Assembly: GCA_033763315.1 (NCBI GenBank)
Contig: JANRKS010000034.1
Coordinates: 340 to 64,339 of the forward strand
Length of the DNA: 64,000 nucleotides
DNA from: Deltaproteobacteria bacterium
GTDB lineage: Bacteria; Myxococcota_A; Polyangia; Fen-1088
Reading direction: 5' to 3'
Under the pieces are notes generated by a model. It did not search any database. It had not been told where the DNA came from and saw nothing but the letters and a program-made list of their open reading frames with translations. The position numbers and the translations under genes were made by a program. This document shows, one piece after another, positions 1-64,000 of the stretch (its first letter is position 1; every line of letters begins with the position of its first letter).

Positions 1-1954
1 CTGGGCGTGGGTGGCCACGTACCGATACGCTTTCGATCACTGTGGTGAGATCATGCCGACGGTGCGGAAGGGCAGGGTCCATAATGGCTAAGCCGGATAA
101 AGTGGGCACGGCCATGCGTCCGTCTTGCATGCGCACGATGCTGGGGGAAAAGTGTGCAACGCAGTCCTCGGAGGGGAGCCCATCGGCGAAGCCTACACGT
201 AGCGTGGGAACTCTCGACGCGGGATCTCTTAGGGCGCGACGAAGATCCGAGAGCCGCGCGACGGCGACGCCCAGATCCGACGTGAGCCACATTCTACCGC
301 CGTCGTCTGTGGCCATACCAAAAACACGTGCGATGCCGCTGCCGGGGTCGATGTGAGACACGTGTTGTCCTTCCACGTGGGCAAGACCAACCGGATCAGC
401 AAAGCCCACCCAGACGCCTCCCTCAGGATCAGGCAGAAGGCTCGCGGGCTCCGTCCCGGGGAGTCCGGTGCGTAGACATACGGCGTGTGTACCATCCCAG
501 CGAGAAAGGCCGCTTTTTGGATGCGCTAACCACAGAGTTCCATCATTTGCCAATGCAGCGGCGGTCGCGTTTCCCCCACAAAGGCCAGCGGTTTTGTCAA
601 GATCGCGACCAGGATCGAAAGGCCTTGGTCGCAGGAGTTGCTCTGGTGTCAGTAGTCGAACGATGCCGCCCTCAAGCCCGATGGCCGCGCCGCCATCGGG
701 GAGGGCAAACACAAGCGTTACCGCGGCGGGTTGGCCCTGAAGGGAGGGCCTAAATCTCGTGAAGCGGAAACCGTCTCCGAGAAGCACGCCAAATCCCTCG
801 GCCGCAACCAGTAGACTCCCTTGAGGGGTTGGCAAAGCGAGTTCAGCAAGCCCGCGAGGCGACCAGGCATCAAGCGCCTCAAGCGAAATATGTTTCTGTC
901 GACCGTCGGGCGATAGGCCATTGAGTCCCGCTGTCGAGGTCACCCAAAGGGTGCCATCTCGTCCAGACAAAACCGAGAAGGCAGCCACGCTGGGTGTGTT
1001 ACCGAGCTTGGGCACCGTAACGAAGGCGGGCTCGCTGTGAAAAACGCCCGTGCCCCAGGTGCCCACCCACAAAGTGTCCTCCCGATCACGAAACAGGGTT
1101 CGCACGACTTTTCCGACGAAGGGCGCCACTGGCTGCATCTGGCCTTCCGTGAGTCGCAGGAGGCCCCATCCCGTCGTTGTGTAAACTGCTTTGCCCTCTG
1201 CGCCCAACAGGGAGATGTGGGGCCCGGCATAAAGAACTGACTCATGGTCATCAAGTACCTTCACACCTTCGGGTCCGGCCACCACCAAGCGGCCGGCGCT
1301 CACTGAAAGGGACGTAATTGGCTTGTCGAAAACGTTCTCCGACGCGGATGCAGCAAGCCGATAGCGCTTAACCCCAAAGGTTCCGCCCGCGACAAGGACG
1401 TCGCTGCTTTCGTAGGCCAACGCGAGTGCCACATCAGAGGAAGGCAAGGAAAGCGGGCTCTTTCGCAGGTCTGCGGAGAGCTGAAAAAGACCCTCTTTGG
1501 TTGCGACGGCGGCCCCGCCTCCCATCGTAGCAGCGGCTGTCCACACTTCGCCAAGGTCGGCTACCCGCTCCCAAGTTGCAGTGCCCTCGGATCGGAGCTG
1601 ACCACGATAGAGAGCGTTGTCTCTTGAGGACCATACGACCCGGGCGGGCAGTGATTCGGAGTCAATTGTGGCACGGCCCGTCACCACCCAAACGAAGCCG
1701 TCAGGCGTTGCGTGTAGTTCACGGACCGGTTCGGCCCCCCAAGGGCCTTGGACGTTCGTCAAAGTACGACCATCGAATCGTACCAGGCCACCAGGACCTC
1801 CAAACCACAGCCACCCGTCAGGCGTTTGTGCAATGGCTTGCGCCCCCGTGATGCCTTCGATGCGTTTGAACCTCAAGTCATTAGCGGACGCAGAACCTCC
1901 GGTCAGAAGCACGGAAACAACAGAAAGCACACAACACGCTCTACTGTACGGCAT
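1..1954 (-). CDS. Sensor histidine kinase, N-terminal part: signal peptide plus extracytoplasmic 'two-component regulator propeller' repeats. The 3' end, including the kinase core, runs off the window start.
   Basis: Hand translation of the minus strand from the ATG at 1954..1952 gives MPYSRACCVLSVVSVLLTGGSASANDLRFKRIEGITGAQAIAQTPDGWLWFGGPGGLVRFDGRTLTNVQGP... This has a hydrophobic signal-like N-terminus and a TPDGWLWFG..GLxRFDG propeller motif like the full-length kinase at 14303..17311. No ORF in this minus frame (codon top position = 1 mod 3) is listed in the track, consistent with one open frame lacking a stop inside the window. A spot check of positions 1-60 shows no stop. The start lies 10 nt downstream of the response-regulator stop at 1965. 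Confidence 0.7.
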   Translation of the reverse strand, partial: MPYSRACCVLSVVSVLLTGGSASANDLRFKRIEGITGAQAIAQTPDGWLWFGGPGGLVRFDGRTLTNVQGPWGAEPVRELHATPDGFVWVVTGRATIDSESLPARVVWSSRDNALYRGQLRSEGTATWERVADLGEVWTAAATMGGGAAVATKEGLFQLSADLRKSPLSLPSSDVALALAYESSDVLVAGGTFGVKRYRLAASASENVFDKPITSLSVSAGRLVVAGPEGVKVLDDHESVLYAGPHISLLGAEGKAVYTTTGWGLLRLTEGQMQPVAPFVGKVVRTLFRDREDTLWVGTWGTGVFHSEPAFVTVPKLGNTPSVAAFSVLSGRDGTLWVTSTAGLNGLSPDGRQKHISLEALDAWSPRGLAELALPTPQGSLLVAAEGFGVLLGDGFRFTRFRPSLQGQPAAVTLVFALPDGGAAIGLEGGIVRLLTPEQLLRPRPFDPGRDLDKTAGLCGGNATAAALANDGTLWLAHPKSGLSRWDGTHAVCLRTGLPGTEPASLLPDPEGGVWVGFADPVGLAHVEGQHVSHIDPGSGIARVFGMATDDGGRMWLTSDLGVAVARLSDLRRALRDPASRVPTLRVGFADGLPSEDCVAHFSPSIVRMQDGRMAVPTLSGLAIMDPALPHRRHDLTTVIESVSVRGHPRP

Positions 1955-1964
1955 GCTGGGCTGG

Positions 1965-2597
1965 TCATTCTGGGTCGATGAGGCCGCGCGCCCGTGCCAG
2001 AGAAACCGCCTCAGTGCGCGAACTGGCACCCAGCTTGCCGAGTAGTGCCTGCATATGTGTCGCGACCGTTCTTTCGGCAATGCCAAGCGCCTTGCCCACA
2101 GCTTTGTTCGACAAGCCGAGCGCCACTTGTGACATGACCTGCCTTTCACGCATCGTGAGGCTTTCGAACTGCAACCGCTCGGCCAGTTTCGCAGCAACCT
2201 TATTGGGAATGTGGCGCTCTCCGCGGCTAACGCTGCGGAGAGCGTCCAGGATCTGCCCGGGCGCCGTGTCTTTCGTAATGTAGCCCATCGCGCCCGCCCG
2301 TAGGGCCTGAAAGATTTTTTCGTCGCCGTCGTAGTGGGACAGTACAAGCACCCTTGTGCTGCTACCGGCTGCAGTGAGGTTCTGGGTAACCGATATGCCG
2401 TCAAGAAGGGGCATCCGCAGGTCTGCGATCAATACGTCTGGTTTGTGGCTTTGGCAAAGTTTGAGGGCCTCAACTCCGTTCTGCGCCTCACCCACAAGTT
2501 GAATGTCAGGCTCGCCCGTAAACAACATGCGCAGGCCCATTCGCATGAGCTGGTTGTCGTCAGCCAAAACCACCCGCGTTGGTCCACTGAGCTTCAT
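1965..2597 (-). CDS. NarL/FixJ-family response regulator (REC + LuxR-type HTH).
   Basis: Receiver motifs VVLADDNQL...PDVLIADLRMP...VLVLS. C-terminal LuxR HTH: LTMRERQVMSQVALGLSNKAVGKALGIAERTVATHM. The ORF is open to 2690, but the receiver domain begins at MKLSGPTRVVLADD, so the start is probably 2597 (alternatives 2627 or 2690). Next downstream on the minus strand is the kinase at 1..1954. Confidence 0.85.
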   Translation of the reverse strand: MKLSGPTRVVLADDNQLMRMGLRMLFTGEPDIQLVGEAQNGVEALKLCQSHKPDVLIADLRMPLLDGISVTQNLTAAGSSTRVLVLSHYDGDEKIFQALRAGAMGYITKDTAPGQILDALRSVSRGERHIPNKVAAKLAERLQFESLTMRERQVMSQVALGLSNKAVGKALGIAERTVATHMQALLGKLGASSRTEAVSLARARGLIDPE

Positions 2598-2725
2598 TGT
2601 GACCTCGCCATTGAAAGCCGCCTTCATAATTTTTTCATGCCCAACGGGCGGAGGCACGTCATTTTCATCAGTCCGAGCTCCGTCGGCCACCCAGCAAGAG
2701 CATCGTTACACATGACGATAGTCGA

Positions 2726-3106
2726 GTGACCAACAGAGTGTCATCAGAATTGACTTCATCTTCACCCGTTCGATCTGACGATGCCTCTGAATCCGCTCCG
2801 GCCTGGGGCGTCTTCAGCGCCGGGGCCTGCGACGGATTCGAGACTTACCCCCAAGGCGTCGGCCCTCCAGCGCCCGAGGCAGGAGTGTGCATGCAGGCCA
2901 ACCAGGATTTGTGTAAGCCCGTGGCCGGCAGTCAAAATGTGTGGCGCACCGAATGGAAGCTGTTCAAACTCCACGGGAGCGACTTCTCATCGCCAGTGGA
3001 CAAGGTGCGCGTAGCCCGACTGGATTGGGTAACTTTCCAAGGTGGCGACATCGCTGATTTCTGGATCACGGTCGTGGCGCTCGCCACCGAAGCAGATCTG
3101 CAATGA
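2726..3106 (+). CDS. Hypothetical ORF in a low-GC patch; may be a decayed remnant rather than a gene.
   Basis: 126-aa ORF with no recognisable motif. Many codons end in A/T (aga, tca, gaa, act, tct, gtt), unlike the surrounding high-GC3 genes. It is adjacent to the solo IS OrfA. Confidence 0.2.
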   Translation: MTNRVSSELTSSSPVRSDDASESAPAWGVFSAGACDGFETYPQGVGPPAPEAGVCMQANQDLCKPVAGSQNVWRTEWKLFKLHGSDFSSPVDKVRVARLDWVTFQGGDIADFWITVVALATEADLQ

Positions 3107-3259
3107 GCGGTGGTCCCGCGATGCGCGGGAACGTGCCGCAGAGCCATCCAGTGGCAGGCGAATCTAAGGATTCGCGGCCCCAGAAGAACCCCACAATGTT
3201 GCTGGATGGACTGCCGACGTGACGAGGCCCCTTGCCGTTCGCTGCGCCACGGAGTTTGG

Positions 3260-3670
3260 TCACTCGCTACGTGATAGACGGACAAAGGCGTCAGCCGGCT
3301 CAAATGCGACCAATGAATCGTCCTCCGTAGACATAGATCCCTGAACCATCTTGTGTTCGATGCCTTTCAAGGCGCGAAAGATGGCTGACACTTGTTCCTC
3401 GAGATCTCGCAACCGGTTTTCCACTGCCACCATCGACTGCGGCATTGGCTTAGGTTCATCTGTGGCCGCGGGCCGCACCAAGCCTAGGGCTTTCTGCCAA
3501 CGGAACAACAAACCAACTGCGATGTCGTGGCGTCTCGCTACGAGCGACAAGGTTTCATTCTCTGCAAAGGCCTTTAGGATCAAGCTTCGCTTCTCTGCGT
3601 CTGAAAACCTTCGCCGACGTCCATCACGAAATGGTGGAACAACAACTGGGGCACCTTCAAACTTGCTCAT
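3260..3670 (-). CDS. IS3/IS66-family transposase accessory protein OrfA (HTH_Tnp_1 / Transposase_8). Solo remnant with no OrfB.
   Basis: RRRFSDAEKRSLILKAFAENETLSLVARRHDIAVGLLFRWQKAL is a classic IS3/IS66 OrfA helix-turn-helix, followed by a leucine-zipper-like tail (LRDLEEQVSAIFRALKGI). No downstream transposase catalytic ORF is present; 2932..3303 and 3066..3263 are not protein-like. Confidence 0.7.
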   Translation of the reverse strand: MSKFEGAPVVVPPFRDGRRRRFSDAEKRSLILKAFAENETLSLVARRHDIAVGLLFRWQKALGLVRPAATDEPKPMPQSMVAVENRLRDLEEQVSAIFRALKGIEHKMVQGSMSTEDDSLVAFEPADAFVRLSRSE

Positions 3671-3792
3671 GCTTTAGACACTCCCTTAGTAAAGGCTAAC
3701 TAGAGACTACCAAGGCTTTCCTTTAGGACACCGTCAACCATCGCCCCGAACGTTGTTAGACCAACCTTCATCAATGGTATGTGTTCACGCCC

Positions 3793-4938
3793 CTAGGGAT
3801 TCACGCCGGGACCGAATACCACTTTGTTAATCGATGGCTTGCCCTGTGCTGTGCCCGTGCCCCATGTGCCATCAACCGCACCGACGGGTGCCCACAAGGG
3901 CGACGGGCTCCGAAAGCCAGCGACGAGGTTCAAGCCAAAATCGATTGGACCCGCACAATTGCCTTCAGCTATTTTGCCCCATGATCGACCGAGATCTGTC
4001 GAAACCCAACAGTGGAAATTGGAGCCGAGCAGGATGCGACCACCTGGCAGCGCGGCAGCGCCTAGCACATAGGTGCCGCTCAGATTCATTGAAGCCGACC
4101 AGGTCTTGCCGTCGCTCGACGTTGTTACGGTGCCATCGCTGCGATAGACGACGAAGCGGCCCTGCACGAAATCGACACCGTCATAGCTGCCGACGTTAGC
4201 GGCGACGTTCCAGTTGCGAAGGTCGGTGCTCCAAAACGTTCCGTTATCACCAGTCGCTACGAAGACGTCGGACCCGAAAGCCATGCCTCGGATATTGCCC
4301 TGCGCGCGCGCCGCCTGTCGGGTCCAATCAAACCCGTTGGGGCTGGTGAAGACCTCACCAGCCGTTGCTCCAGCGACAAACATACCTTTGCCAAAGGCGA
4401 CGCCCCCCATCCAGCCGCCGTCCATGATGGTGTCGCGCCAATCTTTGCCATTTGCGCTGACACTGCTCCAGCGGCCTCCCGGTCCAGCCCCACCACCTCC
4501 TCCGACCGCAACGAACAAGCCGTTGCCAAATGCCAGGCCACGAAGATTGTTGGGGTCGTCGCCGCCGCCGCCGCGAATCTTCGCGTCGATCCACTGCCGC
4601 CCGTTCAGCGATCGAATGCGGATCCCCGAGTATCCTACGGCGACCCAGATGCCCTTCGAGCGATTGCCTGGTTCCACGCCCCCGTCTGGCGCCGTCCGCG
4701 CGTCGGCAGCCCCGCCCGCATCGGGCACCGCCGCGCCGCTGGCCCCGCCAACCTCTGGGTTTGCCCCATCGCCTCCGCTTCCGCCATTGGCCACAGCCCC
4801 TCCCATGTGACTGCTCGACGAATGGCCGCCTTCGGCGTCACTTTCGCCGACCGATTCAGTGTCTGGCGACGCGGCGCAAGCCGTAAGCCCGAAGAATAGA
4901 AAGAAGGTGGATCTCCAAATTACAGATCGTGAGAGCAT
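3793..4938 (-). CDS. Secreted lipoprotein with Gly-rich linker and BNR/Asp-box-like beta-propeller repeats.
   Basis: Signal peptide with lipobox (FFLFFGLTAC). Gly-rich low-complexity segment. Five repeats of the form G.AFG.G.FVA.G....S.DG..W, with TSSDGKTW matching the BNR consensus SxDxGxTW. Confidence 0.6.
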   Translation of the reverse strand: MLSRSVIWRSTFFLFFGLTACAASPDTESVGESDAEGGHSSSSHMGGAVANGGSGGDGANPEVGGASGAAVPDAGGAADARTAPDGGVEPGNRSKGIWVAVGYSGIRIRSLNGRQWIDAKIRGGGGDDPNNLRGLAFGNGLFVAVGGGGGAGPGGRWSSVSANGKDWRDTIMDGGWMGGVAFGKGMFVAGATAGEVFTSPNGFDWTRQAARAQGNIRGMAFGSDVFVATGDNGTFWSTDLRNWNVAANVGSYDGVDFVQGRFVVYRSDGTVTTSSDGKTWSASMNLSGTYVLGAAALPGGRILLGSNFHCWVSTDLGRSWGKIAEGNCAGPIDFGLNLVAGFRSPSPLWAPVGAVDGTWGTGTAQGKPSINKVVFGPGVNP

Positions 4939-5071
4939 GGAACTGGCCTCCCTTGATGCGGTTGTCGAGTTTTACGGTTGGATCGACTGATCCGATGACC
5001 GCAGTGCGAAGGGCCACAAAAGCTAGTGCTTGGAGGCCACTTTCGGTTTTGGGGCAGACCGGCGATGCGCC

Positions 5072-6025
5072 TCACTTGGGCAACACCTTCACCAGCCCCA
5101 TGTACCATTTGGCCGCCATCTTCTCTTGTCCAGCGGGGTTTGGATGGATACCGTCGATGGTGTCAATGCCTGGGTGCCAATCGAAGCCTGTCGTTTGGTC
5201 AACGACGATGACCGGCGATGCCTCGCTTGTGATCCGCGCGGCTAGGCCAGGAAGCGAAGCATTGAAGGCGCGTCCAGAGGCGTTTGGCGCGATCAATTGC
5301 GCCACGAAGATCACTATGTTCGGGTTCTTCTTGCGAAGCTTGCCGATCAGCGTCTCGGTCATTGCCAAAATCTCGGCGCCACTGGCACCACTTTGGTCGT
5401 TGGTGCCAAGATGCACCAGCGATACGTCCGGCGCGTAGCTTGCCAACCATGCGTCTATTTGCGGGAGCACTTGGCTGAGCTTCCATCCGTAGTGGCCCTC
5501 ATGATCGGGGTCGTAGTCGTTGTAAAACGGTTTGGCATCCCCCAACTGCACGTTGCGGGTTCCGACGAAGTCCACGTTGTAGTTAGCCGCGATTAGCTTC
5601 TTCCACAGCGGGCGACGGTACGTGGCTTCCTGTGCGCTTGCCTTGCCCTCGGTGATCGAATCACCCAATGGCTGGATGCGTATGGCCCGGCCGGTGGGCA
5701 AATGGCCAAGCCAACTGATTTCCGTTGGCGATGCAGCGTCGGGTGGCAACATTGGCATCTTCCCTGGATCTGGGCTCGAAGCCCCTGCATCGGAATGGGA
5801 GCCGCCGCCCCCACCCGCGTCACTGATATTGGCCGGGTCAACAGTCGTGTCGGGGTCCTGGGCGGCGTGCTCTCCAGCTTCGTCTTCTTCCGCTGAGCCC
5901 GCTTCGCCTCCGACGCCTTCAAAGGGCCCGGTGTCTGCCGTACCGCAACCCCACGCACTCGAAGCGCATAACACCGCCGTCAACAAGAGTCGTGTCCAAA
6001 CTGCGGACCCGTAGCTATGGAGCAT
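5072..6025 (-). CDS. Secreted SGNH/GDSL-family hydrolase (esterase).
   Basis: Block I GDSITEG, block V DGIHPN with the catalytic His, and LVHLGTNDQ matching block III (GxND). The ORF is open to 6109, but the signal peptide MLHSYGSAVWTRLLLTAVLCASSAWG begins at the ATG at 6025. A Gly/Asp/Ser-rich linker precedes the catalytic domain. Confidence 0.8.
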   Translation of the reverse strand: MLHSYGSAVWTRLLLTAVLCASSAWGCGTADTGPFEGVGGEAGSAEEDEAGEHAAQDPDTTVDPANISDAGGGGGSHSDAGASSPDPGKMPMLPPDAASPTEISWLGHLPTGRAIRIQPLGDSITEGKASAQEATYRRPLWKKLIAANYNVDFVGTRNVQLGDAKPFYNDYDPDHEGHYGWKLSQVLPQIDAWLASYAPDVSLVHLGTNDQSGASGAEILAMTETLIGKLRKKNPNIVIFVAQLIAPNASGRAFNASLPGLAARITSEASPVIVVDQTTGFDWHPGIDTIDGIHPNPAGQEKMAAKWYMGLVKVLPK

Positions 6026-6221
6026 GAACAACAGCCTCCGATGGTCGAAAGAAAGCTCACATTGGATCTCCGCGAACCCGCCTGCAACGAAAGACGAATC
6101 ACGGGCCAAATTGACAAGTCATTATTGACTACACCAACACAGGGCGAGCGGACGCGCCGGTGGTGACTGTGAGCATCATCGCCCTTAGGCCGGCCGGCGC
6201 TCGCACGCGGCTTATGCGGTG

Positions 6222-9200
6222 CTACGGAACCTCGACCCAACCTGTTTGTTGAAAGCGAAGTCCGCCATTGCGAGTCACATCACTGATCGCACCACCCGCG
6301 AGAAACGTTTGGTTGAGCTGATCTGTGACATCGTGAACCTTGCCCTGCGAGTCTGTATACACGACCTTCTTATCAACGATGACGGCAGACGTCACAGCTT
6401 CGTTTACCAGTCCTAGGCCCGCTCGTTGTTTGAAACCAACGCCGCCCAGCTCCATCGTGTGCACCAAAAGATACGAACGCCCTTGGCCACAAACGTTGGT
6501 GGGCGGTGCAAACCACAACGACATGATCACAAAGCCCGTGCCGTCCGCCTTCAGGATCGCCAAAGGCGTACCTGTGGGTCGTGAGTTTGCTGGCAGCGAT
6601 TGCGTGCACGCCCCAGCGCCGCTGTTTCCTGACGGATCCCATATCCCGCAGAGCGATGAGGATCCTACGTCGTATTCAAGCCGCCCACCGGAAGCCCAAG
6701 TGAGGTCCGGCGTCACCCCACCAGAACTTGCAGCACGCACCTCCTTGCGAATGATCATCTTTGACGACGCAAAAGCGTCGGTTTGCGGATCAAGCGCGCT
6801 GTTCGTCACTTGAACCAGATAGATCTCCCCCGGGTGATTCAAGGGGTCGTCACGATCAAGCTGAACGACGGTCGGTGCGAAGTGCAACGGGTGCTGACAC
6901 CCAACGGCCTGTACGAGGCTTAGGTTGCCCGTGGTTCCTGTGTTGTTGTTGGCCCCCACCTGCGCAGGCACATAACGCCACAGGTTGCCCCACGTATCAC
7001 CGAAGTATGAAGCCAGCATCTGCTGTTGTTCACGGAAATCGAAATTGCGCGCCGCTGCCACGTCGGTGATGGTGGTCAGTTCAGTGGTGGAACACGCGGT
7101 GCCCGTAACCGTGTCGGCGTCAAGCAAGGTGCCCATCTTGGCGGACACATTCACAAGGGTGATGCCTTGGCTTGCGTCCGTAGGCGTCTCAGACTTGTAC
7201 CCAGAAGCCATCACAACGCGGTAGTCATCCTTGGTGGTGTTCTTTCCGTAGTAAAACGCAGGCACCGAAACCGTGTTGCCTAAAGCGCGATCGTAGGCGG
7301 CCTTGTCGGCCGGCATGACGGTGTCTGTGTGCCACACCAGGTTCACGGGCGGGTTTGCAAAGTTGTTGGACACAAAAGGCGTCGTCACATCCAACATGAA
7401 AGCCTCTGTGCCGCCCCACCCATCGGTCATAACCATTATGGATTTCCACACCGCGGTGGCATCATCGTCGCAGTTTTGCCAGCACACGTTCTTGACCTTG
7501 GGAGAGCTGGTCAGGCCAAAGATGTGCTTGCGGGGGTCAGGCTTTTGGCCCCCCTGTGCGTAAACGGAAGTGAGCGTGGCCAACATCTCTGGCGGAACAT
7601 AAGCAAACGCTTCTTCGCCGCCTTTGTAGGTTTGCCCCCCCACCGTGGTATCTCGCGTGAAAAACGCATGCAACATACCGTCGTCACCGGCCGCATACAC
7701 CAAGCTCACGCGCGTCTTATTGTCATCGAAGAACCGGCGCCCCCCCGGCAGCGACGTGAGCCCAGGCGGCCCCACCTCAATGGGTGTTGAGTTCACAAAC
7801 GCGCCCAACACAGCTTTGTTGCGTTGCCGTGGATCGCCCAACATCCACTGGGCAATGCGTTCAGCTTCGTCGTTGGTGCTGCCCAGACCGAGAGCCAACA
7901 GGACGTCTCGATTGAGTATGGCGCCTGAATTCTGTTCAACGTCAAAGCGAACCATCGTGCCCCCCGCAGAGGTATACACGCGTCGCTTTTTCCATGCCGT
8001 CCAGCTGGAGTAGGTGGCGCTATCGTCAATGTCCGCAAAGTTGGTGGGGCTGCCTGCGTCCCACATAAGTTTTGGTTGCAGCGTCACGGGATCGATATTG
8101 TTGGTGTCGTAAGCCATCAAGTGCCCTCGCCAACTTGGGAAGTCGACACGGGCGTCAAACAAGATCCCACCGGGAGTCAGCTTCTTATCGTCAACTTGGG
8201 TGCCAGATGTCGCCGATGCCGGTGTCGTTGAATAGGAGCCTTTGATGGCGTCAAAGATCACCGCTTGAATTGCATCCTGCAGCTCGGTTTCGTTGTTCGC
8301 CAGGAACGCGCAGTGATCCTTGGCGCCGGTTGGGTCCACGGTGTTGTCGAACGGAGAACGACACGTGCCTCCAGCACGCGCGATGTTTTCGTTTACGTCA
8401 AAGGAGGTTCCCAACGTGGCGTCTGGCGAGAACCCGATGACGTAGGTCTTCACGTTCAAGCCGCCTTGAGCCACGCTCTTGCGCAACTGCAATGCGTTCT
8501 GGATGGACTTACAGGGGCAGCCCGCCGCCGTTGCGTTGGGATCATCCCACTGCACGCGGCACGCAGGATGGTTGGCCACATCGCAGCTTGTACGCATCTT
8601 TCCCGGATTGTTGGGATCGGGCTCAATGTCTCCCGGACCGTTCGTTTCACCGTCGGTGATCAGCAGGATGAAGTTGTCGCGGCAAGGCAGATAATCCGTT
8701 GATTTCACATCGTCGAGGTAGTTCCATGCGGAATACCGCTTTTTATCGAGTGGCGCTGGCACGGCACCGTCAGCGAAATCGTTGATCAGAGCGCAGCCAA
8801 GCGGGCTTCGCTCCCAGTGCATAAAGCCGCCGTCGCGCGCCTTTTCCAGCATCGGCAGCATCTTGGCCATGTTGGCCTGGGCGGCCGCGGGCACATCGGT
8901 TGTATCCATGAAAGGCACAAGGTTTGGATCCCAATTGCCACCGCATTGAATCGAACATTTATCAGAACATTGTGCGCCTTTGATCGCGGGCCGGTTCGCG
9001 CCTGCCTGAGGATCCCAGTAATAGTCGTTGCGCGGCTTGAAATATGTGTAATTGACGCCAGAGATTGTGGTGTTGTTACCCTGGTACGTCTTGAGGAACA
9101 CTGGCTTATCGCTATCGGTATAGTCACCGCTTGGAACGGTGTATTGATAGATTGCGCCCGCAAACTTGGACGTGCCGCGTGCATCGGTGTTATTGGTGCC

Positions 9201-12200
9201 GTTTAGAACTTTGTTCGGATCGGTATAAGCCAAGTAGCCCTGGCTGACGGAGCTGACCACACAAGTGTCTCCACAAAAAGGTTGGTCGACCTGAACGAAA
9301 GAGCCACCACGGAAAACTGTGTAACGCGTGTTGACCCCGGGTCGAAGGGTGTAAGTGGTTGGACCCACAACACAGGTGGCCGCAAGTCCATTGCTCACCT
9401 TTGGGTTGTAACAGTTATTCCGCCTCAGCTCATCACGCGTGAAATAGCGATCAAGATAAATTGTGCTTCCCGTGTTTTTGGTGACCGGGTAGTAGGGAAA
9501 GTAGTAGTCGTCCGGCCAATTGTCTTTGTCGTTGGCGTCAACAACCCCGTTGTTGTCGCGATCATAAGTGCTGCCGTCGGCACTGCCTTGGCTTAAGCCC
9601 ATCATGCCAAAGTTCATGATGTCTTCGTTGTTCAGAAATACGTTCTTCAACACTCGTTTTGCCACGACGGAGCGGCTGGTTGCCGGCACGCATTCATCGC
9701 CCGCGAACGTCGTGCCGTAGCCGGCATAGGTGCAATCGGAGTCCACCGCACAAAAGGTCTGCCGTAAGCGGCACATCTTTGCAGGGCCCCTGTTGGTCTG
9801 GTTGATCACGCACGTGTCGGTGGTGTTGACGCCCTGGCACTCATTGACGCTGCCGCCTTGGCAAACGTTCGGCGTTACGCCTTGGCACGAGTTGTCTTGA
9901 GCGTTGCAAGGGTTGGGCTTACAGAACGAGCTTGAGCCCGTGGGCAGAGAGCCCGTGTTAAGCGCCGTGACTTCAGCAGGTGTGAGGGCTTTGTTCCACA
10001 TCGCCACCTCGGAGATTATGCCGTCAGAGTACTCCTCTGGCCGGTCGTTGTTGAGGCCGGCGCCGAAGAGTATCGGCTGGCTGTTCGCCCTACAGTTGCC
10101 CGACTTGGGTGTGCTGGCCACCAAGGTGCCGTCACGGTAGAGCTTGAGGTTGGCGCCGTCGTACGTGCCCACGAGGTGGTACCATTGGTTTAGCGTCGGC
10201 CCGATGGTGTCTGCAACCGAGGTGTTGTCCAAAACGAATTCCATCTTTCCAGCGCCGTTGACCCACAAACCCATGAAGTCACCTGCGCTGTTTGGCCCGT
10301 CTTGTTGATGAACCCACCAACGGGTGCTGCTTGCGAGTTTCTTTTGCACCCAGGCACTCACCGTGAACTGATCGGCCACCTTGCCGTCAAGCACCGTGCT
10401 CGGAACTTCGCTGTACTGCCAATAAGAGTAAGAGAGCGCCTTATCGGTAGGAGACCCGGTGTGCCCCGCCACCCACCCGGGCATGCCGTTGCCACAGCCT
10501 GCGCCCGTCTGGTTGCGAGTTAAGGCGACGCTGTTCCAACAGTAAACGGACGCGGGATGATTGTAAGATGATTGATCGGCAAGAGTCACCCCTGTGCCTT
10601 CATCCCATTTCCAATGGCCGAGCAGGTTTGCACCGCCAGCGCTAGCGCTTGAGGCCTTGTTTCCCGCGGCCACGGCCTCAAGCTCGCTCTGCGTAAGCAC
10701 ACGGTTGTAGATGCGTACGTCATCAATGAGGCCTTGAAAGTGATTGGTGCCATCGGTCCCAGCGGATCCGTCGCGCTCGGCACCAATGAACACATCCGCA
10801 CCGGCGGGCGTGCTGCCGGGCGTGAAGGTGGTGGAGGCCACGTTCGTGACGGCGCCCGCGCCCACCTTCTTCCACAGGATGGCAGACCCAGGCGAAACGG
10901 TGGCCGCGCCGAACACCCATGTGCCGTTGGTGACACGAACTGAGTCTCTCGTATTTCCTGCCCCGCCCCCCCAAGTAAGCGATTGCGGAACGAAGTCACC
11001 GGGACCCTTTATCCCCAAACCATAGTGGTCCGCCCAAGATACGTTCTCTTGCCGATTGACGATCCAACTTGAATAGATGCCCGCGCCTACGTCCACGTTT
11101 TGTTGGAACCACGCCGTGATCGTGTAAGTGCCGAGGCCAACGTCCAGGTTACCACCCACAGCGGCGGGGACCTCGAAATGCGCGGTCCCTGAAAGAGACG
11201 CCGCCTGTCCATATTTGCCTGCCGTGTACGTTGCGCCGTTATAGCCAATGGCGTTGTTCGCCTTGCCGGAGCTATCATTGCCGTTGCCTTCAAAGTCGAG
11301 TCGCAGCACAAGACCAGGCTCCGCATTTGTGCCCACCAAAGCCCCTATCTCTGCGTCGGACAGCACGGTGTTGTAGAGGCGAAAATCATCAATTAAGCCG
11401 TTGAACTTGTTGGCGGAGCCTCCGGCCCGCGAACCAACAAAGAGATTTCCTGAAGCGGACGCGAGCGCGCCCGGCGCGCCCGCGCTTTCATCAACCTTGA
11501 CGCCCTCAACGTAAGTCTTCAGCGTTCCCGTTGCGCCGTCCCAAGTGACTGCGACGTGGTGCCACGTGTTCAGCGACAACGGCGATGTGCCACCGCCAAC
11601 TGAACCACCTGACGATGCAACCGTAGGGTACATAGCTGCCGAGGGGCCCATCAACAGGCGATATTCAATTCCTCCATTTGGCTGTCTTTGGAGAATCCAT
11701 TCGTCGCCCGCGAGGGCGGGTGCGGATGGACGATAGATCCACGCCGCCATTGTAAGCTTGTCGGTCACCTTATCAAGGTTGCCACCCGCGTTCGCATTGA
11801 CGATCGTGTCTCCGTTCGCAGAATCTGCGGCCTGACCAAGAACGCCTGTGGCGTAGGCAGGGGTGCTAAACGATGCGTTTGCGCCGTTGCCCGAGGCGTC
11901 TGTGGTATCGCCGTCGAACTTATAGTGAACGAACAACCCAGCAGGGGTTGCATTGGAATCGGCCGTGTAAAGCGCTGTGATCTCGGCGTCGGAAAGCACC
12001 GAGTTGTAGACACGGGTATTGTCCAACTGGCCCCCCACGGGGTTGTAGTAATTAGGCCCCGGGCCAGCACAAACAGCAAGCTCCTTCGTTTGCGTCGAGA
12101 TGGTCTGGCTCACGCTCTGGGTGCTCACCAAAGCACCATTGATGTAAAGCTTCACCTGGCTGCCATTCCACGTTGCCGCCAAATGGTTCCAAGCATTCAA

Positions 12201-13253
12201 CTGAACGTTCGTGGCCGAAGTGCGAGGCCACGTGCCGAAGTTGCCCCCAAGGACCAAGCCGAAGGTGTTGTCGCCCCACAGGGTCATCTCGTATCCACCC
12301 GACCAACTCACAAGCTTCTGGTCGCCCGTGCCCTTACGATAAACCCAGGTGCTGATGGTGACCGTGTTGCCAAGTTGCAGATTGGCCGTGGTGCCCTGGG
12401 TCCACCCTTGATCTGAACAATCGATTGACGAGCCCGCGCCACCAAAGCCCGCAGCGCGTTTGGCGCCCGCCGTAAATGAACCTGTGTGGCCCGTTCCAGA
12501 ATGGTCGGTGATTGTGCCTGTGCCGGCCGCTTCATCGTACTTGAAGTGCACCTGCAAACCTGTTGTGGGTGCGCCGTTGGGAGGCGCGGCCACTTGGCAA
12601 TCGGCATCGGCGCTGCAAGTCTGCGTGGGCTTGTCAGAGCAATACCGAATGGGACAGCTGTTGCCCGGGCTGTTGCACACCGCGTTTCCATCTGCGCATC
12701 GCCCTGCCACGGCACAAGGTACAATCGAAGAGCAGAACGCCCCTGTGAGCTTGCACGTGCTTACTTGCGGCCCACAGTCTGCGTTGTACTGGCACGGCTT
12801 GCCTGTGCTTGAGCAAACACTGCCAACGGAGGGGCAATCAAAATCTTGTAAGCACGGGTCACCACCATACTTGCACGCGCCCACGCGGCACTGCGAATCG
12901 TTTGAGCACAAACGCGGAATGGTGCCCACACAGGTTGCGTAAGGGCAAGGGCGGGTGGCGTTCAGGCATTGTCCGGTTTGCGAGACTTCGCGGCAACCCT
13001 CACCAAGGTCACAGTCAACGCCCAGCTCCGTGGCGGCATCGAACTGCTCCCCGGGCACCCCGGTCATGGATCCCGAAGTGTCGAGCACCACCAGCATGTT
13101 CCCCTTCTTGAGCTGCCGGGTGATCATGTTGAGCGGACTGACCTTGGCTTGCGCCACAGGCACACCTCGTATGCCAGGCCAGGGAAACAAGCTCAAGTAC
13201 ACACTTAGCGCCACAATGTGGGCAATGATGTTGCGAAAGCGTGAAGACCGCAT
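6222..13253 (-). CDS. Giant (2343 aa) PilY1/PilC-like adhesin: signal peptide, N-terminal vWA MIDAS motif, Cys-rich modules, four LamG/ConA-like (LamG_3) domains, a vWA-like core, and a C-terminal PilY1 beta-propeller.
   Basis: N-terminal signal peptide, then MLVVLDTSGSMTG (vWA DxSxS MIDAS motif). Cys-rich stretches (CxxGxCxxxxDC...). Four ~180-aa LamG-type units, each ending in a signature such as IDDFRLYNTVLSDAEIGAL, IDDVRIYNRVLTQSELEAV, or ISEVAMWNKALTPAEVTAL. Later FILLITDGETNGPGD and KTYVIGFSPD (vWA beta4/TDG region). C-terminal LVYAAGDDGMLHAFF...AFAYVPPEMLATL resembles the Neisseria PilC / Pseudomonas PilY1 beta-propeller motif (VYVGANDGMLHAF). Confidence 0.85.
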   Translation of the reverse strand: MRSSRFRNIIAHIVALSVYLSLFPWPGIRGVPVAQAKVSPLNMITRQLKKGNMLVVLDTSGSMTGVPGEQFDAATELGVDCDLGEGCREVSQTGQCLNATRPCPYATCVGTIPRLCSNDSQCRVGACKYGGDPCLQDFDCPSVGSVCSSTGKPCQYNADCGPQVSTCKLTGAFCSSIVPCAVAGRCADGNAVCNSPGNSCPIRYCSDKPTQTCSADADCQVAAPPNGAPTTGLQVHFKYDEAAGTGTITDHSGTGHTGSFTAGAKRAAGFGGAGSSIDCSDQGWTQGTTANLQLGNTVTISTWVYRKGTGDQKLVSWSGGYEMTLWGDNTFGLVLGGNFGTWPRTSATNVQLNAWNHLAATWNGSQVKLYINGALVSTQSVSQTISTQTKELAVCAGPGPNYYNPVGGQLDNTRVYNSVLSDAEITALYTADSNATPAGLFVHYKFDGDTTDASGNGANASFSTPAYATGVLGQAADSANGDTIVNANAGGNLDKVTDKLTMAAWIYRPSAPALAGDEWILQRQPNGGIEYRLLMGPSAAMYPTVASSGGSVGGGTSPLSLNTWHHVAVTWDGATGTLKTYVEGVKVDESAGAPGALASASGNLFVGSRAGGSANKFNGLIDDFRLYNTVLSDAEIGALVGTNAEPGLVLRLDFEGNGNDSSGKANNAIGYNGATYTAGKYGQAASLSGTAHFEVPAAVGGNLDVGLGTYTITAWFQQNVDVGAGIYSSWIVNRQENVSWADHYGLGIKGPGDFVPQSLTWGGGAGNTRDSVRVTNGTWVFGAATVSPGSAILWKKVGAGAVTNVASTTFTPGSTPAGADVFIGAERDGSAGTDGTNHFQGLIDDVRIYNRVLTQSELEAVAAGNKASSASAGGANLLGHWKWDEGTGVTLADQSSYNHPASVYCWNSVALTRNQTGAGCGNGMPGWVAGHTGSPTDKALSYSYWQYSEVPSTVLDGKVADQFTVSAWVQKKLASSTRWWVHQQDGPNSAGDFMGLWVNGAGKMEFVLDNTSVADTIGPTLNQWYHLVGTYDGANLKLYRDGTLVASTPKSGNCRANSQPILFGAGLNNDRPEEYSDGIISEVAMWNKALTPAEVTALNTGSLPTGSSSFCKPNPCNAQDNSCQGVTPNVCQGGSVNECQGVNTTDTCVINQTNRGPAKMCRLRQTFCAVDSDCTYAGYGTTFAGDECVPATSRSVVAKRVLKNVFLNNEDIMNFGMMGLSQGSADGSTYDRDNNGVVDANDKDNWPDDYYFPYYPVTKNTGSTIYLDRYFTRDELRRNNCYNPKVSNGLAATCVVGPTTYTLRPGVNTRYTVFRGGSFVQVDQPFCGDTCVVSSVSQGYLAYTDPNKVLNGTNNTDARGTSKFAGAIYQYTVPSGDYTDSDKPVFLKTYQGNNTTISGVNYTYFKPRNDYYWDPQAGANRPAIKGAQCSDKCSIQCGGNWDPNLVPFMDTTDVPAAAQANMAKMLPMLEKARDGGFMHWERSPLGCALINDFADGAVPAPLDKKRYSAWNYLDDVKSTDYLPCRDNFILLITDGETNGPGDIEPDPNNPGKMRTSCDVANHPACRVQWDDPNATAAGCPCKSIQNALQLRKSVAQGGLNVKTYVIGFSPDATLGTSFDVNENIARAGGTCRSPFDNTVDPTGAKDHCAFLANNETELQDAIQAVIFDAIKGSYSTTPASATSGTQVDDKKLTPGGILFDARVDFPSWRGHLMAYDTNNIDPVTLQPKLMWDAGSPTNFADIDDSATYSSWTAWKKRRVYTSAGGTMVRFDVEQNSGAILNRDVLLALGLGSTNDEAERIAQWMLGDPRQRNKAVLGAFVNSTPIEVGPPGLTSLPGGRRFFDDNKTRVSLVYAAGDDGMLHAFFTRDTTVGGQTYKGGEEAFAYVPPEMLATLTSVYAQGGQKPDPRKHIFGLTSSPKVKNVCWQNCDDDATAVWKSIMVMTDGWGGTEAFMLDVTTPFVSNNFANPPVNLVWHTDTVMPADKAAYDRALGNTVSVPAFYYGKNTTKDDYRVVMASGYKSETPTDASQGITLVNVSAKMGTLLDADTVTGTACSTTELTTITDVAAARNFDFREQQQMLASYFGDTWGNLWRYVPAQVGANNNTGTTGNLSLVQAVGCQHPLHFAPTVVQLDRDDPLNHPGEIYLVQVTNSALDPQTDAFASSKMIIRKEVRAASSGGVTPDLTWASGGRLEYDVGSSSLCGIWDPSGNSGAGACTQSLPANSRPTGTPLAILKADGTGFVIMSLWFAPPTNVCGQGRSYLLVHTMELGGVGFKQRAGLGLVNEAVTSAVIVDKKVVYTDSQGKVHDVTDQLNQTFLAGGAISDVTRNGGLRFQQTGWVEVP

Positions 13254-13388
13254 TCAACAAACGTAGAGCAAACGCTGGGCCGTCTTCGTATCTCAGCATC
13301 TACGCGTGCTTCGCGATCGCGTTTCGGCCGCAGACTGACGATTTTCGTCACTTTGGGTTCGCGCAGCCGCAAGATCTTGCGTAGCTGA

Positions 13389-13402
13389 TGTCACTTGTGA
13401 CA
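13389..13402. promoter_or_regulatory. Perfect palindrome TGTCAC-tt-GTGACA in the divergent intergenic region between the PilY1-like gene and the second two-component operon.
   Basis: Read directly: ...gatgTCACttGTGAcaagc. It lies ~135 bp upstream of the ATG at 13253 (minus strand) and ~175 bp upstream of the regulator ORF at 13575. Candidate operator for a dimeric HTH regulator. Confidence 0.3.
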
Positions 13403-13574
13403 AGCCGCAGATCCGCACATCGTTCGATCCGCCGACCTAAACGGAGGAAGGTCCAACTGCGCTTGGAGGCTGAATGCGGCGCCGATCGCGCGCACAAATG
13501 ACGTCATTAATGACTAGGTCGGCGCCCCCGTCCCCTGCAGCGGGCTCTCCGCCGCGACAGAACAAAGGCATGTT

Positions 13575-14309
13575 GTGTACAAGCGCCCCTATTGTTGGCG
13601 CCCACGCCTGAGAAGGGTTCACTTGCAGTTCGCCGAGGTTCCAAAGCCCTACACTATTCTCATCGTGGACGATCACTTCGTTGCGCGATGCGGATTGCGC
13701 GGATTGTTTGAAACTCAGCCTGACCTTCACGTCGTGGCGGAATCGAACGACGGTGAGTCCGCTGTGCTCGCGTACCGCGAACATAAGCCTGATCTGGTGA
13801 CGATGGATGCCCGTATGCCTCGGCTCAATGGCTCCGCGGCAACACGTCAGATTCTGAAAGACGATCCCGACGCCCGGATCCTCTTTGTGTCGAGCTTTGA
13901 CTCCGAATCCGACGTTCGCGCTGCGCTCGCGGCAGGCGCCCGAGGTTACCTGACGAAGTCGGCCGAACCAACTGAACTGCTGACTGCCGTCCGAACGGTT
14001 GCGCGTGGTGAGCGCTACGTCCCACGGGGCCTTGCGGAGATGCTTGCGCGCGCCGAGGAGCCACACCTGAGCCAACGCGAGAGGAAGCTATTGACCTTGA
14101 TAGCCCGGGGGCTTTCCAACCGCTACGCAGCCCTGGAATTGGGCCTCAGCGCCGGCTCTGTGCGCATCTATGCGAGCCAATTGTTCGGCAAGCTCGGCGT
14201 GAAAAAACGCGGCGAGTTGGTGGCCATCGCTTTGCAACGGGGTTTGATTGAGGCCAACCGGGAGGACAATCTGGCTCCTCAAAATACCCTCGGACCGACA
14301 CGGTGTTGA
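13575..14309 (+). CDS. NarL/FixJ-family response regulator (REC + LuxR HTH), paralog of 1965..2597.
   Basis: ILIVDDHFVARCGLRGLF...PDLVTMDARMP...ILFVSS, then LSQRERKLLTLIARGLSNRYAALELGLSAGSVRIYASQLFGKLG. The track ORF gives a 26-aa N-terminal extension; the true start may be an internal alternative. The stop overlaps the kinase start by 7 nt. Confidence 0.85.
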   Translation: MYKRPYCWRPRLRRVHLQFAEVPKPYTILIVDDHFVARCGLRGLFETQPDLHVVAESNDGESAVLAYREHKPDLVTMDARMPRLNGSAATRQILKDDPDARILFVSSFDSESDVRAALAAGARGYLTKSAEPTELLTAVRTVARGERYVPRGLAEMLARAEEPHLSQRERKLLTLIARGLSNRYAALELGLSAGSVRIYASQLFGKLGVKKRGELVAIALQRGLIEANREDNLAPQNTLGPTRC

Positions 14310-17300
14310 ACGTGTCCAAGTGGGATTTGGCGCTTGGATTTCTTTTGGTTGTGGCTTGGCCGGCCACCGCCATGCCTGCGGGGGAGCAGCGAAGTGAACG
14401 TGGGCCTATAGCCCCTTTTGCGTTTCAGCAGGGCGAGGTTTGGCAGGCCTCGCAAAAGGTTTTCGCGCTTGCCCAAACCAGCGATGGTTTCTTGTGGGCC
14501 GGCACTGATAGCGGTTTGATCCGCTACGACGGACGCGACATCAAGAAATTCACCTCATCTGACACCTACGGACTACGTGAAAACATCGTGACTGCCCTGG
14601 CAACAGACAAAGGCAGGATGCTGTGGCTAGGACTCGAGGGAGGCAGAGGCTTGGCTGGAATGCGCAATGACCGAGTGGAATGGGTGGCGGAAGGACACGC
14701 GCTCCAGGGCCATTCGATCACGGCACTGGTCGTAGATGAACTAGGTGTCGCCTGGGCAGGCACAAAGGGCGGGTTGTTCCGTTATGACCATTCCACATCG
14801 GGTGGCTTAGAACGGTATGCCGCTTGGCCAGGTGGCGAGGTCTTCGTTCTGGCACCAGCTGCGGATGGGAACGGCATTTGGGTCGCTGGAAGCCAAGGGC
14901 TGTTTCGCGCAAGGAATAGCGGAATTGAGCGATACGCAGAGCTGTTCGCTGTCTCTGCGCTGGTTGACAAAGGTGGCGGCGAGCTTGTTGTGGCCGATGC
15001 GTCTGCGGGGTTGCTACGAGTGCAGGCGAACACCACTCCGTCGGTACTGGTTGCGGCGCCCCCGGGAAGCGATGGGACCAAGTTTTCCGCTTTGGCGATG
15101 GCCTCTGACGGACGTATCTGGGCCGGCTGGGGTACCGGCGCCGGCATTCTAACCGGCAACACCATTACACCGGTCCTCGAGACCAGGTCCGAAGTCGTGG
15201 ACCTGCTCTGCGATCAAGAAGGCAACACCTGGGCCGCCAGCTTCTGGGGATTGGTCTATAAGGCCATCGCTCCACGCGTTGCCTTCACCTCGCAACCGGA
15301 CAAACTGCCTGTCGTCTTTGGCGTGACCAGCGATGAAGACGGCGCGATCTGGGCCGCCCAGTTTATGTCTGTGACCCGCATCGATCCCACAACAGGCACG
15401 AACCAGCGATGGGACAGCGGTACCTCGTTTGGTGGTTGGTGTCCCCGGGGTGCCATGCGTGCTGCAGAAGGCGGCGTTTGGTTCCCAACCTGCGACAAGG
15501 GGCTATTCCGCTTCTCTGCTGGCAAGTGGCATCACCCGGGCGCGAAACACCCTGAGAGGGCACAGTTTATCCATTCCCTTTTCGAAAGCGGCGACGGCCA
15601 AGTCTGGATTGGCACAGGGCTTGGTGAGGTCTTTGCCATGGACAAAGGGGGCGCAACAACCCATCACACATTGACCACAGGAACCTGCCTCTCCAAAGAC
15701 CTGCAACGGCGGCCAGGCGTGCGTGAGGAGTGCGGCTTCGCTATCGTGGCCATTACCGAGGACAAAGAGGGTACGATATGGGCTGCGTCTCGCTCTGCCG
15801 GGCTGCATCGCATCCAAGGCAACTCCACCCGTACATTCACGGTTAACGACGGCCTTCCGACGAACAACCTTACGGCATTGCTTGCGGACGGGAACGACCT
15901 GTGGATCGGGACTCAAGGCAATGGTTTGGTTCGCTATCGCCAGGGTGCATTTGCCACCGCTCAAGCGTCAGCCGGTCTTCCGGGGAGCAGCGTGCACGGC
16001 ATACTACAAGACGCCGAAGGATGGCTTTGGCTGACCACAGAAGAGGGCGTCGTCCGCGCAAACAAGGCCGACGTCGAAGCGTATTTCGCCCACACTCGCC
16101 ATGATCTGGGCGCCAGTCTCCTTGTTGATGGCCATGGGTCCAATCCATTCATTCCACTACAGGGCTATCCTGGTGTCATTCATCGAACAGAGTCGGGGAC
16201 CTTGCTGGTGCCAACCGATCACGGCATTTTGTGGGTTGCAACTGAACGAATCTCGCAAACCAAGGGCTTTGCGTCACCGCACTTGGAGTTCGTGCGATTG
16301 CAAGGGGCCCCGCAAAACACAAATACCCCCCATCGTGTGGATTTGCCTGTGGGGGTCGAAGCCCTATCCTCGTTGTCCTACAAGATTGTCGTACCCAATT
16401 TCACTGCGAGTCATCGTATCGTCCTTCGGTACCGCTTACGAGGGCACGAGACGACGTGGCGACAGGCCAATTCAGAACAGCCAATTGAGTACTTGGCCGT
16501 GCCGGCGGGAGAGTACACTTTTGAGGCGTTGGCGGTCTTGGATGGCCAAGCCTGGGCGCCGCCTCTGTTGGCTCCTCAAGTCACCGTCACAAGTTTCCGG
16601 CAGCGCCCTGTTTTCTTCGTTCTTCTGGGGCTGCTGATCTTCCCGGTCTTGGGCGTTGTCTACGTGGTTCGTTTGCATGCAAAACAGCTAGCCAGCCGCC
16701 GAGTGGCTCATGAACGGAATCGCATCGCCCGCGAGTTGCATGACTCGCTGGCCCAGTACTTAAATGGGATCACAATGCAGCTAGAGCGGTCGCGCACAGT
16801 GGGCTGCAAGTCGCCTGGACTCCTGGACGAGATCATTGACTATACCCAGTCCCTTGTGGCGCGCTGCCTGCAAGAAGCCCGGCAATCGATCCAAAATTTG
16901 CGTCAGCATGAAGACCACAAGACAGATCTCCAGGCAGCGATCACCCTCTTGGCAGAGCAAGTCCTTACCATGACGGCTGCACAAAACGTTGAGGTGAAGG
17001 TCTCGATTCGAGGCACGCCCAAGCTCGTTGATTACGAAACTCACTGTCACATCTTGCGAATGGCGCAAGAGGCCACCATGAATGCCCTGTTGCACGCCAA
17101 GGCGTCGGTCATCGAAATCTCACTTCATCAGGACCGTCATCATCTGACGTTGTCGGTGGAAGACAACGGAAGGGGTATCGACCACAGCCAGAAAGAGCGC
17201 CCATTTCACTTCGGTCTACGCGGCATGCAGGAAAGAGCTGAATCGGTGGGCGGTGAACTCACGATTGGCGAGCGTCCCACAGGGGGAACGCTCGTCAAAC

Positions 17301-17311
17301 TGAGGGTCTAG
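14303..17311 (+). CDS. Sensor histidine kinase (1002 aa): signal peptide, two-component regulator beta-propeller repeats, Y_Y_Y domain, one TM segment, HisKA_3 dimerisation domain, HATPase_c.
   Basis: Repeated SDGFLWAGTDSGLIRYDG-type propeller motifs. A Y_Y_Y-like segment (YKIVVPNFTASHRIVLRYRLRGHETTWRQ). TM PVFFVLLGLLIFPVLGVVYVV. HisKA_3 H-box ERNRIARELHDSLAQYL. ATPase N/G boxes (LLHAKASVIEISL, LSVEDNGRGID, GGELTIGERPTGGTLV). Confidence 0.9.
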   Translation: MLNVSKWDLALGFLLVVAWPATAMPAGEQRSERGPIAPFAFQQGEVWQASQKVFALAQTSDGFLWAGTDSGLIRYDGRDIKKFTSSDTYGLRENIVTALATDKGRMLWLGLEGGRGLAGMRNDRVEWVAEGHALQGHSITALVVDELGVAWAGTKGGLFRYDHSTSGGLERYAAWPGGEVFVLAPAADGNGIWVAGSQGLFRARNSGIERYAELFAVSALVDKGGGELVVADASAGLLRVQANTTPSVLVAAPPGSDGTKFSALAMASDGRIWAGWGTGAGILTGNTITPVLETRSEVVDLLCDQEGNTWAASFWGLVYKAIAPRVAFTSQPDKLPVVFGVTSDEDGAIWAAQFMSVTRIDPTTGTNQRWDSGTSFGGWCPRGAMRAAEGGVWFPTCDKGLFRFSAGKWHHPGAKHPERAQFIHSLFESGDGQVWIGTGLGEVFAMDKGGATTHHTLTTGTCLSKDLQRRPGVREECGFAIVAITEDKEGTIWAASRSAGLHRIQGNSTRTFTVNDGLPTNNLTALLADGNDLWIGTQGNGLVRYRQGAFATAQASAGLPGSSVHGILQDAEGWLWLTTEEGVVRANKADVEAYFAHTRHDLGASLLVDGHGSNPFIPLQGYPGVIHRTESGTLLVPTDHGILWVATERISQTKGFASPHLEFVRLQGAPQNTNTPHRVDLPVGVEALSSLSYKIVVPNFTASHRIVLRYRLRGHETTWRQANSEQPIEYLAVPAGEYTFEALAVLDGQAWAPPLLAPQVTVTSFRQRPVFFVLLGLLIFPVLGVVYVVRLHAKQLASRRVAHERNRIARELHDSLAQYLNGITMQLERSRTVGCKSPGLLDEIIDYTQSLVARCLQEARQSIQNLRQHEDHKTDLQAAITLLAEQVLTMTAAQNVEVKVSIRGTPKLVDYETHCHILRMAQEATMNALLHAKASVIEISLHQDRHHLTLSVEDNGRGIDHSQKERPFHFGLRGMQERAESVGGELTIGERPTGGTLVKLRV

Positions 17312-17338
17312 AAGCGGCTTGTCAGCTCCCTACAAATA

Positions 17339-18262
17339 TCAAAGGCATTTTGAGAACGTCATGTTGGATCTAATCCGCAGCGTGGCACCGAAGAGCTTTC
17401 GGTCCGCGTAGAAGATGTCAATGGGATACACCTTTCCCGACTCAAGACCGAGGGTCACTGCAGCCTTATCAAGCTGCACCAACACCGGGGTTGCCGCGTG
17501 GACCCCGCCATTGTCTATCGCAAGCCGTCCGTTTATGAACACCCAGGCGTCATCATCAGCCTCCACGATCATGAGTTCGTTCGCTCCAGCGTGGTAGGTG
17601 ATTTCGGCGTGCGCTTCCAGGGTGAAAAGCTGATTGTGAGCCTCGTCCTTCAGCTTATCAGGCTCGTTGCTCGTGGCGGGATTGACCAGATCGACGTTCC
17701 CCAACAAAGCTCCATCGATCGGAAAAAACGGCCCACTGCCCAGGGTGTAAGTCTTTGCTGGACCTGAAGGCGCCAAACCTTCGAATGTGTATTTCTTCGA
17801 CATGTTGACCCCAGGGACGTCATTAAACCACTGAGCAAAGCTTGTCGGGCCCGCAACCTGCCGGAACCCCAACTTATCGACGAGGGGGCCACTGGCACTC
17901 AATTCCGGTTTCTTGTCGGCACCCAAGGTTGCCTTAACCACCCCCATGAGATCTACCTCCCAGCAGGGCATGTCGGGAACACAAGGCTTCTCCTGCACTG
18001 TCTCAAAGTCAGCATGTTTGTTGGTGAAGTCACGAATCGTAGCTTCGATAAGGGGTATGCACGCGGCAGTGCTTCCTGCCGAGCCAGCGCTTCCGCCTGC
18101 CGAGCCAGCGCGGCCGCCCGAGACAACGGCCGTTCCAGCGGAGCCTCCGTTTGCACCGCCACCACGGCCTCCGCTACTCTCGTCGGTCGACGAGCTGTCT
18201 GTACAAGCCCACAAGCTCAGGCTTACAAATAACACCAGGCTTACGTTGTTCGCTATCGGCAT
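17339..18262 (-). CDS. Fibro-slime domain lipoprotein (PA14-like; TIGR02148-type).
   Basis: Lipobox LSLWACTDSS, a Gly/Ser/Ala linker, then FTNKHADFE...FFPIDG...ITYHAGANELMIVEADDDAWVFINGRLAIDNGGVHA. This matches the fibro-slime signature (GDDDVWVFING-LA-DLGG-H). Confidence 0.6.
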   Translation of the reverse strand: MPIANNVSLVLFVSLSLWACTDSSSTDESSGGRGGGANGGSAGTAVVSGGRAGSAGGSAGSAGSTAACIPLIEATIRDFTNKHADFETVQEKPCVPDMPCWEVDLMGVVKATLGADKKPELSASGPLVDKLGFRQVAGPTSFAQWFNDVPGVNMSKKYTFEGLAPSGPAKTYTLGSGPFFPIDGALLGNVDLVNPATSNEPDKLKDEAHNQLFTLEAHAEITYHAGANELMIVEADDDAWVFINGRLAIDNGGVHAATPVLVQLDKAAVTLGLESGKVYPIDIFYADRKLFGATLRIRSNMTFSKCL

Positions 18263-18434
18263 CGACCATGCTCCTCATTGAGGTAAAGTTCTTCAGTACT
18301 AGAAGAGCTGTTACCGCCGAAACGCCACGGCTGGCTACAGGCGTGCGACGATCTTCATCTCGTGAGCGTCCATTCACCTACTTTCGTCAAAGACTGGCAG
18401 AGGTGTCGTGGGGACACTTGGTTTGGAAGTTAAG

Positions 18435-19085
18435 ATGACGAACGCCTCCTCCCCCATCCGTGTCTTGCTCGTTGACGACCACTTTGTCGCCGTGATGGGG
18501 ATCCGTATGCTCCTGGCAGAGCAGGGGGGCTTCGAGGTGGTGGGGGATGCGGCCAGTGGCTTGGCGGGAGTAAAGCTGTACGCGGAACTCAGACCCGATC
18601 TTGTCCTTGTCGACATGAAGATGGACAACTTCGATGGCGCCAGCACGGCGTCCGCAATTCGGCGAACTGATCCCAACGCGCGGATTCTAATGTTCTCGAG
18701 CTACGACGCGGAAATGGACGTGGCCCGCGCACGAGCCGCCGGGGTCTTGGGCTACGTGTTTAAGGAAGCCGGACCCGTTGCGCTGCTCAAGGCAATGGAA
18801 GCCGTTGCTCGAGGTGAGGAAAGTTTTCCTCATGGCAACGAGCTGGGTGCGCGCGCCACCGTAGAGGGTGCTGCTCCAATCAACGCGCGCGATCTCCAGC
18901 TGTTGCGGCTGTTGTGCCTCGGATGCAGCAACAAGGAGATCGCTGAGCACACTGGCCTGCAACTAACAACTATCAAGGACTACCTCAACGAGCTGATGAC
19001 AAAAATGGGCGTCAGCAACCGCAACGAAGCTTCTTTTGAGGCGGTTCGACGCGGCCTCGTTCGGTTGCCGCACAAGAAGCCCTGA
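18435..19085 (+). CDS. NarL/FixJ-family response regulator, third paralog, with no adjacent kinase.
   Basis: MTNASSPIRVLLVDDHFVAVMGIRMLL...PDLVLVDMKMD...ILMFSS, then LQLLRLLCLGCSNKEIAEHTGLQLTTIKDYLNELMTKMG. The ATG at 18435 has ggaag 6 nt upstream; the ORF is open from 18408. Confidence 0.85.
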   Translation: MTNASSPIRVLLVDDHFVAVMGIRMLLAEQGGFEVVGDAASGLAGVKLYAELRPDLVLVDMKMDNFDGASTASAIRRTDPNARILMFSSYDAEMDVARARAAGVLGYVFKEAGPVALLKAMEAVARGEESFPHGNELGARATVEGAAPINARDLQLLRLLCLGCSNKEIAEHTGLQLTTIKDYLNELMTKMGVSNRNEASFEAVRRGLVRLPHKKP

Positions 19086-19105
19086 CAAGCGAGCAGCCCC
19101 GGCTA

Positions 19106-20092
19106 CTACGGCTTGGTTGGACAACCGACGGGCTTGCGGTCGATGGCGATATCATCGATCCAAAGGGTCACTGGTTTTTCCATTTTATGCCAGTGTCGGA
19201 AGCCGAACTTCGTCACCGTTACGGCTGGCAGATACCAGGTGTCCTGGAACAAATTTCCGTTTGTAGTGCACTGAGCGCTGACGAAGTCGAGCATGAGCTG
19301 GAACACGCCCAGGTTGCGGCCGTTGATCCTTACGGCGTAATTGAACGGCTCAGTCTCCGACAGATCCATCTCGACACACACCCATTCTCCCAGAGGAAGA
19401 TCCAACGCCTTTTGCACGGAGCAATCTTGGGAAGTTCCGCCACCGGCCAGAGGTGTTCCGAAATGGTGCAGTTTGTACTTGCCTTCACCCAATCCGCCGA
19501 CAGATACAAAGCCGACCGCGTCCTTTCCGCCTCCCGAGATCTTGCCATGATGTGCAACAAGGTCCCAATGGCCGTTGTTCCCAGGCAGGCCTTCCATCCA
19601 AAGCATGAAGCGGGTGAAGACAGTCTTTGATGAGGCAAGGCCCAGGCTCCTATCCGTTCGGAGCGAGACTAAGCCCGATTGGTTCTCGTTGCCGTTGGGC
19701 TCGAGGTGAAACCGAAGGGACTGAACTCCCGAAAACGCGTGCGTTCGATCTAGCTTCGCGGCACGGTCGTCGTCGGTGAGCGGACTGAGGGGTGGACTGC
19801 CAGGTTCCCCTTGCTCGAAGTCGTTCTGGTACTTGTGTCCCCCTAAGTTGCCTGCCTGCCCACCTGTTGCGCCTGGCATACCGCCCGTACTACCACCGGC
19901 CCCCGCTATGCCACCACCGGCCCCTGCCACGCCACCCACGCCACCCTCCCCACGACCCATCTCACCGTCGCTACCAGAAGAGCCACCGATGTCGCCATCA
20001 TCGCCCGTTCCAGACGACCTTGCGTCTGACGTACAGGCCGCAAGTAGGGAGCATGCGAACACGATCTTGAGAAATCTCAGCTGACAGACCAT
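19106..20092 (-). CDS. Secreted lipoprotein with Gly-rich linker and a C-terminal beta-sandwich (CBM-like) domain of unknown function.
   Basis: Lipobox FACSLLAACTSD, a long Gly-rich low-complexity linker, then a C-terminal domain ending ...KPVTLWIDDIAIDRKP. No catalytic motif is recognised. Confidence 0.5.
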   Translation of the reverse strand: MVCQLRFLKIVFACSLLAACTSDARSSGTGDDGDIGGSSGSDGEMGRGEGGVGGVAGAGGGIAGAGGSTGGMPGATGGQAGNLGGHKYQNDFEQGEPGSPPLSPLTDDDRAAKLDRTHAFSGVQSLRFHLEPNGNENQSGLVSLRTDRSLGLASSKTVFTRFMLWMEGLPGNNGHWDLVAHHGKISGGGKDAVGFVSVGGLGEGKYKLHHFGTPLAGGGTSQDCSVQKALDLPLGEWVCVEMDLSETEPFNYAVRINGRNLGVFQLMLDFVSAQCTTNGNLFQDTWYLPAVTVTKFGFRHWHKMEKPVTLWIDDIAIDRKPVGCPTKP

Positions 20093-20340
20093 GCATGAAG
20101 ACTACCTGCAAGAGTCGGCATCCGCGGCATGGCGATACTGCCTGGCAAACGGAAGACCTCCTTTTGGCAATACCACTCGTCAATGAGCAGCTTTAGCTTT
20201 CAAACAAGTTGATAGGCGGCCCCAGTTTGGCGGCCAAGCTGTCCGCGAGTGGACCGCGGCTCACGCGTAACAAGTCTGTTCGTCGAGTCGGTCAATTAGC
20301 TAGAGCAGGGAGTGCCGGGCCAGTTCCCGGTAGAAACAGT

Positions 20341-21330
20341 ATGCAACGTATCGGGTCGGTTATAGCCACATTCATCTTGCTCTACATCAGCGCTGTCACG
20401 GCGAGCTGTGGCGGTCCTTCGAGTCAGACGAATGACTCAGGCGGCGAAGGGGGCGCAGGGGGCAGTATCGCAGAAGGCGGCTCAAGCGGTAAAGCCGGCT
20501 CAGGCGGGGGCGCCGCGCGAGGCGGCTCAGGCGGCAGCACCGCGACAGGCGGCTCAGGCGGCAGCACCGCGACAGGCGGGAAAGGCGGCTCAAACGGCAA
20601 CGCAGTGGGAGGGAGTGGAGGAATCGGCGGCAGCGGGTTGAACGCTACTGCGACTCGTCCGGAGCCGATCCTGTATTTGAAGATGGACGACGGGTCGGGA
20701 TTCGGCGCGGTGGACTCCTCGGGGCTCGACCACAAAGTGTCCGTCAAGCCACCCGAGATTGGAAGTGCTTGGGTCACTGGAAAAATGGGAGGAGGCATCG
20801 CCTTTGACGGAACGAACTGGCTCACGGTGCGCACCAGCCCTTACCTTGATGGCGTCGATTCTGAAACCGGCACAGGCCAAGTCACCTTAGCCGCCTGGGT
20901 TTATCCGACGGCCTTCGATACGAAGAACTTGAAGCCTATGTTTATTGTCGGCCGACAGATAGGCACCACCACCGGCAATCAGTTCGGTTTGGCACTCGTG
21001 CCGGTTTCAGGCAAGGCAGGGCACCTGGGTGCATTCTTTGGCCCGTTTGGAGGCTTGTCCGCACCGGATGGTGCGCTTCCTCTCAACACGTGGACGCATG
21101 TCGCCGTGACCTACGATGGCATCACAGCCGTCCTCTACACGAACGGGCAAAAGACCTTCTCTAGTGCAGTCGTTGCGGAAATGCCTCCGGAGCGCGGCCC
21201 GGTCATTGTAGGCGGTGACATTAACAGCGCTTCAGGTGTCTCCGAGCTCTTCGTAGGCAGCCTGGATGAGGTCCGCATCTACAACAGGGTCTTGTCGGAT
21301 GCGGAGATTGCAGGCGTCGCGAAACCATGA
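20341..21330 (+). CDS. Small lipoprotein with a Gly/Ser repeat linker and a single LamG/ConA-like (LamG_3) domain.
   Basis: Signal/lipobox MQRIGSVIATFILLYISAVTASCGG (the ORF is open from 20209, but the signal peptide starts at 20341). Linker with a perfect GGSGGSTAT duplication. C-terminal domain ends LFVGSLDEVRIYNRVLSDAEIAGV, nearly identical to the LamG domain ends inside the PilY1-like giant. Confidence 0.75.
   Translation: MQRIGSVIATFILLYISAVTASCGGPSSQTNDSGGEGGAGGSIAEGGSSGKAGSGGGAARGGSGGSTATGGSGGSTATGGKGGSNGNAVGGSGGIGGSGLNATATRPEPILYLKMDDGSGFGAVDSSGLDHKVSVKPPEIGSAWVTGKMGGGIAFDGTNWLTVRTSPYLDGVDSETGTGQVTLAAWVYPTAFDTKNLKPMFIVGRQIGTTTGNQFGLALVPVSGKAGHLGAFFGPFGGLSAPDGALPLNTWTHVAVTYDGITAVLYTNGQKTFSSAVVAEMPPERGPVIVGGDINSASGVSELFVGSLDEVRIYNRVLSDAEIAGVAKP
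20521..20574 (+). repeat. Perfect 27-bp x2 in-frame tandem repeat (ggcggctcaggcggcagcaccgcgaca), with degenerate copies on both sides (about 20476..20600).
   Basis: Seen directly in the sequence; it encodes GGSGGSTAT twice within the lipoprotein linker. Confidence 0.6.
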
Positions 21331-21399
21331 GCTCGAGAGCGCGCAGGGAAGGCACTGAACTGCGCCCGTTCTGGCTCTCCGCATAGGAAGTTCTCAACC

Positions 21400-23061
21400 A
21401 TGCTAACAAGATCAAACGGCAACCCAATCATAGGTTACGCCCTGGCGAGCATCCTTTGGGCTGGTGGGTGTTCGGGGCAGGTCGAAGGCATCAACGGGCA
21501 AGGTGGCTCAGGCGAACCCGCTGCCGTGAGCTTGGCTTTGCGTACAACAACCTCGCGCCTGACCGACGCCCAGTACCGAAACACGCTTGTGGCGGTCACA
21601 GGCCTCCCGATGTCGGCATTTTCGCCGCTGCCTAAGGCTGCCGTCTTAGGAAAAAACTATTTTGACAACAACATTGAGGCGCTGGAAATTTCCAACAGCT
21701 TCGTCGCGCAGTTGAACAGCAACGCCGTTGCGGCGGCCAACGCCTTGTCGCCTCGGGACCTTGCGCCTTGCGCCCAGGATGCGGACTCAAAAGCTTGCGG
21801 TCTCGACTTCATCCGATCCTTTGGGCAGCGTGCGTTTCGGCGCCCGTTGGACACAGCCGAATCGGAACGCTTTTCAAAGTTTTTTGACGGGGCGGTTGAG
21901 CAGTTTGGCTACGATGAAGCGGTTCGCTTAACTGTCACGGCATTCTTGCAAGCGCCAGAGTTCGCGTACCTCATCGAAGAAACCGGCGAGCCCAACGACC
22001 GTGGCGAGGCAACGTTGACGCCGTATTCCCTTGCGTCGAGGCTATCTTACACTCTGACCCAGGGACCTCCCGACGACGAGCTCATAGCGAACGTCGAGGG
22101 CCTTGGTGATGCGGTGACCCTGCGCAAACAGATCGACCGCTTGTTGTCAGAAGGCAAGGCGGGGGGCGCTGTGAGAGACTTCTTTCGGGGCTGGTTGCAT
22201 ATACAAGCGGCTTCCTACGAGCGTAAGAAGGCGGCTTTCGACGGCTTAACGGTTGAACAAAACAGTAGTGTGCCGGAATCGTTGTCGCGCTTCGCGAACC
22301 AGGTCTTTTGGGAACAGGGTGGTCGACTTGATCGACTCTTCTCAAGCAATAAAGCCTTCGTAAATCCCGCGCTCGCCAGCCTGTGGGACGTGCCGATGTC
22401 CGGTGACCAGTGGCAGGAGGTGGATCTACAGACCGACCGTTTTTCTGGCGGCCTTTTGACTCAGCCGGCGTGGTTGGCGATGGTGCAATCACCGAAGTCG
22501 CTCTATCGCGGTCTCTTTGTGTTGGAGCGTCTTCTCTGTGTTCACGTCCCACCTCCTCCTCCCAACATTGTGCTGAATCTCGGAACGCCCGACCAAGAAT
22601 TGGACGGCAAGCCACTAACAGATCGCCAACGCTTGGAGCTCGTTCACGAAAAGCAAGGCACGAACTGCGGCGCTTGCCACGCCACCATCGATCCGCCTGG
22701 TTTCGCTTTTGAACACTTTGACGAGGTTGGCCGGTGGCGCGATCAGGACAACGGCCAGACCATCGATTCAAGCGGCGAACTGAACTGGGACACCGACGTG
22801 GATGGTCCCTTCGACGATGGGCTTCAACTCGCAAAGAAGCTACAGAACAGCCGAACGTTGCAGGCTTGCGTGGCACGGCAGTGGTTCAGGTTCCTGCACG
22901 GCCGCGCTGAAGAGGCAGAGGGTGAAGCGGACGCTAAGGCCATTGAAGGGTTTGCGAAGATCCTGGAAGACACAGGCGGGAACATGCGCAATCTCGTCAA
23001 GGAGATCCTGGCTTCACCCTCGTTTAGAACGCGCCCATGGACATTGGAGAGGCCGCAATGA
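21400..23061 (+). CDS. DUF1587/DUF1592/DUF1595/DUF1588/DUF1585-family lipoprotein (553 aa).
   Basis: Lipobox ILWAGGCSG. LTDAQYRNTLV (DUF1587-like), FGQRAFRRPL (DUF1592-like), GLLTQPAWLA (DUF1588-like), and C-terminal CGACHATIDPPGFAFEHFDEVGRWR (DUF1585-like CxxCH...DP.GF..E.FD..G.WR). The stop overlaps the next gene. Confidence 0.8.
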   Translation: MLTRSNGNPIIGYALASILWAGGCSGQVEGINGQGGSGEPAAVSLALRTTTSRLTDAQYRNTLVAVTGLPMSAFSPLPKAAVLGKNYFDNNIEALEISNSFVAQLNSNAVAAANALSPRDLAPCAQDADSKACGLDFIRSFGQRAFRRPLDTAESERFSKFFDGAVEQFGYDEAVRLTVTAFLQAPEFAYLIEETGEPNDRGEATLTPYSLASRLSYTLTQGPPDDELIANVEGLGDAVTLRKQIDRLLSEGKAGGAVRDFFRGWLHIQAASYERKKAAFDGLTVEQNSSVPESLSRFANQVFWEQGGRLDRLFSSNKAFVNPALASLWDVPMSGDQWQEVDLQTDRFSGGLLTQPAWLAMVQSPKSLYRGLFVLERLLCVHVPPPPPNIVLNLGTPDQELDGKPLTDRQRLELVHEKQGTNCGACHATIDPPGFAFEHFDEVGRWRDQDNGQTIDSSGELNWDTDVDGPFDDGLQLAKKLQNSRTLQACVARQWFRFLHGRAEEAEGEADAKAIEGFAKILEDTGGNMRNLVKEILASPSFRTRPWTLERPQ

Positions 23062-24440
23062 AAAATGTGCATCATTCCCCCGGACTGGCCAGCGCCACGC
23101 GGCGGCAGATCTTGCGCACCGTTGGTCTGTCGGGCCTTGGACTTGGAGCCGGGACCTTGTCTTTCCGGCCCATCGCTCAAGCTGCTGAGATTCCCAAACG
23201 ATTGGTGGTGTTCTACACGATTGGCGGTGTGGATCCAGCGTGGGACCCCAAAGGTGACCGCACCAACTGGGAGCTGAGCGACCACCTTTCGCCACTGAAG
23301 CCCTTCAAGGAGAAGCTGAACTTGGTGTCAGGTCTCAAATCGGGATCCGCTGAGTTCGGTTTCAACGATGGAGGCGGACACGGAAGCAGATCTCAGCACG
23401 CTCTGGCCGCCTGGGCTCCCAAGTCAGTCAAAGAGAATCCCAGCGAAAACAGTTTGCCGGGAGGGGTCAGCTTTGACAATTTCATCGCGGAGAAGCTTAG
23501 GGCATCAGGCAACTCAGCCCCTATCGATCACTTGTACCTGCTGTCAAAGACAACGGGCTACGACTATCACGACTTCAATCTGTACCCTTCCCGGCGGAGC
23601 AATGGCGAGGTCCGGCATCCCGACGAGAACGCTGCCGCGATCGTGGACTTGTACTTTCCGAAGGGCAACAGCAAGCCGAAATCGACCGGGCCTGATTCCT
23701 CGGCCTACTTGGTGAATTTCCTCAAGCAGCAGTACGACCGGTACGCCAAGGCCGATAAGATGGACCTTGAGAGCAAACGTCGCTTTTCGAGCCATCTGGA
23801 TCGCTTGACTGACCTAGAAAAGCTCTCCGCGAGGGCCGCCTCTGACGCGTGTACGCGCCCGGAGGTTCCGACTGCGACAGACCTCGTTACTAGAAATCGA
23901 TTCTTTGCCGAACTCGTGGCGACCGCATTGGCTTGTGACACCGCGCGAGTGATCTTGCTGGACATGGGATGGGCGGTGAGCCCTTCGTTGGTGGGAGGCG
24001 TAAAGGAATTCAATTTGCCTCCCGCCAACCAGACCATCCACGAGCTGGGCCACGAGGTTCATGGCACCGGACCTCTTTCCACCAACCAAGCGGCCAGAGA
24101 CAAGCTTCTACACAGCTTTCGCATTCAAAACGTAGACCCCTTGTCTCAGCTCCTGGCCAAGATGGATTCCGTCCAGGAAGCCGATGGGAAGACCTTGTTA
24201 GACCACAGCGCGGTTTTGTGGTGCCAACAGTCTTCTGATGGCAACCACGGCCTAACGGACTTTCGCTACTTATTGGCTGGCGGCGCCGGCGGCAAGCTCA
24301 AGACGAACCAGTACCTGCACCTGCCGGGGCGGTCGACGGCCGATGTGTGGGTGACGCTTGCCAAAGCGATGGGGATCTCCGACACAACAGGAATCGCGGA
24401 CAGGTTCGCGTACGATGGCCCTATCGACGAGTTGCTGTAG
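23058..24440 (+). CDS. DUF1552-family protein with twin-arginine (TAT) signal; partner of the preceding DUF1592-family gene.
   Basis: MKNVHHSPGLASATRRQILRTVGLSGLGLGAG is a TAT signal. The ATG at 23058 overlaps the upstream stop (aTGa); the ORF is open from 23037. Same length and architecture as 57369..58724. Confidence 0.8.
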   Translation: MKNVHHSPGLASATRRQILRTVGLSGLGLGAGTLSFRPIAQAAEIPKRLVVFYTIGGVDPAWDPKGDRTNWELSDHLSPLKPFKEKLNLVSGLKSGSAEFGFNDGGGHGSRSQHALAAWAPKSVKENPSENSLPGGVSFDNFIAEKLRASGNSAPIDHLYLLSKTTGYDYHDFNLYPSRRSNGEVRHPDENAAAIVDLYFPKGNSKPKSTGPDSSAYLVNFLKQQYDRYAKADKMDLESKRRFSSHLDRLTDLEKLSARAASDACTRPEVPTATDLVTRNRFFAELVATALACDTARVILLDMGWAVSPSLVGGVKEFNLPPANQTIHELGHEVHGTGPLSTNQAARDKLLHSFRIQNVDPLSQLLAKMDSVQEADGKTLLDHSAVLWCQQSSDGNHGLTDFRYLLAGGAGGKLKTNQYLHLPGRSTADVWVTLAKAMGISDTTGIADRFAYDGPIDELL

Positions 24441-24534
24441 GCGCCCCTCCGTTGATCGGTCTGGAACCAGCCGGCGCGATGAACTTCTAACGGAGGATCA
24501 TTTTTGTGGCCTCCGAGAATGGCTCGTTTTCTTC

Positions 24535-27500
24535 ATGAGAGTTTCCGGTCAGTTCATGCCTATATGCATGCTCCTGGCGACAGCGTTGTCGGCGCCTTTC
24601 ACCACAAGCGCTTGGGCACATCCCTCCGACTCCGAAATCCAGTTCAACAGGGACATCCGTCCGATCCTCTCGAGCCGCTGCTTTTACTGCCACGGACCCG
24701 ACAAGGCGAAACGAAAATCGGGTTTGCGCTTGGATTTGCGGGAGGCCGCAATTGAAGACAAGGCCATTGTGGCTGGCCGCCCAGACGAGAGCGGGCTTTA
24801 CGCGCGAATCATGGCAACGGAGCCCGACGAAGTGATGCCTCCACCTGAAAGCCACAAGACGCTCAGCAAAGGCGAGATCGACTTGCTGAGGCGCTGGATC
24901 CAGAGCGGGGCCGAATACCAGCCCCATTGGTCCTACGCGCCCGTAAAGAAAACGGCCGTTCCTCCCTCTGAGGGCACGCTGGGAGCCGGGATTGGTGCCG
25001 GGACGCGGGCCGAAACGGCTCAAGCGGCGCCTACAACGGCCATTGATAAGTTCGTGTCGCGTGAGCTGCGCGAACGGGGCATGGTGCCGTCACCTCGAGC
25101 CGGCAAGCGCACCCTGTTGCGACGGCTGTCTTTGGACTTGACGGGCCTACCGCCCACGCTCAACGAACTCGATGCGTTTGCTGCCGATGAGCGCCCAGAC
25201 GCCTACAAGCGGCAAGTGGAAAGGCTCCTGGCATCCCCGCATTACGGCGAGCGTATGGCTGTCCCCTGGCTGGATCTGGTGCGGTTTGCAGACACCGTTG
25301 GCTATCACGGCGACCAAAACCAAAACATCTTTCCGTACCGTGACTACGTAATCGAATCGTTCAATCGCAACAAGCCTTTTGACCGATTTACGATTGAGCA
25401 GATCGCTGGCGATCTTCTACCCGGTGCGACCGAAGAGCAGAAGATCGCTTCGGGCTTTAACCGCTTGAACATGGTAACCCGCGAGGGAGGCGCTCAGCCC
25501 AAGGAGTACTTGGCGAAGTACATGGCTGACCGGGTGCGGGCGGTTGGCACCGTGTGGCTGGGCTCGACAACTGGCTGTGCACAGTGCCACGACCACAAGT
25601 TTGATCCTTTCACCCAGCGGGACTTCTACGCCATGGGTGCGTTCTTTGCGGACCTGAAGGAGTGGGGTGTCTACACAGATTACGAATACACCCCGAATCC
25701 GGAACTCAAGGGCTTTACGAACGATTCCCCGTTCCCGCCCGAGATCAAGATACATAGCGCTGTGCTCCAGCGCTTGTCTACTTCATTGCGAGCGCAGGAG
25801 CAGGCCTGGCGAAGAGAGGCATACCAGCAGATCCTACAGCACCATCTCAAAGCGCGGAACGAATGGATGCGCGGTGTGAGAGGTTGGATGGCGACCTCAC
25901 GTGACGGCTGGCAACCGGTCCTGCCAAATGAAGTGCTCAGCGAGGATCCTACCGTAGAAAACTCAATCGACGGTGAGACGGTCATCTTCAAAAGCAAGAA
26001 AAACGCCGGCCCGTTTGAATTTCCGGTTTCCACACTGCATTTCACTGTGCCTCCTGGTTCCCCTTTGCGATCGCTGGCGAGTGTGCGCTTGCAGGTCGTG
26101 CCGCACGCCAGCCACCAAGGTGGCACGTGGCGCAACGAACGGGAAACTGTGTTGTTGTGGCTCGATGTGAGGATCAAGCGCAAAGGCGCCAAGATCAGCG
26201 GCGATCTGATCGGAATCGCCAACGCCGACGCAGATCACAGAGCGAAGCGGTACGTAAGCGGCACTCTGCAGAACGATGTGGTGAATGGATGGTCGCTATC
26301 CCCGGCCTTCCGGCGAGTTCTGCAGACGTCAGTGTGGGATCTAAAGGTTCCGCAGGACCTCGATCCAGGGGACGAGGTGGTGGTGAGAATTCGCTCCGAC
26401 GGTGTGGGGGCTGTGAGGCTTGCCGTTTCTCCCATTGCCACACTCAGCGGCGATGCACCAGCTGGATGGGCCGCGGGCGGAGCGCCATGGGTACGGAAGC
26501 TGAAAGCCGGTATGTCGAGCGACCGCGGTGCCTCGGCTCTGTTTTTGGCGAGCACAAACATCTTGCCACGGCTACGCCGCCTCATTTTGAACGAACGGCG
26601 ACAGTGGTTGTCGATCGCCAACGCAACGGCGTACTCACTGGTGAGCGTTGCCACGACGCCCCGAGAAACCCGAGTGCTGCCACGTGGCGATTGGCAGAAC
26701 GAAAACGGAGAGGTGGTGCAGCCTGGGACCCCGAACTTCTTGCCGCAGATTGCGGACGTCGGCAAGCGCCGCTTGACGCGCCTGGATCTCGCGCGATGGT
26801 TGGTGTCGCGTGACAATCCGCTAACGTCACGCGCGTTCATGAACCGATTGTGGAAGCAGTTCTTTGGAACCGGACTCTCGGCGGCGCTCGACGATCTGGG
26901 CGGACAGGGAGAGCCTCCCACGCACCCAGAATTGTTGGATTGGCTTGCTGCCGAGTTCACAGATTCGGGCTGGGACGTCAAGCACATGGTTCGGCTGTTG
27001 GTGATGTCCGCGACATACCAGCAGGACTCGCAAGCCCGCCCTGAACTCATGAAAAAGGATCCACAAAATCGCTATCTGGCTCGACAATCGCAGCGGCGTT
27101 TGGACGCAGAATTCCTGCGTGACAACGTCCTGAAGGTGGCGGGTCTTCTAAATGAGGACATCGGTGGACCCAGTGTTCATCCCTACCAACCGGCGGGTTA
27201 CTACGAGAACATCGAATTTCCCAAGCGGGAATACGTGAGCGAGCAGGACGACAGGGTATACAAGCGCGGCGTCTACATGCACTGGCAGCGGACCTTCCTC
27301 CATCCCATGGCGGCCAACTTCGACGCTCCCTCGCGCGAAGAATGCGTGGCCGACCGTCCGATCTCCAACACCCCCCAACAGGCGCTGACCTTGCTTAACG
27401 ACCCCACCTTCGTTGAAGCGGCTCGGGTGTTCAGCGAACGAAACCTCAAGCAAACTCCTGGTCTCAAAGATGAAAAGCGCTTAGGAAGAGCCTTCGCAAC

Positions 27501-27720
27501 GGCGCTTGGTCGGGCGCCATCGGCGCTAGAGAGCCGTCAACTCTTGAAACTGCTTGACGAAGAACGAAGCCGATTCGGAGCGGCTCCGGAAGACGCCGAG
27601 GCATTGTTGGGAATTGGTCAACATCCTCGCGATCCGAAGCTTTCAGCATGTGAAGTAGCCGCTTGGACATCCGTGTCCCGCGTCATTCTCAATTTGTACG
27701 ACGCCATCACGAGAGTATGA
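24535..27720 (+). CDS. PSCyt1 (cytochrome c-like CxxCH) / DUF1549 (PSCyt2) / DUF1553 (PSD1) large secreted protein.
   Basis: Signal peptide [28 protein letters not shown] (the ORF is open from 24358). [27 protein letters not shown] (heme-binding-like CxxCH). [18 protein letters not shown]...[15 protein letters not shown] (DUF1549-like). A DUF1553-like C-terminal region. Confidence 0.85.
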   Translation: [1061 protein letters not shown]

Positions 27721-29162
27721 AGTTAAGCCACGCAATGAAGGAATTCGAGATTGACCGGCGCCGCCGAACCCTCCTCACAGGCGCTGGCTACGGTTTGGGT
27801 GCCGCCGCCTTGGGGCACCTTTGGCCAGGATCTGCGCACGCCGCTTCGAGGCCACGCGGGTGGTCCGGTGTGCTCACTGAGGCCGACTTTCCGGTTAGGG
27901 CCAAGCGGGTGATTCACCTCTGTATGGCGGGGGGACCCTCCCAGTTCGAGACCCTGGATTGGAAACCGATCCTGAGGAAGCTGCACGGCCAGCCCTTCCC
28001 AGCATCGCTAACGAAGGGTCAACAACTTGCGCAACTTCAAAACACGCCGCTTATCGCCCGTGGGTCGTTCGTCGACTTCAAGAGATACGGAAAGTCGGGG
28101 CAGGAGATTTCAACACTACTCCCACACATCGGGAGCGTCGCCGATGACATCTGTATCATTCGATCAATGTACGGCGAGCAGATCAACCACGATCCCGCAC
28201 ACGCTTTCATGAACACGGGCTCGATCTTGAAAAATCGACCGAGTATGGGCTCTTGGTTGCTGTATGGACTGGGTGCCGAAAGCCAGGACTTACCAGGCTT
28301 CGTGGTTATGGTTTCCGTCGGGCGAGATGGCGATCAGCCGATTTCCTCTCGCCAATGGTCTGCAGGTTTTTTGCCCAGTCGATTCCAAGGCATCCAGTTT
28401 CAATCGAAGGGCGACGCCGTGCATTTTGCGAAGCGCCCCGATGGAGTGAGCAAGGGCGCCCAAGAGCGCATCACGCAAACGGTGCGAGAGCTTGATGCGG
28501 CGACTTTTGCCGCGCGCTTGGATCCGGAAATTGAAACACGCATCAGCCAGTACGAGATGGCGTTTCGTATGCAAACCTCGGTACCCGAATTGACCGACCT
28601 GTCATCCGAGCCGAAGAGCGTCCTCGCGGCTTATGGCATCGAACGACCAGGTGACGGTAGTTTCGCATCCAATTGTTTGATGGCCAGGCGGCTTGCAGAG
28701 CGCGGCGTGCGGTTCATTCAACTTTACCACCGTGCGTGGGACCATCACGGCGACATTGAGAAGCACCTGCCCCGCGTGGCCCAAGGTGTGGATCAGCCCT
28801 GCGCGGCCCTCATCAAGGATCTGAAACAACGCGGAATGCTGGACGACACCCTGGTGATATGGGGAGGTGAATTTGGTCGCACCCCGATGGGTCAAGGATC
28901 AGGCCGGGATCACCACATCAATGCGTTTTCGATTTGGATGGCCGGAGGCGGCGTCAAGGGTGGCATGAGCTGGGGACACACAGACGAAATGGGATACAAC
29001 CACCTTAAGGACGGGCAGGAAGTCGCTGTACGAGATCTACACGCAACCATGCTGCGCCTGTGCGGTGTCGACCACAATCGCTTGACGTTTCCGTACCAGG
29101 GTCTCGATCAAAGACTGACCGGCGTTGAAGAAGCGCGAGTTGTAAAGGAGATCATTTCGTAG
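27717..29162 (+). CDS. DUF1501-family (sulfatase/alkaline-phosphatase-like) protein with TAT signal; partner of the preceding PSCyt/DUF1553 gene.
   Basis: MKLSHAMKEFEIDRRRRTLLTGAGYGLGAAALGH is a TAT signal. The start ATG at 27717 overlaps the upstream TGA (ATGA). C-terminal HRAWDHHGDIEKH and GGEFGRTP are typical of DUF1501. Confidence 0.85.
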   Translation: MKLSHAMKEFEIDRRRRTLLTGAGYGLGAAALGHLWPGSAHAASRPRGWSGVLTEADFPVRAKRVIHLCMAGGPSQFETLDWKPILRKLHGQPFPASLTKGQQLAQLQNTPLIARGSFVDFKRYGKSGQEISTLLPHIGSVADDICIIRSMYGEQINHDPAHAFMNTGSILKNRPSMGSWLLYGLGAESQDLPGFVVMVSVGRDGDQPISSRQWSAGFLPSRFQGIQFQSKGDAVHFAKRPDGVSKGAQERITQTVRELDAATFAARLDPEIETRISQYEMAFRMQTSVPELTDLSSEPKSVLAAYGIERPGDGSFASNCLMARRLAERGVRFIQLYHRAWDHHGDIEKHLPRVAQGVDQPCAALIKDLKQRGMLDDTLVIWGGEFGRTPMGQGSGRDHHINAFSIWMAGGGVKGGMSWGHTDEMGYNHLKDGQEVAVRDLHATMLRLCGVDHNRLTFPYQGLDQRLTGVEEARVVKEIIS

Positions 29163-29811
29163 ATGGACTGATCCTCAGAGCGCGAAAGAATCCAACGGTG
29201 CCAGGGCCGATCCAAAGAGCGATCGCTCCCGTCAGCTCCGGGAGCTTGAGGTCGTGAACGACCAGCGCAGGCTGAGTGCTGGAATGAACGAACAAGCGTG
29301 CTTCCTTGCCCTTCACCACGATTCGAATATGGGTCCACGCCCCCGGTTCCAAGTCGACATAGGACTCGTACTTCCCTGGCGCTTCCGCCCGCAGGCGGGA
29401 CCACGGGAATTCAGGATAGCTCGCGTATTGCGTAGCGTGATTGCGCCGCAATTGATCATCGGCACGGCCGTTGGTGGGGCGCAGATAGATTACCTCGTAC
29501 CGCGGCTCTTCCGTCTGGACCCGAAAAGCCAGGCCAATGAAGCCGCGGGCCTCGCCGTTGGCTTTCTCGTCGACTGTGCCCGCGACATCAAGTTCGATCG
29601 TGCCATCTGAAAACTTATGGTCTTTGATCACGGCGATGCCGTCGCCCTTTAGGCGCGTAGACGTCTTGCCTTTGTATTTAACGGCCGCCACTTCCACGCC
29701 CCGTGGGAGGAGAGCGGTGGGAGCGATCAAATTAGCTGCGGCTCCAGCGTGATGCGAAAGCAGGAGTGCGCCAGCAAAGACCAATCGAGCCAAAGCGTGC
29801 CGGGCGGTCAT
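29152..29811 (-). CDS. Secreted DUF1080-like (3-keto-disaccharide hydrolase / ConA-like) protein.
   Basis: Signal peptide MTARHALARLVFAGALLLSHHAGAAA (start 29811; the ORF is open to 29892). FSDGTIELDV...GFIGLAFRV...YEVIYLRP...WTHIRIVVKGKEARLFV resembles the DUF1080 jelly-roll pattern. Family-level call only. Confidence 0.5.
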   Translation of the reverse strand: MTARHALARLVFAGALLLSHHAGAAANLIAPTALLPRGVEVAAVKYKGKTSTRLKGDGIAVIKDHKFSDGTIELDVAGTVDEKANGEARGFIGLAFRVQTEEPRYEVIYLRPTNGRADDQLRRNHATQYASYPEFPWSRLRAEAPGKYESYVDLEPGAWTHIRIVVKGKEARLFVHSSTQPALVVHDLKLPELTGAIALWIGPGTVGFFRALRISPSTK

Positions 29812-30004
29812 CAGCGAAAAAGAGCCAATGAAGGAAAGGTCCGGCACACAGTTTCGTGCAATGGGCCGCATGACATCGTTGAGAAGAAACACAGGGTAAC
29901 AATAGTCCCAGCGGACTCAGGCTTGCCACCCCCGAACCCGCCACTTGTCCTCGGGAGGGAGAAAATCCTCCTTTCGTCAATGAACCTCGCAAGCACCTAA
30001 CGGC

Positions 30005-31045
30005 ATGGTGTGGCGAATGCGCTTTGATGTTTCCGAGGTCGCTTCTAGGTGCCATCCAAGGCGCAGAAAAGAATCCTCCCGTTGCTCGTGGCTCGTAGTG
30101 TTGGGCCTGGGGGCCATCGTTGCCGCTTGCGTTCCCGGCGCGCGCCCGTCGGGATTCTTTGTTGCCGATGATGACGAGCCAGCGCCGCCGGACGAGGGAA
30201 CTCAAAGCGGCGAGGGTGGCGCCCTTGGGACCGGTGGCATGCCTGTGACTAGCGTCCCTGACGCCGCGATCGGGGACGTGGCCAGCAGTGCAGGAGGGGG
30301 CGCGGGCATGGCCCCGAAGGGTGGTGTCGCAGGCGTGATGGGCGGAGGTGGACTGGGCGGCGTTCTGGACGCCGGCGGTATGGCAGGGACACCAATACCC
30401 CCCGACCCAAAGCCGGTCCTATCAGGAGAAAACTTGAATTGCTCGGTTGTGGCAACCGTGGCCGATGCAGACCTGGCCAAGTTCGAGAATGATCTTAAGA
30501 CCAGCGTCACTGCCACCCGTCCCACTGCGATGGAAATCTTCGTGGTGACAGACGGAAGTAAAACCGGCAGCCACTTGGTCACCCACACCAGGACTGACCT
30601 GGCTTGTGCCAGCGCTGGCTCGCTGAACCTCACGGCGCGTGGGTACACGAGTTGGGGGGTGTCTCTCGTGATGCCCTTCCTTGCCAGGAATTCCTTCTAT
30701 GACGCATCGGCGTTCCTTGGCATCCAATTTCTTGCGAGAGGCACGCGCTACCTTGATGGCCGCGTGAATGTCTCTGACCGCAACTCCTCGCCCGTGGGAG
30801 GCCACTGCAAGAGCAGCTTGGGAGAGTGCTACAACCATTGGGGCCGCGGTTGGAAGATCACCACGGAATGGCGCCTCTATCGCCTCATGTTCGACGAGCT
30901 CGACCAGATCGGAGGCAACCGCTTCGGGCCCTTTGACGTCCATCACGTTCTGGGACTGGAATTTGCCGTTGTGGGACAGGACTCTTACGACCTCCAAATC
31001 GACGAAATTGCGTTCATTCCAAAGACAGAGGTGAGTCCTCTTTAA
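30005..31045 (+). CDS. Secreted protein with Gly-rich linker and a C-terminal CBM11/CIA30-like beta-sandwich domain.
   Basis: Hydrophobic N-terminus with a VAAC lipobox-like motif, a Pro/Gly-rich linker, and a C-terminal domain ending ...GQDSYDLQIDEIAFIPK. No catalytic residues are recognised. The start codon is uncertain. Confidence 0.5.
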   Translation: MVWRMRFDVSEVASRCHPRRRKESSRCSWLVVLGLGAIVAACVPGARPSGFFVADDDEPAPPDEGTQSGEGGALGTGGMPVTSVPDAAIGDVASSAGGGAGMAPKGGVAGVMGGGGLGGVLDAGGMAGTPIPPDPKPVLSGENLNCSVVATVADADLAKFENDLKTSVTATRPTAMEIFVVTDGSKTGSHLVTHTRTDLACASAGSLNLTARGYTSWGVSLVMPFLARNSFYDASAFLGIQFLARGTRYLDGRVNVSDRNSSPVGGHCKSSLGECYNHWGRGWKITTEWRLYRLMFDELDQIGGNRFGPFDVHHVLGLEFAVVGQDSYDLQIDEIAFIPKTEVSPL

Positions 31046-31173
31046 CCAGGATACCTTGGTGGTGCGCGAATGGGCGCGGGCAGCCTCGCAGGGTCGCGGC
31101 CGGCGCAGGCGTGTTCGACGTCACCGCTTCACACGTGTACGACAAACGCGTGTTCCGACGATATCTCCATCGC

Positions 31174-31201
31174 TTACCTTTGTTGACGAAGGTAGGTTTT
31201 T
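31174..31201 (+). terminator. Weak hairpin plus T-run downstream of the 30005..31045 gene.
   Basis: ttacctt-tgttgacg-aaggtagg followed by ttttt. The stem is only 7 bp with one mismatch. Confidence 0.3.
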
Positions 31202-31271
31202 GAGCCACGTGGCGACGCAACTCCTGCTTTGGTGTTTGGCACGGCCAAGCCACCTTGCGATAGTTGTTTTC

Positions 31272-32684
31272 ATGAAAATGTCCTTCCTTGCAGTTCTAGG
31301 GCGCCCCGAATCCACACTTAAATCGAGTGCGCCGACTCGACCCAACGGCTTCCTTTCGACACAAGTGTGCGCCCTGTTTCTCGGCGCCTTCATTGCCTGC
31401 ACTGGGGGATCGTCGGACGGCGCTGGTGGGCAAGGGGGACTGGCGGGTGAGGGAGACAGCGGCGGTTCGGGCGGCGCATCGGGAGGCAGGGGTGGCGGTT
31501 CGGGCGGACTAGGCGCGCGGGGTGGCGCGGCGGGTGGTTCGGGCGGCGCATCGGGTGGTTCGGGCGGCGCATCGGGCGGTTCGGGCGGCGCATCGGGTGG
31601 TTCGGGCGGCGCATCGGGTGGTTCGGGCGGCGGTGGTGCCGGTGGCACGTTCGTTTCCTACCCTGCAGATGATCCTGCCCTACGGTACGTGGGGAGGATC
31701 GCCCTTTTCAACCCGAAGGAGCCCTGGATCATCTATTCAGGAAGCTACGTTCAAACGAAGTTCGAAGGAACTTCGCTTTCGGTGACGGTGGTTGAACAGG
31801 AGTCAAATCCAGATCGGCAGAGCTGGGCTGGGTTCATCATCGACGGCAAGCTGGAGAAGGTGATCAACTTCAAGAAGACGGGTCAATCGGACACGATTGA
31901 AGTAGCCAAGGGCCTTACTGACAAGGAGCACACGCTCGTCGTGGTTAAGCGGACCGAGTTTGGAGTTTTCCGATTTCTGGGTGTGACTTTGGATGCCGGA
32001 AAGCGTTTGTTGAGTCCTGGGGCCCGCTCTGCTCGCCGGATTGAATGCTTTGGAGACTCCGTTACAGCGGGTACCCACGTCGAAGGCTCTGTGGGAGTGA
32101 CCGATCCCAAGACCCCAGATAAGCACAACGGCTACTACTCGTGGTGTTCGATTCTCGGTCGAAGCATGGGGGCGGAAGCCAACGTCCTCGGGATTCCAGG
32201 AGAAGCGCTCTACAAGGGATGGGGGGCCGGCGCTCAGCTGTTTCCCGCGAGGTGGCAAAAGCTGATTCCCTACGATTGGGCTCCCGATTCGATGTGGAAT
32301 TTCGCGTCGTTTGAACCACAGGTCGTAGTCGTGGCGATGGGGCAAAACGATTACTACACGACTCAGAACTTCACAGGTAACGGCGACAAAGAAAACTTCA
32401 AAGCTGCATTCTCGAAACTACTCCCCCAGATGCGGATGAAGTACCCCAACGCCCACATTATCTTGATGCCAACGTGTATGGGGCGTGACACTGCGATGCT
32501 TGATGACCTAACGAAAGCGGCTATCGCTGATTACAAGATCGCTAACGCCAGTGATGCGAAGGTGCACTTCTTTGCTCCAAGCAATTCTGGAACGGTTTTT
32601 CCTGATCATCCACGGGTTGTTCATCAGGAAAAAATGGCAGCTGATCTGGAAGCTTTCATCAAAACCCTGAGCCTGGCTTGGTAG
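31272..32684 (+). CDS. Secreted CE2-like acetyl esterase: N-terminal beta-sandwich plus C-terminal SGNH/GDSL hydrolase, with a (GGSGGAS)n linker.
   Basis: Hydrophobic FLGAFIACTGG (lipobox-like). Linker GGSGGASGGSGGASGGSGGAS. Beta-sandwich YVGRIALFNP...FIIDGKLEKV. SGNH block I RIECFGDSVTAG and later VVVAMGQNDY (GxND). The ORF is open from 31056; the true start may be 31272 or a nearby GTG. Confidence 0.75.
   Translation: MKMSFLAVLGRPESTLKSSAPTRPNGFLSTQVCALFLGAFIACTGGSSDGAGGQGGLAGEGDSGGSGGASGGRGGGSGGLGARGGAAGGSGGASGGSGGASGGSGGASGGSGGASGGSGGGGAGGTFVSYPADDPALRYVGRIALFNPKEPWIIYSGSYVQTKFEGTSLSVTVVEQESNPDRQSWAGFIIDGKLEKVINFKKTGQSDTIEVAKGLTDKEHTLVVVKRTEFGVFRFLGVTLDAGKRLLSPGARSARRIECFGDSVTAGTHVEGSVGVTDPKTPDKHNGYYSWCSILGRSMGAEANVLGIPGEALYKGWGAGAQLFPARWQKLIPYDWAPDSMWNFASFEPQVVVVAMGQNDYYTTQNFTGNGDKENFKAAFSKLLPQMRMKYPNAHIILMPTCMGRDTAMLDDLTKAAIADYKIANASDAKVHFFAPSNSGTVFPDHPRVVHQEKMAADLEAFIKTLSLAW
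31524..31631 (+). repeat. 21-bp in-frame tandem repeat, about 5 copies (ggcgcatcgggtggttcgggc), encoding a GGSGGAS linker.
   Basis: Seen directly: four near-perfect units at 31545..31628 plus a variant unit at 31524..31544. Confidence 0.7.
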
Positions 32685-32753
32685 GCAGACTGGGTTATTT
32701 GCACCTGCATCGACGACCTTGTCGTGAAGACGTAGCGGAATCCGCGCTCCACA

Positions 32754-32798
32754 AGAGCCAAGCGGAGTCTTCTCGGACTCCGCTTGGCTCTTTTCCAT
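32754..32798 (+). terminator. Strong rho-independent terminator after the CE2-like esterase gene.
   Basis: Perfect 16-bp GC-rich stem agagccaagcggagtc / gactccgcttggctct, loop ttctcg, then ttttcc. It lies 70 nt past the stop at 32684, between convergent genes. Confidence 0.7.
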
Positions 32799-32856
32799 TC
32801 GCGGGATACGCGTCAAAGCTTTCCGAGCTTGAACACTTCGGGCTTCTCCCAAAGGC

Positions 32857-33606
32857 TCAAGGCGCTTCGGGAAGTATTCCGCAGAGCCCAGCTTTCGGCT
32901 CCGCAGCGGCCGCGCACTTGCCTTCGACATCAGAGGTCGTCGCCTTCTTGCAATTCTCTGACTTGCACTGTCCTGAGTCCTTGCAAGTGGCATCGATCTC
33001 GAGTTTTGCTGCACATTGCATCTTGGTTGCACCAGCTGGCGTTCCACAGAAGCCTTCTTTGCAGTCAGCACCGATGGTGCATTCACTTCCGTTTGCGACC
33101 GTGCCTGTTATGTAGATACACGACGCGCGAACCGAATCGATATCAGCGGCCTTTGCGTCACACGCCGCCGCCTTCAGATCCTCAATACACTTGGCGAGTT
33201 TCTTTCCGTCGTAGTTGACTCTGCCCGCAGTGACGGACGCCTTAAGCCCGCTCAATCCAGCTGTGTACCTCGCCGAGACTTTGGCCGCGCACTTGTCGAC
33301 GTTTATCGAACAACACTTCATCATCTGCTCGCATTGCGCGGTTGCGAGCGCCAAGGGGTAGTTGGCAATCGCAATCTCTGAACCGCTGCTGCCCCCGCCT
33401 GAAGCCCCCCCCGTTCCGCCGTTTGAGCTGGAGCCGCCTGAAGCCATGCCGGCACCGCCGCCTTTCCCCCCACTGGCGCTGCCACCACTGCCACCACCGC
33501 CATCGCCTCCCGCTTCATCACTGCCGCTGCTCGAATCCTTGGAGCACGCCGTCGCGGCTGTCATCCACGCGCACATGAAAATCACGGACATCCAGTTGAA
33601 TTTCAT
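32857..33606 (-). CDS. Cys-rich lipoprotein with Gly/Ser linker (function unknown).
   Basis: MKFNWMSVIFMCAWMTAATACS lipobox (the ORF is open to 33624). A GGSGG-rich linker, then about 20 Cys in CxxxxC / CKxGxC patterns. Confidence 0.5.
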   Translation of the reverse strand: MKFNWMSVIFMCAWMTAATACSKDSSSGSDEAGGDGGGGSGGSASGGKGGGAGMASGGSSSNGGTGGASGGGSSGSEIAIANYPLALATAQCEQMMKCCSINVDKCAAKVSARYTAGLSGLKASVTAGRVNYDGKKLAKCIEDLKAAACDAKAADIDSVRASCIYITGTVANGSECTIGADCKEGFCGTPAGATKMQCAAKLEIDATCKDSGQCKSENCKKATTSDVEGKCAAAAEPKAGLCGILPEAP

Positions 33607-33751
33607 CACTTGCCTTCCTTCCACTTAACGACGTTCGCGGAGCACCGCGACATTGTCCTGAGACGGCACATTACTCCCGGTCGGTCACGCCAATCAAGTT
33701 GCCGAATGGCTGAGTGCCCGGCCGTCCGTAAGGGCTCATTAATCTACCCCT

Positions 33752-35542
33752 TCACGTTTGCAGTGTGGGTTGTGCCAACTCGCTAAAAACGCCATGGCTT
33801 GCCGCCAATGTGGCGAAGGTGCCCCGTTCAACAATCTGCCCGCGCGCGACCACCAACACTTGGTCTGCGTGGCGAACGGTGGACAGGCGGTGGGCCACGA
33901 CGAAGCTTGTGCGGCCCCGCAACAAATTGCGCAGCGCCGCTTGAATGCGCGCCTCCGTGATTGTGTCGATGGCGCTTGTGGCTTCGTCCAGAAGCAATAT
34001 GCGCGGATCCGCCAACATGGCGCGAGCGAAACACACGATCTGGCGTTGTCCCAGGGAGAGGCTTGCGCCCCGTTCGCCCACGGGCGTGGCAAAACCTTGC
34101 GGCAGGGCTTCGATCAGATCCTTTACGCCCAGGGCCTCTGCGGCGGCGATCACCTCTTCGTCGGATGCGGAAGGTTTGCCGTAACGAATGTTTTCAAGCA
34201 CCGTGCCGGTCCATAAAAAGTTGGCTTGCTGCACGAGCCCCATTTGCCGCCGCAGCGATTCTCGTGTGACACCGGCGAGATCTTGATCATCCACAAACAC
34301 GTGGCCGCTCGTCGGCAAATACAGCTTCGCTATCAAGGCGAGGATTGTGCTTTTGCCGCCGCCCGTTTGGCCCACGATCGCCACCGTTTGCCCTGGCTCC
34401 GCCACAAACGAAACGTCCGACAATACCGGCACATGGCTTTCGTAGCCGAAGCTTACGTGGCGCAACTCAACCCTTCCCGCGGCCACCTGCAACAGCTTTG
34501 CGTCAGCTGCATCATCCCACTCGCGTGGCGTGTCCAGCAGACGGAACACACGTTCGGCGCCCGCCATCGCAGCGAGGGCCTGATTGTATTGGGTGGCCAA
34601 GACCGGTATCGGATTGAAGAAGATTCCCGCCAAGAAGAAAAAGTGAACCAAAGGCCCCAAGTCGGTGTGCCCCGTCAAAGCGCGGTAACCGCCCACCACG
34701 ACCAGCAAGGCCAAGAACATTTGCCCGTTCAGTTCCGCCAGTGGCCCGAACACCGCGTTTTGTTCCGCGACCTGCAGATTGAAGCGGGCGTGATCATGAA
34801 TGAGCTCGCGAAACGCGTCTTGTGCGGCCTTTTCACGGCCAAAGCCTTGAATGGCACGCACGCCGCTGACCGTCTCGGCCAAGGTGGCCGTCACGCGTGA
34901 GAAGCTTTCGTGCATGGCTGTGTGTGCTTCGAATAAGCGCCCATGAAAGTATCGAATGAGTAACCACAACACAGGCACCAACACGAAGACCACGCCGAAG
35001 AGCACGGGATCTTGCCACAGCATCAATGCGGCGGCGGTGAGCATCGATCCAAGTTGCACCACACCCACGAACACCGCGTCCTGGATGCCAAGCCGGATCG
35101 TCTCTACATCCGAAGTGGCGCGAGACAGCAACCGCCCCAGCGGCATGCGCGAGAAAAAGCTCATCGGCATCGACAAGATGTGGTGATGCACTTGCCGCCG
35201 CAGATCCTGAACAATGTCTTCACCCAGCTCAAGGGCGTGGCGCAGGCGCGCGGAAAAAACGATCTCGGTGAACAACAGCAATCCCGCAAAGCCCGCGACG
35301 CCCCATGCTGTGCCTTTGGCGTCGTGGCGTGCGATGGGGCCAGACAAGATCTTTCCCACAGACCACGCCAAAAGCGGCAGCTGCAGCGCACGCAGGAGCG
35401 TCAACACAAACAAGACATTGCGGCGACGCGCGTACGGTCGCGTGAGCCCCCACACCCGCCCGAGCAGCGCCGCATTCATCGGCAGCCGCGGCGCTTCACG
35501 GGTTTCCCGCGGCCGAACGATGCGGAACGGTCGTCGTGTCAT
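33752..35542 (-). CDS. ABC exporter, fused permease + ATPase (type I exporter half-transporter); second gene of a heterodimer pair.
   Basis: N-terminal 6-TM region, Walker A GQTGGGKST, signature LSLGQRQ, Walker B ILLLDEATSAID. Its start overlaps the upstream gene's stop by 4 nt. Confidence 0.85.
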   Translation of the reverse strand: MTRRPFRIVRPRETREAPRLPMNAALLGRVWGLTRPYARRRNVLFVLTLLRALQLPLLAWSVGKILSGPIARHDAKGTAWGVAGFAGLLLFTEIVFSARLRHALELGEDIVQDLRRQVHHHILSMPMSFFSRMPLGRLLSRATSDVETIRLGIQDAVFVGVVQLGSMLTAAALMLWQDPVLFGVVFVLVPVLWLLIRYFHGRLFEAHTAMHESFSRVTATLAETVSGVRAIQGFGREKAAQDAFRELIHDHARFNLQVAEQNAVFGPLAELNGQMFLALLVVVGGYRALTGHTDLGPLVHFFFLAGIFFNPIPVLATQYNQALAAMAGAERVFRLLDTPREWDDAADAKLLQVAAGRVELRHVSFGYESHVPVLSDVSFVAEPGQTVAIVGQTGGGKSTILALIAKLYLPTSGHVFVDDQDLAGVTRESLRRQMGLVQQANFLWTGTVLENIRYGKPSASDEEVIAAAEALGVKDLIEALPQGFATPVGERGASLSLGQRQIVCFARAMLADPRILLLDEATSAIDTITEARIQAALRNLLRGRTSFVVAHRLSTVRHADQVLVVARGQIVERGTFATLAASHGVFSELAQPTLQT

Positions 35543-37446
35543 GCGGGTACCCGCACCAGCGGCCCTGGGGCAGATGGCGTCGTCTTGTGCGCGCGTGCGG
35601 CGCGTGCGTAGGCACCCTGGCTTTGCATGAGCGTGGCGTGCGTGCCCCGTTCAACGATCTGTCCGCGTTCGAGCACCACGATCTCGTCGGCGATCTGACA
35701 CAGGGGCAAACGATGTGTGGCGACGATGGTGGTGCGGCCTTGCTTGGCGCGGTGAAGTGCCGCGATGACCTCGGCCTCCGTGGTGTTGTCCAATGCGGCC
35801 GTCGGATCGTCCAAAAGCAATATGGCTGGATCGGGAAGCAGCGCGCGCGCCAAAGCCAATCGTTGTCGCTCCCCTCCCGATAGGTTGCGGCCGCCTTCTT
35901 CAAGGTACGCTTCATAGGCGCCAGGCAGGCGCGACACGAAGCCATGAGCGGCCGCGAGTGTGGCCGCCGCTTCGATGTCGGCTTGCGACGCTGCGGGTGA
36001 GCCAAACGCGATGTTGTCAGCCACCGTGGTGCTAAAGAGGACGCTTTCTTGAAACATAAATCCGATGCGCTCGCGCAAGTAAACCAGGTCAAAGTCTCTG
36101 ACGTCCGTGCCGCTGATCAAAACCTGGCCCTGGGTCACGTCGTAAAAACGCGGCAGCAACGACAAAAGCGTGCTTTTGCCGCTGCCGGTGGCGCCGAATA
36201 ACACCACGGTTGTGCCGGTCGCGACCACCAGATTGATGCCGCGCAAAGCCTCCCCGGCGGGGCCATAGCCGAAGGACACGTCTCGCAATTCGATTTGCGG
36301 CGAAAATGGTGCGGGCCTCGCGCCTTGGGTTGGTGCCCGCACACCCACGGGTGCGTCAAGGATTTCAAACACGCGCCGCGCGCTGATCAGGCTTTGTTGC
36401 AGCGAGTTCACGATGTTCGAAACGTTGGCCACGGAGGCCGCGTACTGTTGCAACAGCCCTGCAAAAACGATGGCGTCACCCAGCGACACTTGGTTGGTCA
36501 TCACCAAGTGACCACCGTACGCAAGCAACACCACCAAGTTCAGGTGTGAAAGAAAATCGGTGGTGGGCGCGAAGATGGCCACCGCTTTGAACAAGCTTTG
36601 TTGCTGCGAACGCAGTTCCTGGTTTCGATCCTCGAACACCTTCTTCCGCTCAGACTCGCGCGCAAAGCCCTTGACCACAGCAATGCCTTGCACGCTTTCG
36701 GCGATCACGGTGACCACGCGGTCCAATAAGTCGCGTGAACGTTCGTAAGCGGGACGCGCGCGGCTCGAAAACCGCAGCGACGTCAAGGCCACAAGCGGCG
36801 CCGACGCCACACACGCAAACGTTAAGCCCCAGTGCTTCTTGGCCATATACACCACGGATAGCGCCAGCCCCAACGTGAGCGCGAGCCCTTGCAGCAGCAC
36901 CTGATCCACGAACGCCCGCACGTTTTGAACGTCGCCCGTGACGCGGTTGATGATGGCGCCTGAGGCGGTGGCATCGAAGAAGCGAAAGCTCATGCGTTGA
37001 AGCTTTGCGTAGACCGCCTCGCGCAGAGCGGGCACAATTTTCACTTGCACCAGATGGCCCGTGGTGATGCCGTAAACAAACGACAACACCGCTCGCAACA
37101 GCGCCAGGCCCAGGACTACTAGTCCGGCTGTAAGAACCAAGCGCATGCTCGACCAGTGCATCGGCACGTGCAGACCAAAAGGCCATCGCGGCGCCGGTGC
37201 GTTTGCGTCAAGCGCGTGTCGAATCACATCGATGGCCAACCCCGAGACGCCTAAGCCCGCGATCGACAAACCAACAAGCAGCGCCTGAATGAGGAGGGCA
37301 CCAATACAATCAAGTTTGTATTGCCACGCCAATGCTAAGAGGCGCGGCACCACCGAAGTCGTGGAAGCGGGCGGGCTGCCGTCAGGTTCGCTCATCGGTA
37401 GGGCAAAGCTATTCCATGACTGCGGCTTGGGCCAGCTTTGCCCCAT
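35539..37446 (-). CDS. ABC exporter, fused permease + ATPase; first gene of the heterodimer pair.
   Basis: TM domain, Walker A GATGSGKST, signature LSGGERQRLALARAL, Walker B ILLLDDPTAALD. Confidence 0.85.
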   Translation of the reverse strand: MGQSWPKPQSWNSFALPMSEPDGSPPASTTSVVPRLLALAWQYKLDCIGALLIQALLVGLSIAGLGVSGLAIDVIRHALDANAPAPRWPFGLHVPMHWSSMRLVLTAGLVVLGLALLRAVLSFVYGITTGHLVQVKIVPALREAVYAKLQRMSFRFFDATASGAIINRVTGDVQNVRAFVDQVLLQGLALTLGLALSVVYMAKKHWGLTFACVASAPLVALTSLRFSSRARPAYERSRDLLDRVVTVIAESVQGIAVVKGFARESERKKVFEDRNQELRSQQQSLFKAVAIFAPTTDFLSHLNLVVLLAYGGHLVMTNQVSLGDAIVFAGLLQQYAASVANVSNIVNSLQQSLISARRVFEILDAPVGVRAPTQGARPAPFSPQIELRDVSFGYGPAGEALRGINLVVATGTTVVLFGATGSGKSTLLSLLPRFYDVTQGQVLISGTDVRDFDLVYLRERIGFMFQESVLFSTTVADNIAFGSPAASQADIEAAATLAAAHGFVSRLPGAYEAYLEEGGRNLSGGERQRLALARALLPDPAILLLDDPTAALDNTTEAEVIAALHRAKQGRTTIVATHRLPLCQIADEIVVLERGQIVERGTHATLMQSQGAYARAARAHKTTPSAPGPLVRVPA

Positions 37447-37578
37447 GACCTTTATGATAAGTCATCCAGCCTAGAGTATAAGCAGTGTCAACCCCAAACG
37501 TGTCGCAGGCCACTTCGGCGCGCGGCTTAACGTTGTTTCCGTGCCGCGCGGGCATGCGATTGGCATAGACTTGCCGCC

Positions 37579-38934
37579 ATGGACGATTCGAAGCGAACGA
37601 ACCCTGCTCCGCCCGCGGATGACGACGTCACTGTGAGCCGCCGTCGCTTGTTTTCCGGCGCCGCCTTGGCGTCCGCCGGCATCATGGCCGGTTGTGCGGT
37701 GACCAAATCGTCCACGCCGCCAGCCACCGCGGCGCAACCGCCATCACCCAAAGAGCCCGTGGCCAACGGGATACCGGGCCCTTTCGCCGGACGGGTGATT
37801 GAGGTCCATCACGATGGCTCGGTGGCCAACGGCGCGATCGTGCAAGCCGCCGTGGGGCCGATGCTTCGCAAAGCCATGGGCGATCTTGCGTCCGCCGATG
37901 CCGTCACGGCGTGGAAACGGTTCTTCTCGCCGGGCGATCGCGTGGGGCTCAAAGTGAACTGCGTGGGGCATCCCGTCAGCGACCCCAAAAAGCACGCCGT
38001 TTACACCAGCCATGAGCTCATTCGTGAAGTCGTGGCGGCTTTGCGAGCCATTGGCGTGAACGACATCTTGTTGTTCGATCGCTACCGCATGGAATTTCAG
38101 ATTGCCCAATACCCTGAGGTTGCCAAGGAGCTTGGCATTCCGTGGGATGTCTCGGCCATCTCGTGGGACGAATCGCAGATCGATATGGAAGGGTATTCCA
38201 AAGGCGATCCAAGTGCGGAGTCACGCAACCAGGCGGCGCGCGCCGACGGCAGCCCTCGCGTGAGTGGGTACGATCCTGAGCACTTTGTGCATGTGGATTT
38301 TGTACACCCCGTTCACAACCCCACCGACCCACGCACGCGGCGTTCGCACCTGTCGAACATCGTGACCAAGAAGGTCGATAAGATCATAAACCTCTGCTTG
38401 GTCAAAGATCACGCGGCGGCGGGCGTGACGGGTGCCCTGAAAAACTTGTCGCACGGGTTGGTTGACAACGTGTGCCGCAGCCACAGCCGCAGCCAGCTCA
38501 ACCAAACGGCCACGTTCATTCCAGCGGTTCTTTCCCACCCGATGATTCGCCAAAAGTGTGTGCTCAACATCATGGAAGGCTTTCGGGGCCTTTATAACGG
38601 TGGCCCGTGGGCCAGCCCTTACTTGTTCACGCCGAAGTCGCTCCTTGTGTCCACCGATCCCGTGGCCATGGATCGCGTGGCGATCGCGATCATTGACGCG
38701 CGCCGCGCCGAGGAGGGGTTGCCGCCATTGCTCAAATCGGGGGCGGCCGCCGCGCACGGCGAAGGCGAGGGGCACCTGTTTCGCGGCACAACCCACGTTG
38801 AATTGGCCGGCGCCGCGGGTTTGGGCGTCTATCACACCAGCGCCGAAGAGCTACGCCGTTGGTTGGGGCACGACCCGGTGAAGTTGGGCCGGGATCCTCG
38901 CGTGATCGAACACGTTCGTTCCGAGCTAACGTAA
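37579..38934 (+). CDS. TAT-secreted protein, DUF362-like (tentative).
   Basis: SRRRLFSGAALASAGIMAGCA is a TAT signal with lipobox. VGLKVNCVGHP resembles the DUF362 N-terminal motif. Otherwise no motif is recognised, so the family call is weak. Confidence 0.45.
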   Translation: MDDSKRTNPAPPADDDVTVSRRRLFSGAALASAGIMAGCAVTKSSTPPATAAQPPSPKEPVANGIPGPFAGRVIEVHHDGSVANGAIVQAAVGPMLRKAMGDLASADAVTAWKRFFSPGDRVGLKVNCVGHPVSDPKKHAVYTSHELIREVVAALRAIGVNDILLFDRYRMEFQIAQYPEVAKELGIPWDVSAISWDESQIDMEGYSKGDPSAESRNQAARADGSPRVSGYDPEHFVHVDFVHPVHNPTDPRTRRSHLSNIVTKKVDKIINLCLVKDHAAAGVTGALKNLSHGLVDNVCRSHSRSQLNQTATFIPAVLSHPMIRQKCVLNIMEGFRGLYNGGPWASPYLFTPKSLLVSTDPVAMDRVAIAIIDARRAEEGLPPLLKSGAAAAHGEGEGHLFRGTTHVELAGAAGLGVYHTSAEELRRWLGHDPVKLGRDPRVIEHVRSELT

Positions 38935-38952
38935 TCTGGTAAATAGCGGCCC

Positions 38953-40776
38953 GTGGCTTTGCTTCTGTCCGCCCAATCGTTGGGTCACGCCTTTGCGGCG
39001 CGTCCTTTGTTCCAAAACGTCAGCTTTACGGTAGCCGATGGTGATCGCGTGGGTCTTATTGGCCCCAACGGCGCGGGCAAGTCTACGTTGTTGAAGATTT
39101 TGGCGGGCGAGCTTGGTCCCGATGAGGGCGAAGTGGCCAAACGGGGTGGCTTGCGTGTGACGTATTTGGCGCAAACGCCTGCATTTGCACCAGGGGCCAC
39201 CGTGCGCCAAGCCGTGTCCGAAGGCGCGCCCGCAGGCGGCGGCTATGAATGGGAAATCGATGCGCGTGTGGACGAGCTCATCGCCAAACTGAACTTGTCG
39301 CAAGACGGAATCGGCCCGGACGCCGAGGTGTCGCGTCTTTCCGGTGGTTGGCAAAAGCGCGTGGCACTGGCACGCGCGTTGGCGGGCGAGCCTGAGCTCT
39401 TGCTGTTGGACGAGCCCACCAACCATTTGGACGTGGAAAGCATCCTGTGGCTGGAAAACCTGCTTACGCAGGCGCGTTTTGCGACGATCACAATCACACA
39501 CGACCGGGCATTCTTACAAAAGGCCGCCAACCGCATCCTAGAGCTCGATCGCCGCAACGCGGGCGGCCTGTTAGATGTGGCGGGCGACTACGCCACGTAC
39601 CTTGAACGCAAGGCCGAAGCGATGGCGGCGCAAGAGCGCCGCGAGGACACGCTGCGGAACACGTTGCGCCGCGAAACGGAATGGTTGCGTCGTGGCCCAC
39701 CGGCCCGCACGACGAAACAAGAGGCGCGCATTCAACGTGCAGGAGCGTTGGCCGAAGAGGTGGGCGAGCTAGCGACGCGCAACCAGCAAAAGGGCGTGTC
39801 CCTCGATTTTCAAGGCGTGGGCCGCAAACCCAAGCGCCTGATCGAAGCACAGGCCATCGGCAAATCCTATGGCGGCCGCAGCGTGTTCGACAACATCAGC
39901 CTGTTCATCGGCCCGGGCAGCCGCGTGGCACTGCTAGGCCCCAATGGTTGCGGCAAATCAACTTTGTTGCGTGTGTTGGTGAGTCACGAGAACCCCGACA
40001 AGGGTCAAGTCTTGCGCGCCGAATCGCTCTCGGTCGCCTGGTTCGAGCAAGATCGTGGCTCGCTCGATCCCGACCAAACGCTGGCCGACGCGATTTGCCC
40101 GATTGGTGATCACGTTGATTTTCGTGGCGCCCGCTTGCACCGTTATGGCTACCTCGAACGATTCTTGTTTCGTCCCGAGCAGATGAACCTGGCCGTGGGC
40201 AAGCTGTCAGGTGGCGAACAAAGCCGTCTGTTGGTGGCGCGCTTGATGTTAAAGCCCGCCAGCATCCTGGTACTGGATGAACCCACGAATGATCTGGATC
40301 TCGCCACACTCGATGTCTTGCAAGACGCTTTGACAAGCTTCAATGGAGCCGTGCTTCTCGTAACGCACGATCGGTTCTTCTTGGACCAAGTGGCCACGCA
40401 GATCTTGGCGTTTCACACGCACCCCGACGAACACGGCCGCATCACCTCGTTTGCGGATCTGAACCAATGGCAGGCCTGGCATCCATCTCAGTTGGTGCAG
40501 CGATCTTCGAAGGCAGAGCCCAAGGCCACCGTCGAGACGAAGCGCAAGAAACTCAGCTATAAAGACCAACGCGAATGGGACAGCATCGAAGCACGCATCG
40601 AGACTGCCGAAGCCGCGGTCAAAGCGTTGGAAGAAGAATGCTTGCGCCCCGACGTTTCGGTAAACGCCGCCCGCTTGCTTGAGCTTCACGCGGAGATCGA
40701 CAAAACGCGCACCAAGGTGGAGGGCCTTTATGCGCGGTGGTCGGAGCTTGAGGCGATGATCAAAGGTGACGCCTGA
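38953..40776 (+). CDS. ABC-F family ATPase (two tandem ABC domains, no TM; Uup/EttA-like).
   Basis: Two Walker A motifs (GPNGAGKST, GPNGCGKST), two signature motifs (LSGGWQKR, LSGGEQSR), an inter-domain linker, and a C-terminal coiled-coil. No membrane domain. Confidence 0.85.
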   Translation: MALLLSAQSLGHAFAARPLFQNVSFTVADGDRVGLIGPNGAGKSTLLKILAGELGPDEGEVAKRGGLRVTYLAQTPAFAPGATVRQAVSEGAPAGGGYEWEIDARVDELIAKLNLSQDGIGPDAEVSRLSGGWQKRVALARALAGEPELLLLDEPTNHLDVESILWLENLLTQARFATITITHDRAFLQKAANRILELDRRNAGGLLDVAGDYATYLERKAEAMAAQERREDTLRNTLRRETEWLRRGPPARTTKQEARIQRAGALAEEVGELATRNQQKGVSLDFQGVGRKPKRLIEAQAIGKSYGGRSVFDNISLFIGPGSRVALLGPNGCGKSTLLRVLVSHENPDKGQVLRAESLSVAWFEQDRGSLDPDQTLADAICPIGDHVDFRGARLHRYGYLERFLFRPEQMNLAVGKLSGGEQSRLLVARLMLKPASILVLDEPTNDLDLATLDVLQDALTSFNGAVLLVTHDRFFLDQVATQILAFHTHPDEHGRITSFADLNQWQAWHPSQLVQRSSKAEPKATVETKRKKLSYKDQREWDSIEARIETAEAAVKALEEECLRPDVSVNAARLLELHAEIDKTRTKVEGLYARWSELEAMIKGDA

Positions 40777-40779
40777 GCT

Positions 40780-42135
40780 TCACTTTAGCTGAACCTCGAA
40801 CACCGTATCGATCGGATCAGGCATCGCAAAGGTGTGATGCACAGGTTTGGCGACGTTCATGAACACGTCCTGGCCGCTGTCTTGGCCAAACTTGTTGGTT
40901 CCTAAGTAGGCCTCCGCACGATCGGACACCAGGCGTGCATTCACGATCCTGTTTCGCACCCCGGGCAGCAAGATGTAGCTGATCGGTGGATCCGTTACGT
41001 GAACGTAAAGTGACTTTCCCTTTTGTGTGAAGCGCCCATATTCAGGCTTGGGCAGCGCCGCCGCTCCTGCGCCATAGACGCTCTCCCCGTTGACCTGCAG
41101 CCATCGGCCCACCTCATTCAACACGCGAACTGAATCTTCGGGAATGCGCCCGCGGCCATCGGGGCCCACGTTCAGCAGCAGGTTGCCCCCTTTGCTCACA
41201 GCATTCACGAGCGCTCCCACGATCTGCTTGCTGGTCTTCCATTGCTTATCGTTGCGGTTAAATCCCCAGCTGTTGTTTAACGTTAAACACGTTTCCCAGG
41301 GCAGCAGGCGACCCTCCGCGTCGGTGGGAGCCACCTCAGGAATGCCCTGCTCGGGCGTCACGAAGTCGCCGGTGCTCATGCCGTGGGACACGCCGTCCCC
41401 GCCCAACCGGTTGTTCAATATCGCTGTGGGTTGTGCCTGGCGCACCACCTTAAGCAGCTCTTTGGCTCGCCACGCTTCGCCCGTGAGTTTGTCGTAAGAG
41501 AAGTCAAACCACAGCACATCCAACTTGCCATAGTTGTGAACAATCTCTGAGATCTGGCCGTGCATGTACTTGAGGTAGCGATCAAAGTCGTGGCGCTTGT
41601 CTTTCCACGCCATGTTGTCGCGTTCGGGGTGGTGATGGTCGCCAAAGTGTGGGTAATCCTCGTGATGCCAATCAAGCAAAGAATAATACAGACCCACCTT
41701 GAGCCCTTCGGCGCGGAAGGCGTCAACGAACTCGCGTACCAGATCGCGCTTTGAGGCCGTTGCCGTCGACTTGTACGTCGTAAGCTTGCTGTCGAACAAA
41801 CAAAACCCGTCGTGGTGTTTCGCGGTCATGACGGCGTATTTCATGCCCGCGGCCTTCGCGAGCTTGGCCAACGCCCGCGCGTCGAAATCCACTGGGTTGA
41901 AGCTTTGAGCGAATGGCTCGTAAGCCTCCACCGAAATCTTCTCAACGCTACGCACCCATTCGCCGCGGCCCAGGGTTGAATACACGCCAAAGTGGATGAA
42001 CATGCCGAACCGCGCGTCCTGCCACCAAGCCAGATTGTTGGCGGGGCGAGAAGGCGCCGTTTTCACGGCTGGTGCGGCAACCGCCGTGGTGCAGAACAGT
42101 AAGGTCAGCCCTATGACACGCTGCAAAGTCGACAT
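40780..42135 (-). CDS. Secreted GH29 alpha-L-fucosidase.
   Basis: Signal peptide. WWQDARFGMFIHFGVYS...MKYAVMTAKHHDGFCLFDS...GLYYSLLDWHH are the canonical GH29 N-terminal motifs. Confidence 0.85.
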   Translation of the reverse strand: MSTLQRVIGLTLLFCTTAVAAPAVKTAPSRPANNLAWWQDARFGMFIHFGVYSTLGRGEWVRSVEKISVEAYEPFAQSFNPVDFDARALAKLAKAAGMKYAVMTAKHHDGFCLFDSKLTTYKSTATASKRDLVREFVDAFRAEGLKVGLYYSLLDWHHEDYPHFGDHHHPERDNMAWKDKRHDFDRYLKYMHGQISEIVHNYGKLDVLWFDFSYDKLTGEAWRAKELLKVVRQAQPTAILNNRLGGDGVSHGMSTGDFVTPEQGIPEVAPTDAEGRLLPWETCLTLNNSWGFNRNDKQWKTSKQIVGALVNAVSKGGNLLLNVGPDGRGRIPEDSVRVLNEVGRWLQVNGESVYGAGAAALPKPEYGRFTQKGKSLYVHVTDPPISYILLPGVRNRIVNARLVSDRAEAYLGTNKFGQDSGQDVFMNVAKPVHHTFAMPDPIDTVFEVQLK

Positions 42136-42192
42136 TGTATAGGACTATAATACCTGCCCGCGTTCCGGGCACGCAAAAACCCACCACCGGGG

Positions 42193-43494
42193 TCAATTGA
42201 AGGCCCAGCTCACATCCGCGTAGAATCCGTTAATCCGCAGCCGGTAATCGTCGTTTCCTGCGGCCCCACAGAATGCGCAGGGTTGCTGTCCCGGCGACGC
42301 TGGATCGATGTCCTCTGGCCTCACCTGACCCGCGCCGCGGCGGTGGGCGTAAGCGACGTTGAACTGCCAGGCGCCGACGCTATACCCGGCCCCCGCTGTG
42401 AACACGTGCGTCGGTGCGGGCGGCGTCCCAAATGCGGAAGGGTAGCGCTCGTTGGTGATCTTGCCATCAAAGATGTAGCCGCCGCGCAGGGCGAAGGGGC
42501 GCACACCCGACGGGGTTGGCAGCAGCCTATATTCAACGCCCGTGCGAAGAGTGAAGGCATCGCGCCAGTTGAACACGTTGGGCACGGCGGCCCGCATTGG
42601 CGTGGCGCCCGGATCCGCGGGTGGAACCCCCGTGAGTGGATACGCACCGTTTTGGTGGCCGAAGATGTATTCGCCATCAACGGCGAAGCCCCACGCCTGC
42701 CAATCGGCGCGCGCGCCAGCACCAAGTTTCGATGGCAGTACGAACGACGTTTCGATGTCGGAATAGGTCCTCTGCAAAGCGATGCCTTGATCGTTTGTCA
42801 CCGTTGTTTTTGTGCGGTGGCGGTACGTGGTGCCGAGTTGCAGCCACGGCAACGGCGCCCATTGCAGTCCCACGCGCGCACCGAGAAAGTTGGTTCCCGT
42901 CATTTTGAAATCAAGCCCCGGCGGGATCGTTGAGCCCGGCACGCCCTGAAAACGTTCGAGGCTGACGTACGTCACCCGGTAGCCCAAGCCTAAGCGCACT
43001 TGCGGTGTCAGGTTAACGGCGATCCCGGGTGAAGCTTCAAGAAACACCAAGTGGGTCTTGTTCTCGGCGGTGTTGCTGCCAACGGGGTACTTATACGTGG
43101 CGCCTGCTGAGGCCACCGGATAAAGGCCAAAGCCCAACGTCACGAGCCGGCTCACGCGATACCCAGCGCCCAGCAAAAACAGGGGCGCCACGGTCAGCTC
43201 AGAGTCGCGATCTTTAGACAGGACGTCGGGGCTGGCGTGCGTCTTCGCCAGCAACAACGAGAAGTCTGCGATCAACGACAGACGTTGCACGTTGCCCAAC
43301 CCTGCGGGGTTGTGAAACAGGGCGGAGCCATCGTTTACGTAAGAGATGGCCGTGCCGCCCATGCCTATGTGGCGAGCGGAATACAACATCGGCGTGTCGT
43401 ATCCACCGGCGCGCACCGCAGCGGACGCAAAGGTGAGCGCGCCGGCGAATGCCAACGCACACGACAGCCGCTCACATTTGCGCGTTGCCATCAC
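42193..43494 (-). CDS. Outer-membrane beta-barrel protein, FadL/OmpP1/TodX-like (tentative).
   Basis: Signal peptide. GGYDTPMLYSARHIGMGGTAISYVNDGSALFHNPAGL resembles the FadL-family N-terminus. Alternating amphipathic strands run throughout, ending YADVSWAFN. Confidence 0.55.
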   Translation of the reverse strand: MMATRKCERLSCALAFAGALTFASAAVRAGGYDTPMLYSARHIGMGGTAISYVNDGSALFHNPAGLGNVQRLSLIADFSLLLAKTHASPDVLSKDRDSELTVAPLFLLGAGYRVSRLVTLGFGLYPVASAGATYKYPVGSNTAENKTHLVFLEASPGIAVNLTPQVRLGLGYRVTYVSLERFQGVPGSTIPPGLDFKMTGTNFLGARVGLQWAPLPWLQLGTTYRHRTKTTVTNDQGIALQRTYSDIETSFVLPSKLGAGARADWQAWGFAVDGEYIFGHQNGAYPLTGVPPADPGATPMRAAVPNVFNWRDAFTLRTGVEYRLLPTPSGVRPFALRGGYIFDGKITNERYPSAFGTPPAPTHVFTAGAGYSVGAWQFNVAYAHRRGAGQVRPEDIDPASPGQQPCAFCGAAGNDDYRLRINGFYADVSWAFN

Positions 43495-43496
43495 GA

Positions 43497-44051
43497 TCAG
43501 TTACCTGCGCTCGCGTCAGCCCCTGCGTCGGCTCCTGTGCTTGGGGCCGGTAGGCCGCTGCACATATAGAAGATGCTGAGGCATCCGTTCTGCTGTTGGC
43601 AACTGATGCACGCGGTGCTTGATGAATCAGCGGAACAGGGCACCTGGCACTTATCAATGGTGCAGTTGAAAGCCTTTTTGTAGCAATCCAAGCACACGTC
43701 GCTAACGCTTGGGTTGATCGTTTGTTTGACGCAAGCACTGGTGCAATCGTCGCCGCCACCGTTGAGAAAACACGACCGGCCACACGTGCGGGCCGCACCA
43801 CCAACGTCGTTAGCGCATACGACGTTCAAATCCGCCGCCGACGCGCACTTTCCCGCAAGCGAGGTGCCGGCTTCCAAGGTTGTTCGGTTGTAGGCCGCGA
43901 AGGTAGCCACGCACATCGCCGGCCCCACCGGACCATCAATGGCCGCATCGCCCACCGGCGTGACAGGCCCATCATCTTCATCATCGCATCCGGCTGTCGC
44001 GAGAACACCGGCCGCAGAGATCGCGCAGAGACACAGAATAAGGCGTTTCAT
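43497..44051 (-). CDS. Cys-rich lipoprotein (unknown function), immediately upstream of the outer-membrane protein gene.
   Basis: MKRLILCLCAISAAGVLATAGCDDEDDG lipobox, 20 Cys in 184 aa, Ala/Gly-rich C-terminal tail. Its stop abuts the downstream gene's start. Confidence 0.5.
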   Translation of the reverse strand: MKRLILCLCAISAAGVLATAGCDDEDDGPVTPVGDAAIDGPVGPAMCVATFAAYNRTTLEAGTSLAGKCASAADLNVVCANDVGGAARTCGRSCFLNGGGDDCTSACVKQTINPSVSDVCLDCYKKAFNCTIDKCQVPCSADSSSTACISCQQQNGCLSIFYMCSGLPAPSTGADAGADASAGN

Positions 44052-44177
44052 CGTATCCTCCCCCGAAAAAAAGCCGCCCCAAAGCGAACGACGGCCTAAG
44101 GCACTTTAACGACCTGGGCGAAATGAAGCAAATCGATCGAACCCAACGGGTGATGGCGATTACGTCGTTGCGGCTCA

Positions 44178-45686
44178 TTGTTCCGCGAACGAAGCCAAAG
44201 TAACGGTGGCGAGAGCCTGATGTTGCAGAATCTGCACTTTCGCGCGAGCATGCACGGCATGCCGCCATCTGGCCGGGTTGGGTTCGAGTTCAGCTTTTCC
44301 ACGGGAAAACCCGCGCCCACGCGGCCCGTGGGTCAACGCCTGCGGCTGTTGTTCCTCGCCAACTTCGCGGGCCAATCGTTGCCACCATTCACCGTGAAGA
44401 AAGTCAATGGCGATGATTTGGATGGCCTCGTCGCGGCGTTCTCACCGCAGGTGCACGTGGCCTTCAACAACGAATCTCCCGCCACGCTATCCTTCGCGTC
44501 GCTCGACGACTTCGCTCCAGACGAACTGTTGCGACGCGTGCCTGTGCTTATGGATTTGCAGCGCACGCGGGCTGAATTGTTGAACCCTGCCACGTTCGCT
44601 GCCACAGCGGCGCGTTTGGGCCTTGCGCAAACAACAGCGGCGCAGCCCACGCCCCCAGCACCCACCTCACTTTTTGCAGGTTTGTTGGGTGGTGAAGTCG
44701 CAAAGCCTTCCATTCCCCCTGCGCCTTCACCATCCGGCCTTGATGCCGTGCTCGCTCGCGCTGTTGCACCACACATCGTGCCCGCAGCGGATCCGCAGCA
44801 GAAATCACTCGTGTCGGTGGTTGACCAAAACCTCGCGGATGCTTTGCGATCTGTTCTTCATACGCCTGCGTTTGCGTCTGTGGAGGCCGCGTGGCGGGGG
44901 CTGCAACGCGTGGTTGAGGCGTTCTCTGGCGATCCGAGCGTGGAGCTGTGGGTTGCGTCCGCGCCGCCGGAAGTTCTGCTGGCTGACGCCGTAAAGCTGC
45001 AAACGAATCTGGACGCATCTTTGCTTGGCACGCTGTTGTGCGGTGAAGACGCGGCATGGTCGATGGTGATTGTCGACCACATGTTCGGACGTAGCGTGGA
45101 TGATCTCATCGCGCTTGGTGCCTTGGGCGCTTTGGCAGGTCGTGCGGGCATTTGTGCGGTGGCCAGTGGCGATGCGGCTTTGGCCGGCGGCGCAGCGTCT
45201 GATGTTCAGGAGCTTTGGCAAACGCTGCGGCAAAGTCCGCTTGCGCCGCACCTCGCTCTGGTTCATCCGCGGCTGCTGTTGCGATTGCCCTATGGTCCGC
45301 GGCGAAACGAGGTTCAGTCCTTCCCCTTCGACGAGCTTGGCACCCAAACCGAGCCCCCACCCCAACGCCTCCTGTGGGGCTCGGGCGCATGGGCGGTGGC
45401 AGGCGTCTTGGCGCGTTCCTTCACCGAGGATCCGGACGATTTGCCACTGGGGGCCAGTGCCGAGGTGGATGGCATTCCCACGCTGGTGTTTGTTGACAAG
45501 CACGGTGACAAGCAACTTTATCCCAGCTGTGAGTCGTGGCTTAGCGAGACGCAGGCGCAGACTCTGTTGGGTTCCGGCCTGATCCCGTTGGTTGGTAACC
45601 GTAGCTTGGCGCAAGCGTCGCTCTTCCGGCTGCAATCCATTGCCCAGCCGCCCCAGCCCTTGTGGCTCCGTAAGGTGAGCGCGTAG
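44178..45686 (+). CDS. T6SS sheath-like protein: TssB (VipA) and TssC (VipB) fused in one ORF, with the TssC C-terminal region absent.
   Basis: Aligned by eye to V. cholerae VipA/VipB as recalled from memory. The TssB part has RLRLLFLANFAG (VipA PLKTLVVGDFKG) and LSFASLDDFAPDELLRRVPVLMDLQRTRAEL (VipA LNFKSLADFAPDAVASQVPELKKLIELREAL). A Pro-rich linker follows. The TssC part has KSLVSVVDQNL...FASVEAAWRGLQRVVE (VipB KSLVDQMLVEL...FQAMESAWRGLKLFVD), LIALGALGALAGRAG (LQYMGALGAMAHAP), LALVHPRLLLRLPYGPRRNEVQSFPFDE (LTAPRFLLRVPYDPIENPVKSFNYAE), LLWGSGAWAVAGVLARSF (YLWGNTAFAFATRLTDSF), and IPTLVFVDKHGDK...LIPLVGNRSLAQASLF (LPVHVFESMGAL...FIALTMRKGSDNAAFF). The ORF stops where VipB has about 120 more residues, and the next gene starts 16 nt later. 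The start may be 44250 (MHGMPPSGRV) rather than 44178. Confidence 0.7.
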   Translation: MFRERSQSNGGESLMLQNLHFRASMHGMPPSGRVGFEFSFSTGKPAPTRPVGQRLRLLFLANFAGQSLPPFTVKKVNGDDLDGLVAAFSPQVHVAFNNESPATLSFASLDDFAPDELLRRVPVLMDLQRTRAELLNPATFAATAARLGLAQTTAAQPTPPAPTSLFAGLLGGEVAKPSIPPAPSPSGLDAVLARAVAPHIVPAADPQQKSLVSVVDQNLADALRSVLHTPAFASVEAAWRGLQRVVEAFSGDPSVELWVASAPPEVLLADAVKLQTNLDASLLGTLLCGEDAAWSMVIVDHMFGRSVDDLIALGALGALAGRAGICAVASGDAALAGGAASDVQELWQTLRQSPLAPHLALVHPRLLLRLPYGPRRNEVQSFPFDELGTQTEPPPQRLLWGSGAWAVAGVLARSFTEDPDDLPLGASAEVDGIPTLVFVDKHGDKQLYPSCESWLSETQAQTLLGSGLIPLVGNRSLAQASLFRLQSIAQPPQPLWLRKVSA

Positions 45687-45701
45687 CAAATACCGTTTGC
45701 T

Positions 45702-47723
45702 TTGAACCGGAAGGCCCTTCGGGTAACCTGCCAGGCAGTGCCTGGTTGCCCCGCCTGTGACGTTGAGCTTTCCGATCCCAGCCTGCGGTTTTGCAGTGCG
45801 TGCGGGCACGATCTCAAACCGAAGGCCATTGAAGACGAGTTTGACGGTCTGATCGGCAAGATCGTCGACGCGCGCTACAAGGTCCTTGGCCGCATCGGCT
45901 CCGGGGGGATGGGCGTCGTTTACCGCGTCGAGCATGTTCGCATGGGTAAGGTGGCCGCGATGAAAGTGTTGCGCCGCGATTTGGTTGACGACGCCCAAGC
46001 CGCGCGCCGCTTCGTGCGGGAGGTGGAGGTGGTGAGCAAACTTGACCACCCCAACATCGTTCAAACGTTCGATTTCGGCGAATGGCGTGGGCTGCTTTAC
46101 CTCGTGATGGAATTGGTGCGCGGCGAAGATCTCGCAGCGCTTGTGCGGCGTGATGGCCCGTTGTCGTTAAGCCGCGCCTTGCCGCTGTTTTCGCAAGTGT
46201 GTCGCGCGCTTGATGAAGCGCACCACGCGGGCGTGATTCACCGCGATCTCAAGCCCGACAACATTGTCGTCTTTAGCCGCCGCGAAGGCGAGCACGTGAA
46301 AGTGTTGGACTTCGGGTTGGCCAAACTGCGCGAACGTCCCGGCATGGCTGAAGTGACGGGGGCGGGCAGTCTGGTGGGCACACCCTATTACATGGCGCCC
46401 GAACAAGTGCGCAGCGAGCCCGTGGACGAACGCACCGACATCTACGCTCTGGGGGCCACGATTTATCGCGTGGTCACGGGCACGCCCGCGTTCTCGGGTG
46501 ATTCGCCTATGGCGATCTTAACCCGCCATATCACCGATCCTGTTGAACCACCCAGCGTGCGACGTCCCGGGCTGCCATTGGCGTTGGATCACCTGGTGCT
46601 CAAGGCCATGGCGAAAGATCCCGCCAACCGTTTTGCCACGGCAACCGAGATGCGCGAAGCCATCGACGCGCTTTTGACGGCCCGTATTGCCGCCAATGAA
46701 CACAGCCAACCTTTGCCCTCGTGGGTTGAGAATCCTGTCACCGCCAGCGCGGAGATGCCCCGCAGCACCACCGCTGTCACTGCGGTGGCCATGCCCAAGC
46801 CTGATGACAGCGATCCGCTCACGCGCCTGCGTCGCGAGGATCTTGATGATTTCGAACGCAGCCTGAAGCGCCGCCGTCTGTTTCTGCAGCTGGGCGTGCC
46901 GCTCGCGGTGATAGTGTGTGCATGGGCCGGGTGGCGTTGGATCATTGCCCCACCCGAGCAAGCCGGGCCTACGGAAGAAGAGCCCAACGATTCGGCACGC
47001 ACAGCAAACTTGGCAGCAAATTCCACGCCCATCTTCGGCCAGCTTGGCTCCGAGAAGGCGGATGGAACGCCCGACTTTGATTACTACCGCATCCCTGCAG
47101 GGAACACGCCGCGCACGCTGTTCGCGTCAGTCAGTGGCGTCAACGAGATCAACTTGGTGCTAGAGCTGTTCGATTCAGCCGGCGCGTTGGTCGGAAAATC
47201 AGATGGCGGGGGCGAAGGAGCCGGAGAAACCTTAGGGCCTTTGCACATCGGCGCGAATGAAGCGTTTTTGCGCGTGAGGCCGCTGTGGCACGAGGGACAA
47301 GATTCGAACACCGTGACTTCGCAAACGCCTTACGCGATCCGAACCTCATGGGGAAAGCCTTCCGCGGATGCTGAACTTGAACCCAACGATGTGAGGACAC
47401 AAGCCTCGCCCTTGTTATTGGATACCGCCACAACGGGGCACCTGTCGTCGGTGCAAGACGTTGATTGGTTCGTGGTCAACGGTGATCCAGGCGGCCGCAT
47501 CACGCTCACCTTAGAACCAAGCGCCGAGCTGCCCGTCCTGGTTGAATCACCGAACACGAAACAAAAACTTGTGGCCAGCGCCGACGCCGCATCCATGCCT
47601 TTGGTCTTCCCCAACGATGGTCGGATCTTTGTGTCAGCCAGGCAGTCGGCACACAAAAAAGACGCCGACGTTGATCGCACGGCGCCCTACGCCCTCATCG
47701 TTCGCAAAGCGTCGCGCGAATAA
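45702..47723 (+). CDS. Membrane Ser/Thr protein kinase: N-terminal zinc ribbon, Hanks-type kinase, one TM, and two extracytoplasmic PPC (pre-peptidase C-terminal)-like domains.
   Basis: CPACDVELSDPSLRFCSACGHDL (Zn ribbon). GSGGMGVVYRVEH...AAMKVL (glycine loop/VAIK), HRDLKPDNIV, DFGLAK, YMAPE. TM LFLQLGVPLAVIVCAWAGWRWII. C-terminal DFDYYRIP... and EPNDV...GHLSSVQDVDWFVV are PPC-like. Confidence 0.85.
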   Translation: MNRKALRVTCQAVPGCPACDVELSDPSLRFCSACGHDLKPKAIEDEFDGLIGKIVDARYKVLGRIGSGGMGVVYRVEHVRMGKVAAMKVLRRDLVDDAQAARRFVREVEVVSKLDHPNIVQTFDFGEWRGLLYLVMELVRGEDLAALVRRDGPLSLSRALPLFSQVCRALDEAHHAGVIHRDLKPDNIVVFSRREGEHVKVLDFGLAKLRERPGMAEVTGAGSLVGTPYYMAPEQVRSEPVDERTDIYALGATIYRVVTGTPAFSGDSPMAILTRHITDPVEPPSVRRPGLPLALDHLVLKAMAKDPANRFATATEMREAIDALLTARIAANEHSQPLPSWVENPVTASAEMPRSTTAVTAVAMPKPDDSDPLTRLRREDLDDFERSLKRRRLFLQLGVPLAVIVCAWAGWRWIIAPPEQAGPTEEEPNDSARTANLAANSTPIFGQLGSEKADGTPDFDYYRIPAGNTPRTLFASVSGVNEINLVLELFDSAGALVGKSDGGGEGAGETLGPLHIGANEAFLRVRPLWHEGQDSNTVTSQTPYAIRTSWGKPSADAELEPNDVRTQASPLLLDTATTGHLSSVQDVDWFVVNGDPGGRITLTLEPSAELPVLVESPNTKQKLVASADAASMPLVFPNDGRIFVSARQSAHKKDADVDRTAPYALIVRKASRE

Positions 47724-47728
47724 AAAAC

Positions 47729-47777
47729 AAAAGGCGCGTCGGCGTCGCTTCTTTCGAGCGGGCCAAACGCGCCTTTT
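47729..47777. terminator. Bidirectional terminator candidate between the convergent kinase and hpf genes.
   Basis: An 11-nt perfect inverted repeat aaaaggcgcgt...acgcgcctttt (GC core GGCGCG/CGCGCC). An A-run lies on one side and a T-run on the other, so it can act on either strand. The loop is long (~28 nt). Confidence 0.4.
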
Positions 47778-47796
47778 CTATCGACCATTGTGCGCT

Positions 47797-48123
47797 TTAC
47801 GCGGCAACCGCCTCCTCGTGCAGTTTGCGGCGGCTCGCGCGCTTGCGGTTCTTGTCGCGCCGTCGCTGTTCAACCAGCTTGTTAACCGCCATGTGCATGG
47901 CGTGTGAAAACGTCTCTGCTGACGCCGTCACGGTATAGAAGCGATCATGCGCGTGAAGATTGCAATGCACCACCGGTGCCTGCACATGTCCATCTGCATC
48001 CAACGCCCATTCCACATACTCGATGCGTTTGAAGTACTTCGGGAGACGCTCTGAAAGCTCTTGCGCCAACCTTCGGTGACCAGCCCTCACATCATCGCAT
48101 CGGGACACGATCGTCACGACCAT
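47797..48123 (-). CDS. hpf: Ribosome hibernation promoting factor / RaiA (YfiA-HPF family, short form).
   Basis: 108 aa. MVVTIVSR.DDV...LPKYFKRIEYVEWAL...YTVTASAETFSHAMHMAVNKLVEQRRRDKNRKR aligns with E. coli HPF (MQLNITGNNVEIT...LEQYFDRINQVYVVL...YAAIDGLIDKLARQLTKHKDKLK). Confidence 0.65.
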   Translation of the reverse strand: MVVTIVSRCDDVRAGHRRLAQELSERLPKYFKRIEYVEWALDADGHVQAPVVHCNLHAHDRFYTVTASAETFSHAMHMAVNKLVEQRRRDKNRKRASRRKLHEEAVAA

Positions 48124-48501
48124 TGCATTCCTCCTTCATTGTTGAAACACACGCACTGGAGAAATTCTTCCGGCGAAAAAGCGGCTGGCGCCGAGGCACG
48201 CCGTCACTCCAAAACATCGCCCTACATAACTATTTAGGTCCCGTTTTTTGAGGTCGTCAAACATAAAAGCAGAATTACCTCGAAGCTTTTTAATGCCCGC
48301 ATTCAGTGTCGTGAGGTTACTCACCAACGGCAGCACAGCATTTCTCAGAAGCCGTGGCGCTTTCGTGAGTTAGGTCGGTGTGCCTTAACTAGAAGCCCAA
48401 ACGAAACAAAAGGGTCACTCGTGAGGTTTAGACACGAATGACCCTTCATGAAGCGACATATGCCGTGCGCGTGACGCGCGGTCGACGCGAGAGACTTTGC
48501 C

Positions 48502-48861
48502 TTAAGCCGCCATCGGCTGCTCTTGGCGGCAGCTGCGACGTTCGGTCTCAAGGTGCAACAGGGCAGCGTCAAGGCTGCGAACAACCTCAAGGGCCTGATG
48601 CACGCTCCAGGCTTGCTTCAGTAAAACGTTGCTGCGCATCTCCACGGGCACGGTGGTAAAGATCTGTCTGAAGCCTGCAATCGCCTTTTGTAACTCGTCG
48701 TTGGCTTGTGCGCGCGCCTTCTGCAGTTCTTCAACGGCGTGGTCGAGCACCGCGTTTGTGCGCTCGGTGATGGACGCCGGGAGGGAATCCTGCACGTCCT
48801 GGGGACCGCTGGCCTCAACCTCTGATGTCACGTGAATCATGTTGTCCTCCCCCTTTTGCAA
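48502..48861 (-). CDS. Hypothetical small protein (predicted helical).
   Basis: 119-aa ORF (possible start at MIHVTSE, 48840) with no recognisable motif. It sits downstream of the sigma/anti-sigma operon with a nested palindrome in its upstream region. Confidence 0.3.
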   Translation of the reverse strand: MQKGEDNMIHVTSEVEASGPQDVQDSLPASITERTNAVLDHAVEELQKARAQANDELQKAIAGFRQIFTTVPVEMRSNVLLKQAWSVHQALEVVRSLDAALLHLETERRSCRQEQPMAA

Positions 48862-49040
48862 ACCTCAGGCCACCCTGTATTTTCTCTAACTTCTCTCTAA
48901 CTTGCTGTATTTGCTTCCACTTGGGCCCAGCCCCCGGTTCAGGGCGGAGGCTTGGTGTACCTCAAGGGCACATGACCTGTGACATAGATGTCATCCAGTC
49001 ACAGGCGCTTCGCAAAAATCTATCGAACGCGGGGTGCGTC

Positions 49041-49868
49041 CTATCTTGCGAAGGCGCTCTCAAGTACGTGCGAGAGGGTGTCCTCGTCGAGGTCCGACGT
49101 CAAGACATAGTTTAGGCCATCGCGGCCACGGAAAGCGGCCGTAGAGGCTCCCTGGCCACTGCCAAAGTACACATCGCGACCACCGACCACACGGTGGCGA
49201 GGCCCCTCAAGCGACTCGTCATCGCCCTCAAACACCATCACATTGATACGGTGCTGGGCACCCATCTTGTAGGTCAGGTAGGCGCCGAAGTTATCGCGCA
49301 CGTTGATGATGCGGCCGCCCTGGCAATGCGGGCTTTCGTCATTGACCGATTCCACTGACGACGAAGTCACAGACGCAGGCAGTGCACCCTCAATTTGCGG
49401 CGGGTGCACTGTAAAGCCGAGTCGCCCACGGAACCACGAGGCCACGCGGTTACAGTCAGGGGTTTCCACGTCCATCGGCAGTTCGACGCTGTGGGCGCGG
49501 AGGGCTTGCTGGATCACTGGCGTCTGTGACGCCTTTTGGTGCCCTGTCAAAACCACCAGCACGGCCACCACAGCGACGGCTCCGAAGGCGGGCGTCAGCC
49601 GGGGAAACGCCAGCCAGCCCCAAGCGCTCGGCCTGTCCTCTTGGCCCGCGGTTGCCAATGTCACCGCCACTTTGCGTTCCAGGGCCGCCGGCAAAGCAGG
49701 GCGGGGCAGGTGGCTGCGTAGGGCCGACTTAAACCTGGCCTGCGCCTTTACAGCGCCGGCGCAAGCGCTGCATTCCAACAGATGCATCTCGAACGAATGC
49801 CGATCCTCCCCAGCCAATTCGCCGTCGAGAAATGCATGCACCAAGGGCTCGGACTGGGCGCACATCAC
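49041..49868 (-). CDS. Membrane-anchored anti-sigma factor (zf-HC2 / RskA-like) for the adjacent ECF sigma.
   Basis: HAFLDGEL...HLLECSACA is the zf-HC2 anti-sigma motif (H-x3-C-x2-C). TM AVAVVAVLVVLTG, then a periplasmic C-terminal domain. Its start overlaps the sigma gene's stop by 4 nt. Confidence 0.7.
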   Translation of the reverse strand: MMCAQSEPLVHAFLDGELAGEDRHSFEMHLLECSACAGAVKAQARFKSALRSHLPRPALPAALERKVAVTLATAGQEDRPSAWGWLAFPRLTPAFGAVAVVAVLVVLTGHQKASQTPVIQQALRAHSVELPMDVETPDCNRVASWFRGRLGFTVHPPQIEGALPASVTSSSVESVNDESPHCQGGRIINVRDNFGAYLTYKMGAQHRINVMVFEGDDESLEGPRHRVVGGRDVYFGSGQGASTAAFRGRDGLNYVLTSDLDEDTLSHVLESAFAR

Positions 49869-50527
49869 GACGCACCCCCGCTTTTGTTTTTGCGGTAGGT
49901 CGCCATGTCTATCGGGGCGGCTGTGGGTGAGGCCTCGCTGGCCAGGTTTGCCGCCGTTTCGGCGGACAAAATGCCCTGCTCAAGCGCGTAGGTCACAAGT
50001 TGTTTTTGCAGCAATTTGCGCCCCCGGTAAAGGCGACTCATCACGGTGCCAGCGGGGCAGTCCATGATTTCTGCGATCTCCTTGTAAGAAAAATCTTCCA
50101 GGTCGGCCAGGATCACAGCCAAACGGAATTCAGCAGGGACGGCTTCCAAGGCAGCCTCAACGTCCTTGGACACCATTCGCCCGAGGATGTTGGCTTCATG
50201 GCTCTCAGGAACCGCCGGCGTGAACTGCCCCAAGTTTGCCGTGGACGATTCGGCTTCGTTCAGGATCTCCTGCTCACGCTCGCGCTCGCGGTATTTGTTG
50301 CGAAATACGTTCGTCATGATGCGGAACAGCCACGCCTTGCAGTTGGTGCCAGGCTCGAAGCTGTCGAAGAACCGATAGGCCCGCAGAAGGGCGTCTTGCA
50401 CCAGATCTTCGGCGTCACCGGGGCTGTGCGTCAATCGAAGCGCCGCGCCGTAAAGGGCTTGCATGTGGGGCAAAGCCTCACGCTCAAACTCGCCGCGGCT
50501 GGGTTTTCTTTTGAACAAGGCCATCAC
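49865..50527 (-). CDS. ECF (sigma-70 family group IV) RNA polymerase sigma factor.
   Basis: Region 2: DAEDLVQDALLRAYRFFDSF...AWLFRIMTNVFRNKYR. Region 4: LAVILADLEDFSYKEIAEIMDCPAGTVMSRLYRGRKLL. Confidence 0.85.
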   Translation of the reverse strand: MMALFKRKPSRGEFEREALPHMQALYGAALRLTHSPGDAEDLVQDALLRAYRFFDSFEPGTNCKAWLFRIMTNVFRNKYREREREQEILNEAESSTANLGQFTPAVPESHEANILGRMVSKDVEAALEAVPAEFRLAVILADLEDFSYKEIAEIMDCPAGTVMSRLYRGRKLLQKQLVTYALEQGILSAETAANLASEASPTAAPIDMATYRKNKSGGAS

Positions 50528-50607
50528 AATCTTTGTAACGGCTGGGCATTCGCCGTTATTCCCAGTTTACAGCGTCCTGCAAAGCTGGGAAGCCCGGCGG
50601 TTTCACG

Positions 50608-53679
<3,072 letters not shown>

Positions 53680-53804
53680 AGTGACGAAGGTCCTTTCCGC
53701 CGGCCGTTGACCATATGCGGGAGGGGCCCCCTGCGCAAGGCGAACCGGGGTCGTCCTGGCGCTGAGGCGCTAGGTGGGGGCGCCTCAGCGTGACAGTTCG
53801 GTGT

Positions 53805-54707
53805 CTAGGGCGTTGTGCCGGTGGCGACGGCTTTGCCCATCACGTGGTAGCCCTTGTCGACGTACACGGTTGTGCCCGTGATGCCCGCGCCCAAGGGGCT
53901 GGCCAAAAAGGCAGCCGTGCTTCCCACTTCCTTGGCGCTCACACACTCAGGCAAGGGCGAATTGGCGGTGCAGTATTGAATCATGTCGTGAATGAAGCCA
54001 ATGGCCGAGGCCGCCCGCGACGCCCAAGGGCCGGCTGAAAGCACGTTCACGCGCACGCCATATTTGCGTCCCGCTTCGTAAGCCAACACGCGCGTGTCGC
54101 TCTCCAACGCCGCTTTGGCCGACGACATACCGCCGCCGTACCCGGGAATCACGCGTTCAGAAGCCATGTAGGTGAGCGCCAAAAAGGATCCACCTGGTCG
54201 CATAAGCGGGCTTAACCGCTGCACCATGGAGGCGTACGAATAAGCACTGACGCCCACCGCCGCTAGGTAGCCTTTGCGCGAGGTCTCAAGCAGGGGCTTT
54301 TTGACTTCAGGACCGTTCGCCAGGCTGTGCACCACGATGTCCAAGCAGCCGTCGCCGAAATCGGCCTTGAGGCGGTCAGCCAGCCCCGCGATGCTGCAAT
54401 CGCCGAGATCGCGGTAGCGCTTTGATTCTCGCACCTCGGCCGGCACGTCTTCGGCCACGTCGAAATCCGCATCCAACGGGTAGATGCGCTCGAACGCCAG
54501 CTTGCCGCCGTCGGACATCACTAAAGATTCGTCCAATTTGCCGCGCTCAAGCATGGTCTTGAAGATGCCCAGAGCCGGCGGCCACGTGCCCAAGCACACC
54601 GACGCGCCGGCCTCGGCCAACGATTTGGCGATGGCGAAACCAAAGCCTCCATCGTCAGCAACACCGGCCACGAACGCACGCTTACCTTTGAGATTGATGC
54701 CCAACAT
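53805..54707 (-). CDS. fabI: Enoyl-[acyl-carrier-protein] reductase (NADH), FabI.
   Basis: LKGKRAFVAGVADDGGFGFAIAKSLAEAGA (FabI-specific Rossmann start), catalytic Y-x6-K region (YMASERVIPGYGGGMSSAKAALE), C-terminal VYVDKGYHVMG. Confidence 0.85.
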   Translation of the reverse strand: MLGINLKGKRAFVAGVADDGGFGFAIAKSLAEAGASVCLGTWPPALGIFKTMLERGKLDESLVMSDGGKLAFERIYPLDADFDVAEDVPAEVRESKRYRDLGDCSIAGLADRLKADFGDGCLDIVVHSLANGPEVKKPLLETSRKGYLAAVGVSAYSYASMVQRLSPLMRPGGSFLALTYMASERVIPGYGGGMSSAKAALESDTRVLAYEAGRKYGVRVNVLSAGPWASRAASAIGFIHDMIQYCTANSPLPECVSAKEVGSTAAFLASPLGAGITGTTVYVDKGYHVMGKAVATGTTP

Positions 54708-54752
54708 GGGGCCGATGCTTCCCCCAGCGGGGGCGCGTGGTCAAGGGGGCAA

Positions 54753-55559
54753 ATGCGAATGTCGCCAGGCGGGCGGCTTCCGCGTATAGATGCCAGCGTG
54801 CCAGATTCGCAATCACCTAAAGGCCTGCCGCCAGGGCAAGGGGAACGTGTGGCCAAGGTTTTGGCCCGTGCGGGCGTGGCCTCGCGGCGTGAAGTTGAAC
54901 GCATGATCGAGCAGGGCCGCATCTGCAAAGACGGCGTGGTTTTGACCTCGCCAGCGTTTTTGGTGGCGGGGGTGGCTGGGCTGGCGGTGGATGGCCGGCC
55001 CATTGAGGCTGTGGAGACGACGCGCATGTGGCGCTTTCACAAGCCATTCGGCGTCGTAACCACGCACTACGATCCGCAGGGGCGTCCCACCGTTTTTGAT
55101 CAATTGCCTGGTGAGCTGCCGCGCGTGATCTCTGTGGGGCGGCTTGATCAAAACACGGAAGGGTTGCTGTTGCTCACCAACGATGGTGAGCTGGCGCGGT
55201 GGTTGGAATTGCCGTCGTCGGGGTGGCAGCGGCAATATCGTGTGCGCGTCTCGGGCTTTGTGGATCCGTTTGCGCTCGTCGCGATCGAACAAGGTGTGAC
55301 GATCGATGGTGTGCAATACGGCCCCGTGCACGCCAACATAGAACCTACGCCCACCCGCGATGGTGTGTGGTTGTCGATCGTGATTACGGAAGGCAAGAAC
55401 CGTGAAGTGCGCAAGATTTTGCGTCACCTGGGGCTTTCGATCCTTCAGCTGATGCGCGTGGCGTTCGGGCCATTCACTTTGGGCGCGCTGCCTGTGGGGC
55501 AAGTTGAAGAGGTGCCACACACCGAGGTCGCCGCGTTTGTGGCGCAGCGGCCTCGCTGA
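54753..55559 (+). CDS. RsuA/RluB-family pseudouridine synthase (S4 domain + catalytic domain).
   Basis: S4 domain ERVAKVLARAGVASRREVERMIEQGRI. Catalytic VISVGRLDQNTEGLLLLTNDGELA. C-terminal EGKNREVRKILRHLG. Confidence 0.8.
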   Translation: MRMSPGGRLPRIDASVPDSQSPKGLPPGQGERVAKVLARAGVASRREVERMIEQGRICKDGVVLTSPAFLVAGVAGLAVDGRPIEAVETTRMWRFHKPFGVVTTHYDPQGRPTVFDQLPGELPRVISVGRLDQNTEGLLLLTNDGELARWLELPSSGWQRQYRVRVSGFVDPFALVAIEQGVTIDGVQYGPVHANIEPTPTRDGVWLSIVITEGKNREVRKILRHLGLSILQLMRVAFGPFTLGALPVGQVEEVPHTEVAAFVAQRPR

Positions 55560-55687
55560 TTCTCGGTGGGCTTAATTGGCAGAGCCAGGCGCGAACGCGG
55601 TGCGCAAAGGGGGGGCCGTGACTTATTCTGCAACCAACCGGGCACCTGCAGTGATCGAATTGCCAGTGTCGCGATACTTGAATCAAC

Positions 55688-57349
55688 ATGGCACCCGCGA
55701 CGTTGTCTGTTGTTCGCCCTCTTTACACCTTCATAGCGGTTTGGTCCTTAACCGGAGGGTGTTCGGGCGCGGTTCGTTCTACTGATAGCGGCGATGACGG
55801 TGCGGGCGGTGGGGCAGGCACGTCGGAACAAACGGGGGGCGCTGGTTCTAACGGTAGCGCCGCGGGCCCCGCGCGTGCGGCGCCAACCATGCTCCGACGA
55901 CTCACGAACACTGAGTATCGCAACACATTGGTGGCTCTGTTGTCCTTGCCGCAGTCCCCAAAGGATTCACTTAGCGCCGATCCGTTGAGCAAGGCCGGCT
56001 TTGATAACTTCTCGTCACAGCTAACGGTGTCCACAACAACGGCAGCGCAATACGCGGCCTTAAGCGAGTCGCTGGTTTCGGCATGGAAGGCCCCCGCCTG
56101 CGCCGGCGCCGAAACAGATTGCGCAAAAACGTTCGTTGCAAGCTTTGGCAAGAAGGCTTTTCGTCGTCCCCTGAGTGACACGGAGCTGCAGCGTTACGTG
56201 GCTCTTTACACCGACGAGCGCACAAGAGGAACCCACGCAGGGGCGCTTGGGCAGGTGGTGGAAACGATGTTGCAATCCCCGAAGTTCCTCTACAGATCGG
56301 AGCTTGGGAATCCTGCCGATGGCGCCAATCGCAAGCTCACGCCATACGAAGTTGCCACGGCGCTTTCTTACCTATTTACGGGTTCAATGCCCGACGACGA
56401 GCTGTTTGCGGCCGCCGACGCGGATGCGCTGCGCACGCCTGCGCAGATAGAAAAGCAAGCGCGGCGCCTGCTTGGCTTGCCATCCGCAAAGAGCACGCTT
56501 CGCGGCTTCATTGAGGCTTATGCCGGCATCACACGATTGTCGGAAATCACCAAGAACGCCGAAACATACCCGCAGTTCACGGCTGCCCTTCACAGCGCGA
56601 TGAAGGAGGAGACGAGCCGCTTTATTGATTCGGTGCTTTGGGAAGGTGACGGAACCTTCAAGTCTTTGTTGACCAACACAACCACCTTCGTCAATGCAGA
56701 CTTGGCAAAGTTTTATGGTCTGCCTGGCGCCGCTGATCCCACCACCTTCGTGAAAGCGACGCCACTACACCGCGCTGGCCTTTTGACCCGCCCAGCGGTG
56801 CTTGCGGCCCATTCAAAGGCCAACGAATCGTTCCCCATCTTGCGTGGCAAGTTCGTGCGAGTGGCTTTGCTCTGCCAAAATCTTCCCGCGCCGCCCAAGG
56901 TTGTGCCCAAAGCGCCCGAGCCCGCCGCCAACGCCACCACGCGTGAGCGCTTTGCTCAACACGCAAGTGACCCCGCCTGCTCTGGGTGCCATCGTTTGAT
57001 CGACCCGCTTGGTTTTGGATTCGAGAACTACGATGGCATTGGCCAATACCGCGAAACAGAAAGTGGCAAACCGATCGATGCCGCGGGCGTCATCACAGAC
57101 ACGATCGACCTGGATGGGCCTTTCATGGGCGCGGTGGAGCTGTCGCAAAAGTTGGCGTCAAGCGCGGAAGCCCAGCAGTGCTTTGCTCTGCAGGCCTTTC
57201 GATGGATGTTCGGTCGGTACGACGCTGACGATGAAGCCAAGATCGCTGAAGCGGCGCAAACCGCATTGTCCCGTGAGGGCTTAAATATCAAAGACCTGTT
57301 TGTGTCTTTAGCGAAGACCGATGCCTTTGCTTCCAGGACGTTCGAGTAA
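55688..57349 (+). CDS. DUF1587/DUF1592/DUF1588/DUF1585-family lipoprotein; same-length (553 aa) paralog of 21400..23061.
   Basis: Lipobox VWSLTGGCSG. LTNTEYRNTLVALL, FGKKAFRRPL, GLLTRPAVLA, CSGCHRLIDPLGFGFENYDGIGQYR. Confidence 0.8.
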   Translation: MAPATLSVVRPLYTFIAVWSLTGGCSGAVRSTDSGDDGAGGGAGTSEQTGGAGSNGSAAGPARAAPTMLRRLTNTEYRNTLVALLSLPQSPKDSLSADPLSKAGFDNFSSQLTVSTTTAAQYAALSESLVSAWKAPACAGAETDCAKTFVASFGKKAFRRPLSDTELQRYVALYTDERTRGTHAGALGQVVETMLQSPKFLYRSELGNPADGANRKLTPYEVATALSYLFTGSMPDDELFAAADADALRTPAQIEKQARRLLGLPSAKSTLRGFIEAYAGITRLSEITKNAETYPQFTAALHSAMKEETSRFIDSVLWEGDGTFKSLLTNTTTFVNADLAKFYGLPGAADPTTFVKATPLHRAGLLTRPAVLAAHSKANESFPILRGKFVRVALLCQNLPAPPKVVPKAPEPAANATTRERFAQHASDPACSGCHRLIDPLGFGFENYDGIGQYRETESGKPIDAAGVITDTIDLDGPFMGAVELSQKLASSAEAQQCFALQAFRWMFGRYDADDEAKIAEAAQTALSREGLNIKDLFVSLAKTDAFASRTFE

Positions 57350-57368
57350 GCCGCGAAGGAGACCAATC

Positions 57369-58724
57369 ATGTCACATGCATTAATTCGACGTCGCAGTCT
57401 GATGAAGCGCCTCGGTGCTGCCGGCTTCCTTGCAGCGCCTGTGTTTCGCGAAGCGTTTGCCGAGGCCGCCGCAACGCCACCCTTGAGGCTCATTCTTCTG
57501 AACTTGCCAGGTGGGATCCCGTTCAAGGGAGGATCAGAGGAGCAGCTCGACACGTTTTTCGATACGATGCTGAAGCCCTTTGCGGCGTTGCAGTCCGACG
57601 CTTTCGTTTTCGACAACATTCAAAATGGCGCTGGAGATTTGGTCTCAACCTATTTTGAGCTCGAAGGTCACGGTGGAGGCTGCCGATCGATCTTTGGCGC
57701 GGCCGTCATGGATCAAGGGTGCAAGGGCACCGCGAGCTGTGGTGCGGAGGAGAATGCGTATCGGTATGGCACGGCGACCACGATCGACCAGCACTTGGCG
57801 AAAGCCATTGGCTCCCGCACACAGTTTCCTGCACTGCACTTTGGAACTTTGTGGGACAAGGGCCAAGGCGGTGATCACGCCGAATGCTTCTTCAACAATG
57901 GCCAACCGGTGCGCCCGATGGCCGATCCGATGGCCGCCTTCACCCGTTTGTTTGGCAACAAGGCGCCAAGCGCCAACACAGGTTCCACGGGCCCTGATGC
58001 TCTCACAGTGAATAAGCGTGCGCGCGGCAAAAGCCGCCTGGATGCGCTCTATGCTGAAATCGCCGAGGTGAAAGCGATCGCCGGTCGAACGGAGCGGGCG
58101 AAGCTCGATCAGCATCTTACGGCGCTGCGTGAGTTGGAAACACAGCTTCCCGCGGCTCAAGATGGTGCCCCCGTGCCGCAAAAGGGGACCTCGTGCAGCA
58201 CTCCTTCGGTCACAGCCGCGGCTGACATTCGCATTGTGAGTGCCGCATTCAACGGGCTCGCTTACCAAGCGCTGAACTGCGACCTTACGCGTATCGTGGC
58301 TTTGCAATGGTTGTCATCTGGCGACCATCTGCCGCGGTTTGAATGGTTGGGTTGCAAAACCGATCACCATACGATGGAGCACAGTTCAAACGGCGCCGAA
58401 TACATCAAAGCGCAAACGTGGATCCTTGAGCAGATGGCGGCGTTTGTGGGCATGCTGAAGGCCACGCCCGAGGGCAACGGCAACATGCTCGACAATTCTA
58501 TCGTCTATCTGGCGTCGGAGATGGGCAACGGCACGCACCTACTCAGCCCTGCGCTTTCCGTAATGTTTGGCAAGGCAGGGGGCGCCTTTCGCCCCGGGCG
58601 CCGCATCGATATGGGCGGGCGCCACATCAATGATGTGTTGCTCACGATCACGAAAACGATGGGCCTCAACGCATCCTCGATCGGTGATGCCAAATTCAAT
58701 AAGGGCGTGGTGTCGTTGGCCTGA
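57369..58724 (+). CDS. DUF1552-family TAT-secreted protein; paralog of 23058..24440.
   Basis: MSHALIRRRSLMKRLGAAGFLAAPVF is a TAT signal. The ATG at 57369 is 19 nt past the upstream stop; the ORF is open from 57321. Confidence 0.8.
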   Translation: MSHALIRRRSLMKRLGAAGFLAAPVFREAFAEAAATPPLRLILLNLPGGIPFKGGSEEQLDTFFDTMLKPFAALQSDAFVFDNIQNGAGDLVSTYFELEGHGGGCRSIFGAAVMDQGCKGTASCGAEENAYRYGTATTIDQHLAKAIGSRTQFPALHFGTLWDKGQGGDHAECFFNNGQPVRPMADPMAAFTRLFGNKAPSANTGSTGPDALTVNKRARGKSRLDALYAEIAEVKAIAGRTERAKLDQHLTALRELETQLPAAQDGAPVPQKGTSCSTPSVTAAADIRIVSAAFNGLAYQALNCDLTRIVALQWLSSGDHLPRFEWLGCKTDHHTMEHSSNGAEYIKAQTWILEQMAAFVGMLKATPEGNGNMLDNSIVYLASEMGNGTHLLSPALSVMFGKAGGAFRPGRRIDMGGRHINDVLLTITKTMGLNASSIGDAKFNKGVVSLA

Positions 58725-58792
58725 GGCACCCACGACCGCAAAACGAGGTCGCCGCGTTTGTGGCGCAGCGGCCTCGTTGACCGCGACCTCTT

Positions 58793-61726
58793 TTATCGCA
58801 ATTTGCACATGCCCGACTTGCCGGGGCATTTGTAAATGTCTTGGCAATCAGCATCGGAATCGCAGCGTGTCTTACATGCGTTATTCACACACTTGAGGCC
58901 GTTCGCACACGCCACCGTGACTGATCCACAAGTGCCTGAACCAGTGCAGCTCGGCCTGATCTCGCTGTTTCCATCCGCGCTGCAGCTGGTGTTGCCGCAG
59001 AGCGTGCCCGATGCGGCTTGCTTACAAGCCCCGCCGCCATTGCATTTGCCGATAAAGCCGCAGGCGGTGTTGTCGGCCGTGCAACTGTCAACGTCCTCAC
59101 TGCCGTCAGGCACGTTCGCGCACGTTCCCGCGGCGTTCTTGCAGCTTTGGCATGTGCCGCACGAAGGTTTGTCGCAGCACGTGCCGTCAACGCACGTCAA
59201 GCCGGCCATGCATTCCGTTGTTGCGGCACAACCAGAACCTTTTGGCTTGAGGCCACATGAGAACGTTGAACCCACCGCCACGCAGTTCGAGCCCGCTTTG
59301 CAATCAGTGGCTTGCGTGGCAGGCGTGCATGTGGATTTACAAGTGGCGCTCGTGGAGTCACAAAGAAAGTCGCCACACGATTGAGATGATCCCATAAGGC
59401 AGGTGCCCAGGCCGTTGCAGAACCCAGCGTTGCTGAGCGTGGCGCCGCCCGAGGGACACATCGCTACGGTGCACATGGTGCTGGCGCTCCATTGGCTGCA
59501 ACCGCCTTTGCCATCGCATTGGCCATTCGTGCCGCACAAGGTGGCGGCTGTGGAGGCGCAATCACCTGCCAAATCGGCGCTGCCGGCGGGGACGCTCGAA
59601 CAGGTGCCCGCAGATCCTGAAAGGTTGCAAGCCACGCAAGTGCCTTTGCACTCCGTGTCGCAGCACACGCCATCAACACAGAACGTGCTCGCGCAATCGG
59701 CAGCTGCGGTGCAAGAGGCTCCGATGCCTTTGGTTCCACAACGGCCTTCGGTGCACGCGTTGCCCGCTACGCATTCCGTACTGTTTTGGCAAGAGTCGAT
59801 GCACGCGGTTCCAGCCGCGTTGCAGGTGTACGGATCGCACGAGCGTTTTGTGCCCGCGATGCAAATGCCTGTGCCTGAGCAGTAGGACGTCACTTGGTTT
59901 TGTCCGGCTGTGCAGTTCGCCTGTTTGCAGATTGTTGTCTCCGCGTAAAGCCGGCAACTACCGGAGCCGTTGCACGTTCCGTCGGTGCCACAGCTGGTTC
60001 CGCCCATATCTTTGCATGTGCCCATAGGATCGATCGAACCATTCGGCACAGCGGAACACATGCCCTCTTTGCCAGGCAGCGCGCAAGAGAAACAGCCTTT
60101 GTCACAGGCGGTGCCGCAACACACGCCTTGGGCGCACGCGCCGCTTTGGCATTCGCTGGCGGTGCTGCACACTTGGCCGTTGCCCTTTTTGCCGCACGAT
60201 CCCCCGCGGCACACGTTCGGCGCCACGCAGTCGGCGTCGCTGGCGCACAGATCGGCGCAGCGATTGCCATTGCAGGTAAACGGTGCGCAAGCCAACGGAG
60301 GCGAACTCATGCACGCGCCGTTGCCGTTGCAGGTGCTGGGTGGCGATGCGGTGTTGGTGGTGGAGCTGCATGAGCCTGCTTTGCAAACCGTCCCCGAAGC
60401 GTAGAGCTCACAACCTCCCGAGCCATTACACATGCCGTTTCTGCCACAAGCGGCCACGCCACCATCGATGCAAGCTTTCGCAGGATCACGTTGCCCAGCG
60501 GCGTAACGAGGATCAGGCGTGCGGGCCGGCACCGCCACACAACGACCAGGCGAGGCGGGCAAAGCGCAGTTACGGCAGAGGCCATCGCACGAGCTCTCGC
60601 AACAAACCCCGTCGGTGCAGAAGCCAGAGCCGCACTGATCGGACGCGCTGCAGGCCTGGCCCAACCCGCGCTTTCCGCAGCTGCCGTTGTTGCAGGTGGC
60701 AGGGGCAACGCAATCTTGGTTTCCTGTGCACATTGTTTTGCAAGCGCCAGCCGCGCAGACAAACGGGGCACAGGTGATGGCAGCGCCCAATTGGCAGCTG
60801 CCCTGGGCGTTGCAGGTGGCGGCGGGCATGAAGCTGCCGCCCGCACAAGAGCCCGGCGTGCACACGGTGCCCGGCGCATACCGAGCGCAGCCGCCTTGGC
60901 CATTGCATTTTCCGGAGAAGCCGCAGGTAGAGACATCTGACTTGGCGCACAGCCCATGCGGATCGTCGGCGCCCGCTTTGGCTGGCACGCACTGGCCTGG
61001 CTGCGTGGGATCTTTGCAAGTCACGCAAGGGCCATCGCAAACCGTGTTGCAACAAACGCCATCAACGCACGTCCCGGAATCACATTCGCTGTTGTTCGCG
61101 CACGTGAGACCCACGGGCTTCTTGCCGCATGAGCCGTCCTTGCAGGCGCGCCCGCTCGTGCATTCAGCGTCCGTCTTGCATTCAGCGAGACACGTCGATG
61201 TGGTTTTGTCGCAAATGAACGGCGCGCAGCTTTGATTGGCGCCCGCTGTACACACACCGCTTTGGCACTGCTTGGGCGCCACCAATTGCGCACCGTTGCA
61301 CACCCCAGCCTCGCACGGCGTGTTGTCGGGATATTTGCGGCAACCGCCGCGGCCATCGCACGTGCCATCAAGGCCACAGGAAGCGACGTTGCTGCGAGGG
61401 CAGGCATTTTCTTTGGCCGGCGGCGCTGCTTCAGGCACGGGCGTGCAAACGCCGACGTGGCCCGTGACATCGCAGGATTCACAGGGGCCTGTGCACGCGC
61501 TTGTGCAGCAGATGCCGGATGCGCAAACGCCGTCGGCGCAATCACCATCAGTGGTGCAGGCTCCGCCGCGTTGGACCGTACCGCCGCCTCCCACGGGAGG
61601 TGCGGCGTCTGGCGTCCCGTTGTTCGTATTTTTGACGGTGCATCCTGAGAGGACCCACACCACGCCAAATACTGCGGCCGCTCGTCGAGCGAGGCACGAG
61701 ACATAAGATCTATCGCCAGCGGTCAT
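58793..61726 (-). CDS. Large secreted/lipoprotein built from about 5 tandem ~190-aa Cys-rich repeat units.
   Basis: Lipobox VVWVLSGCT (start likely 61726; the ORF is open to 61777). The repeat skeleton C..DGDC.SG.C.DGVCC...C.GPC..C...G..G.C..VP...DP.G.C......CG..G.C.G.GGC..Y..GT.C....C.G.........C...G.C.....C.PF.C....C...C..D.DC recurs about 5 times, with more than 150 Cys in total. Confidence 0.7.
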   Translation of the reverse strand: MTAGDRSYVSCLARRAAAVFGVVWVLSGCTVKNTNNGTPDAAPPVGGGGTVQRGGACTTDGDCADGVCASGICCTSACTGPCESCDVTGHVGVCTPVPEAAPPAKENACPRSNVASCGLDGTCDGRGGCRKYPDNTPCEAGVCNGAQLVAPKQCQSGVCTAGANQSCAPFICDKTTSTCLAECKTDAECTSGRACKDGSCGKKPVGLTCANNSECDSGTCVDGVCCNTVCDGPCVTCKDPTQPGQCVPAKAGADDPHGLCAKSDVSTCGFSGKCNGQGGCARYAPGTVCTPGSCAGGSFMPAATCNAQGSCQLGAAITCAPFVCAAGACKTMCTGNQDCVAPATCNNGSCGKRGLGQACSASDQCGSGFCTDGVCCESSCDGLCRNCALPASPGRCVAVPARTPDPRYAAGQRDPAKACIDGGVAACGRNGMCNGSGGCELYASGTVCKAGSCSSTTNTASPPSTCNGNGACMSSPPLACAPFTCNGNRCADLCASDADCVAPNVCRGGSCGKKGNGQVCSTASECQSGACAQGVCCGTACDKGCFSCALPGKEGMCSAVPNGSIDPMGTCKDMGGTSCGTDGTCNGSGSCRLYAETTICKQANCTAGQNQVTSYCSGTGICIAGTKRSCDPYTCNAAGTACIDSCQNSTECVAGNACTEGRCGTKGIGASCTAAADCASTFCVDGVCCDTECKGTCVACNLSGSAGTCSSVPAGSADLAGDCASTAATLCGTNGQCDGKGGCSQWSASTMCTVAMCPSGGATLSNAGFCNGLGTCLMGSSQSCGDFLCDSTSATCKSTCTPATQATDCKAGSNCVAVGSTFSCGLKPKGSGCAATTECMAGLTCVDGTCCDKPSCGTCQSCKNAAGTCANVPDGSEDVDSCTADNTACGFIGKCNGGGACKQAASGTLCGNTSCSADGNSEIRPSCTGSGTCGSVTVACANGLKCVNNACKTRCDSDADCQDIYKCPGKSGMCKLR

Positions 61727-61819
61727 AAGGCCTCCAAGTTTGCAAAGTCCCGCCGGCCGGTGCCGGTATCGAGCCAAGTAGCAAAGTGTAAGCTATGTCG
61801 ACGGGGACGGCTACGTCGT

Positions 61820-62668
61820 TTACTTTTGCAGCGGTGTCGAGCGCGCGGCCCGCAACATCTCATCCACGGGAGGGGTGGCTTTGATGGCCAGCTTTACAGC
61901 ATAGGCCGCTTGGTGAACCAGCATGGGCAGGCCGTCCTGGTAACGGGGGGTGCGTCGCCTTGCCGCGGTCGCCAAGGGGCTCGTGGTGCCGTAGGCCATC
62001 TCGACCACAGCGGCTGCCTTGGTCAGAGCGCTTAAACCCTGCAGAAGCGCTGCATCCTCCCACGCCGCGGCGGGGATGGCCGAGATCAACACGTCTGTGT
62101 TGGGCAAGTGTATCGCCAGTGTTTCGCTGTTGAGCGAGGCCACCTCAACCCGCTTGCGCAGGTTCTCGGGCAAGCGGTTCCTAAGAGCGCGAGCCGGGGC
62201 CACTCGACGCGCCAAAATGACCACGTGCGCGCCCTTTTTTACCAACGCCAAGAGCGCTCCTGCCGCGGCCCCGCCGGCGCCGACCATCACGAATCGCGTG
62301 CCACGTTTCACGGCCACCCCGAGATCACCTAACGCCGCCAGCAAACCTTGGCCGTCGGTGTTGTCGGCGGTTATCTCCACGGCCCCCGCTTTGCGGCGAA
62401 ACACCAACGTATTCGCGGCTCCCGTCATGTCGACGGCGGCCGATCGCCGCGTGGCGATGCGCGCGGCAAGCTTCTTGTGCGGGATCGTCACATTGACGTA
62501 GTTGTATCCGTCTTTGACGAGCGCACGGATCGCTTTGCGGAAGTCTTTGCCGCTGACACTCACCGCTTCGTACTTGCCCTTGATGCCTAGCGCTGCGTAC
62601 GCGGCGTTGTGAATCTGAGGCGAGCGGCTGCGGCTGACGTCTTGCCCCAACACGGCGGCACGAATCAT
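61820..62668 (-). CDS. aroE: Shikimate 5-dehydrogenase.
   Basis: SRSPQIHNAAY (the SxSPxxHN substrate motif), GYNYVNVTIPHK, NTDGQG, and the Rossmann VMVGAGGAAAGA. Confidence 0.85.
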   Translation of the reverse strand: MIRAAVLGQDVSRSRSPQIHNAAYAALGIKGKYEAVSVSGKDFRKAIRALVKDGYNYVNVTIPHKKLAARIATRRSAAVDMTGAANTLVFRRKAGAVEITADNTDGQGLLAALGDLGVAVKRGTRFVMVGAGGAAAGALLALVKKGAHVVILARRVAPARALRNRLPENLRKRVEVASLNSETLAIHLPNTDVLISAIPAAAWEDAALLQGLSALTKAAAVVEMAYGTTSPLATAARRRTPRYQDGLPMLVHQAAYAVKLAIKATPPVDEMLRAARSTPLQK

Positions 62669-63996
62669 TCGTCGTCCTTCCGCTTATCATCAGACGCTTG
62701 CGACGTTTGTTCCACCACGGCCACCAGCGTACCTTGTTTTAAAGTGACGTCGATGCGCTGCCCGGCGCTCACGTCGCTCTTTGACGTCACAAGGCGACCG
62801 TCGGCTGTGCGCACGAGGCTGTAGCCGCGATCCAAAACGCGCAATGGCGACAAGGCTTCAAGTTTGGCGGTGAGCCGGCCTAACGCCTGCTTTCGCGGCG
62901 CGATCGCTGCAACCGCCGCCTTCGCCAGCCGCTGCTCCAGCGCCACCACATGCGCGCGCTGAACGGCGATGCGTTTTTGCGGATGCGCGCGCAAAAGCGC
63001 CGTTTCCACAGTGCGCAGCTGGACGCGTTTGCGTCCCAGCGTCGCCTTCAAACTGTTTTCTGCGCGCGTTTGCAGATCATCAAGCGATTGGCGCCGTCGA
63101 TCCAAGAGCCGGCGCGGATCTGACAGGCGGGTGGTCAATCTTTCCAACGCCAATCGCGCCCGGTGCAGCTCTCTATCGGTGCACCGGTGCAGGCGCCGGC
63201 TGGCGCTCACGAGTTCCTCGCGCAGGGCGCGCATCTCTGGAATCGCTATTTCGGCCGCAGCCGAGGGGGTGGGGGCGCGCCGATCGGCGACGAAGTCCGC
63301 GATTGTGAAGTCAGTCTCGTGTCCCACAGCCGAAATCACCGGAACGGGGCTGCGAGCAATGGCGCGGGCCACGCGCTCTTCATTGAATGCCCACAGATCT
63401 TCGAGCGAACCACCCCCGCGCGCCAAGATGATCACATCGATGCCAGGCACACGCCACAGCCGCTCAAGCGCATTGACGATGAATCCAGCCGCGCTTTCAC
63501 CTTGCACGGGCGTGGGTGAAAGCACAATGCGCATGGGAAAGCGCCGGTGGGCGACATGCACGATGTCGCGGATGACAGCGCCCGTGGGCGACGTAACCAC
63601 GCCCACGCAGCGGGGCAAAAACGGCAGCGGGCGTTTGCGCTCGGGTGCAAACAGCCCCTCGGCCTCCAGCCGCTGCTTGAGTTGCAAGAACGCCAGCGCC
63701 AACGCCCCCGCGCCCGCGGGCTCGATGTCCACCAACGTCATCTGGAACTTGCCGCGCCCTTCGTAAATCGTAAGCCTGCCGCGACAGCGGACCTGCATGC
63801 CGTCGCGTGGCTTAAACTTCAGGCGTGCGGCGTCGCGCGAGAACATCACGCAGTCGACCTGCGCTTGCGCCTCTTTGAGCGTGAAATAAAGGTGGCCTGT
63901 GGGCGACGGTTTCATGCCAGAGATTTCACCCTCCACGCGCACGTCGGCATAGCGGGTTTCCAACATCACCCGCGCGCTGCGAACCAACTCCATCAC
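62665..63996 (-). CDS. xseA: Exodeoxyribonuclease VII large subunit.
   Basis: VRVEGEISGMKPSPTGHLYFTLKE (OB fold), VGVVTSPTGAVIRDI, ILARGGGSLEDLWAFNEE. Its stop overlaps the aroE start (ATGA). The N-terminus is at the window edge. Confidence 0.85.
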   Translation of the reverse strand: MMELVRSARVMLETRYADVRVEGEISGMKPSPTGHLYFTLKEAQAQVDCVMFSRDAARLKFKPRDGMQVRCRGRLTIYEGRGKFQMTLVDIEPAGAGALALAFLQLKQRLEAEGLFAPERKRPLPFLPRCVGVVTSPTGAVIRDIVHVAHRRFPMRIVLSPTPVQGESAAGFIVNALERLWRVPGIDVIILARGGGSLEDLWAFNEERVARAIARSPVPVISAVGHETDFTIADFVADRRAPTPSAAAEIAIPEMRALREELVSASRRLHRCTDRELHRARLALERLTTRLSDPRRLLDRRRQSLDDLQTRAENSLKATLGRKRVQLRTVETALLRAHPQKRIAVQRAHVVALEQRLAKAAVAAIAPRKQALGRLTAKLEALSPLRVLDRGYSLVRTADGRLVTSKSDVSAGQRIDVTLKQGTLVAVVEQTSQASDDKRKDDE

Positions 63997-64000
63997 TGTG

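Follow-up and report, generated by a model that had tools for sequence, protein, structure and literature searches.

A PilY1-family protein from an uncultured Polyangia-like myxobacterium carries four LamG domains nested within its putative vWA domain

The window analysed here, a 64-kb stretch of DNA taken as a whole, contains on its minus strand a pilY1-type gene, whose parts are listed below from the N-terminus to the C-terminus of the encoded protein.

6222..13253, minus strand: PilY1-type ORF, intact, with an ATG start, 2343 aa
13146..13253, minus strand: predicted Sec signal peptide, aa 1-36, cleavage after AQA
13020..13106, minus strand: vWA strand beta1 with the MIDAS motif DxSxS (NMLVVLDTSGSMTGVPGE...), aa 50-78
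12567..13019, minus strand: Cys-rich arm A, outgoing half of a disulfide-rich insert, aa 79-229, 22 Cys
9948..12560, minus strand: four tandem LamG (Laminin_G_3, concanavalin A-like) domains, aa 232-432, 439-643, 647-865 and 878-1102
9690..9944, minus strand: Cys-rich arm B, returning half of the disulfide-rich insert, aa 1104-1188, 11 Cys
9594..9689, minus strand: vWA helix alpha1 and strand beta2 (PATSRSVVAKRVLKN...NFGMMGL), aa 1189-1220
8892..9593, minus strand: second, family-wide beta-rich insert in the vWA domain, about aa 1221-1454
8229..8891, minus strand: rest of the vWA domain (alpha2/alpha3, beta4 LLITDG, beta5, beta6 and last helix), aa 1455-1675
6225..8228, minus strand: PilY1 C-terminal domain (linker, beta-propeller and C-terminal region ending ...GLRFQQTGWVEVP)

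A single 2343-aa ORF and the positions of its motifs had been given in the original prediction, and an ORF and motif check bore out all of them: VVLDTSGSM starts at aa 55 (D58, S60, S62), FILLITDGETNG at aa 1528 and DDGMLHAF at aa 1857, with 1473 residues between the DxSxS motif and FILLITDGETNG. The predicted signal peptide has a basic n-region, the hydrophobic core IIAHIVALSVYLSLF and AQA followed by K; the N-termini of orthologs align, and the cleavage site was placed by the -3/-1 rule, not computed. A promoter and terminator scan around the gene returned sites no more numerous than in shuffled sequence. Standard annotation names the protein "LamG-like jellyroll fold domain-containing protein" and misses both its PilY1 and its vWA identity, so that such tip adhesins are under-counted. 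Whole-protein scans against Pfam and NCBIfam produced only LamG-type matches plus a sub-threshold match to TafC (70 bits for a cutoff of 410); a relationship with this archaeal Tat-fimbria subunit was discarded, as the common part is the LamG-like region only.

When the C-terminal piece (aa 1676-2343) was scanned alone, PF05567 (T4P_PilY1) was matched over aa 1816-2095 with 50.3 bits (cutoff 28.1, E 2.2e-13), a match not listed in the whole-protein scan, and the PilC/PilY1 propeller originally read at this end of the protein was thus confirmed. Moreover, a family profile matched the structure of the Pseudomonas aeruginosa PilY1 C-terminal domain (PDB 3HX6) with an E value of 1.3e-15, aligning ILGxxxNSxP, VYVGxxDGMLHxF and GNLWR, and the two matches together establish the protein as the PilY1 homolog it had been taken for. 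One of its relatives has been named by NCBI [quoted passage not shown]. The propeller is ~40% identical over its full length to those of operon-linked relatives, and the extreme C-terminus is conserved as well: ...GLRFQQTGWVEVP corresponds to ...PFKILGWTEL in these relatives, and the LamG-bearing forms keep a ...GW.E(V/L)P ending that resembles the ...LGWTEL of the operon-linked proteins. The last ~10 residues of PilC/PilY1 have been found experimentally to be necessary for tip retention, the extreme C-terminal strand being the anchor to PilX/PilK (PMC12918778). The calcium site Dx(D/N)xDGxxD is absent from the propeller, where the loop aligned to the P. aeruginosa DNNSDGVAD reads ARNFDFREQQQMLA. 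This motif is not conserved family-wide, operon-linked relatives included, and several myxobacterial PilY1 classes lack the calcium site according to the literature.

The MIDAS residues DxSxS...T...D are present in order as D58, S60, S62, S1483 and D1534, the Thr position (S1483) being assigned by motif spacing, not by structure. Among the family members that include the N-terminal region, D58 is conserved in 48/50, S60 in 49/50 and S62 in all 50, while D1534 (LLITDG) is invariant in 58/58 members. At position 1483, 47 of the 58 members have Thr, whereas the 2343-aa protein has Ser and four close relatives have Gly, a change that may weaken the metal site. No Pfam vWA model reached even E 10 against the 2343-aa protein, either intact or with the insert deleted, and its vWA domain is a putative assignment drawn from family-level evidence. 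In a paired control, none of seven natural relatives matched any Pfam vWA model at E<=10, and after deletion of the insert five of the seven matched VWA_2 positions 1-46 across the junction, below the cutoff, two of these five also matching the C-terminal half of PF00092. In a larger set of insert-deleted constructs VWA_2 was matched by 18/23. All scores of the insert-deleted relatives were below the curated cutoffs, at 14-19.5 bits for VWA_2 (cutoff 27) and 13-22 bits for VWA (cutoff 23.8). PF00092 positions 103-171 matched the region of the relatives equivalent to aa 1455-1675. The insert-deleted profile also aligned across the junction to the LapA vWFA structure 9no5 (E 0.039), with beta1 at the DxSxS strand and alpha1/beta2 at the region of aa 1189-1220. 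An hhalign comparison of the family core with approximate sequences of the integrin alphaM and alphaL I-domains yielded only local matches, with a probability of 1-17%, too little to count as evidence.

AlphaFold models of two deletion constructs of the 2343-aa protein (pLDDT 78, pTM 0.76) both had the alternating strand and helix order of vWA domains and a confident N-terminal strand. The DxSxS strand comprised 8 or 7 residues by DSSP in the two models, within a block of pLDDT 81-89 in model 2; helix 49-63 and strand 68-75 of model 1 correspond to vWA alpha1/beta2, and the part of model 1 that covers aa 1455-1675 had pLDDT values mostly of 80-94. On the DSSP assignment and these pLDDT values, the N-terminal strand is predicted to pair inside the vWA sheet. 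In Foldseek searches against the PDB, in which neither model produced anything below E 0.04, the best matches were vWA adhesins, namely Streptococcus sanguinis PilB (the best match of model 2, and a weak one), SpaC, GBS104, integrin I domains and factor B.

The separation of the MIDAS motif from the rest of the vWA fold, which the original prediction presented as a peculiarity of this protein, is real, the domain resuming at aa 1189; it is nevertheless shared by an entire family of PilY1 proteins. All members of this family retain the N-terminal strand and the PATSRxVIAKR helix, with an insert of 319-1378 aa between them, and in every ~1400-aa relative the DxSxS strand is separated from helix alpha1 by ~300 Cys-rich residues. 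The split vWA domain is an inherited trait of the family, and only the nested LamG array is new. Two other readings, a complete vWA domain of its own around the N-terminal DTSGSM and an assembly chimera, are highly improbable, and nothing was found in their favour. Cys-rich modules and the LamG domains follow the motif directly, and residues 63-230 are Cys-rich, with no alternation of helices and strands and no Pfam match. A chimera is excluded by the recurrence of the architecture in at least 10 independent proteins from different samples, among them P0002-P0010, which come from independent assemblies and share it at 35-67% identity; one of these proteins (P0004) was found on four contigs. 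Moreover, the gene and its flanks have a uniform GC content throughout.

In the disulfide-rich insert, cysteines recur at intervals of 5-8 residues over aa 81-219 (22 Cys) and over aa 1111-1188 (11 Cys), and those of arm A are conserved family-wide. Arm A was modelled as short beta-hairpins (pLDDT 60-88) and has a weak, compositionally biased similarity to the LDL-receptor/EGF-type repeats of LRP2. The vWA domain also contains a second insert, absent from the earlier description of the protein, of ~230 aa between strand beta2 and helix alpha2. It is present in all relatives, and model 1 places strands in it at residues 108-260 with pLDDT mostly of 70-90, residues 191-210 being low (44-48). Other inserts occupy the beta1-alpha1 site in two further proteins: P0085 carries ~1835 aa there, and P0158, an unrelated PilY1 of low Cys content, has a DUF2341 and a LamG domain between its DxSxS motif and the C-terminal half of its vWA domain.

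The presence of four LamG_3 domains, as predicted, was supported by Pfam, PF13385 being matched in four stretches with a total of 280.5 bits (cutoff 27.6, E 4.6e-84); their boundaries were placed with a purpose-built LamG profile. Pairwise identity among the four is 24-33%. A conserved ending (I/L)DDxR(I/L)YNxVL(S/T)xxE(I/V) had been proposed for all of them, and it is exact only in LamG2 and approximate in LamG1 and LamG3, LamG4 reading IISEVAMWNKALTPAEV; we take this ending to be the usual C-terminal strand of PF13385, with nothing peculiar to the 2343-aa protein. A phmmer search of the single protein against PDB sequences returned LamG/pentraxin matches only. A nearby LamG protein of 373 aa (20209-21330) was considered as donor of the array and rejected, its best match being 37% identity over 150 aa, to LamG2.

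LamG, pentraxin and ConA-like folds have proteins as well as sugars among their ligands. The array could accordingly be a protein-binding head involved in prey or kin recognition, or a spacer that extends the reach of the vWA domain, rather than a lectin. The low mutual identity of the four domains would fit several different specificities, and sugar-binding residues were identified in none of them. Against this reading, which we regard as possible although clearly the less probable one, the array has weaker matches to the lectin-like domains of sialidases and trans-sialidases, and the characterised pilus-borne ConA-like module, the lectin module of S. sanguinis PilC, binds glycans (PMC9934059). 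A glycan-binding array is the reading that we prefer.

In a neighbour-joining tree of the C-terminal domain (1007 columns, computed without support values) the LamG-type PilY1 forms make up one clade, which points to a single origin. Among 1.84 billion representatives, no more than four clusters at 50% identity belong to the clade, and the numbers of LamG copies across it are 1, 3, 3, 5 and 3-4. The LamG-bearing PilY1 belongs to a known family of adhesins, as a rare variant not described before. Its ~1400-aa relatives come only from uncultured Myxococcota, and many are encoded in operons with minor pilins and pilY1.

Whether the protein sits on a pilus or stands alone on the surface had been left undecided by the original prediction, and the gene context bears on this point. 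No prepilin motif was found anywhere in the 64-kb window, no neighbouring gene of the 2343-aa ORF had a pilin Pfam match, and no pilin genes adjoin the seven other LamG-type loci with readable flanks, whereas ~20 related loci without LamG are flanked by ORFs with prepilin motifs; the link of the LamG forms to a pilus is therefore an indirect one. Ahead of P0049, for example, a PilW gene lies between genes for 130 and 239 aa, and P0085 is preceded by two N_methyl genes, a PilW gene and a PilX_N gene. As P0085 is operon-linked with 3021 aa, large size is no barrier to linkage with a pilus operon. The neighbouring genes differ among orthologs of the 2343-aa protein, so the presence of glycan-related neighbours is no evidence of a functional link; a conserved downstream partner was also discarded, the 450-aa ORFs that follow P0009 and P0010 being unrelated to each other. 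One metagenome-assembled genome contains both a 5-LamG form and a canonical-type fragment (L008 and L037, respectively).

This separation from pilin genes, together with the absence of the calcium switch motif of PilY1, would fit a secreted or surface adhesin that acts off the pilus, without minor pilins and with the propeller as a scaffold only. We consider this unlikely, since the propeller and the extreme C-terminal strand, which retains PilY1 at the tip (PMC12918778), are conserved with operon-linked relatives, and these relatives equally lack the calcium motif. Furthermore, linkage of pilY1 to minor pilin genes, as in fimU-pilV-pilW-pilX-pilY1, is common and not obligatory in Myxococcota, where unlinked copies are common and still treated as pilus genes (PMC13190605). 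A location at the pilus tip is therefore the more likely one, despite LamG-type genes with readable flanks lying apart from pilin genes, and the minor pilins used would be encoded elsewhere.

The closest described proteins are Myxococcus xanthus PilY1.3 and the Cys-rich long classes 1.5-1.7 (PMC13190605), which likewise have a signal peptide, an N-terminal vWFA with a MIDAS, many cysteines and a C-terminal PF05567 propeller, and to which a tip role with PilX/W/V/FimU is ascribed, unlinked copies also occurring in Myxococcota. Judged by the description of PilY1.3, the 2343-aa protein differs in its length and in that its vWA beta1-alpha1 loop harbours four nested LamG domains. In the May 2026 survey of myxobacterial PilY1 proteins the N-terminal modules are vWFA and DUF4114 only, no other conserved domain having been identified (PMC13190605); the source lineages of the 2343-aa protein are uncultured and outside that sampling. 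The DUF4114 domain of M. xanthus PilY1.1 has been proposed to bind exopolysaccharide (PMC9109919).

P. aeruginosa PilY1 (PA4554), homologous in its propeller, has its vWA directly after the signal peptide (48-368), oversized for a vWA domain (PMC8806160). Its DxSxS motif and TDG are ~260 residues apart, in contrast to 1473 in the 2343-aa protein; moreover, it has no LamG, seven Cys in its vWA and the calcium site that the 2343-aa protein lacks. The family profile was collinear with an approximate sequence of P. aeruginosa PilY1 through PLMLIQ..NMLVTLDDSGSM, CRGSYHILMTDG and the propeller, a lead only. The same two kinds of adhesion module occur at the type IV pilus tip of S. sanguinis, as the vWA of PilB and the ConA-like lectin of PilC. 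There, however, they reside on two separate pilins, whereas the 2343-aa protein is one PilY1 polypeptide without a pilin moiety, with the lectin array inside the vWA domain. MshQ of Vibrio cholerae carries LamG-type domains. By description, this protein of the MSHA system is large and tip-associated, is encoded after minor pilins and is predicted to dock through a C-terminal strand; the source reports no predicted PilY1 homolog at the MSHA locus (PMC12918778).

We think it probable that the 2343-aa protein is a secreted, most likely accessory, PilY1-family tip adhesin of type IV pili in an uncultured Polyangia-like myxobacterium, with the LamG array as its glycan-binding head. Its C-terminal propeller and terminal beta-strand would dock onto a minor-pilin priming complex (PilX and its partners) whose genes lie elsewhere in the genome, which would place the N-terminal part outermost on the pilus tip. 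This part would be a single vWA domain whose beta1-alpha1 loop, which bears the DxSxS metal-site residues, holds a disulfide-rich stalk, at the end of which the LamG clade would have added the four divergent LamG domains. The array may constitute a multivalent head that projects from the face on which the vWA domain binds its ligand, with polysaccharide as the likeliest ligand of the array (exopolysaccharide of the matrix, glycans of plants or fungi, or the surfaces of prey). A pilus provided with the LamG form would then bind a substrate different from the one that the canonical ~1400-aa paralog recognises, and would pull on that substrate upon retraction.

A more speculative extension, to which we give little credence, is that the protein works as a lectin-gated, integrin-like mechanosensor, in which the pull of a glycan on the LamG stalk opens or closes the MIDAS site or signals surface contact. 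The beta1-alpha1 (MIDAS) loop of PilY1-type vWA domains would be a general docking port for interchangeable heads and the disulfide-locked stalk with its LamG array a lever, through which retraction force would pass from the LamG-bound glycan into the MIDAS loop and helix alpha1. In the 4-LamG crown group the MIDAS Thr has drifted to Ser or Gly, which would then reflect a hand-over of ligand binding from the metal site to the lectins.

The adhesion target of a type IV pilus is set by the N-terminal domains of PilY1. As part of a pilus-tip adhesin, the preferred reading, the LamG lectin array would be a third type of N-terminal PilY1 module, beyond vWFA and DUF4114, acquired through nesting in an insertion site already present in the vWA MIDAS loop. 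The cargoes of the beta1-alpha1 site range from the ~300 Cys-rich aa of most relatives to the ~1835 aa of P0085 and the 1-5 LamG domains of the clade, and these inserts of very different sizes, including the DUF2341 and LamG of P0158, suggest that it is a reusable insertion site that diversifies pilus tips. If the LamG array binds polysaccharide, it would offer a testable way to learn how uncultured myxobacteria of soil and fen fasten their pili to glycans of the matrix or of plants.

The gene is a single open reading frame with an ATG start (window 6222-13253, minus strand, 2343 aa). The three motifs quoted in the original prediction were found in place, with VVLDTSGSM starting at aa 55, FILLITDGETNG at aa 1528 and DDGMLHAF at aa 1857, and the four LamG domains that it had proposed were recovered by Pfam as Laminin_G_3 in four stretches (280 bits, E 4.6e-84).

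Features of the N-terminal region (all encoded on the minus strand; LamG limits from a profile built from the protein's own Laminin_G_3 stretches)
aa 81-219: Cys-rich stretch bordering the LamG array (arm A), 22 Cys, one per 5-8 residues
aa 232-432: LamG1
aa 439-643: LamG2
aa 647-865: LamG3
aa 878-1102: LamG4
aa 1111-1188: Cys-rich stretch bordering the LamG array (arm B), 11 Cys, one per 5-8 residues

The C-terminal ending described as conserved among the LamG domains held in part, being exact in one domain, nearly matched in two and divergent in the fourth; pairwise identity among the four is only 24-33%. NCBI lists an identical protein under the name 'MAG: LamG-like jellyroll fold domain-containing protein [Deltaproteobacteria bacterium]', so the LamG part alone is recognized by public annotation, because a scan of the whole protein misses PF05567 and the split vWA domain goes undetected.

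In hmmscan of the whole 2343-aa protein PF05567 was absent even at E<=1. When the C-terminal 668 aa were scanned alone, the model matched aa 1816-2095 with 50.3 bits (E 2.2e-13, cutoff 28.1 bits), and the solved P. aeruginosa PilY1 C-terminal domain (3HX6) matched a 49-member family profile at E 1.3e-15, with ILGxxxNSxP, VYVGxxDGMLHxF and GNLWR as the aligned hallmark segments. With these two matches, membership in the PilC/PilY1 family, as originally predicted, is established. The same alignment contained no family counterpart to the P. aeruginosa calcium loop DNNSDGVAD, and the calcium switch is missing, as has also been reported for a number of PilY1 classes in myxobacteria (PMC13190605).

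Beside homolog searches, HMMER was run exhaustively over 1.84 billion cluster representatives and gave 354 matches at E<=0.001, of which 97 reached E<=1e-30. The family is thus small, and it is confined to uncultured organisms, its members in a scan of one genome per species falling almost entirely in Myxococcota, Polyangia and 'Myxococcales' bins from fens, soils and permafrost. The usual size is ~1400 aa, and one relative carries the NCBI name 'PilC/PilY family type IV pilus protein [Polyangia bacterium]'. Relatives of ~2000 aa at loci L044, L045, L048, L050 and L052 form a more distant long class, one protein of which, P0117, has no Pfam match at all. Another locus, L047, carries in one bin two tandem ORFs of ~2000-2250 aa (7511-13549 and 13586-20329), each of them related to the C-terminal region of PilY1.

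Directly after the signal peptide, every family member opens with A(R/K)VxPLxxIxRQIxKxNML(V/I)VLDTSGS(M/L)TGVPG, and, beyond an insert whose length varies, every one restarts with PATSRxVIAKRxL...NFG(L/M)MTF. This insert, between vWA strand beta1 and helix alpha1, is about 320 aa long and contains 42 Cys in the common ~1400-aa form; it measures 876-1378 aa in the LamG-bearing forms and about 1835 Cys-rich aa in P0085, a relative of 3021 aa and 225 Cys (locus L071, 6001-15066). P0085 may be the largest PilY1 among those compared here, and its operon has the order N_methyl, N_methyl, PilW, PilX_N, PilY1.

That the pieces flanking the insert form one vWA domain, as the original prediction of a split fold implied, is well supported but not proven, by five lines of evidence of which every single one is weak. 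The LapA vWFA structure aligned across the junction with a profile of insert-deleted constructs (E 0.039), in which NILIVLDISGSMADAS-GVPGLSRLELAKQAI...VQLVTF corresponds to beta1/MIDAS, alpha1 and beta2. In a paired control on seven relatives, no Pfam vWA model matched any of the natural sequences at E<=10. Removal of the insert gave matches to VWA_2 positions 1-46, spanning the junction, in five of the same seven, and in two of the five the TDG region matched PF00092 as well, in the C-terminal half of that model. Overall, 18 of 23 insert-removed constructs matched VWA_2, with scores below the Pfam cutoffs; the window protein's own insert-removed construct gave no Pfam vWA match. Residues of the putative metal site (MIDAS) are conserved, with D58 being Asp in 48/50, S60 Ser in 49/50 and S62 Ser in 50/50 members having the N-terminal region, D1534 invariant (58/58) and the putative Thr position occupied by Thr in 47/58. 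AlphaFold2 models of two window-derived constructs (aa 36-78 + 1189-1685, and aa 36-229 + 1104-1685 with both Cys-rich arms kept) each reached a mean pLDDT of 78 and a pTM of 0.76, and showed a vWA-type strand/helix alternation with a confident N-terminal strand (pLDDT 81-89 for this block with the Cys arms present). Searched against the PDB with Foldseek, the models matched vWA adhesins best (S. sanguinis PilB, SpaC, GBS104, integrin I domains, factor B and LapA), at E-values of 0.04 or worse for both models. The models also contain a second, family-wide, beta-rich insert of ~230 aa between beta2 and alpha2 (aa ~1221-1454), which had escaped notice when the protein was read from sequence only.

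The family profile is collinear with an approximate P. aeruginosa PilY1 sequence over its N-terminal and TDG strands and its propeller, and the annotated vWA domain of that protein spans aa 48-368 (PMC8806160). This alignment and that span suggest, as a lead only, that an oversized, interrupted vWA domain may be ancestral in vWA-type PilY1 proteins.

The LamG array sits inside the older Cys-rich insert, with arm A leading out and arm B leading back. All LamG-bearing proteins formed one clade in a neighbour-joining tree of 1007 aligned C-terminal columns, a tree without support values, with one copy in P0034, three in P0033 and P0010, five in P0008 and P0009 and three or four in the window protein's group. 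The single clade and this copy-number pattern fit a putative single LamG acquisition followed by duplication. The clade is rare, comprising four 50%-identity clusters (P0002, P0009, P0010 and P0033) among the 1.84 billion representatives; the family has a fifth LamG-bearing cluster in P0080, which carries one LamG, and LamG occurs in only 2 of about 55 species-level loci. In P0158 (L070, 480-4766), a distant, Cys-poor PilY1 with 16 Cys, DUF2341 and Laminin_G_3 lie between DxSxS (aa 40) and the vWA C-terminal half (aa 736-816). Here a LamG module was nested independently within the vWA domain of a PilY1, and the placement of lectin-type modules between the vWA halves is therefore recurrent.

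In the four-LamG crown group, the putative MIDAS Thr (position 1483) has changed to Ser in the window protein and to Gly in four close relatives with three or four LamG copies. Thr is kept at the equivalent position in P0034, P0010 and the five-LamG members, and P0033 has Ser. A relaxation of the metal site may thus be under way in the crown group.

The common ~1400-aa forms are pilus genes, since P0049 is preceded by a 130-aa gene, a PilW gene and a 239-aa gene, and ~20 related loci without LamG are flanked by prepilin-motif ORFs. No prepilin motif was found in any frame of the 64-kb window, no pilin family was detected among the gene's neighbours, and pilin linkage was likewise not seen at the seven other LamG loci with readable flanks (P0004, P0009, P0010, P0033, P0034, L007 and L008). 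As the neighbourhoods of LamG-bearing loci differ from one another, there is no conserved partner gene. This consistent lack of pilin neighbours speaks for the main rival explanation, a stand-alone adhesin off the pilus. We favour an accessory tip adhesin that would work with minor pilins encoded elsewhere in the genome, because the terminal strand and the propeller are kept and one genome bin holds both a five-LamG form and a canonical-type fragment (the usual binning caveat applies). PilY1 is currently modelled as docking onto PilX/PilK through its propeller and last ~10 residues, with the N-terminal domain at the extreme tip, and it is lost from the tip when the terminal strand is deleted (PMC12918778; PMC13190605). 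The propeller of the window protein is full-length and about 40% identical to that of operon-linked relatives, and the protein's C-terminus ...GLRFQQTGWVEVP resembles their ...PFKILGWTEL.

In such a tip adhesin, the stalk and LamG array would project from the vWA ligand-binding face at the very tip, because the beta1-alpha1 loop sits on the MIDAS face. Precedents for lectin-type modules at pilus tips are S. sanguinis PilC, with a glycan-binding ConA-like lectin module (PMC9934059), and M. xanthus PilY1.1, whose DUF4114 is a proposed exopolysaccharide binder (PMC9109919). We infer glycan binding by the LamG array.

Other genes in the window
1965-2690: LuxR response regulator
3260-3670, minus strand: 136-aa ORF with HTH_Tnp_1, an IS3-type OrfA-like fragment ~2.5 kb downstream of the PilY1 gene
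3793-4938, minus strand: 381-aa ORF with an N-terminal hydrophobic stretch, no Pfam match at the thresholds used
5072-6109, 14303-21330, 31056-32684 and 40780-42135: glycan-related genes around the PilY1 gene (Reg_prop/Y_Y_Y histidine kinase, PA14 protein, Cip1-like protein, 373-aa LamG_3 protein, CE2/GDSL esterase, alpha-L-fucosidase, GDSL lipase)
21400-24440 and 55688-58724: two paralogous pairs of PSD/PSCyt3 (DUF1592/1588/1595) and HXXSHH (DUF1552)
24358-29162: one pair of PSCyt1/PSCyt2/PSD1 and DUF1501
44178-45686, plus strand: 502-aa ORF matching T6SS_VipA (aa 58-136) and VipB (aa 211-488)
45702-47723, plus strand: Ser/Thr protein kinase, directly after the 502-aa ORF
58793-61777, minus strand: 994-aa ORF, no Pfam match at the thresholds used

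The glycan-related neighbourhood is not conserved beside orthologs. The PSD/PSCyt-type pairs are 'planctomycete-type' secreted protein pairs, and the same kind adjoins the LamG-bearing P0033 in its locus L068. The 502-aa ORF looks like a fused sheath-like protein; no further type VI secretion genes were found among the window ORFs scanned. No matching transposase catalytic ORF was noted for the HTH_Tnp_1 fragment.

Among PilY1 proteins already described, those most similar are the Cys-rich myxobacterial classes of vWFA type, namely PilY1.3 and classes 1.5-1.7. According to a survey of May 2026 (PMC13190605), no conserved PilY1 N-terminal domain had been identified besides vWFA and DUF4114, and a full-text literature search returned no paper with both PilY1 and LamG. 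The LamG array adds a third type of N-terminal module to PilY1, on the known PilY1 plan rather than as a new system, and it was brought in through domain nesting at a site that is reusable. For pilus specialists, the architecture and the shared insertion site are noteworthy, in a protein whose function we infer.

Follow-up and report, generated by a model that had tools for sequence, protein, structure and literature searches.

The window analysed here, a stretch of 64,000 nucleotides from a Deltaproteobacteria bacterium (GCA_033763315.1 JANRKS010000034.1:340-64339), contains six open reading frames of interest, all on the forward strand and spanning 21400-23061, 23037-24440, 24358-27720, 27663-29162, 55688-57349 and 57321-58724 when called as longest ORFs. 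They almost certainly belong to two paralogous two-gene modules that are already known, present here as three independent copies: module A, in which a PSCyt3/PSD lipoprotein gene is followed by a DUF1552 gene (pairs 1 and 3), and module B, in which a gene for a PSCyt1-PSCyt2-PSD1 protein is followed by a DUF1501 gene (pair 2). The PSCyt3/PSD2-5 and DUF1552 gene module was reportedly described by Studholme et al. in 2004. On the basis of Pfam, sequence motifs and NCBI records, pair 1 consists of a 553 aa lipoprotein with the domain order PSD3-PSD5-PSD4-PSCyt3-PSD2 (DUF1587/1595/1592/1588/1585; 21400..23061) and a 460 aa DUF1552 (HXXSHH) protein predicted to be Tat-exported (23058..24440; MDX2023875.1). 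Pair 2 comprises a 1061 aa protein, predicted to be Sec-exported and composed of PSCyt1, PSCyt2/DUF1549, a variable middle region at around residues 403-714 and PSD1/DUF1553 (24535..27720), and a 481 aa DUF1501 protein with predicted Tat export (27717..29162; MDX2023877.1). The second DUF1592/DUF1552 pair that the initial annotation placed at 55688..58724 is indeed present, with both genes on the forward strand: pair 3 encodes a 553 aa PSCyt3-type lipoprotein (55688..57349) and, from its start site sequence, a 451 aa DUF1552 protein, again with predicted Tat export (57369..58724).

Every DUF assignment originally made for the six genes was upheld by Pfam, with scores far over the gathering cut-offs. 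Both 553 aa proteins have PSD3, PSD5, PSD4, PSCyt3 and PSD2 in this order (PF07626, PF07637, PF07631, PF07627 and PF07624), each above its cut-off, the PSD3 match of pair 1 being borderline (23.3 against 23). The DUF1552 profile (PF07586, cut-off 30) scores 91.8 bits in pair 1 and 156.3 bits in pair 3; PSCyt1, PSCyt2 (DUF1549) and PSD1 (DUF1553) follow one another in pair 2 with E values of 4e-15, 8e-84 and 3e-96 (PF07635, PF07583 and PF07587), and its DUF1501 protein matches the full profile, positions 1-390, with 512.7 bits (PF07394, cut-off 27, E value 1e-153). The families carry no functional name in Pfam 2025 or NCBIfam 2026, and the literature searched contained no functional characterisation of any DUF1501 or DUF1552 family member, in agreement with the earlier statement that their function is unknown.

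The proposed TAT signals are likewise borne out, as a motif scan found twin-arginine motifs in all three DUF1501 and DUF1552 proteins, kept across both families; in DUF1501 this is RRTLL at residues 16-20, followed by a hydrophobic stretch ending in AHA. The description of the larger partner of each pair as a lipoprotein holds only for the two PSCyt3-type proteins, which alone have a lipobox (AGGC from 21460 in pair 1, TGGC at 55751 in pair 3), the PSCyt1/2 protein having an ordinary signal peptide. The heme-like CxxCH reported for the PSCyt member of pair 2 was found twice, as CFYCH at 24679 in PSCyt1 and CAQCH at 25576 in PSCyt2, and the motif is also present in both PSCyt3-type proteins, as a single CGACH at 22666 in pair 1 and as CSGCH at 56978 in pair 3. 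The lipobox cysteine and the CxxCH are invariant in an alignment of five PSCyt3-type family members. In pair 2, residues C49/C52/H53, M101-P-P and C348/C351/H352 recur in 97% or more of a set of 40 orthologues drawn from several phyla, and both CxxCH motifs and M101-P-P are invariant in 11/11 sequences of a separate alignment. PSCyt1 has the appearance of a class-I-like cytochrome c domain, with a putative haem site formed by its CxxCH and the conserved Met101-Pro-Pro; its resemblance to the haem domains of hydrazine synthase alpha and FoxE in a PDB profile search was weak and not significant.

The stop and start codons overlap as ATGA within pair 1 (23058-23061, with GGAG 8 nt upstream of the DUF1552 ATG) as well as within pair 2 (27717-27720), the second of which had been recorded in the initial annotation; the NCBI lengths of 460 aa and 481 aa agree with starts at 23058 and 27717. 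The 4 nt overlap of the PSCyt3-type and DUF1552 genes is kept in three loci related to pair 1 (L001, L003 and L004), and an overlap of 4 nt is also kept in the orthologous locus L005. As the PSCyt1 gene realistically begins with the ATG at 24535 (MRVSGQF..., with a signal peptide ending in AWA) and the DUF1552 stop is at 24440, the two pairs abut across a 94 bp gap (24441..24534) and do not overlap; the overlaps formerly ascribed to all four genes are therefore real within each pair, but not between the pairs. A scan of this gap for promoter-like and terminator-like sites found none, and was uninformative. The DUF1552 gene of pair 3 starts at the ATG at 57369, 7 nt past an AAGGAG ribosome-binding site and 19 nt after the upstream stop.

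The partnership within each pair is conserved, as had been claimed. Of the 76 informative DUF1501 loci, which come from at least five phyla, 66 have a full-length PSCyt1/2/PSD1 orthologue as the next gene upstream; every relative of pair 1 having upstream sequence has a PSCyt3-type gene directly before DUF1552. The DUF1501 protein of pair 2 has homologues of 62-76% identity in Verrucomicrobiota, Planctomycetota, Acidobacteriota, Armatimonadota and Myxococcota, and around 190 of its residues, including R16-R17 of the Tat motif, are invariant among 38 homologues. No third conserved neighbour was found at the related loci, and Pfam detected no recognisable carbohydrate-binding module or Big_2 insertion in the larger partner. 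Judged by these comparisons, pair 2 belongs to an orthogroup that stands alone and is shared by at least five phyla, which speaks for a single substrate, fixed and general.

Pair 1 represents a rare lineage with a setting of its own. A single 50%-identity cluster exceeded 36% identity to its DUF1552 protein among 1.84 billion representatives, and orthologues of its large subunit, with 50-57% identity, were found at four loci (L001, L003, L004 and L089). Upstream of it, Pfam identifies a Reg_prop/HisKA_3 sensor kinase (14303-17311, forward strand), a PA14 protein (17339-18262, reverse), a LuxR-type response regulator (18408-19085, forward) and a Cip1-like protein (19106-20092, reverse). Orthologues of these adjoin the relatives of pair 1 at L003, L001 and L089, with identities of 53% for the kinase, 44-52% for the PA14 protein, 71% for the regulator and 32-45% for the Cip1-like protein; in this subfamily the PA14 neighbour is always present, and the Cip1-like protein and two-component system usually are. 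Between them and pair 1 lies a gene for a Laminin_G_3 (concanavalin-like lectin) protein (20209..21330, forward strand, Pfam E value 5e-24), 69 bp upstream of the pair and on the same strand, which is possibly the first gene of the same transcription unit; no orthologue of it was found at the loci related to pair 1. A further relative, L004, has GH15 and GH78 genes downstream. Given its two-component system, PA14 protein and Cip1-like protein, the pair 1 locus is probably glycan-responsive. No carbohydrate-specific context was found for pairs 2 and 3 in the window or at the related loci examined; the glycan role suggested for all of these genes consequently finds contextual support for pair 1 alone.

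The smaller proteins were compared with known folds. An AF2 model of the pair 1 DUF1552 protein (pLDDT 77.5, pTM 0.81) was used to search the PDB with Foldseek, and all of the top 50 matches were sulfatases, phosphonate monoester hydrolases, LtaS or related enzymes, with a best E value of 2.8e-5 and probabilities of up to 1.0. The TM-scores to sulfatases are low (0.33-0.40), indicating that only the core fold is common to both. In this model, DUF1552 thus has the core fold of the alkaline phosphatase/sulfatase superfamily, giving substance to the sulfatase-like fold of the initial annotation. The DUF1501 model is poor (pLDDT 53) and matches solely members of the same superfamily, nearly all sulfatases, at E values of 2e-3 or weaker; an hhalign comparison of DUF1501 with DUF1552 (E value 2e-5, probability 76%) suggests that the two families are distantly homologous.

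Seven residues of DUF1552 (R48, H108, D140, H328, H332, D382 and H397) are each found in at least 144 of 153 representatives, and may constitute a metal-site-like core; active-site positions were placed by sequence and predicted secondary structure, rather than by coordinates or superposition. An S/T-x-D-Q motif lies at a helix N-terminus. The histidines of the HXXSHH motif are H328 (146/153) and H332 (151/153), whereas the serine of HxxSH is replaced by glycine in pair 1 (HELGH) and glutamate in pair 3 (HTMEH); since it occurs in only 60/153 representatives, it is not really defining for the family. The formylglycine motif C/S-x-P-x-R is absent from all three Tat subunits according to the motif scan, and the sulfatase Asp-Asp is not there after the first strand, as judged by predicted secondary structure, this position being P/G-N/G-G in DUF1552 and C-M-A-G-G in DUF1501.

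The reading we consider most likely, though we hold its whole mechanistic chain tentatively, is that these are two-subunit periplasmic metalloenzymes with a haem c-bearing partner. One such enzyme would be produced from each pair and sit at the periplasmic face of the inner membrane, with ATGA translational coupling holding the subunits at 1:1. The small subunit would fold in the cytoplasm, probably acquire its metal there, be exported by Tat and act as the catalytic component, through a His/Asp-rich metal site set in an alkaline phosphatase/sulfatase-superfamily fold devoid of a formylglycine motif. The large subunit, exported unfolded by Sec, would bind haem c covalently at its one or two invariant CxxCH motifs, tether the complex (by a lipid anchor in module A), supply a substrate-binding surface from its variable middle region and connect the active site or substrate with the respiratory chain by electron transfer; the substrates would differ among the three pairs. 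That the subunits form a complex, are loaded with haem, contain metal and play a redox role is our inference. Two-subunit periplasmic dehydrogenases such as SorAB sulfite dehydrogenase divide the work in the way proposed here, their catalytic subunit being exported by Tat and their cytochrome c subunit by Sec; this is an analogy and no homology is claimed, the catalytic subunits of such dehydrogenases having unrelated folds and Mo, FAD or PQQ as cofactors. Counting against the redox reading, we know of no alkaline phosphatase-superfamily enzyme that performs redox chemistry or has a cytochrome subunit.

A possible alternative, somewhat less likely than this reading, is that DUF1501 and DUF1552 are ordinary phospho- or sulfo-ester hydrolases or transferases of this superfamily, with a Ser/Thr nucleophile and a two-metal site, and that the large protein only anchors them and selects the substrate, any haem being structural or regulatory. 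The Foldseek matches of both models fit the known enzymes of the fold, all of which are, to our knowledge, hydrolases, transferases or mutases. Candidate nucleophiles are also conserved, namely S/T138 (S138) in the S/T-x-D-Q motif of DUF1552 and an invariant S75 in GGPS of DUF1501, and if these are classical nucleophiles, plain hydrolysis would be favoured; the H-x-x-x-H ... E ... H pattern may correspond to the two-metal sites of alkaline phosphatase and NPP, and the region of DUF1501 after the helix aligns weakly with the sulfatase 'NTLIFF..DNG' motif. However, a complete and invariant class-I-type cytochrome c domain and a second, equally invariant CxxCH, retained in at least five phyla, are hard to explain without electron transfer. 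Furthermore, the Tat subunits lack C/S-x-P-x-R, the usual metal-binding Asp after the first strand is N/G in DUF1552 and lies within A-G-G in DUF1501, and neither simple sulfatases nor PhoA-type phosphatases are usually exported by Tat.

It is improbable that the pairs are instead non-catalytic, binding glycans or other polymers at the envelope and passing them on as a SusD-like analogue built on a sulfatase-fold pseudo-enzyme. This would suit the large paralogous expansions of these families, with carbohydrate-binding modules inserted in many partners (PMC5615132, PMC3542564), the Cellvibrio DUF1592 protein with a CBM2 found in a lignocellulose metaproteome, and the PA14 and LamG proteins adjoining pair 1. 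Yet the His/Asp core is near-invariant in 153 divergent DUF1552 representatives, which together with the roughly 190 invariant residues of DUF1501 is the signature of an active site rather than of a pseudo-enzyme, and pair 2 has neither a carbohydrate-binding module nor a glycan context.

The initial annotation saw in 21400-29162 an obligate four-gene system, with the pair at 55688 as its recent duplicate, acting on possibly sulfated or methylated glycans alongside the neighbouring genes for a fucosidase, an esterase and DUF1080; this has very little chance of being correct. The four genes do share a strand with little space between them, and co-transcription is possible; their order recurs in a Planctomycetota locus (L016), the only one of 80 loci in which it was found again. 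However, DUF1552 lies within 6 kb of a DUF1501 gene of the pair 2 type in only 3/80 loci and is absent there in 77/80, such that the pairs are adjacent in about 1-3 of the 80, and all three pair 1 relatives whose downstream sequence is available (L001, L004 and L089) lack an adjoining DUF1501 pair. Pairs 1 and 3 are only 32% identical in their large subunits and 25% identical in their DUF1552 proteins, which precludes a recent duplication. Of the identical lengths cited in its favour, 553 aa is genuine and a coincidence, whereas the shared 467 aa is a longest-ORF artefact, given the true lengths of 460 and 451 aa. Pair 3 is surrounded by housekeeping genes (SecA, SDR, pseudouridine synthase, AroE and XseA). 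Of the supposed glycan genes, Pfam confirms a CE2 esterase 1.9 kb downstream of pair 2, but the adjacent, convergent DUF1080/3-keto-disaccharide hydrolase-like ORF (29152-29892, reverse strand) falls below threshold (E value 0.0011, 19.5 bits against a cut-off of 26.8), and the GH29 fucosidase (40780-42135) is 11.6 kb from the cluster, beyond unrelated ABC exporter genes, and a link to it is not supported. In those ORFs between 13437 and 43494 that were run against Pfam, no SusC, SusD or TonB-dependent receptor domains were detected, and the SusC/SusD pair of a Bacteroidetes-type polysaccharide utilisation locus is accordingly absent there. Both the obligate four-gene unit and the recent duplication are refuted. 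Least probable of all is a module tied to PVC-type intracellular membranes, a hypothesis of Kamneva 2012 (PMC3542564), where one type of DUF1501 cluster is reported to correlate with those PVC species that are compartmentalised, as the same orthogroup is found with 62-69% identity in Acidobacteriota, Armatimonadota and Myxococcota/'Deltaproteobacteria' MAGs, the source of the window itself being one of the last.

The pairing of PSCyt/PSD proteins with these DUF families, the novelty of which was implied in the initial annotation, is already in print (Kamneva 2012, PMC3542564; He 2017, PMC5615132, Text S1 and Fig. S7b). Pair 2 has the architecture, gene order, Tat signal and close coupling of the PSCyt1/PSCyt2/PSD1 and DUF1501 module of Planctomycetes and Verrucomicrobia described in both; it differs in belonging to a 'Deltaproteobacteria' (Myxococcota-like) MAG, in its partner being free of CBM or Big_2 insertions, and in standing alone as an orthogroup of 62-76% identity across at least five phyla with no other conserved neighbour. 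Nor is it the four-gene cluster of Kamneva, composed of DUF1501, PPC, PSCyt1-Big_2-PSCyt2-PSD1 and PSCyt1-WD40 genes. Pairs 1 and 3 share with the PSCyt3/PSD2-5 and DUF1552 module of He 2017 a five-domain protein with one CxxCH followed by a Tat DUF1552, pair 1 being set apart as an isolated lineage with its own PA14, Cip1-like, Reg_prop kinase and LuxR-type regulator neighbours. Pairs of DUF1800 and DUF1501 in Proteobacteria (Goncalves 2016, PMC5122149) similarly place a Tat DUF1501 in an operon with a large uncharacterised protein, although this partner is DUF1800 and not PSCyt/PSD. PSCyt gene density has been found to be highest in genomes from the oxic water layer, and inversely correlated with that of glycoside hydrolase genes (He 2017, PMC5615132), a distribution in keeping with the two-subunit metalloenzyme reading.

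Type I sulfatases and phosphonate monoester hydrolases share the core fold of the DUF1552 model, and bear a weak motif likeness to DUF1501; the proteins of the window differ from type I sulfatases in lacking the formylglycine motif and Asp-Asp, and in having a His-rich core, Tat export and an obligatory partner with cytochrome motifs. What is new here is the sulfatase/phosphonate monoester hydrolase fold predicted for DUF1552, the apparent distant homology of DUF1501 to it, and the lack of a formylglycine motif in either.

The three gene pairs comprise six ORFs on the forward strand, all of which were recovered in a check against Pfam with domain assignments well over the curated cut-offs, as the initial annotation had proposed. 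The PSCyt3-type proteins of pair 1 (21400-23061) and pair 3 (55688-57349) both carry PSD3, PSD5, PSD4, PSCyt3 and PSD2 domains (DUF1587/1595/1592/1588/1585), and each is followed by a DUF1552 (HXXSHH) gene, the longest ORFs of which span 23037-24440 and 57321-58724 respectively. Pair 2 is composed of a protein with PSCyt1, PSCyt2 (DUF1549) and PSD1 (DUF1553) domains, having a longest ORF of 24358-27720, and a DUF1501 protein (longest ORF 27663-29162; Pfam E 1e-153). All six are real genes rather than chance ORFs; NCBI annotates matching proteins (MDX2023875.1 and MDX2023877.1) on a 384-kb contig from a 'Deltaproteobacteria bacterium' MAG.

The longest-ORF coordinates exaggerate the overlaps between these genes. 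In pair 1, ATG 23058 is the start of DUF1552 and forms an ATGA overlap with the upstream TGA, a GGAG lying 8 nt upstream, and the ATGA overlap previously described at 27717 is indeed the DUF1501 start (ATG 27717). The DUF1552 gene of pair 3 starts at ATG 57369, 7 nt past an AAGGAG and 19 nt past the upstream stop, giving a product of 451 aa. The most plausible start of the PSCyt1 gene is ATG 24535, leaving a gap of 94 bp after the stop of the pair 1 DUF1552 gene, in which a promoter and terminator scan picked out no site. With the start codons corrected, coupling is therefore tight inside each pair, and pairs 1 and 2, originally described as overlapping, merely abut. The 467 aa length reported as common to both DUF1552 proteins is an artefact of the longest-ORF calls, and the recent duplication proposed for pairs 1 and 3 is ruled out by identities of 32% between the PSCyt3-type proteins and 25% between the DUF1552 proteins; hence these are old paralogues. 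Twin-arginine motifs in all three small proteins agree with the predicted Tat export. The large proteins had all been taken for lipoproteins, which holds for the PSCyt3-type proteins, having lipoboxes (AGGC and TGGC), but not for the PSCyt1/PSCyt2 protein, which has none; from ATG 24535 its N-terminus, MRVSGQFMPICMLLATALSAPFTTSAWA, is a standard signal peptide.

For a protein to which no function has been assigned, the DUF1501 of pair 2 shows unusual conservation, being 62-76% identical across at least five phyla, Myxococcota among them. The best 120 matches listed were all at least 64% identical, and a scan of species-representative genomes, queried with the DUF1501 alignment, found 80 loci (L009-L088) with relatives at 62-69% identity, in hosts from the Verrucomicrobiota, Planctomycetota, Acidobacteriota, Armatimonadota, Kiritimatiellia and Haliangiales/'Deltaproteobacteria'. 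Of the 76 loci with room for it, 66 have the 1061-aa partner as a full-length, same-strand orthologue (about 45-52% identity from end to end) immediately upstream of DUF1501, and in two more it is found about 3 kb downstream. Clustering of all flanking ORFs revealed no third conserved gene beside pair 2, only shadow ORFs inside both genes, and the individual contexts of the DUF1501 loci bear no relation to one another. Going by these loci, pair 2 is a self-contained two-gene module that stands beside pair 1 incidentally. Strains in culture, Singulisphaera acidiphila DSM 18658 and Brevifollis gellanilyticus for instance, carry the orthogroup, which is hence a practical target for genetics and biochemistry.

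Pair 1 belongs to a far rarer subfamily. When 5.8 billion proteins were searched by word index, its DUF1552 protein had three relatives at 59-64% identity, with all others at 30% or below; among 1.84 billion representatives scanned in full with HMMER, one cluster reached 66%, the next best being 36%, and a metagenome scan yielded one further informative locus. The PSCyt3-type partner is directly 5' of the DUF1552 gene in all related loci with upstream sequence (L001, L003, L004 and L089), overlapping it by 4 nt in the first three. The partners within each type of pair are therefore co-conserved, as had been expected. The four genes do not form an obligate unit, however: a DUF1552 gene is found within 6 kb of DUF1501 in only three of the 80 DUF1501 loci, with the gene order of the window only in L016, and the PSCyt1/PSCyt2/PSD1 and DUF1501 pair is absent beside the pair 1 relatives with downstream sequence (L001, L004 and L089).

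A LamG_3 gene lies 69 bp upstream of pair 1 on the same strand, and the pair is also preceded by PA14, Cip1-like and two-component genes. The PA14 protein (17339-18262, reverse strand) has counterparts at 44-52% identity in L001 (5419-6519), L003 (3456-4478) and L089 (7108-8142), so that it occurs in each of the four loci, the window's own included, whose upstream sequence suffices; in L001 and L089 its gene immediately precedes the pair. The PA14 protein may represent a third component of this subfamily's system. A Cip1-like protein (32-45% identity) is also found in L001 and L003, the latter additionally having a Reg_prop/HisKA_3 kinase (53%) and a LuxR-type regulator (71%), and GH15 and GH78 genes lie downstream of the pair in L004. 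Pair 1 looks to be within a glycan-responsive locus, and its DUF1552 subfamily now has a defined set of glycan- and regulation-related neighbours.

The presence of fucosidase, esterase and DUF1080 genes had been taken to fit a role in capturing or processing complex glycans. A CE2 esterase gene does lie 1.9 kb downstream of pair 2, but the DUF1080 match is only sub-threshold, and the fucosidase link fails, the GH29 gene being 11.6 kb off with ABC exporter genes between. This alpha-L-fucosidase gene is followed by a FadL/TodX-type outer-membrane channel gene (42193-43494; together 40780-43494, reverse strand), both unrelated to the pairs. The reverse-strand ORF at 29152-29892 is convergent with the DUF1501 gene, its longest reading overlapping the 3' end of the latter by 11 nt, and its weak match to the 3-keto-disaccharide hydrolase (DUF1080) family is too weak for reliance. 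This family is involved in oxidative, non-hydrolytic pathways of glycoside cleavage; such a neighbour would fit a redox reading of the adjacent pair, unreliable as the match is. Pair 3 is surrounded by SecA, SDR, pseudouridine synthase, AroE and XseA, a context that is uninformative on substrate. The 994-aa ORF directly downstream of it (58793-61777, reverse strand, convergent) had no Pfam match at E values up to 1.

Elsewhere in the window, a 2343-aa reverse-strand ORF (6222-13253) has at least four Laminin_G_3 repeats, along with weak pentaxin, sialidase-N and DUF1080-like matches, and probably encodes a large secreted lectin or adhesin-like protein. The forward-strand ORF at 44178-45686 combines VipA-like and VipB-like type VI secretion sheath domains in one 502-aa product, the next gene being that of a 673-aa Ser/Thr protein kinase (45702-47723).

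The haem motifs of the large partners are under strict selection. Of 40 orthologues of the pair 2 partner, at least 97% keep both CxxCH motifs, a Met-Pro-Pro and a D-H-K-x-D-P following the second CxxCH; the Met-Pro-Pro fits the axial ligand of a class-I cytochrome. The partner's middle region, from about residue 403 to 714, is variable. All five PSCyt3-type sequences examined have the lipid-anchor Cys and the CxxCH without variation. A profile of the large subunit with the PSCyt1 domain (24640-24990) gave weak, non-significant matches (E 0.24-0.35) to PDB 5c2v_A and 5mab_A. These are hydrazine synthase alpha, matched at its C-terminal haem domain, and the iron oxidase FoxE; the motifs concerned are 'F-x-R-D-I-x-P-I-L...C-x-x-C-H' and 'M-P-P...W-I-x-x-G-A'. 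Alignment of the two types of large subunit by hhalign gave a probability of 12%, hence no homology is established between them; only a short 'RLSxxLTGxPP...RLL' stretch is alike.

Searches of PDB sequences, whether by single protein or by profile, found nothing significant and no close relative with a solved structure. An AF2 model of DUF1552, built from a diverse 29-sequence alignment (pLDDT 77.5, pTM 0.81), had only alkaline-phosphatase-superfamily enzymes among its 50 best Foldseek matches in the PDB, including steroid, choline and carbohydrate sulfatases, phosphonate monoester hydrolases and LtaS; the best E value was 2.8e-5, with TM-scores of only 0.33-0.40. The DUF1501 model is poor (pLDDT 53), having been built from a shallow alignment at 65-76% identity, and its weak matches, all to enzymes of the same superfamily and nearly all to sulfatases, are only suggestive. 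DUF1501 is reportedly also placed in the alkaline-phosphatase clan by Pfam and InterPro. Profile to profile, DUF1501 and DUF1552 align across 121 C-terminal columns (probability 76%, E 2e-5), and neither aligned significantly by hhalign with the one true sulfatase in the fetched loci (L051). The C/S-x-P-x-R formylglycine motif is present in none of the three small proteins. Placing both Tat subunits in one sulfatase-fold lineage without this motif narrows the question of what they do.

Across 153 divergent DUF1552 representatives, the conserved core consists of R48, G57, H108, D140, H328, H332, D382 and H397, along with an S/T-x-D-Q motif and a position 391 that is usually Glu. In the model, H108 and S138 are each at a helix N-terminus, H328 and H332 are one turn apart in a helix, and E/Q391...H397 come after a strand; by analogy, such an arrangement recalls the D-x-x-x-H and D-H ligands at the two-metal sites of alkaline phosphatase and NPP. 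In DUF1501, about 190 residues are the same in all of 38 homologues, among them H67, C69, S75, H158, D159, H338, D342, H344, E385, D398 and H399. The HxxSH helix (residues 328-335) has the sequence HELGHEVH both in pair 1 and in the three proteins close to it, resembling the HExxH of zinc proteases. The idea that this sequence and Gln391 set pair 1 apart was rejected: Glu follows the first His in 26 of the 153 representatives, so that HELGHEVH is probably not a separate active-site type, and Gln391 occurs in 20. The third His alone is subfamily-specific.

Both paired families were reportedly first described in 2004, and have had no assigned function since. None was found in the literature searched, in Pfam 2025 or in NCBIfam 2026. 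The obligate pairing, implied to be novel in the initial annotation, had already been described (Kamneva et al. 2012, PMC3542564; He et al. 2017, PMC5615132). The former reported DUF1501 beside PSCyt1/PSCyt2/PSD1 proteins, with Tat signals, and proposed that they act in electron transport and are tied to the intracellular membranes of PVC bacteria; its 'four-gene cluster' differs in composition from the four genes of pairs 1 and 2. According to the latter, the genomes of Planctomycetes, Verrucomicrobia and some Myxococcota have tens of copies each, the highest count of DUF1501 genes in one genome being 71; it also noted carbohydrate-binding insertions, enrichment in oxic-layer genomes and an inverse correlation with glycoside hydrolase density. 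A DUF1800/DUF1501 operon is likewise known from Proteobacteria (Goncalves et al. 2016, PMC5122149), and a CBM2-bearing DUF1592 protein of Cellvibrio has been found in a lignocellulose metaproteome.

The tight translational coupling, near-obligate adjacency, complementary export routes, enzyme-like invariant His/Asp core within a sulfatase-type fold and conserved haem motifs suggest that each pair would form a 1:1 periplasmic complex of a catalytic metalloprotein, the small subunit exported by Tat, and a haem-c partner, the large subunit exported by Sec. The reaction would be redox-coupled, a reading favoured by the complete cytochrome c domain kept across phyla and by the association with oxic habitats. 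We hold this whole chain tentatively, at somewhat short of an even chance, since we know of no precedent for redox chemistry in a sulfatase-type fold and since Ser/Thr residues are conserved. The latter would suit a classical hydrolase, a reading somewhat less likely than the redox-coupled one. A non-catalytic role in capture fits poorly with the invariant core, and is improbable. The substrates probably differ between the pairs, and pair 2 looks like a conserved general-purpose member.

The observation behind the initial annotation is hence real, with three details wrong, namely an overlap of pairs 1 and 2, a recent duplication and a link to the fucosidase, and with an interpretation that is partly supported. 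The pairs in this window do not solve the function of the families, and the pairing itself is not new; the value of the analysis lies in the fold assignment of DUF1552, the homology between DUF1501 and DUF1552, and a tractable, deeply conserved orthogroup. In Planctomycetes, Verrucomicrobia and some Myxococcota, few uncharacterised gene expansions match those of the two paired families in size. That DUF1501 and DUF1552 are the first enzymes with an alkaline-phosphatase/sulfatase fold to have a c-type cytochrome subunit of their own is an unlikely proposition as it stands; if true, they would constitute a new class of periplasmic redox-coupled enzyme, acting for example in the oxidative removal or transformation of groups, ester-linked or otherwise, on glycans or polymers of the envelope, and pair 2, as a general-purpose member with deep conservation across at least five phyla, would be a good entry to the function of the families.

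What the first reader, a model, noticed from the sequence alone, without database searches (positions are those of the whole stretch)
44178..45686. Single-ORF fusion of T6SS sheath subunits TssB and TssC, lacking the TssC C-terminal region and orphaned from any T6SS locus
The 502-aa product aligns collinearly with VipA (TssB) over its first ~130 residues and then, after a Pro-rich linker, with VipB (TssC) from about residue 60 to about residue 370. Several near-identical blocks are listed in the feature evidence. It ends where VipB has ~120 further residues that form part of the inner handshake domain, and a kinase gene begins 16 nt later, so this is not a simple frameshift of a canonical gene. 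TssB and TssC are encoded separately in characterised T6SSs. A covalent TssBC lacking the handshake region could not form a canonical contractile sheath by itself. No Hcp, VgrG, baseplate, membrane-complex or ClpV genes are nearby. The candidates are a decayed remnant, a repurposed sheath-like filament, or a regulator of a T6SS encoded elsewhere. Its location next to a transmembrane Ser/Thr kinase recalls the threonine-phosphorylation control of the T6SS in Pseudomonas, where PpkA, PppA and Fha1 act.
Basis: partly seen in the sequence, partly recalled or inferred. Interest (0 to 1): 0.8.

Follow-up and report, generated by a model that had tools for sequence, protein, structure and literature searches.

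The report
Domain-1-less TssB–TssC sheath paralogue, orphan copy
The gene really encodes a single protein that joins the two subunits of the type VI secretion "spring" but lacks the part needed to build the spring; it belongs to a widespread, conserved and apparently unstudied family that usually sits inside type VI secretion gene clusters, and here it sits alone next to a kinase.

Summary
ORF 44178-45686 (+) encodes a TssB-like N-terminal part, a Pro/Ala-rich linker and a TssC-like part. It stops where canonical TssC continues with its ~120-residue gp25-like domain 1. No remainder of that domain exists in any frame of the window, and the 64-kb window holds no other T6SS gene.

It is not a one-off or a decaying remnant. 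The same architecture occurs in 58 protein clusters and at least 579 loci of species-representative genomes from about eight phyla. All 141 members examined lack domain 1. The family separates from canonical TssC and from ImpD/TssC40 in 100/100 bootstraps. In the window's clade dN/dS is about 0.1 and the C-terminus is conserved.

Of 43 loci with a full ±9-10 kb view, 24 lie in T6SS clusters that also encode canonical TssB and TssC, often divergent from vgrG; 16 show no T6SS gene nearby. The window's copy belongs to an orphan Myxococcota-type clade with conserved synteny next to a Ser/Thr kinase. That kinase resembles T6SS-cluster kinases only in its catalytic domain.

Best reading: a non-polymerising sheath-protomer mimic that serves as a T6SS accessory or regulatory subunit, acting here in trans or co-opted. 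I found no description in the literature.

The parts
44178..45686 (+). Maximal ORF of the TssB-TssC(ΔC) fusion gene (502 aa from TTG, stop included). NCBI aa from ATG 44220. The family alignment favours ATG 44259 (about 475 aa).
44259..44333 (+). N-terminal arm 'MPPSGRVGFEFSFSTGKPAPTRPVG'. It shows an alternating-hydrophobic strand pattern that aligns to the TssB N-terminal donor strand. AF2 confidence is low here, as expected for an unpaired arm.
   Evidence: Donor-arm role of the TssB N-terminus: PMC5807055, PMC5813253.
44334..44624 (+). TssB/VipA-like core (strands plus helices; 488-aa numbering about 39-135).
   Evidence: Pfam PF05591. hhalign vs canonical TssB: Prob 98.9%, E 2.5e-17. AF2 pLDDT above 90.
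44625..44789 (+). Pro/Ala-rich variable linker (488-aa numbering 136-190), low AF2 confidence, still under purifying selection (ω about 0.17-0.20).
44664..44693 (+). Conserved ΦΦxxLLG motif 'TSLFAGLLGG' within the linker. [quoted passage not shown] It is kept even in family members with a much shorter linker.
   Evidence: (G157 nearly invariant). ClpV-binding peptides: PMC5048182.
44808..45641 (+). TssC/VipB N-terminal-domain homology (sheath domains 2 and 3). The protein ends 14 residues later, where canonical TssC continues into domain 1 (PF18945).
   Evidence: Pfam PF05943, E 1.7e-28. hhalign: Prob 100%, E 4e-53. Foldseek hits to TssC/VipB structures.
45684..45686 (+). Genuine stop codon. 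The C-terminal sequence QPLWLRKVSA* is conserved in clade relatives, and no domain-1 coding remainder lies downstream or anywhere in the window.
45702..47723 (+). Downstream Zn-ribbon / Ser-Thr kinase / one predicted TM segment (residues about 393-415) / about 250-aa C-terminal part without a Pfam hit. It is a syntenic neighbour in the orphan clade. A functional link to the fusion gene is unproven.
43497..44051 (-). Divergent upstream gene: a 184-aa protein with a lipoprotein-type signal and 19 Cys. It is conserved upstream of the fusion gene in the whole orphan clade. Listed as context only.

Best explanation
The gene encodes a functional member of a conserved family of T6SS sheath paralogues. 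Each member is a covalently fused TssB-TssC protomer with four retained parts: the TssB N-terminal arm, the TssB core, the TssC N-terminal helix-like motif, and sheath domains 2 and 3. The family has lost domain 1, which carries the two acceptor strands of the handshake, the C-terminal donor arm, and the inner layer facing the tube.

Such a protein cannot polymerise into a sheath on its own. I infer that it acts as a protomer mimic. It could dock on a real sheath end or on the baseplate through its N-terminal arm and its domain 2/3 surfaces. It could also engage ClpV through the helix-like motif. Either way it would work as an accessory or regulatory subunit, for example a cap or terminator, a sheath stabiliser, or a modulator of recycling, and not as a building block.

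In the window's Myxococcota-type clade the gene has left the T6SS cluster. There it would act in trans on a T6SS encoded elsewhere, or it has been co-opted for another role.

Shown: the architecture, the family-wide loss of domain 1, purifying selection, frequent residence in T6SS clusters alongside canonical tssB and tssC, and orphan status within 64 kb.

Inferred: inability to polymerise (from published structures and truncation experiments), docking through the arm, ClpV binding, and action in trans.
For: - Architecture.
- Family-wide trait: 0 of 83 locus-encoded and 0 of 58 database members match a TssC C-terminal-domain HMM, with a positive control of 7/7.
- Distinct family: it separates from canonical TssC and ImpD in 100/100 bootstraps.
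- Breadth: at least 579 confirmed loci across Gamma/Betaproteobacteria, Acidobacteriota, Planctomycetota, Verrucomicrobiota, Gemmatimonadota, Rokubacteria and Myxococcota, plus Roseobacter-group plasmids.
- T6SS linkage: 24 of 43 loci with full flanks have at least 2 T6SS core families. vgrG is within the locus in 31 of 81, mostly at position -1 or -2. Canonical tssB and tssC are present wherever that part of the cluster is visible.
- Selection: dN/dS 0.11-0.12 for the window vs L090 and L088, and 0.09-0.20 for each of the three segments.
- Conserved N-arm pattern and ΦΦxxLLG motif.
- Role of domain 1 and the arms: PMC5807055 and PMC5813253. C-terminally truncated TssC binds TssB but forms no tubules: PMC3597794. 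ClpV binds the TssC N-terminal helix: PMC5048182.
Against: - There is no experimental datum for any family member.
- 16 of 43 fully viewed loci, including the window, have no T6SS gene nearby and share no common partner gene. A T6SS-independent role is therefore possible in those lineages.
- I could not test whether the window's genome has a T6SS elsewhere.
- The N-arm is only weakly conserved in sequence, and AF2 gives low confidence for it and for the motif region.
- The ClpV-helix resemblance rests on alignment position and residue pattern only.
- Recurrent neighbouring methyltransferases are not explained by this model.
Confidence: 0.55

Rival explanations
1. T6SS-independent, co-opted function in the orphan clade. 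The sheath-protomer fold serves as a scaffold, substrate or partner of the adjacent membrane Ser/Thr kinase, or of another envelope-signalling module, with no T6SS involved.
For: - The fusion-kinase order is kept in five relatives at 42-75% fusion identity. Intergenic gaps are 15-68 nt in four of them.
- Kinase orthologs are well conserved over their full length (62-83% identity).
- Orphan copies occur in several separate clades.
- No T6SS gene lies in the 64 kb.
Against: - The whole ~20-kb neighbourhood (FadL-like OMP, lipoprotein, ECF sigma/anti-sigma, SecA, ABC-F) is syntenic, so the adjacency may simply be inherited.
- In L089 an unrelated gene on the opposite strand separates the two genes.
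- Outside this clade a kinase is not a regular neighbour. It lies within ±6 genes in 8 of 81 loci, and several of those are kinases of T6SS clusters.
- Other orphan loci share no common partner.
Confidence: 0.25
2. Spike- or baseplate-side adaptor or cargo. The protein works with VgrG/PAAR, as the adaptors and effectors encoded next to vgrG do, and not with the sheath.
For: - vgrG is the most frequent neighbour (31 of 81 loci, mostly at -1/-2).
- DUF4123 adaptor genes and PAAR-like DUF4280 genes recur nearby.
- In Leisingera the module is the C-terminal part of a 1,370-aa protein directly upstream of vgrG.
Against: - In most loci the gene is divergent from vgrG, so they share a promoter region but not an operon. 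That may reflect cluster layout only.
- In Acidobacteriota-type clusters the neighbour is a second tssK, not vgrG.
- No toxin or known adaptor domain is present.
- The window has no vgrG.
Confidence: 0.1
3. A self-sufficient, repurposed sheath-like filament or ring assembled from the fusion protein alone.
For: The protein is a compact, confidently modelled sheath-like protomer, and it is conserved where no T6SS genes are nearby.
Against: - It lacks both handshake acceptor strands and the C-terminal donor arm. These mediate all inter-protomer β-sheet links in known sheaths (PMC5807055, PMC5813253).
- TssB with C-terminally truncated TssC makes no tubules (PMC3597794).
- There is no tube (Hcp) gene nearby.
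Confidence: 0.06
4. A decaying remnant or pseudogene of a lost T6SS, or an assembly or frameshift artefact.
For: It is truncated relative to TssC and isolated from T6SS genes in the window.
Against: - dN/dS is about 0.1 in every segment.
- The stop position and C-terminal motif are conserved across relatives from independent assemblies.
- The identical architecture occurs in at least 579 loci.
- No domain-1 remnant exists in any frame.
Confidence: 0.03

Closest known systems
Canonical T6SS sheath heterodimer TssB/VipA + TssC/VipB (e.g. V. cholerae 3J9G/5MXN, P. aeruginosa TssB1C1 5N8N, M. xanthus 5URW/5URX)
   Same: - Homologous TssB-like core and TssC-like domains 2 and 3.
[quoted passage not shown]
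- Most family members are encoded in T6SS clusters.
   Different: - It is one polypeptide instead of two.
- It lacks the whole gp25-like domain 1 (PF18945), and so lacks the handshake acceptor strands, the C-terminal donor arm and the tube-facing layer.
- It scores far below the NCBIfam equivalog cut-offs (85 vs 271.5 bits; 20 vs 97 bits).
- It occurs in addition to canonical tssB and tssC, not in place of them.
- It forms a separate clade (100/100).
ImpD / TssC40 (Atu4340), the second TssC paralogue of Rhizobiales T6SS clusters
   Same: It is an extra TssC-like gene in a T6SS cluster that is not redundant with the main TssC. In A. tumefaciens it is required for Hcp secretion and does not stabilise TssB (PMC3702570). 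This sets a precedent for non-canonical sheath paralogues with their own role.
   Different: The Rhizobium ortholog (L092:6456-7844, 462 aa) has VipB plus VipB_2 and no VipA part. It keeps domain 1 and lacks the TssB fusion, the reverse of the present family. It groups with canonical TssC and not with the fusion family.
TssE / phage gp25 sheath initiator
   Same: It is another partial sheath homolog used as an accessory part. TssE corresponds to sheath domain 1 alone and accepts the arms of the first sheath ring (PMC5813253). The fusion family is the complementary fragment: everything except domain 1.
   Different: The two share no homologous region. No TssE-like sequence is in the window. Any physical pairing of the two is my speculation.
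Engineered C-terminal truncation HsiB1 + HsiC1(1-212)
   Same: It forms a stable TssB-TssC complex that cannot form tubules because the TssC C-terminus is absent (PMC3597794). This is the closest experimental analogue of what the natural fusion should be able and unable to do.
   Different: It is an artificial construct with two chains and a much deeper truncation (212 residues kept, against about 358 TssC-equivalent residues here).
Threonine-phosphorylation pathway of T6SS (PpkA / PppA / Fha1, TagF)
   Same: A membrane Ser/Thr kinase is encoded next to a T6SS-related gene. Many T6SS clusters that carry the fusion gene also encode Fha, PP2C and a kinase.
   Different: - The window has no FHA, PP2C or TagF gene.
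- The kinase matches T6SS-cluster kinases only in the catalytic domain (27-39%).
- Its C-terminal part has no Pfam match. From my own recollection, which I did not test here, PpkA has a periplasmic von Willebrand A domain.

Membership tests
TssC / VipB sheath large subunit (TIGR03355; PF05943 + PF18945) | N-terminal sheath domain PF05943 (sheath domains 2 and 3) | tested here: met
   PF05943, E 1.7e-28, profile 3-300 of 301. hhalign Prob 100%. Foldseek E 5e-16 to TssC1.
TssC / VipB sheath large subunit (TIGR03355; PF05943 + PF18945) | C-terminal gp25-like domain 1 (PF18945) with the handshake acceptor strands and the C-terminal donor arm | tested here: not met
   No PF18945 hit. The alignment stops at TssC column 378 of 500. 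A C-terminal-domain HMM finds nothing in the protein, the window or any family member.
TssC / VipB sheath large subunit (TIGR03355; PF05943 + PF18945) | Score above the curated equivalog cut-off | tested here: not met
   TIGR03355 scores 85.2 bits against a cut-off of 271.5.
TssC / VipB sheath large subunit (TIGR03355; PF05943 + PF18945) | Encoded with tssB, hcp and baseplate genes in a T6SS cluster | tested here: not met
   No T6SS core gene in the 64-kb window.
TssB / VipA sheath small subunit (TIGR03358; PF05591) | VipA-family homology | tested here: met
   PF05591 scores 24.9 bits against a cut-off of 24, which is marginal. The family profile against canonical TssB gives Prob 98.9%, E 2.5e-17. 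The equivalog cut-off is not met (20.2 vs 97.25 bits).
TssB / VipA sheath small subunit (TIGR03358; PF05591) | Separate polypeptide of about 170 aa that pairs with TssC | tested here: not met
   It is covalently fused to the TssC-like part in all 141 family members examined.
TssB / VipA sheath small subunit (TIGR03358; PF05591) | N-terminal donor β-strand that inserts into a neighbour's handshake sheet | tested here: inconclusive
   An alternating-hydrophobic pattern is conserved at the equivalent position. However, it is about 13 residues shorter than in TssB, weakly conserved, and has low AF2 confidence. Actual insertion cannot be tested here.
Domain-1-less TssB-TssC fusion paralogues (family defined in this report) | Single chain with TssB-like part, linker containing the ΦΦxxLLG motif, and TssC domains 2 and 3; no domain 1; about 440-530 aa | tested here: met
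   The window protein aligns over its full length with 41 members at 28-75% identity.
Domain-1-less TssB-TssC fusion paralogues (family defined in this report) | Groups with the family and apart from canonical TssC/ImpD | tested here: met
   NJ bootstrap 100/100.
ImpD / TssC40-type second TssC | VipB + VipB_2 without a VipA part, encoded directly after tssC | tested here: not met
   The Rhizobium ImpD ortholog has PF05943 + PF18945 and no PF05591. The window protein has the opposite set.
T6SS threonine-phosphorylation pathway (PpkA/PppA/Fha) | Kinase encoded with an FHA protein and a PP2C phosphatase, in or acting on a T6SS cluster | tested here: not met
   The TagH/Fha HMM gives no hit in the window. 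Pfam scans of ORFs of at least 180 aa show no FHA or PP2C. Kinase similarity to T6SS-cluster kinases is limited to the catalytic domain.
T6SS threonine-phosphorylation pathway (PpkA/PppA/Fha) | Phosphorylation-dependent control of T6SS assembly | not testable with these tools
   This needs phosphoproteomics or genetics.

The most novel reading that the evidence does not exclude
The family is a previously unrecognised third type of sheath component of many T6SSs. It would be a protomer mimic that plugs into the growing or contracted sheath through its TssB-like arm and domain 2/3 surfaces. Because it lacks domain 1, it would terminate or cap polymerisation, or titrate ClpV through its exposed N-helix-like motif. 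Either action would set sheath length, stability or recycling. In several lineages, including this one, it would have been uncoupled from the cluster and placed under separate, possibly kinase-linked, control.
Probability: 0.3. Interest if true: 0.8.

Novelty: new variant of a known kind. Interest (0 to 1): 0.6.

Why it matters
Sheath assembly, length control and recycling are central open problems in T6SS mechanics. The known modulators (TssA, TagA, TagB, TagJ) are unrelated to the sheath itself. This report describes a conserved sheath paralogue that keeps the outer and middle layers and one connecting arm but has lost the polymerisation domain. It is present in hundreds of species across about eight phyla. 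That combination makes it a natural candidate for a built-in cap, terminator or ClpV decoy.

The family is currently hidden in databases under the generic names 'sheath large subunit' and 'ImpC'. This can inflate T6SS counts in genome surveys, because an orphan copy like this one could be scored as tssC. Cultured carriers exist (Rubrivivax, Roseateles, Paucibacter, Rugamonas, Leisingera), so the question can be tested directly.

For this particular window the result is more modest. It is one orphan member of that family in a housekeeping region, with no demonstrated link to its kinase neighbour.

Tried and rejected
1. Frameshift or split gene. An HMM of the TssC C-terminal domain and a TssE HMM against all six frames of the window gave only noise (E 2.4 and 0.25). 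Rejected.
2. Pseudogene. dN/dS is about 0.1 and the stop is conserved. Rejected.
3. Same family as Agrobacterium TssC40/ImpD. The Rhizobium ortholog has VipB + VipB_2 and no VipA. Rejected.
4. Identity with the recently described Tvp accessory proteins next to vgrG. Those are DUF2169, DUF3540 and DUF6484 proteins. Unrelated.
5. A 2026 review of T6SS accessory factors and five further full-text searches gave no description of a natural TssB-TssC fusion or a domain-1-less paralogue.
6. Kinase as a PpkA ortholog. Only catalytic-domain similarity was found. Not supported.
7. A common partner gene in orphan loci. None was found.
8. My first neighbourhood analysis, with a length-greedy ORF caller, failed in high-GC loci: the fusion gene was lost to antisense ORFs in 22 loci. 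I redid it with a GC3 filter.
9. The first bootstrap run had saturated distances that produced NaN values. I repeated it with a cap.
10. Exact-sequence look-up of the window's own protein found no record.
Full report

Yes. The ORF 44178..45686 (+) exists and is 502 aa from a TTG. Pfam assigns PF05591 (T6SS_VipA) to residues 58-136, only just above threshold (24.9 bits against a cut-off of 24). It assigns PF05943 (VipB N-terminal domain) to residues 211-488 at E 1.7e-28, covering profile positions 3-300 of 301. PF18945 (VipB_2), the gp25-like C-terminal domain of TssC, is absent. NCBIfam finds the same two homologies but far below the equivalog cut-offs: 85 against 271.5 bits for TssC and 20 against 97 bits for TssB.

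Because the VipA match was marginal, I tested it with profiles. A 42-sequence alignment of the family aligns to ten canonical TssB sequences with probability 98.9% (E 2.5e-17). It aligns to seven canonical TssC sequences with probability 100% (E 4e-53). The TssC match covers columns 21-378 of 500, so about 122 C-terminal residues have no counterpart.

An AlphaFold2 model built from the family alignment is confident (pLDDT 86.4, pTM 0.83). The exceptions are the first ~33 residues and the linker. Its best structural matches are T6SS sheath large subunits from P. aeruginosa, V. cholerae, M. xanthus, Francisella and Azotobacter (E 5e-16 to 6e-9). VipA chains appear further down the list.

The truncation is not an artefact. 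An HMM of the missing TssC C-terminal domain finds nothing in a six-frame translation of the whole window (best E 2.4), and a TssE/gp25 HMM finds nothing either (best E 0.25). The C-terminal sequence 'QPLxLRKVxA' followed by a stop is conserved in relatives from independent assemblies.

The window holds no other T6SS gene. I built custom HMMs for TssA, B, E, F, G, K, L and M, Hcp, VgrG, ClpV, Fha, TagJ and PAAR-like proteins from Pfam-annotated loci. They hit only the fusion gene. Pfam scans of the large ORFs show housekeeping and envelope genes instead: SecA, XseA, shikimate dehydrogenase, an ECF sigma/anti-sigma pair, ABC transporters, a fucosidase and Planctomycete-type DUF15xx pairs.

- All homologs start at the position of the third in-frame Met (ATG 44259, 'MPPSGRVGF'), so the product is probably about 475 aa.
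- TssC homology starts near TssC residue 21, not residue 60.
- Identity to solved sheath proteins is 18-26%, which is not 'near-identical'.

**2. What is it?**

It is not a singleton. A search of 5.8 billion proteins returned 58 clusters at 28-100% identity. Of these, 54 carry both PF05591 and PF05943. The other four show PF05943 only, and two of those are short. Most are 440-530 aa, and none has PF18945. They come from Myxococcota-type, Bryobacteraceae and Terriglobia MAGs.

The best 80 come from these groups:
- Gammaproteobacteria (Competibacter, Sedimenticola, Methylococcales)
- Betaproteobacteria, including cultured Rubrivivax, Roseateles, Paucibacter and Rugamonas
- Acidobacteriota, Planctomycetota, Verrucomicrobiota, Gemmatimonadota, Rokubacteria and Myxococcota

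Roseobacter-group plasmids (Leisingera, Phaeobacter, Ruegeria) carry the same VipA + VipB-N module, again without VipB_2. There it forms the C-terminal part of a 1,370-aa protein directly upstream of vgrG.

None of 83 locus-encoded members and none of 58 database members matches the TssC C-terminal-domain HMM, whereas 7 of 7 canonical TssC do. Loss of domain 1 is therefore a defining trait of the family. In a neighbour-joining analysis the family separates from canonical TssC and ImpD in 100 of 100 bootstraps.

*Genomic context.* In distant members the gene sits inside complete T6SS clusters that also encode canonical TssB and full-length TssC, together with Hcp, TssA, TssE/F/G, ClpV and TssK/L/M. 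It is typically the first gene of an operon divergent from vgrG or from a second tssK.

Across 81 non-redundant loci, vgrG is the most frequent neighbour (31 loci, mostly at position -1 or -2). Among the 43 loci with at least 9 kb on both sides, 24 have two or more T6SS core families, 3 have one and 16 have none. The loci without T6SS genes fall in several separate clades and share no common partner gene. Recurrent accessory neighbours are DUF4123 adaptors, PP2C phosphatases, Fha and two families of SAM-methyltransferases.

*The window's copy.* It belongs to a well-supported clade (100/100) of five orphan copies: the window, L090 at 75% identity, L088/L089 at 58%, L003 at 45% and L001 at 42%. 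All lie in the same syntenic block. The order is a FadL-like outer-membrane protein, a Cys-rich lipoprotein on the opposite strand, the fusion gene, a Zn-ribbon Ser/Thr kinase, small ORFs, an anti-sigma/ECF sigma pair, and SecA.

Nei-Gojobori dN/dS is 0.12 against L090 and 0.11 against L088. By segment it is 0.09-0.11 for the TssC-like part, 0.12-0.16 for the TssB-like part and 0.17-0.20 for the linker. Synonymous sites are near saturation, so these ratios are approximate, but pN is far below pS throughout. The gene is maintained by selection.

**3. How does it most likely work?**

*Established facts about the sheath.* Protomers are tied together by a four-stranded 'handshake' sheet in domain 1. 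Two strands belong to the C-terminal part of TssC. One is donated by the C-terminal arm of a neighbouring TssC and one by the N-terminal arm of a neighbouring TssB (PMC5807055). [quoted passage not shown] TssE, a homolog of domain 1 alone, is proposed to accept the arms of the first ring (PMC5813253). TssB bound to a C-terminally truncated TssC is stable but forms no tubules (PMC3597794). [quoted passage not shown]

*How the fusion protein maps onto this.*
- It retains a short N-terminal segment with a conserved alternating-hydrophobic pattern at the position of the TssB donor arm (GRVGFEFSFS, GRMELNLSLG, ERLKFDLGFG).
- It retains the TssB core.
[quoted passage not shown] The motif survives even in members whose linker is otherwise cut short. 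It resembles the EAEC TssC1 ClpV-binding peptide DSVYASLFEKINL.
- It retains sheath domains 2 and 3.
- It lacks the acceptor strands, the C-terminal arm and the tube-facing layer.

*Inference.* It is a covalent, non-polymerising sheath-protomer mimic. It could occupy one arm-acceptor site on a sheath end or on TssE without offering a site for the next subunit, which would make it a cap or terminator. It could also present a permanently exposed ClpV-binding helix, which would make it a decoy or recruiter. I commit to the general statement that it is an accessory or regulatory sheath-mimic of the T6SS, at 0.55 confidence. The specific cap/terminator or ClpV readings are less certain (about 0.3 together).

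For the window's copy the protein would act in trans on a T6SS encoded elsewhere. I could not test whether such a system exists in this genome.

- No FHA or PP2C gene was found in the window.
- The kinase's similarity to kinases in T6SS clusters that carry the fusion gene is limited to the catalytic domain (27-39% identity), while its clade orthologs are 62-83% identical over the full length.
- The adjacency sits inside a larger syntenic block.
- In L089 an unrelated gene on the opposite strand lies between the two genes.

A co-opted, kinase-linked and T6SS-independent role remains the main rival (0.25).

**4. Comparison with what is known**

- The protein is homologous to both sheath subunits but fails defining features of each. 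It has no domain 1, it falls below the equivalog cut-offs, it is not a separate small subunit, and it is not in a T6SS cluster here.
- ImpD/TssC40 of Rhizobiales is the only other non-canonical sheath paralogue I found in the literature. It is needed for Hcp secretion and is not redundant with TssC41 (PMC3702570). Its architecture is the opposite: VipB + VipB_2 without VipA.
- TssE is the complementary fragment of a sheath protomer, being domain 1 only.
- A 2026 review of T6SS accessory factors (PMC13584744) and five further full-text searches contain no description of a natural TssB-TssC fusion or a domain-1-less sheath paralogue.
- Databases label members generically as 'sheath large subunit', 'sheath domain-containing protein' or 'ImpC'.

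**5. Novelty and verdict**

The gene is not a unique oddity. It is an orphan member of a widespread, conserved and apparently uncharacterised family that normally accompanies canonical tssBC. I rate it a new variant of a known kind.

Interest is 0.6. At family level it offers a directly testable handle on sheath length, stability or recycling control, and it is a caveat for tssC-based T6SS surveys. For this window itself no function or T6SS partner is shown.

The main limitations are:
- No experimental data exist for any family member.
- There was no access to whole genomes of the orphan carriers.
- Neighbourhood classification relied on ad-hoc HMMs and a heuristic gene caller.
- The tree is distance-based.

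Noticed in passing
window 21400-24440 and 55688-58724; also 24358-29162: There are two paralogous gene pairs of identical sizes: a 553-aa protein with DUF1587/1595/1592/1588/1585 (PSD/PSCyt) domains followed by a 467-aa DUF1552 protein. There is also a PSCyt1-DUF1549-DUF1553 protein (1120 aa) followed by a DUF1501 protein (499 aa). These are 'Planctomycete-type' families in a Myxococcota-like MAG.
   Followed up: no
window 6222-13253 (-): A 2,343-aa protein with four Laminin_G_3 (concanavalin-like) repeats. It is flanked by a GDSL lipase, LuxR-type response regulators, a Reg_prop histidine kinase and a PA14 protein.
   Followed up: no
L005, L024, L026, L030, L047, L066, L071, L072 (DUF7059-MTS-DUF7782, ~500 aa); L006, L037, L039, L040 (TPR + Methyltransf_23, ~450 aa): Two different SAM-dependent methyltransferase families recur immediately next to the fusion gene, in both T6SS-embedded and orphan loci. 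None is present in the window. This may point to a protein-methylation link.
   Followed up: partly
L091:13655-17767 (Leisingera methylohalidivorans plasmid NC_023136.1, WP_342667109.1): A 1,370-aa protein with an unannotated ~780-aa N-terminal region fused to the same VipA + VipB(ΔC) module. It lies directly upstream of tssI/vgrG in a T6SS cluster with TagH, TagF, PP2C and a kinase. 22 plasmid records matched the query, 17 of them from Leisingera.
   Followed up: partly
L005:13373-15343: A single 656-aa gene call carries VipA + VipB + VipB_2. It is either a full-length natural TssB-TssC fusion or an artefact of a frameshift-prone assembly, since TssF and TssA are fragmented in the same locus.
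   Followed up: no
L089:2604-3965: In a 57%-identical relative of the window's gene, a SLFN_AlbA_2 / HATPase_c_4 gene on the opposite strand is inserted between the fusion gene and the kinase. This shows that the pair is not obligatorily co-transcribed.
   Followed up: yes
window 42193-44051 (-): A FadL/Toluene_X-like outer-membrane protein (433 aa) is followed by a 184-aa protein with a lipoprotein-type signal (…LATAGC) and 19 cysteines and no Pfam hit. This pair lies upstream of the fusion gene in the window, L001 and L003. The small protein is also present in L088, L089 and L090.
   Followed up: partly
window 45702-47723 (+), residues ~430-673 of the kinase: The C-terminal, presumably periplasmic ~250 aa of the Ser/Thr kinase have no Pfam match. 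By eye they contain two modules that each begin with 'EPND'. This part is conserved over the full length in clade orthologs.
   Followed up: no
L004, L005, L024, L065, L066 (Acidobacteriota/Gemmatimonadota-type T6SS clusters): These clusters carry two tssK genes, and the fusion gene is adjacent to the second one: divergent from it in L004, L005 and L024, and directly upstream on the same strand in L065 and L066. An unannotated ~430-550-aa gene often lies between the two tssK copies.
   Followed up: no
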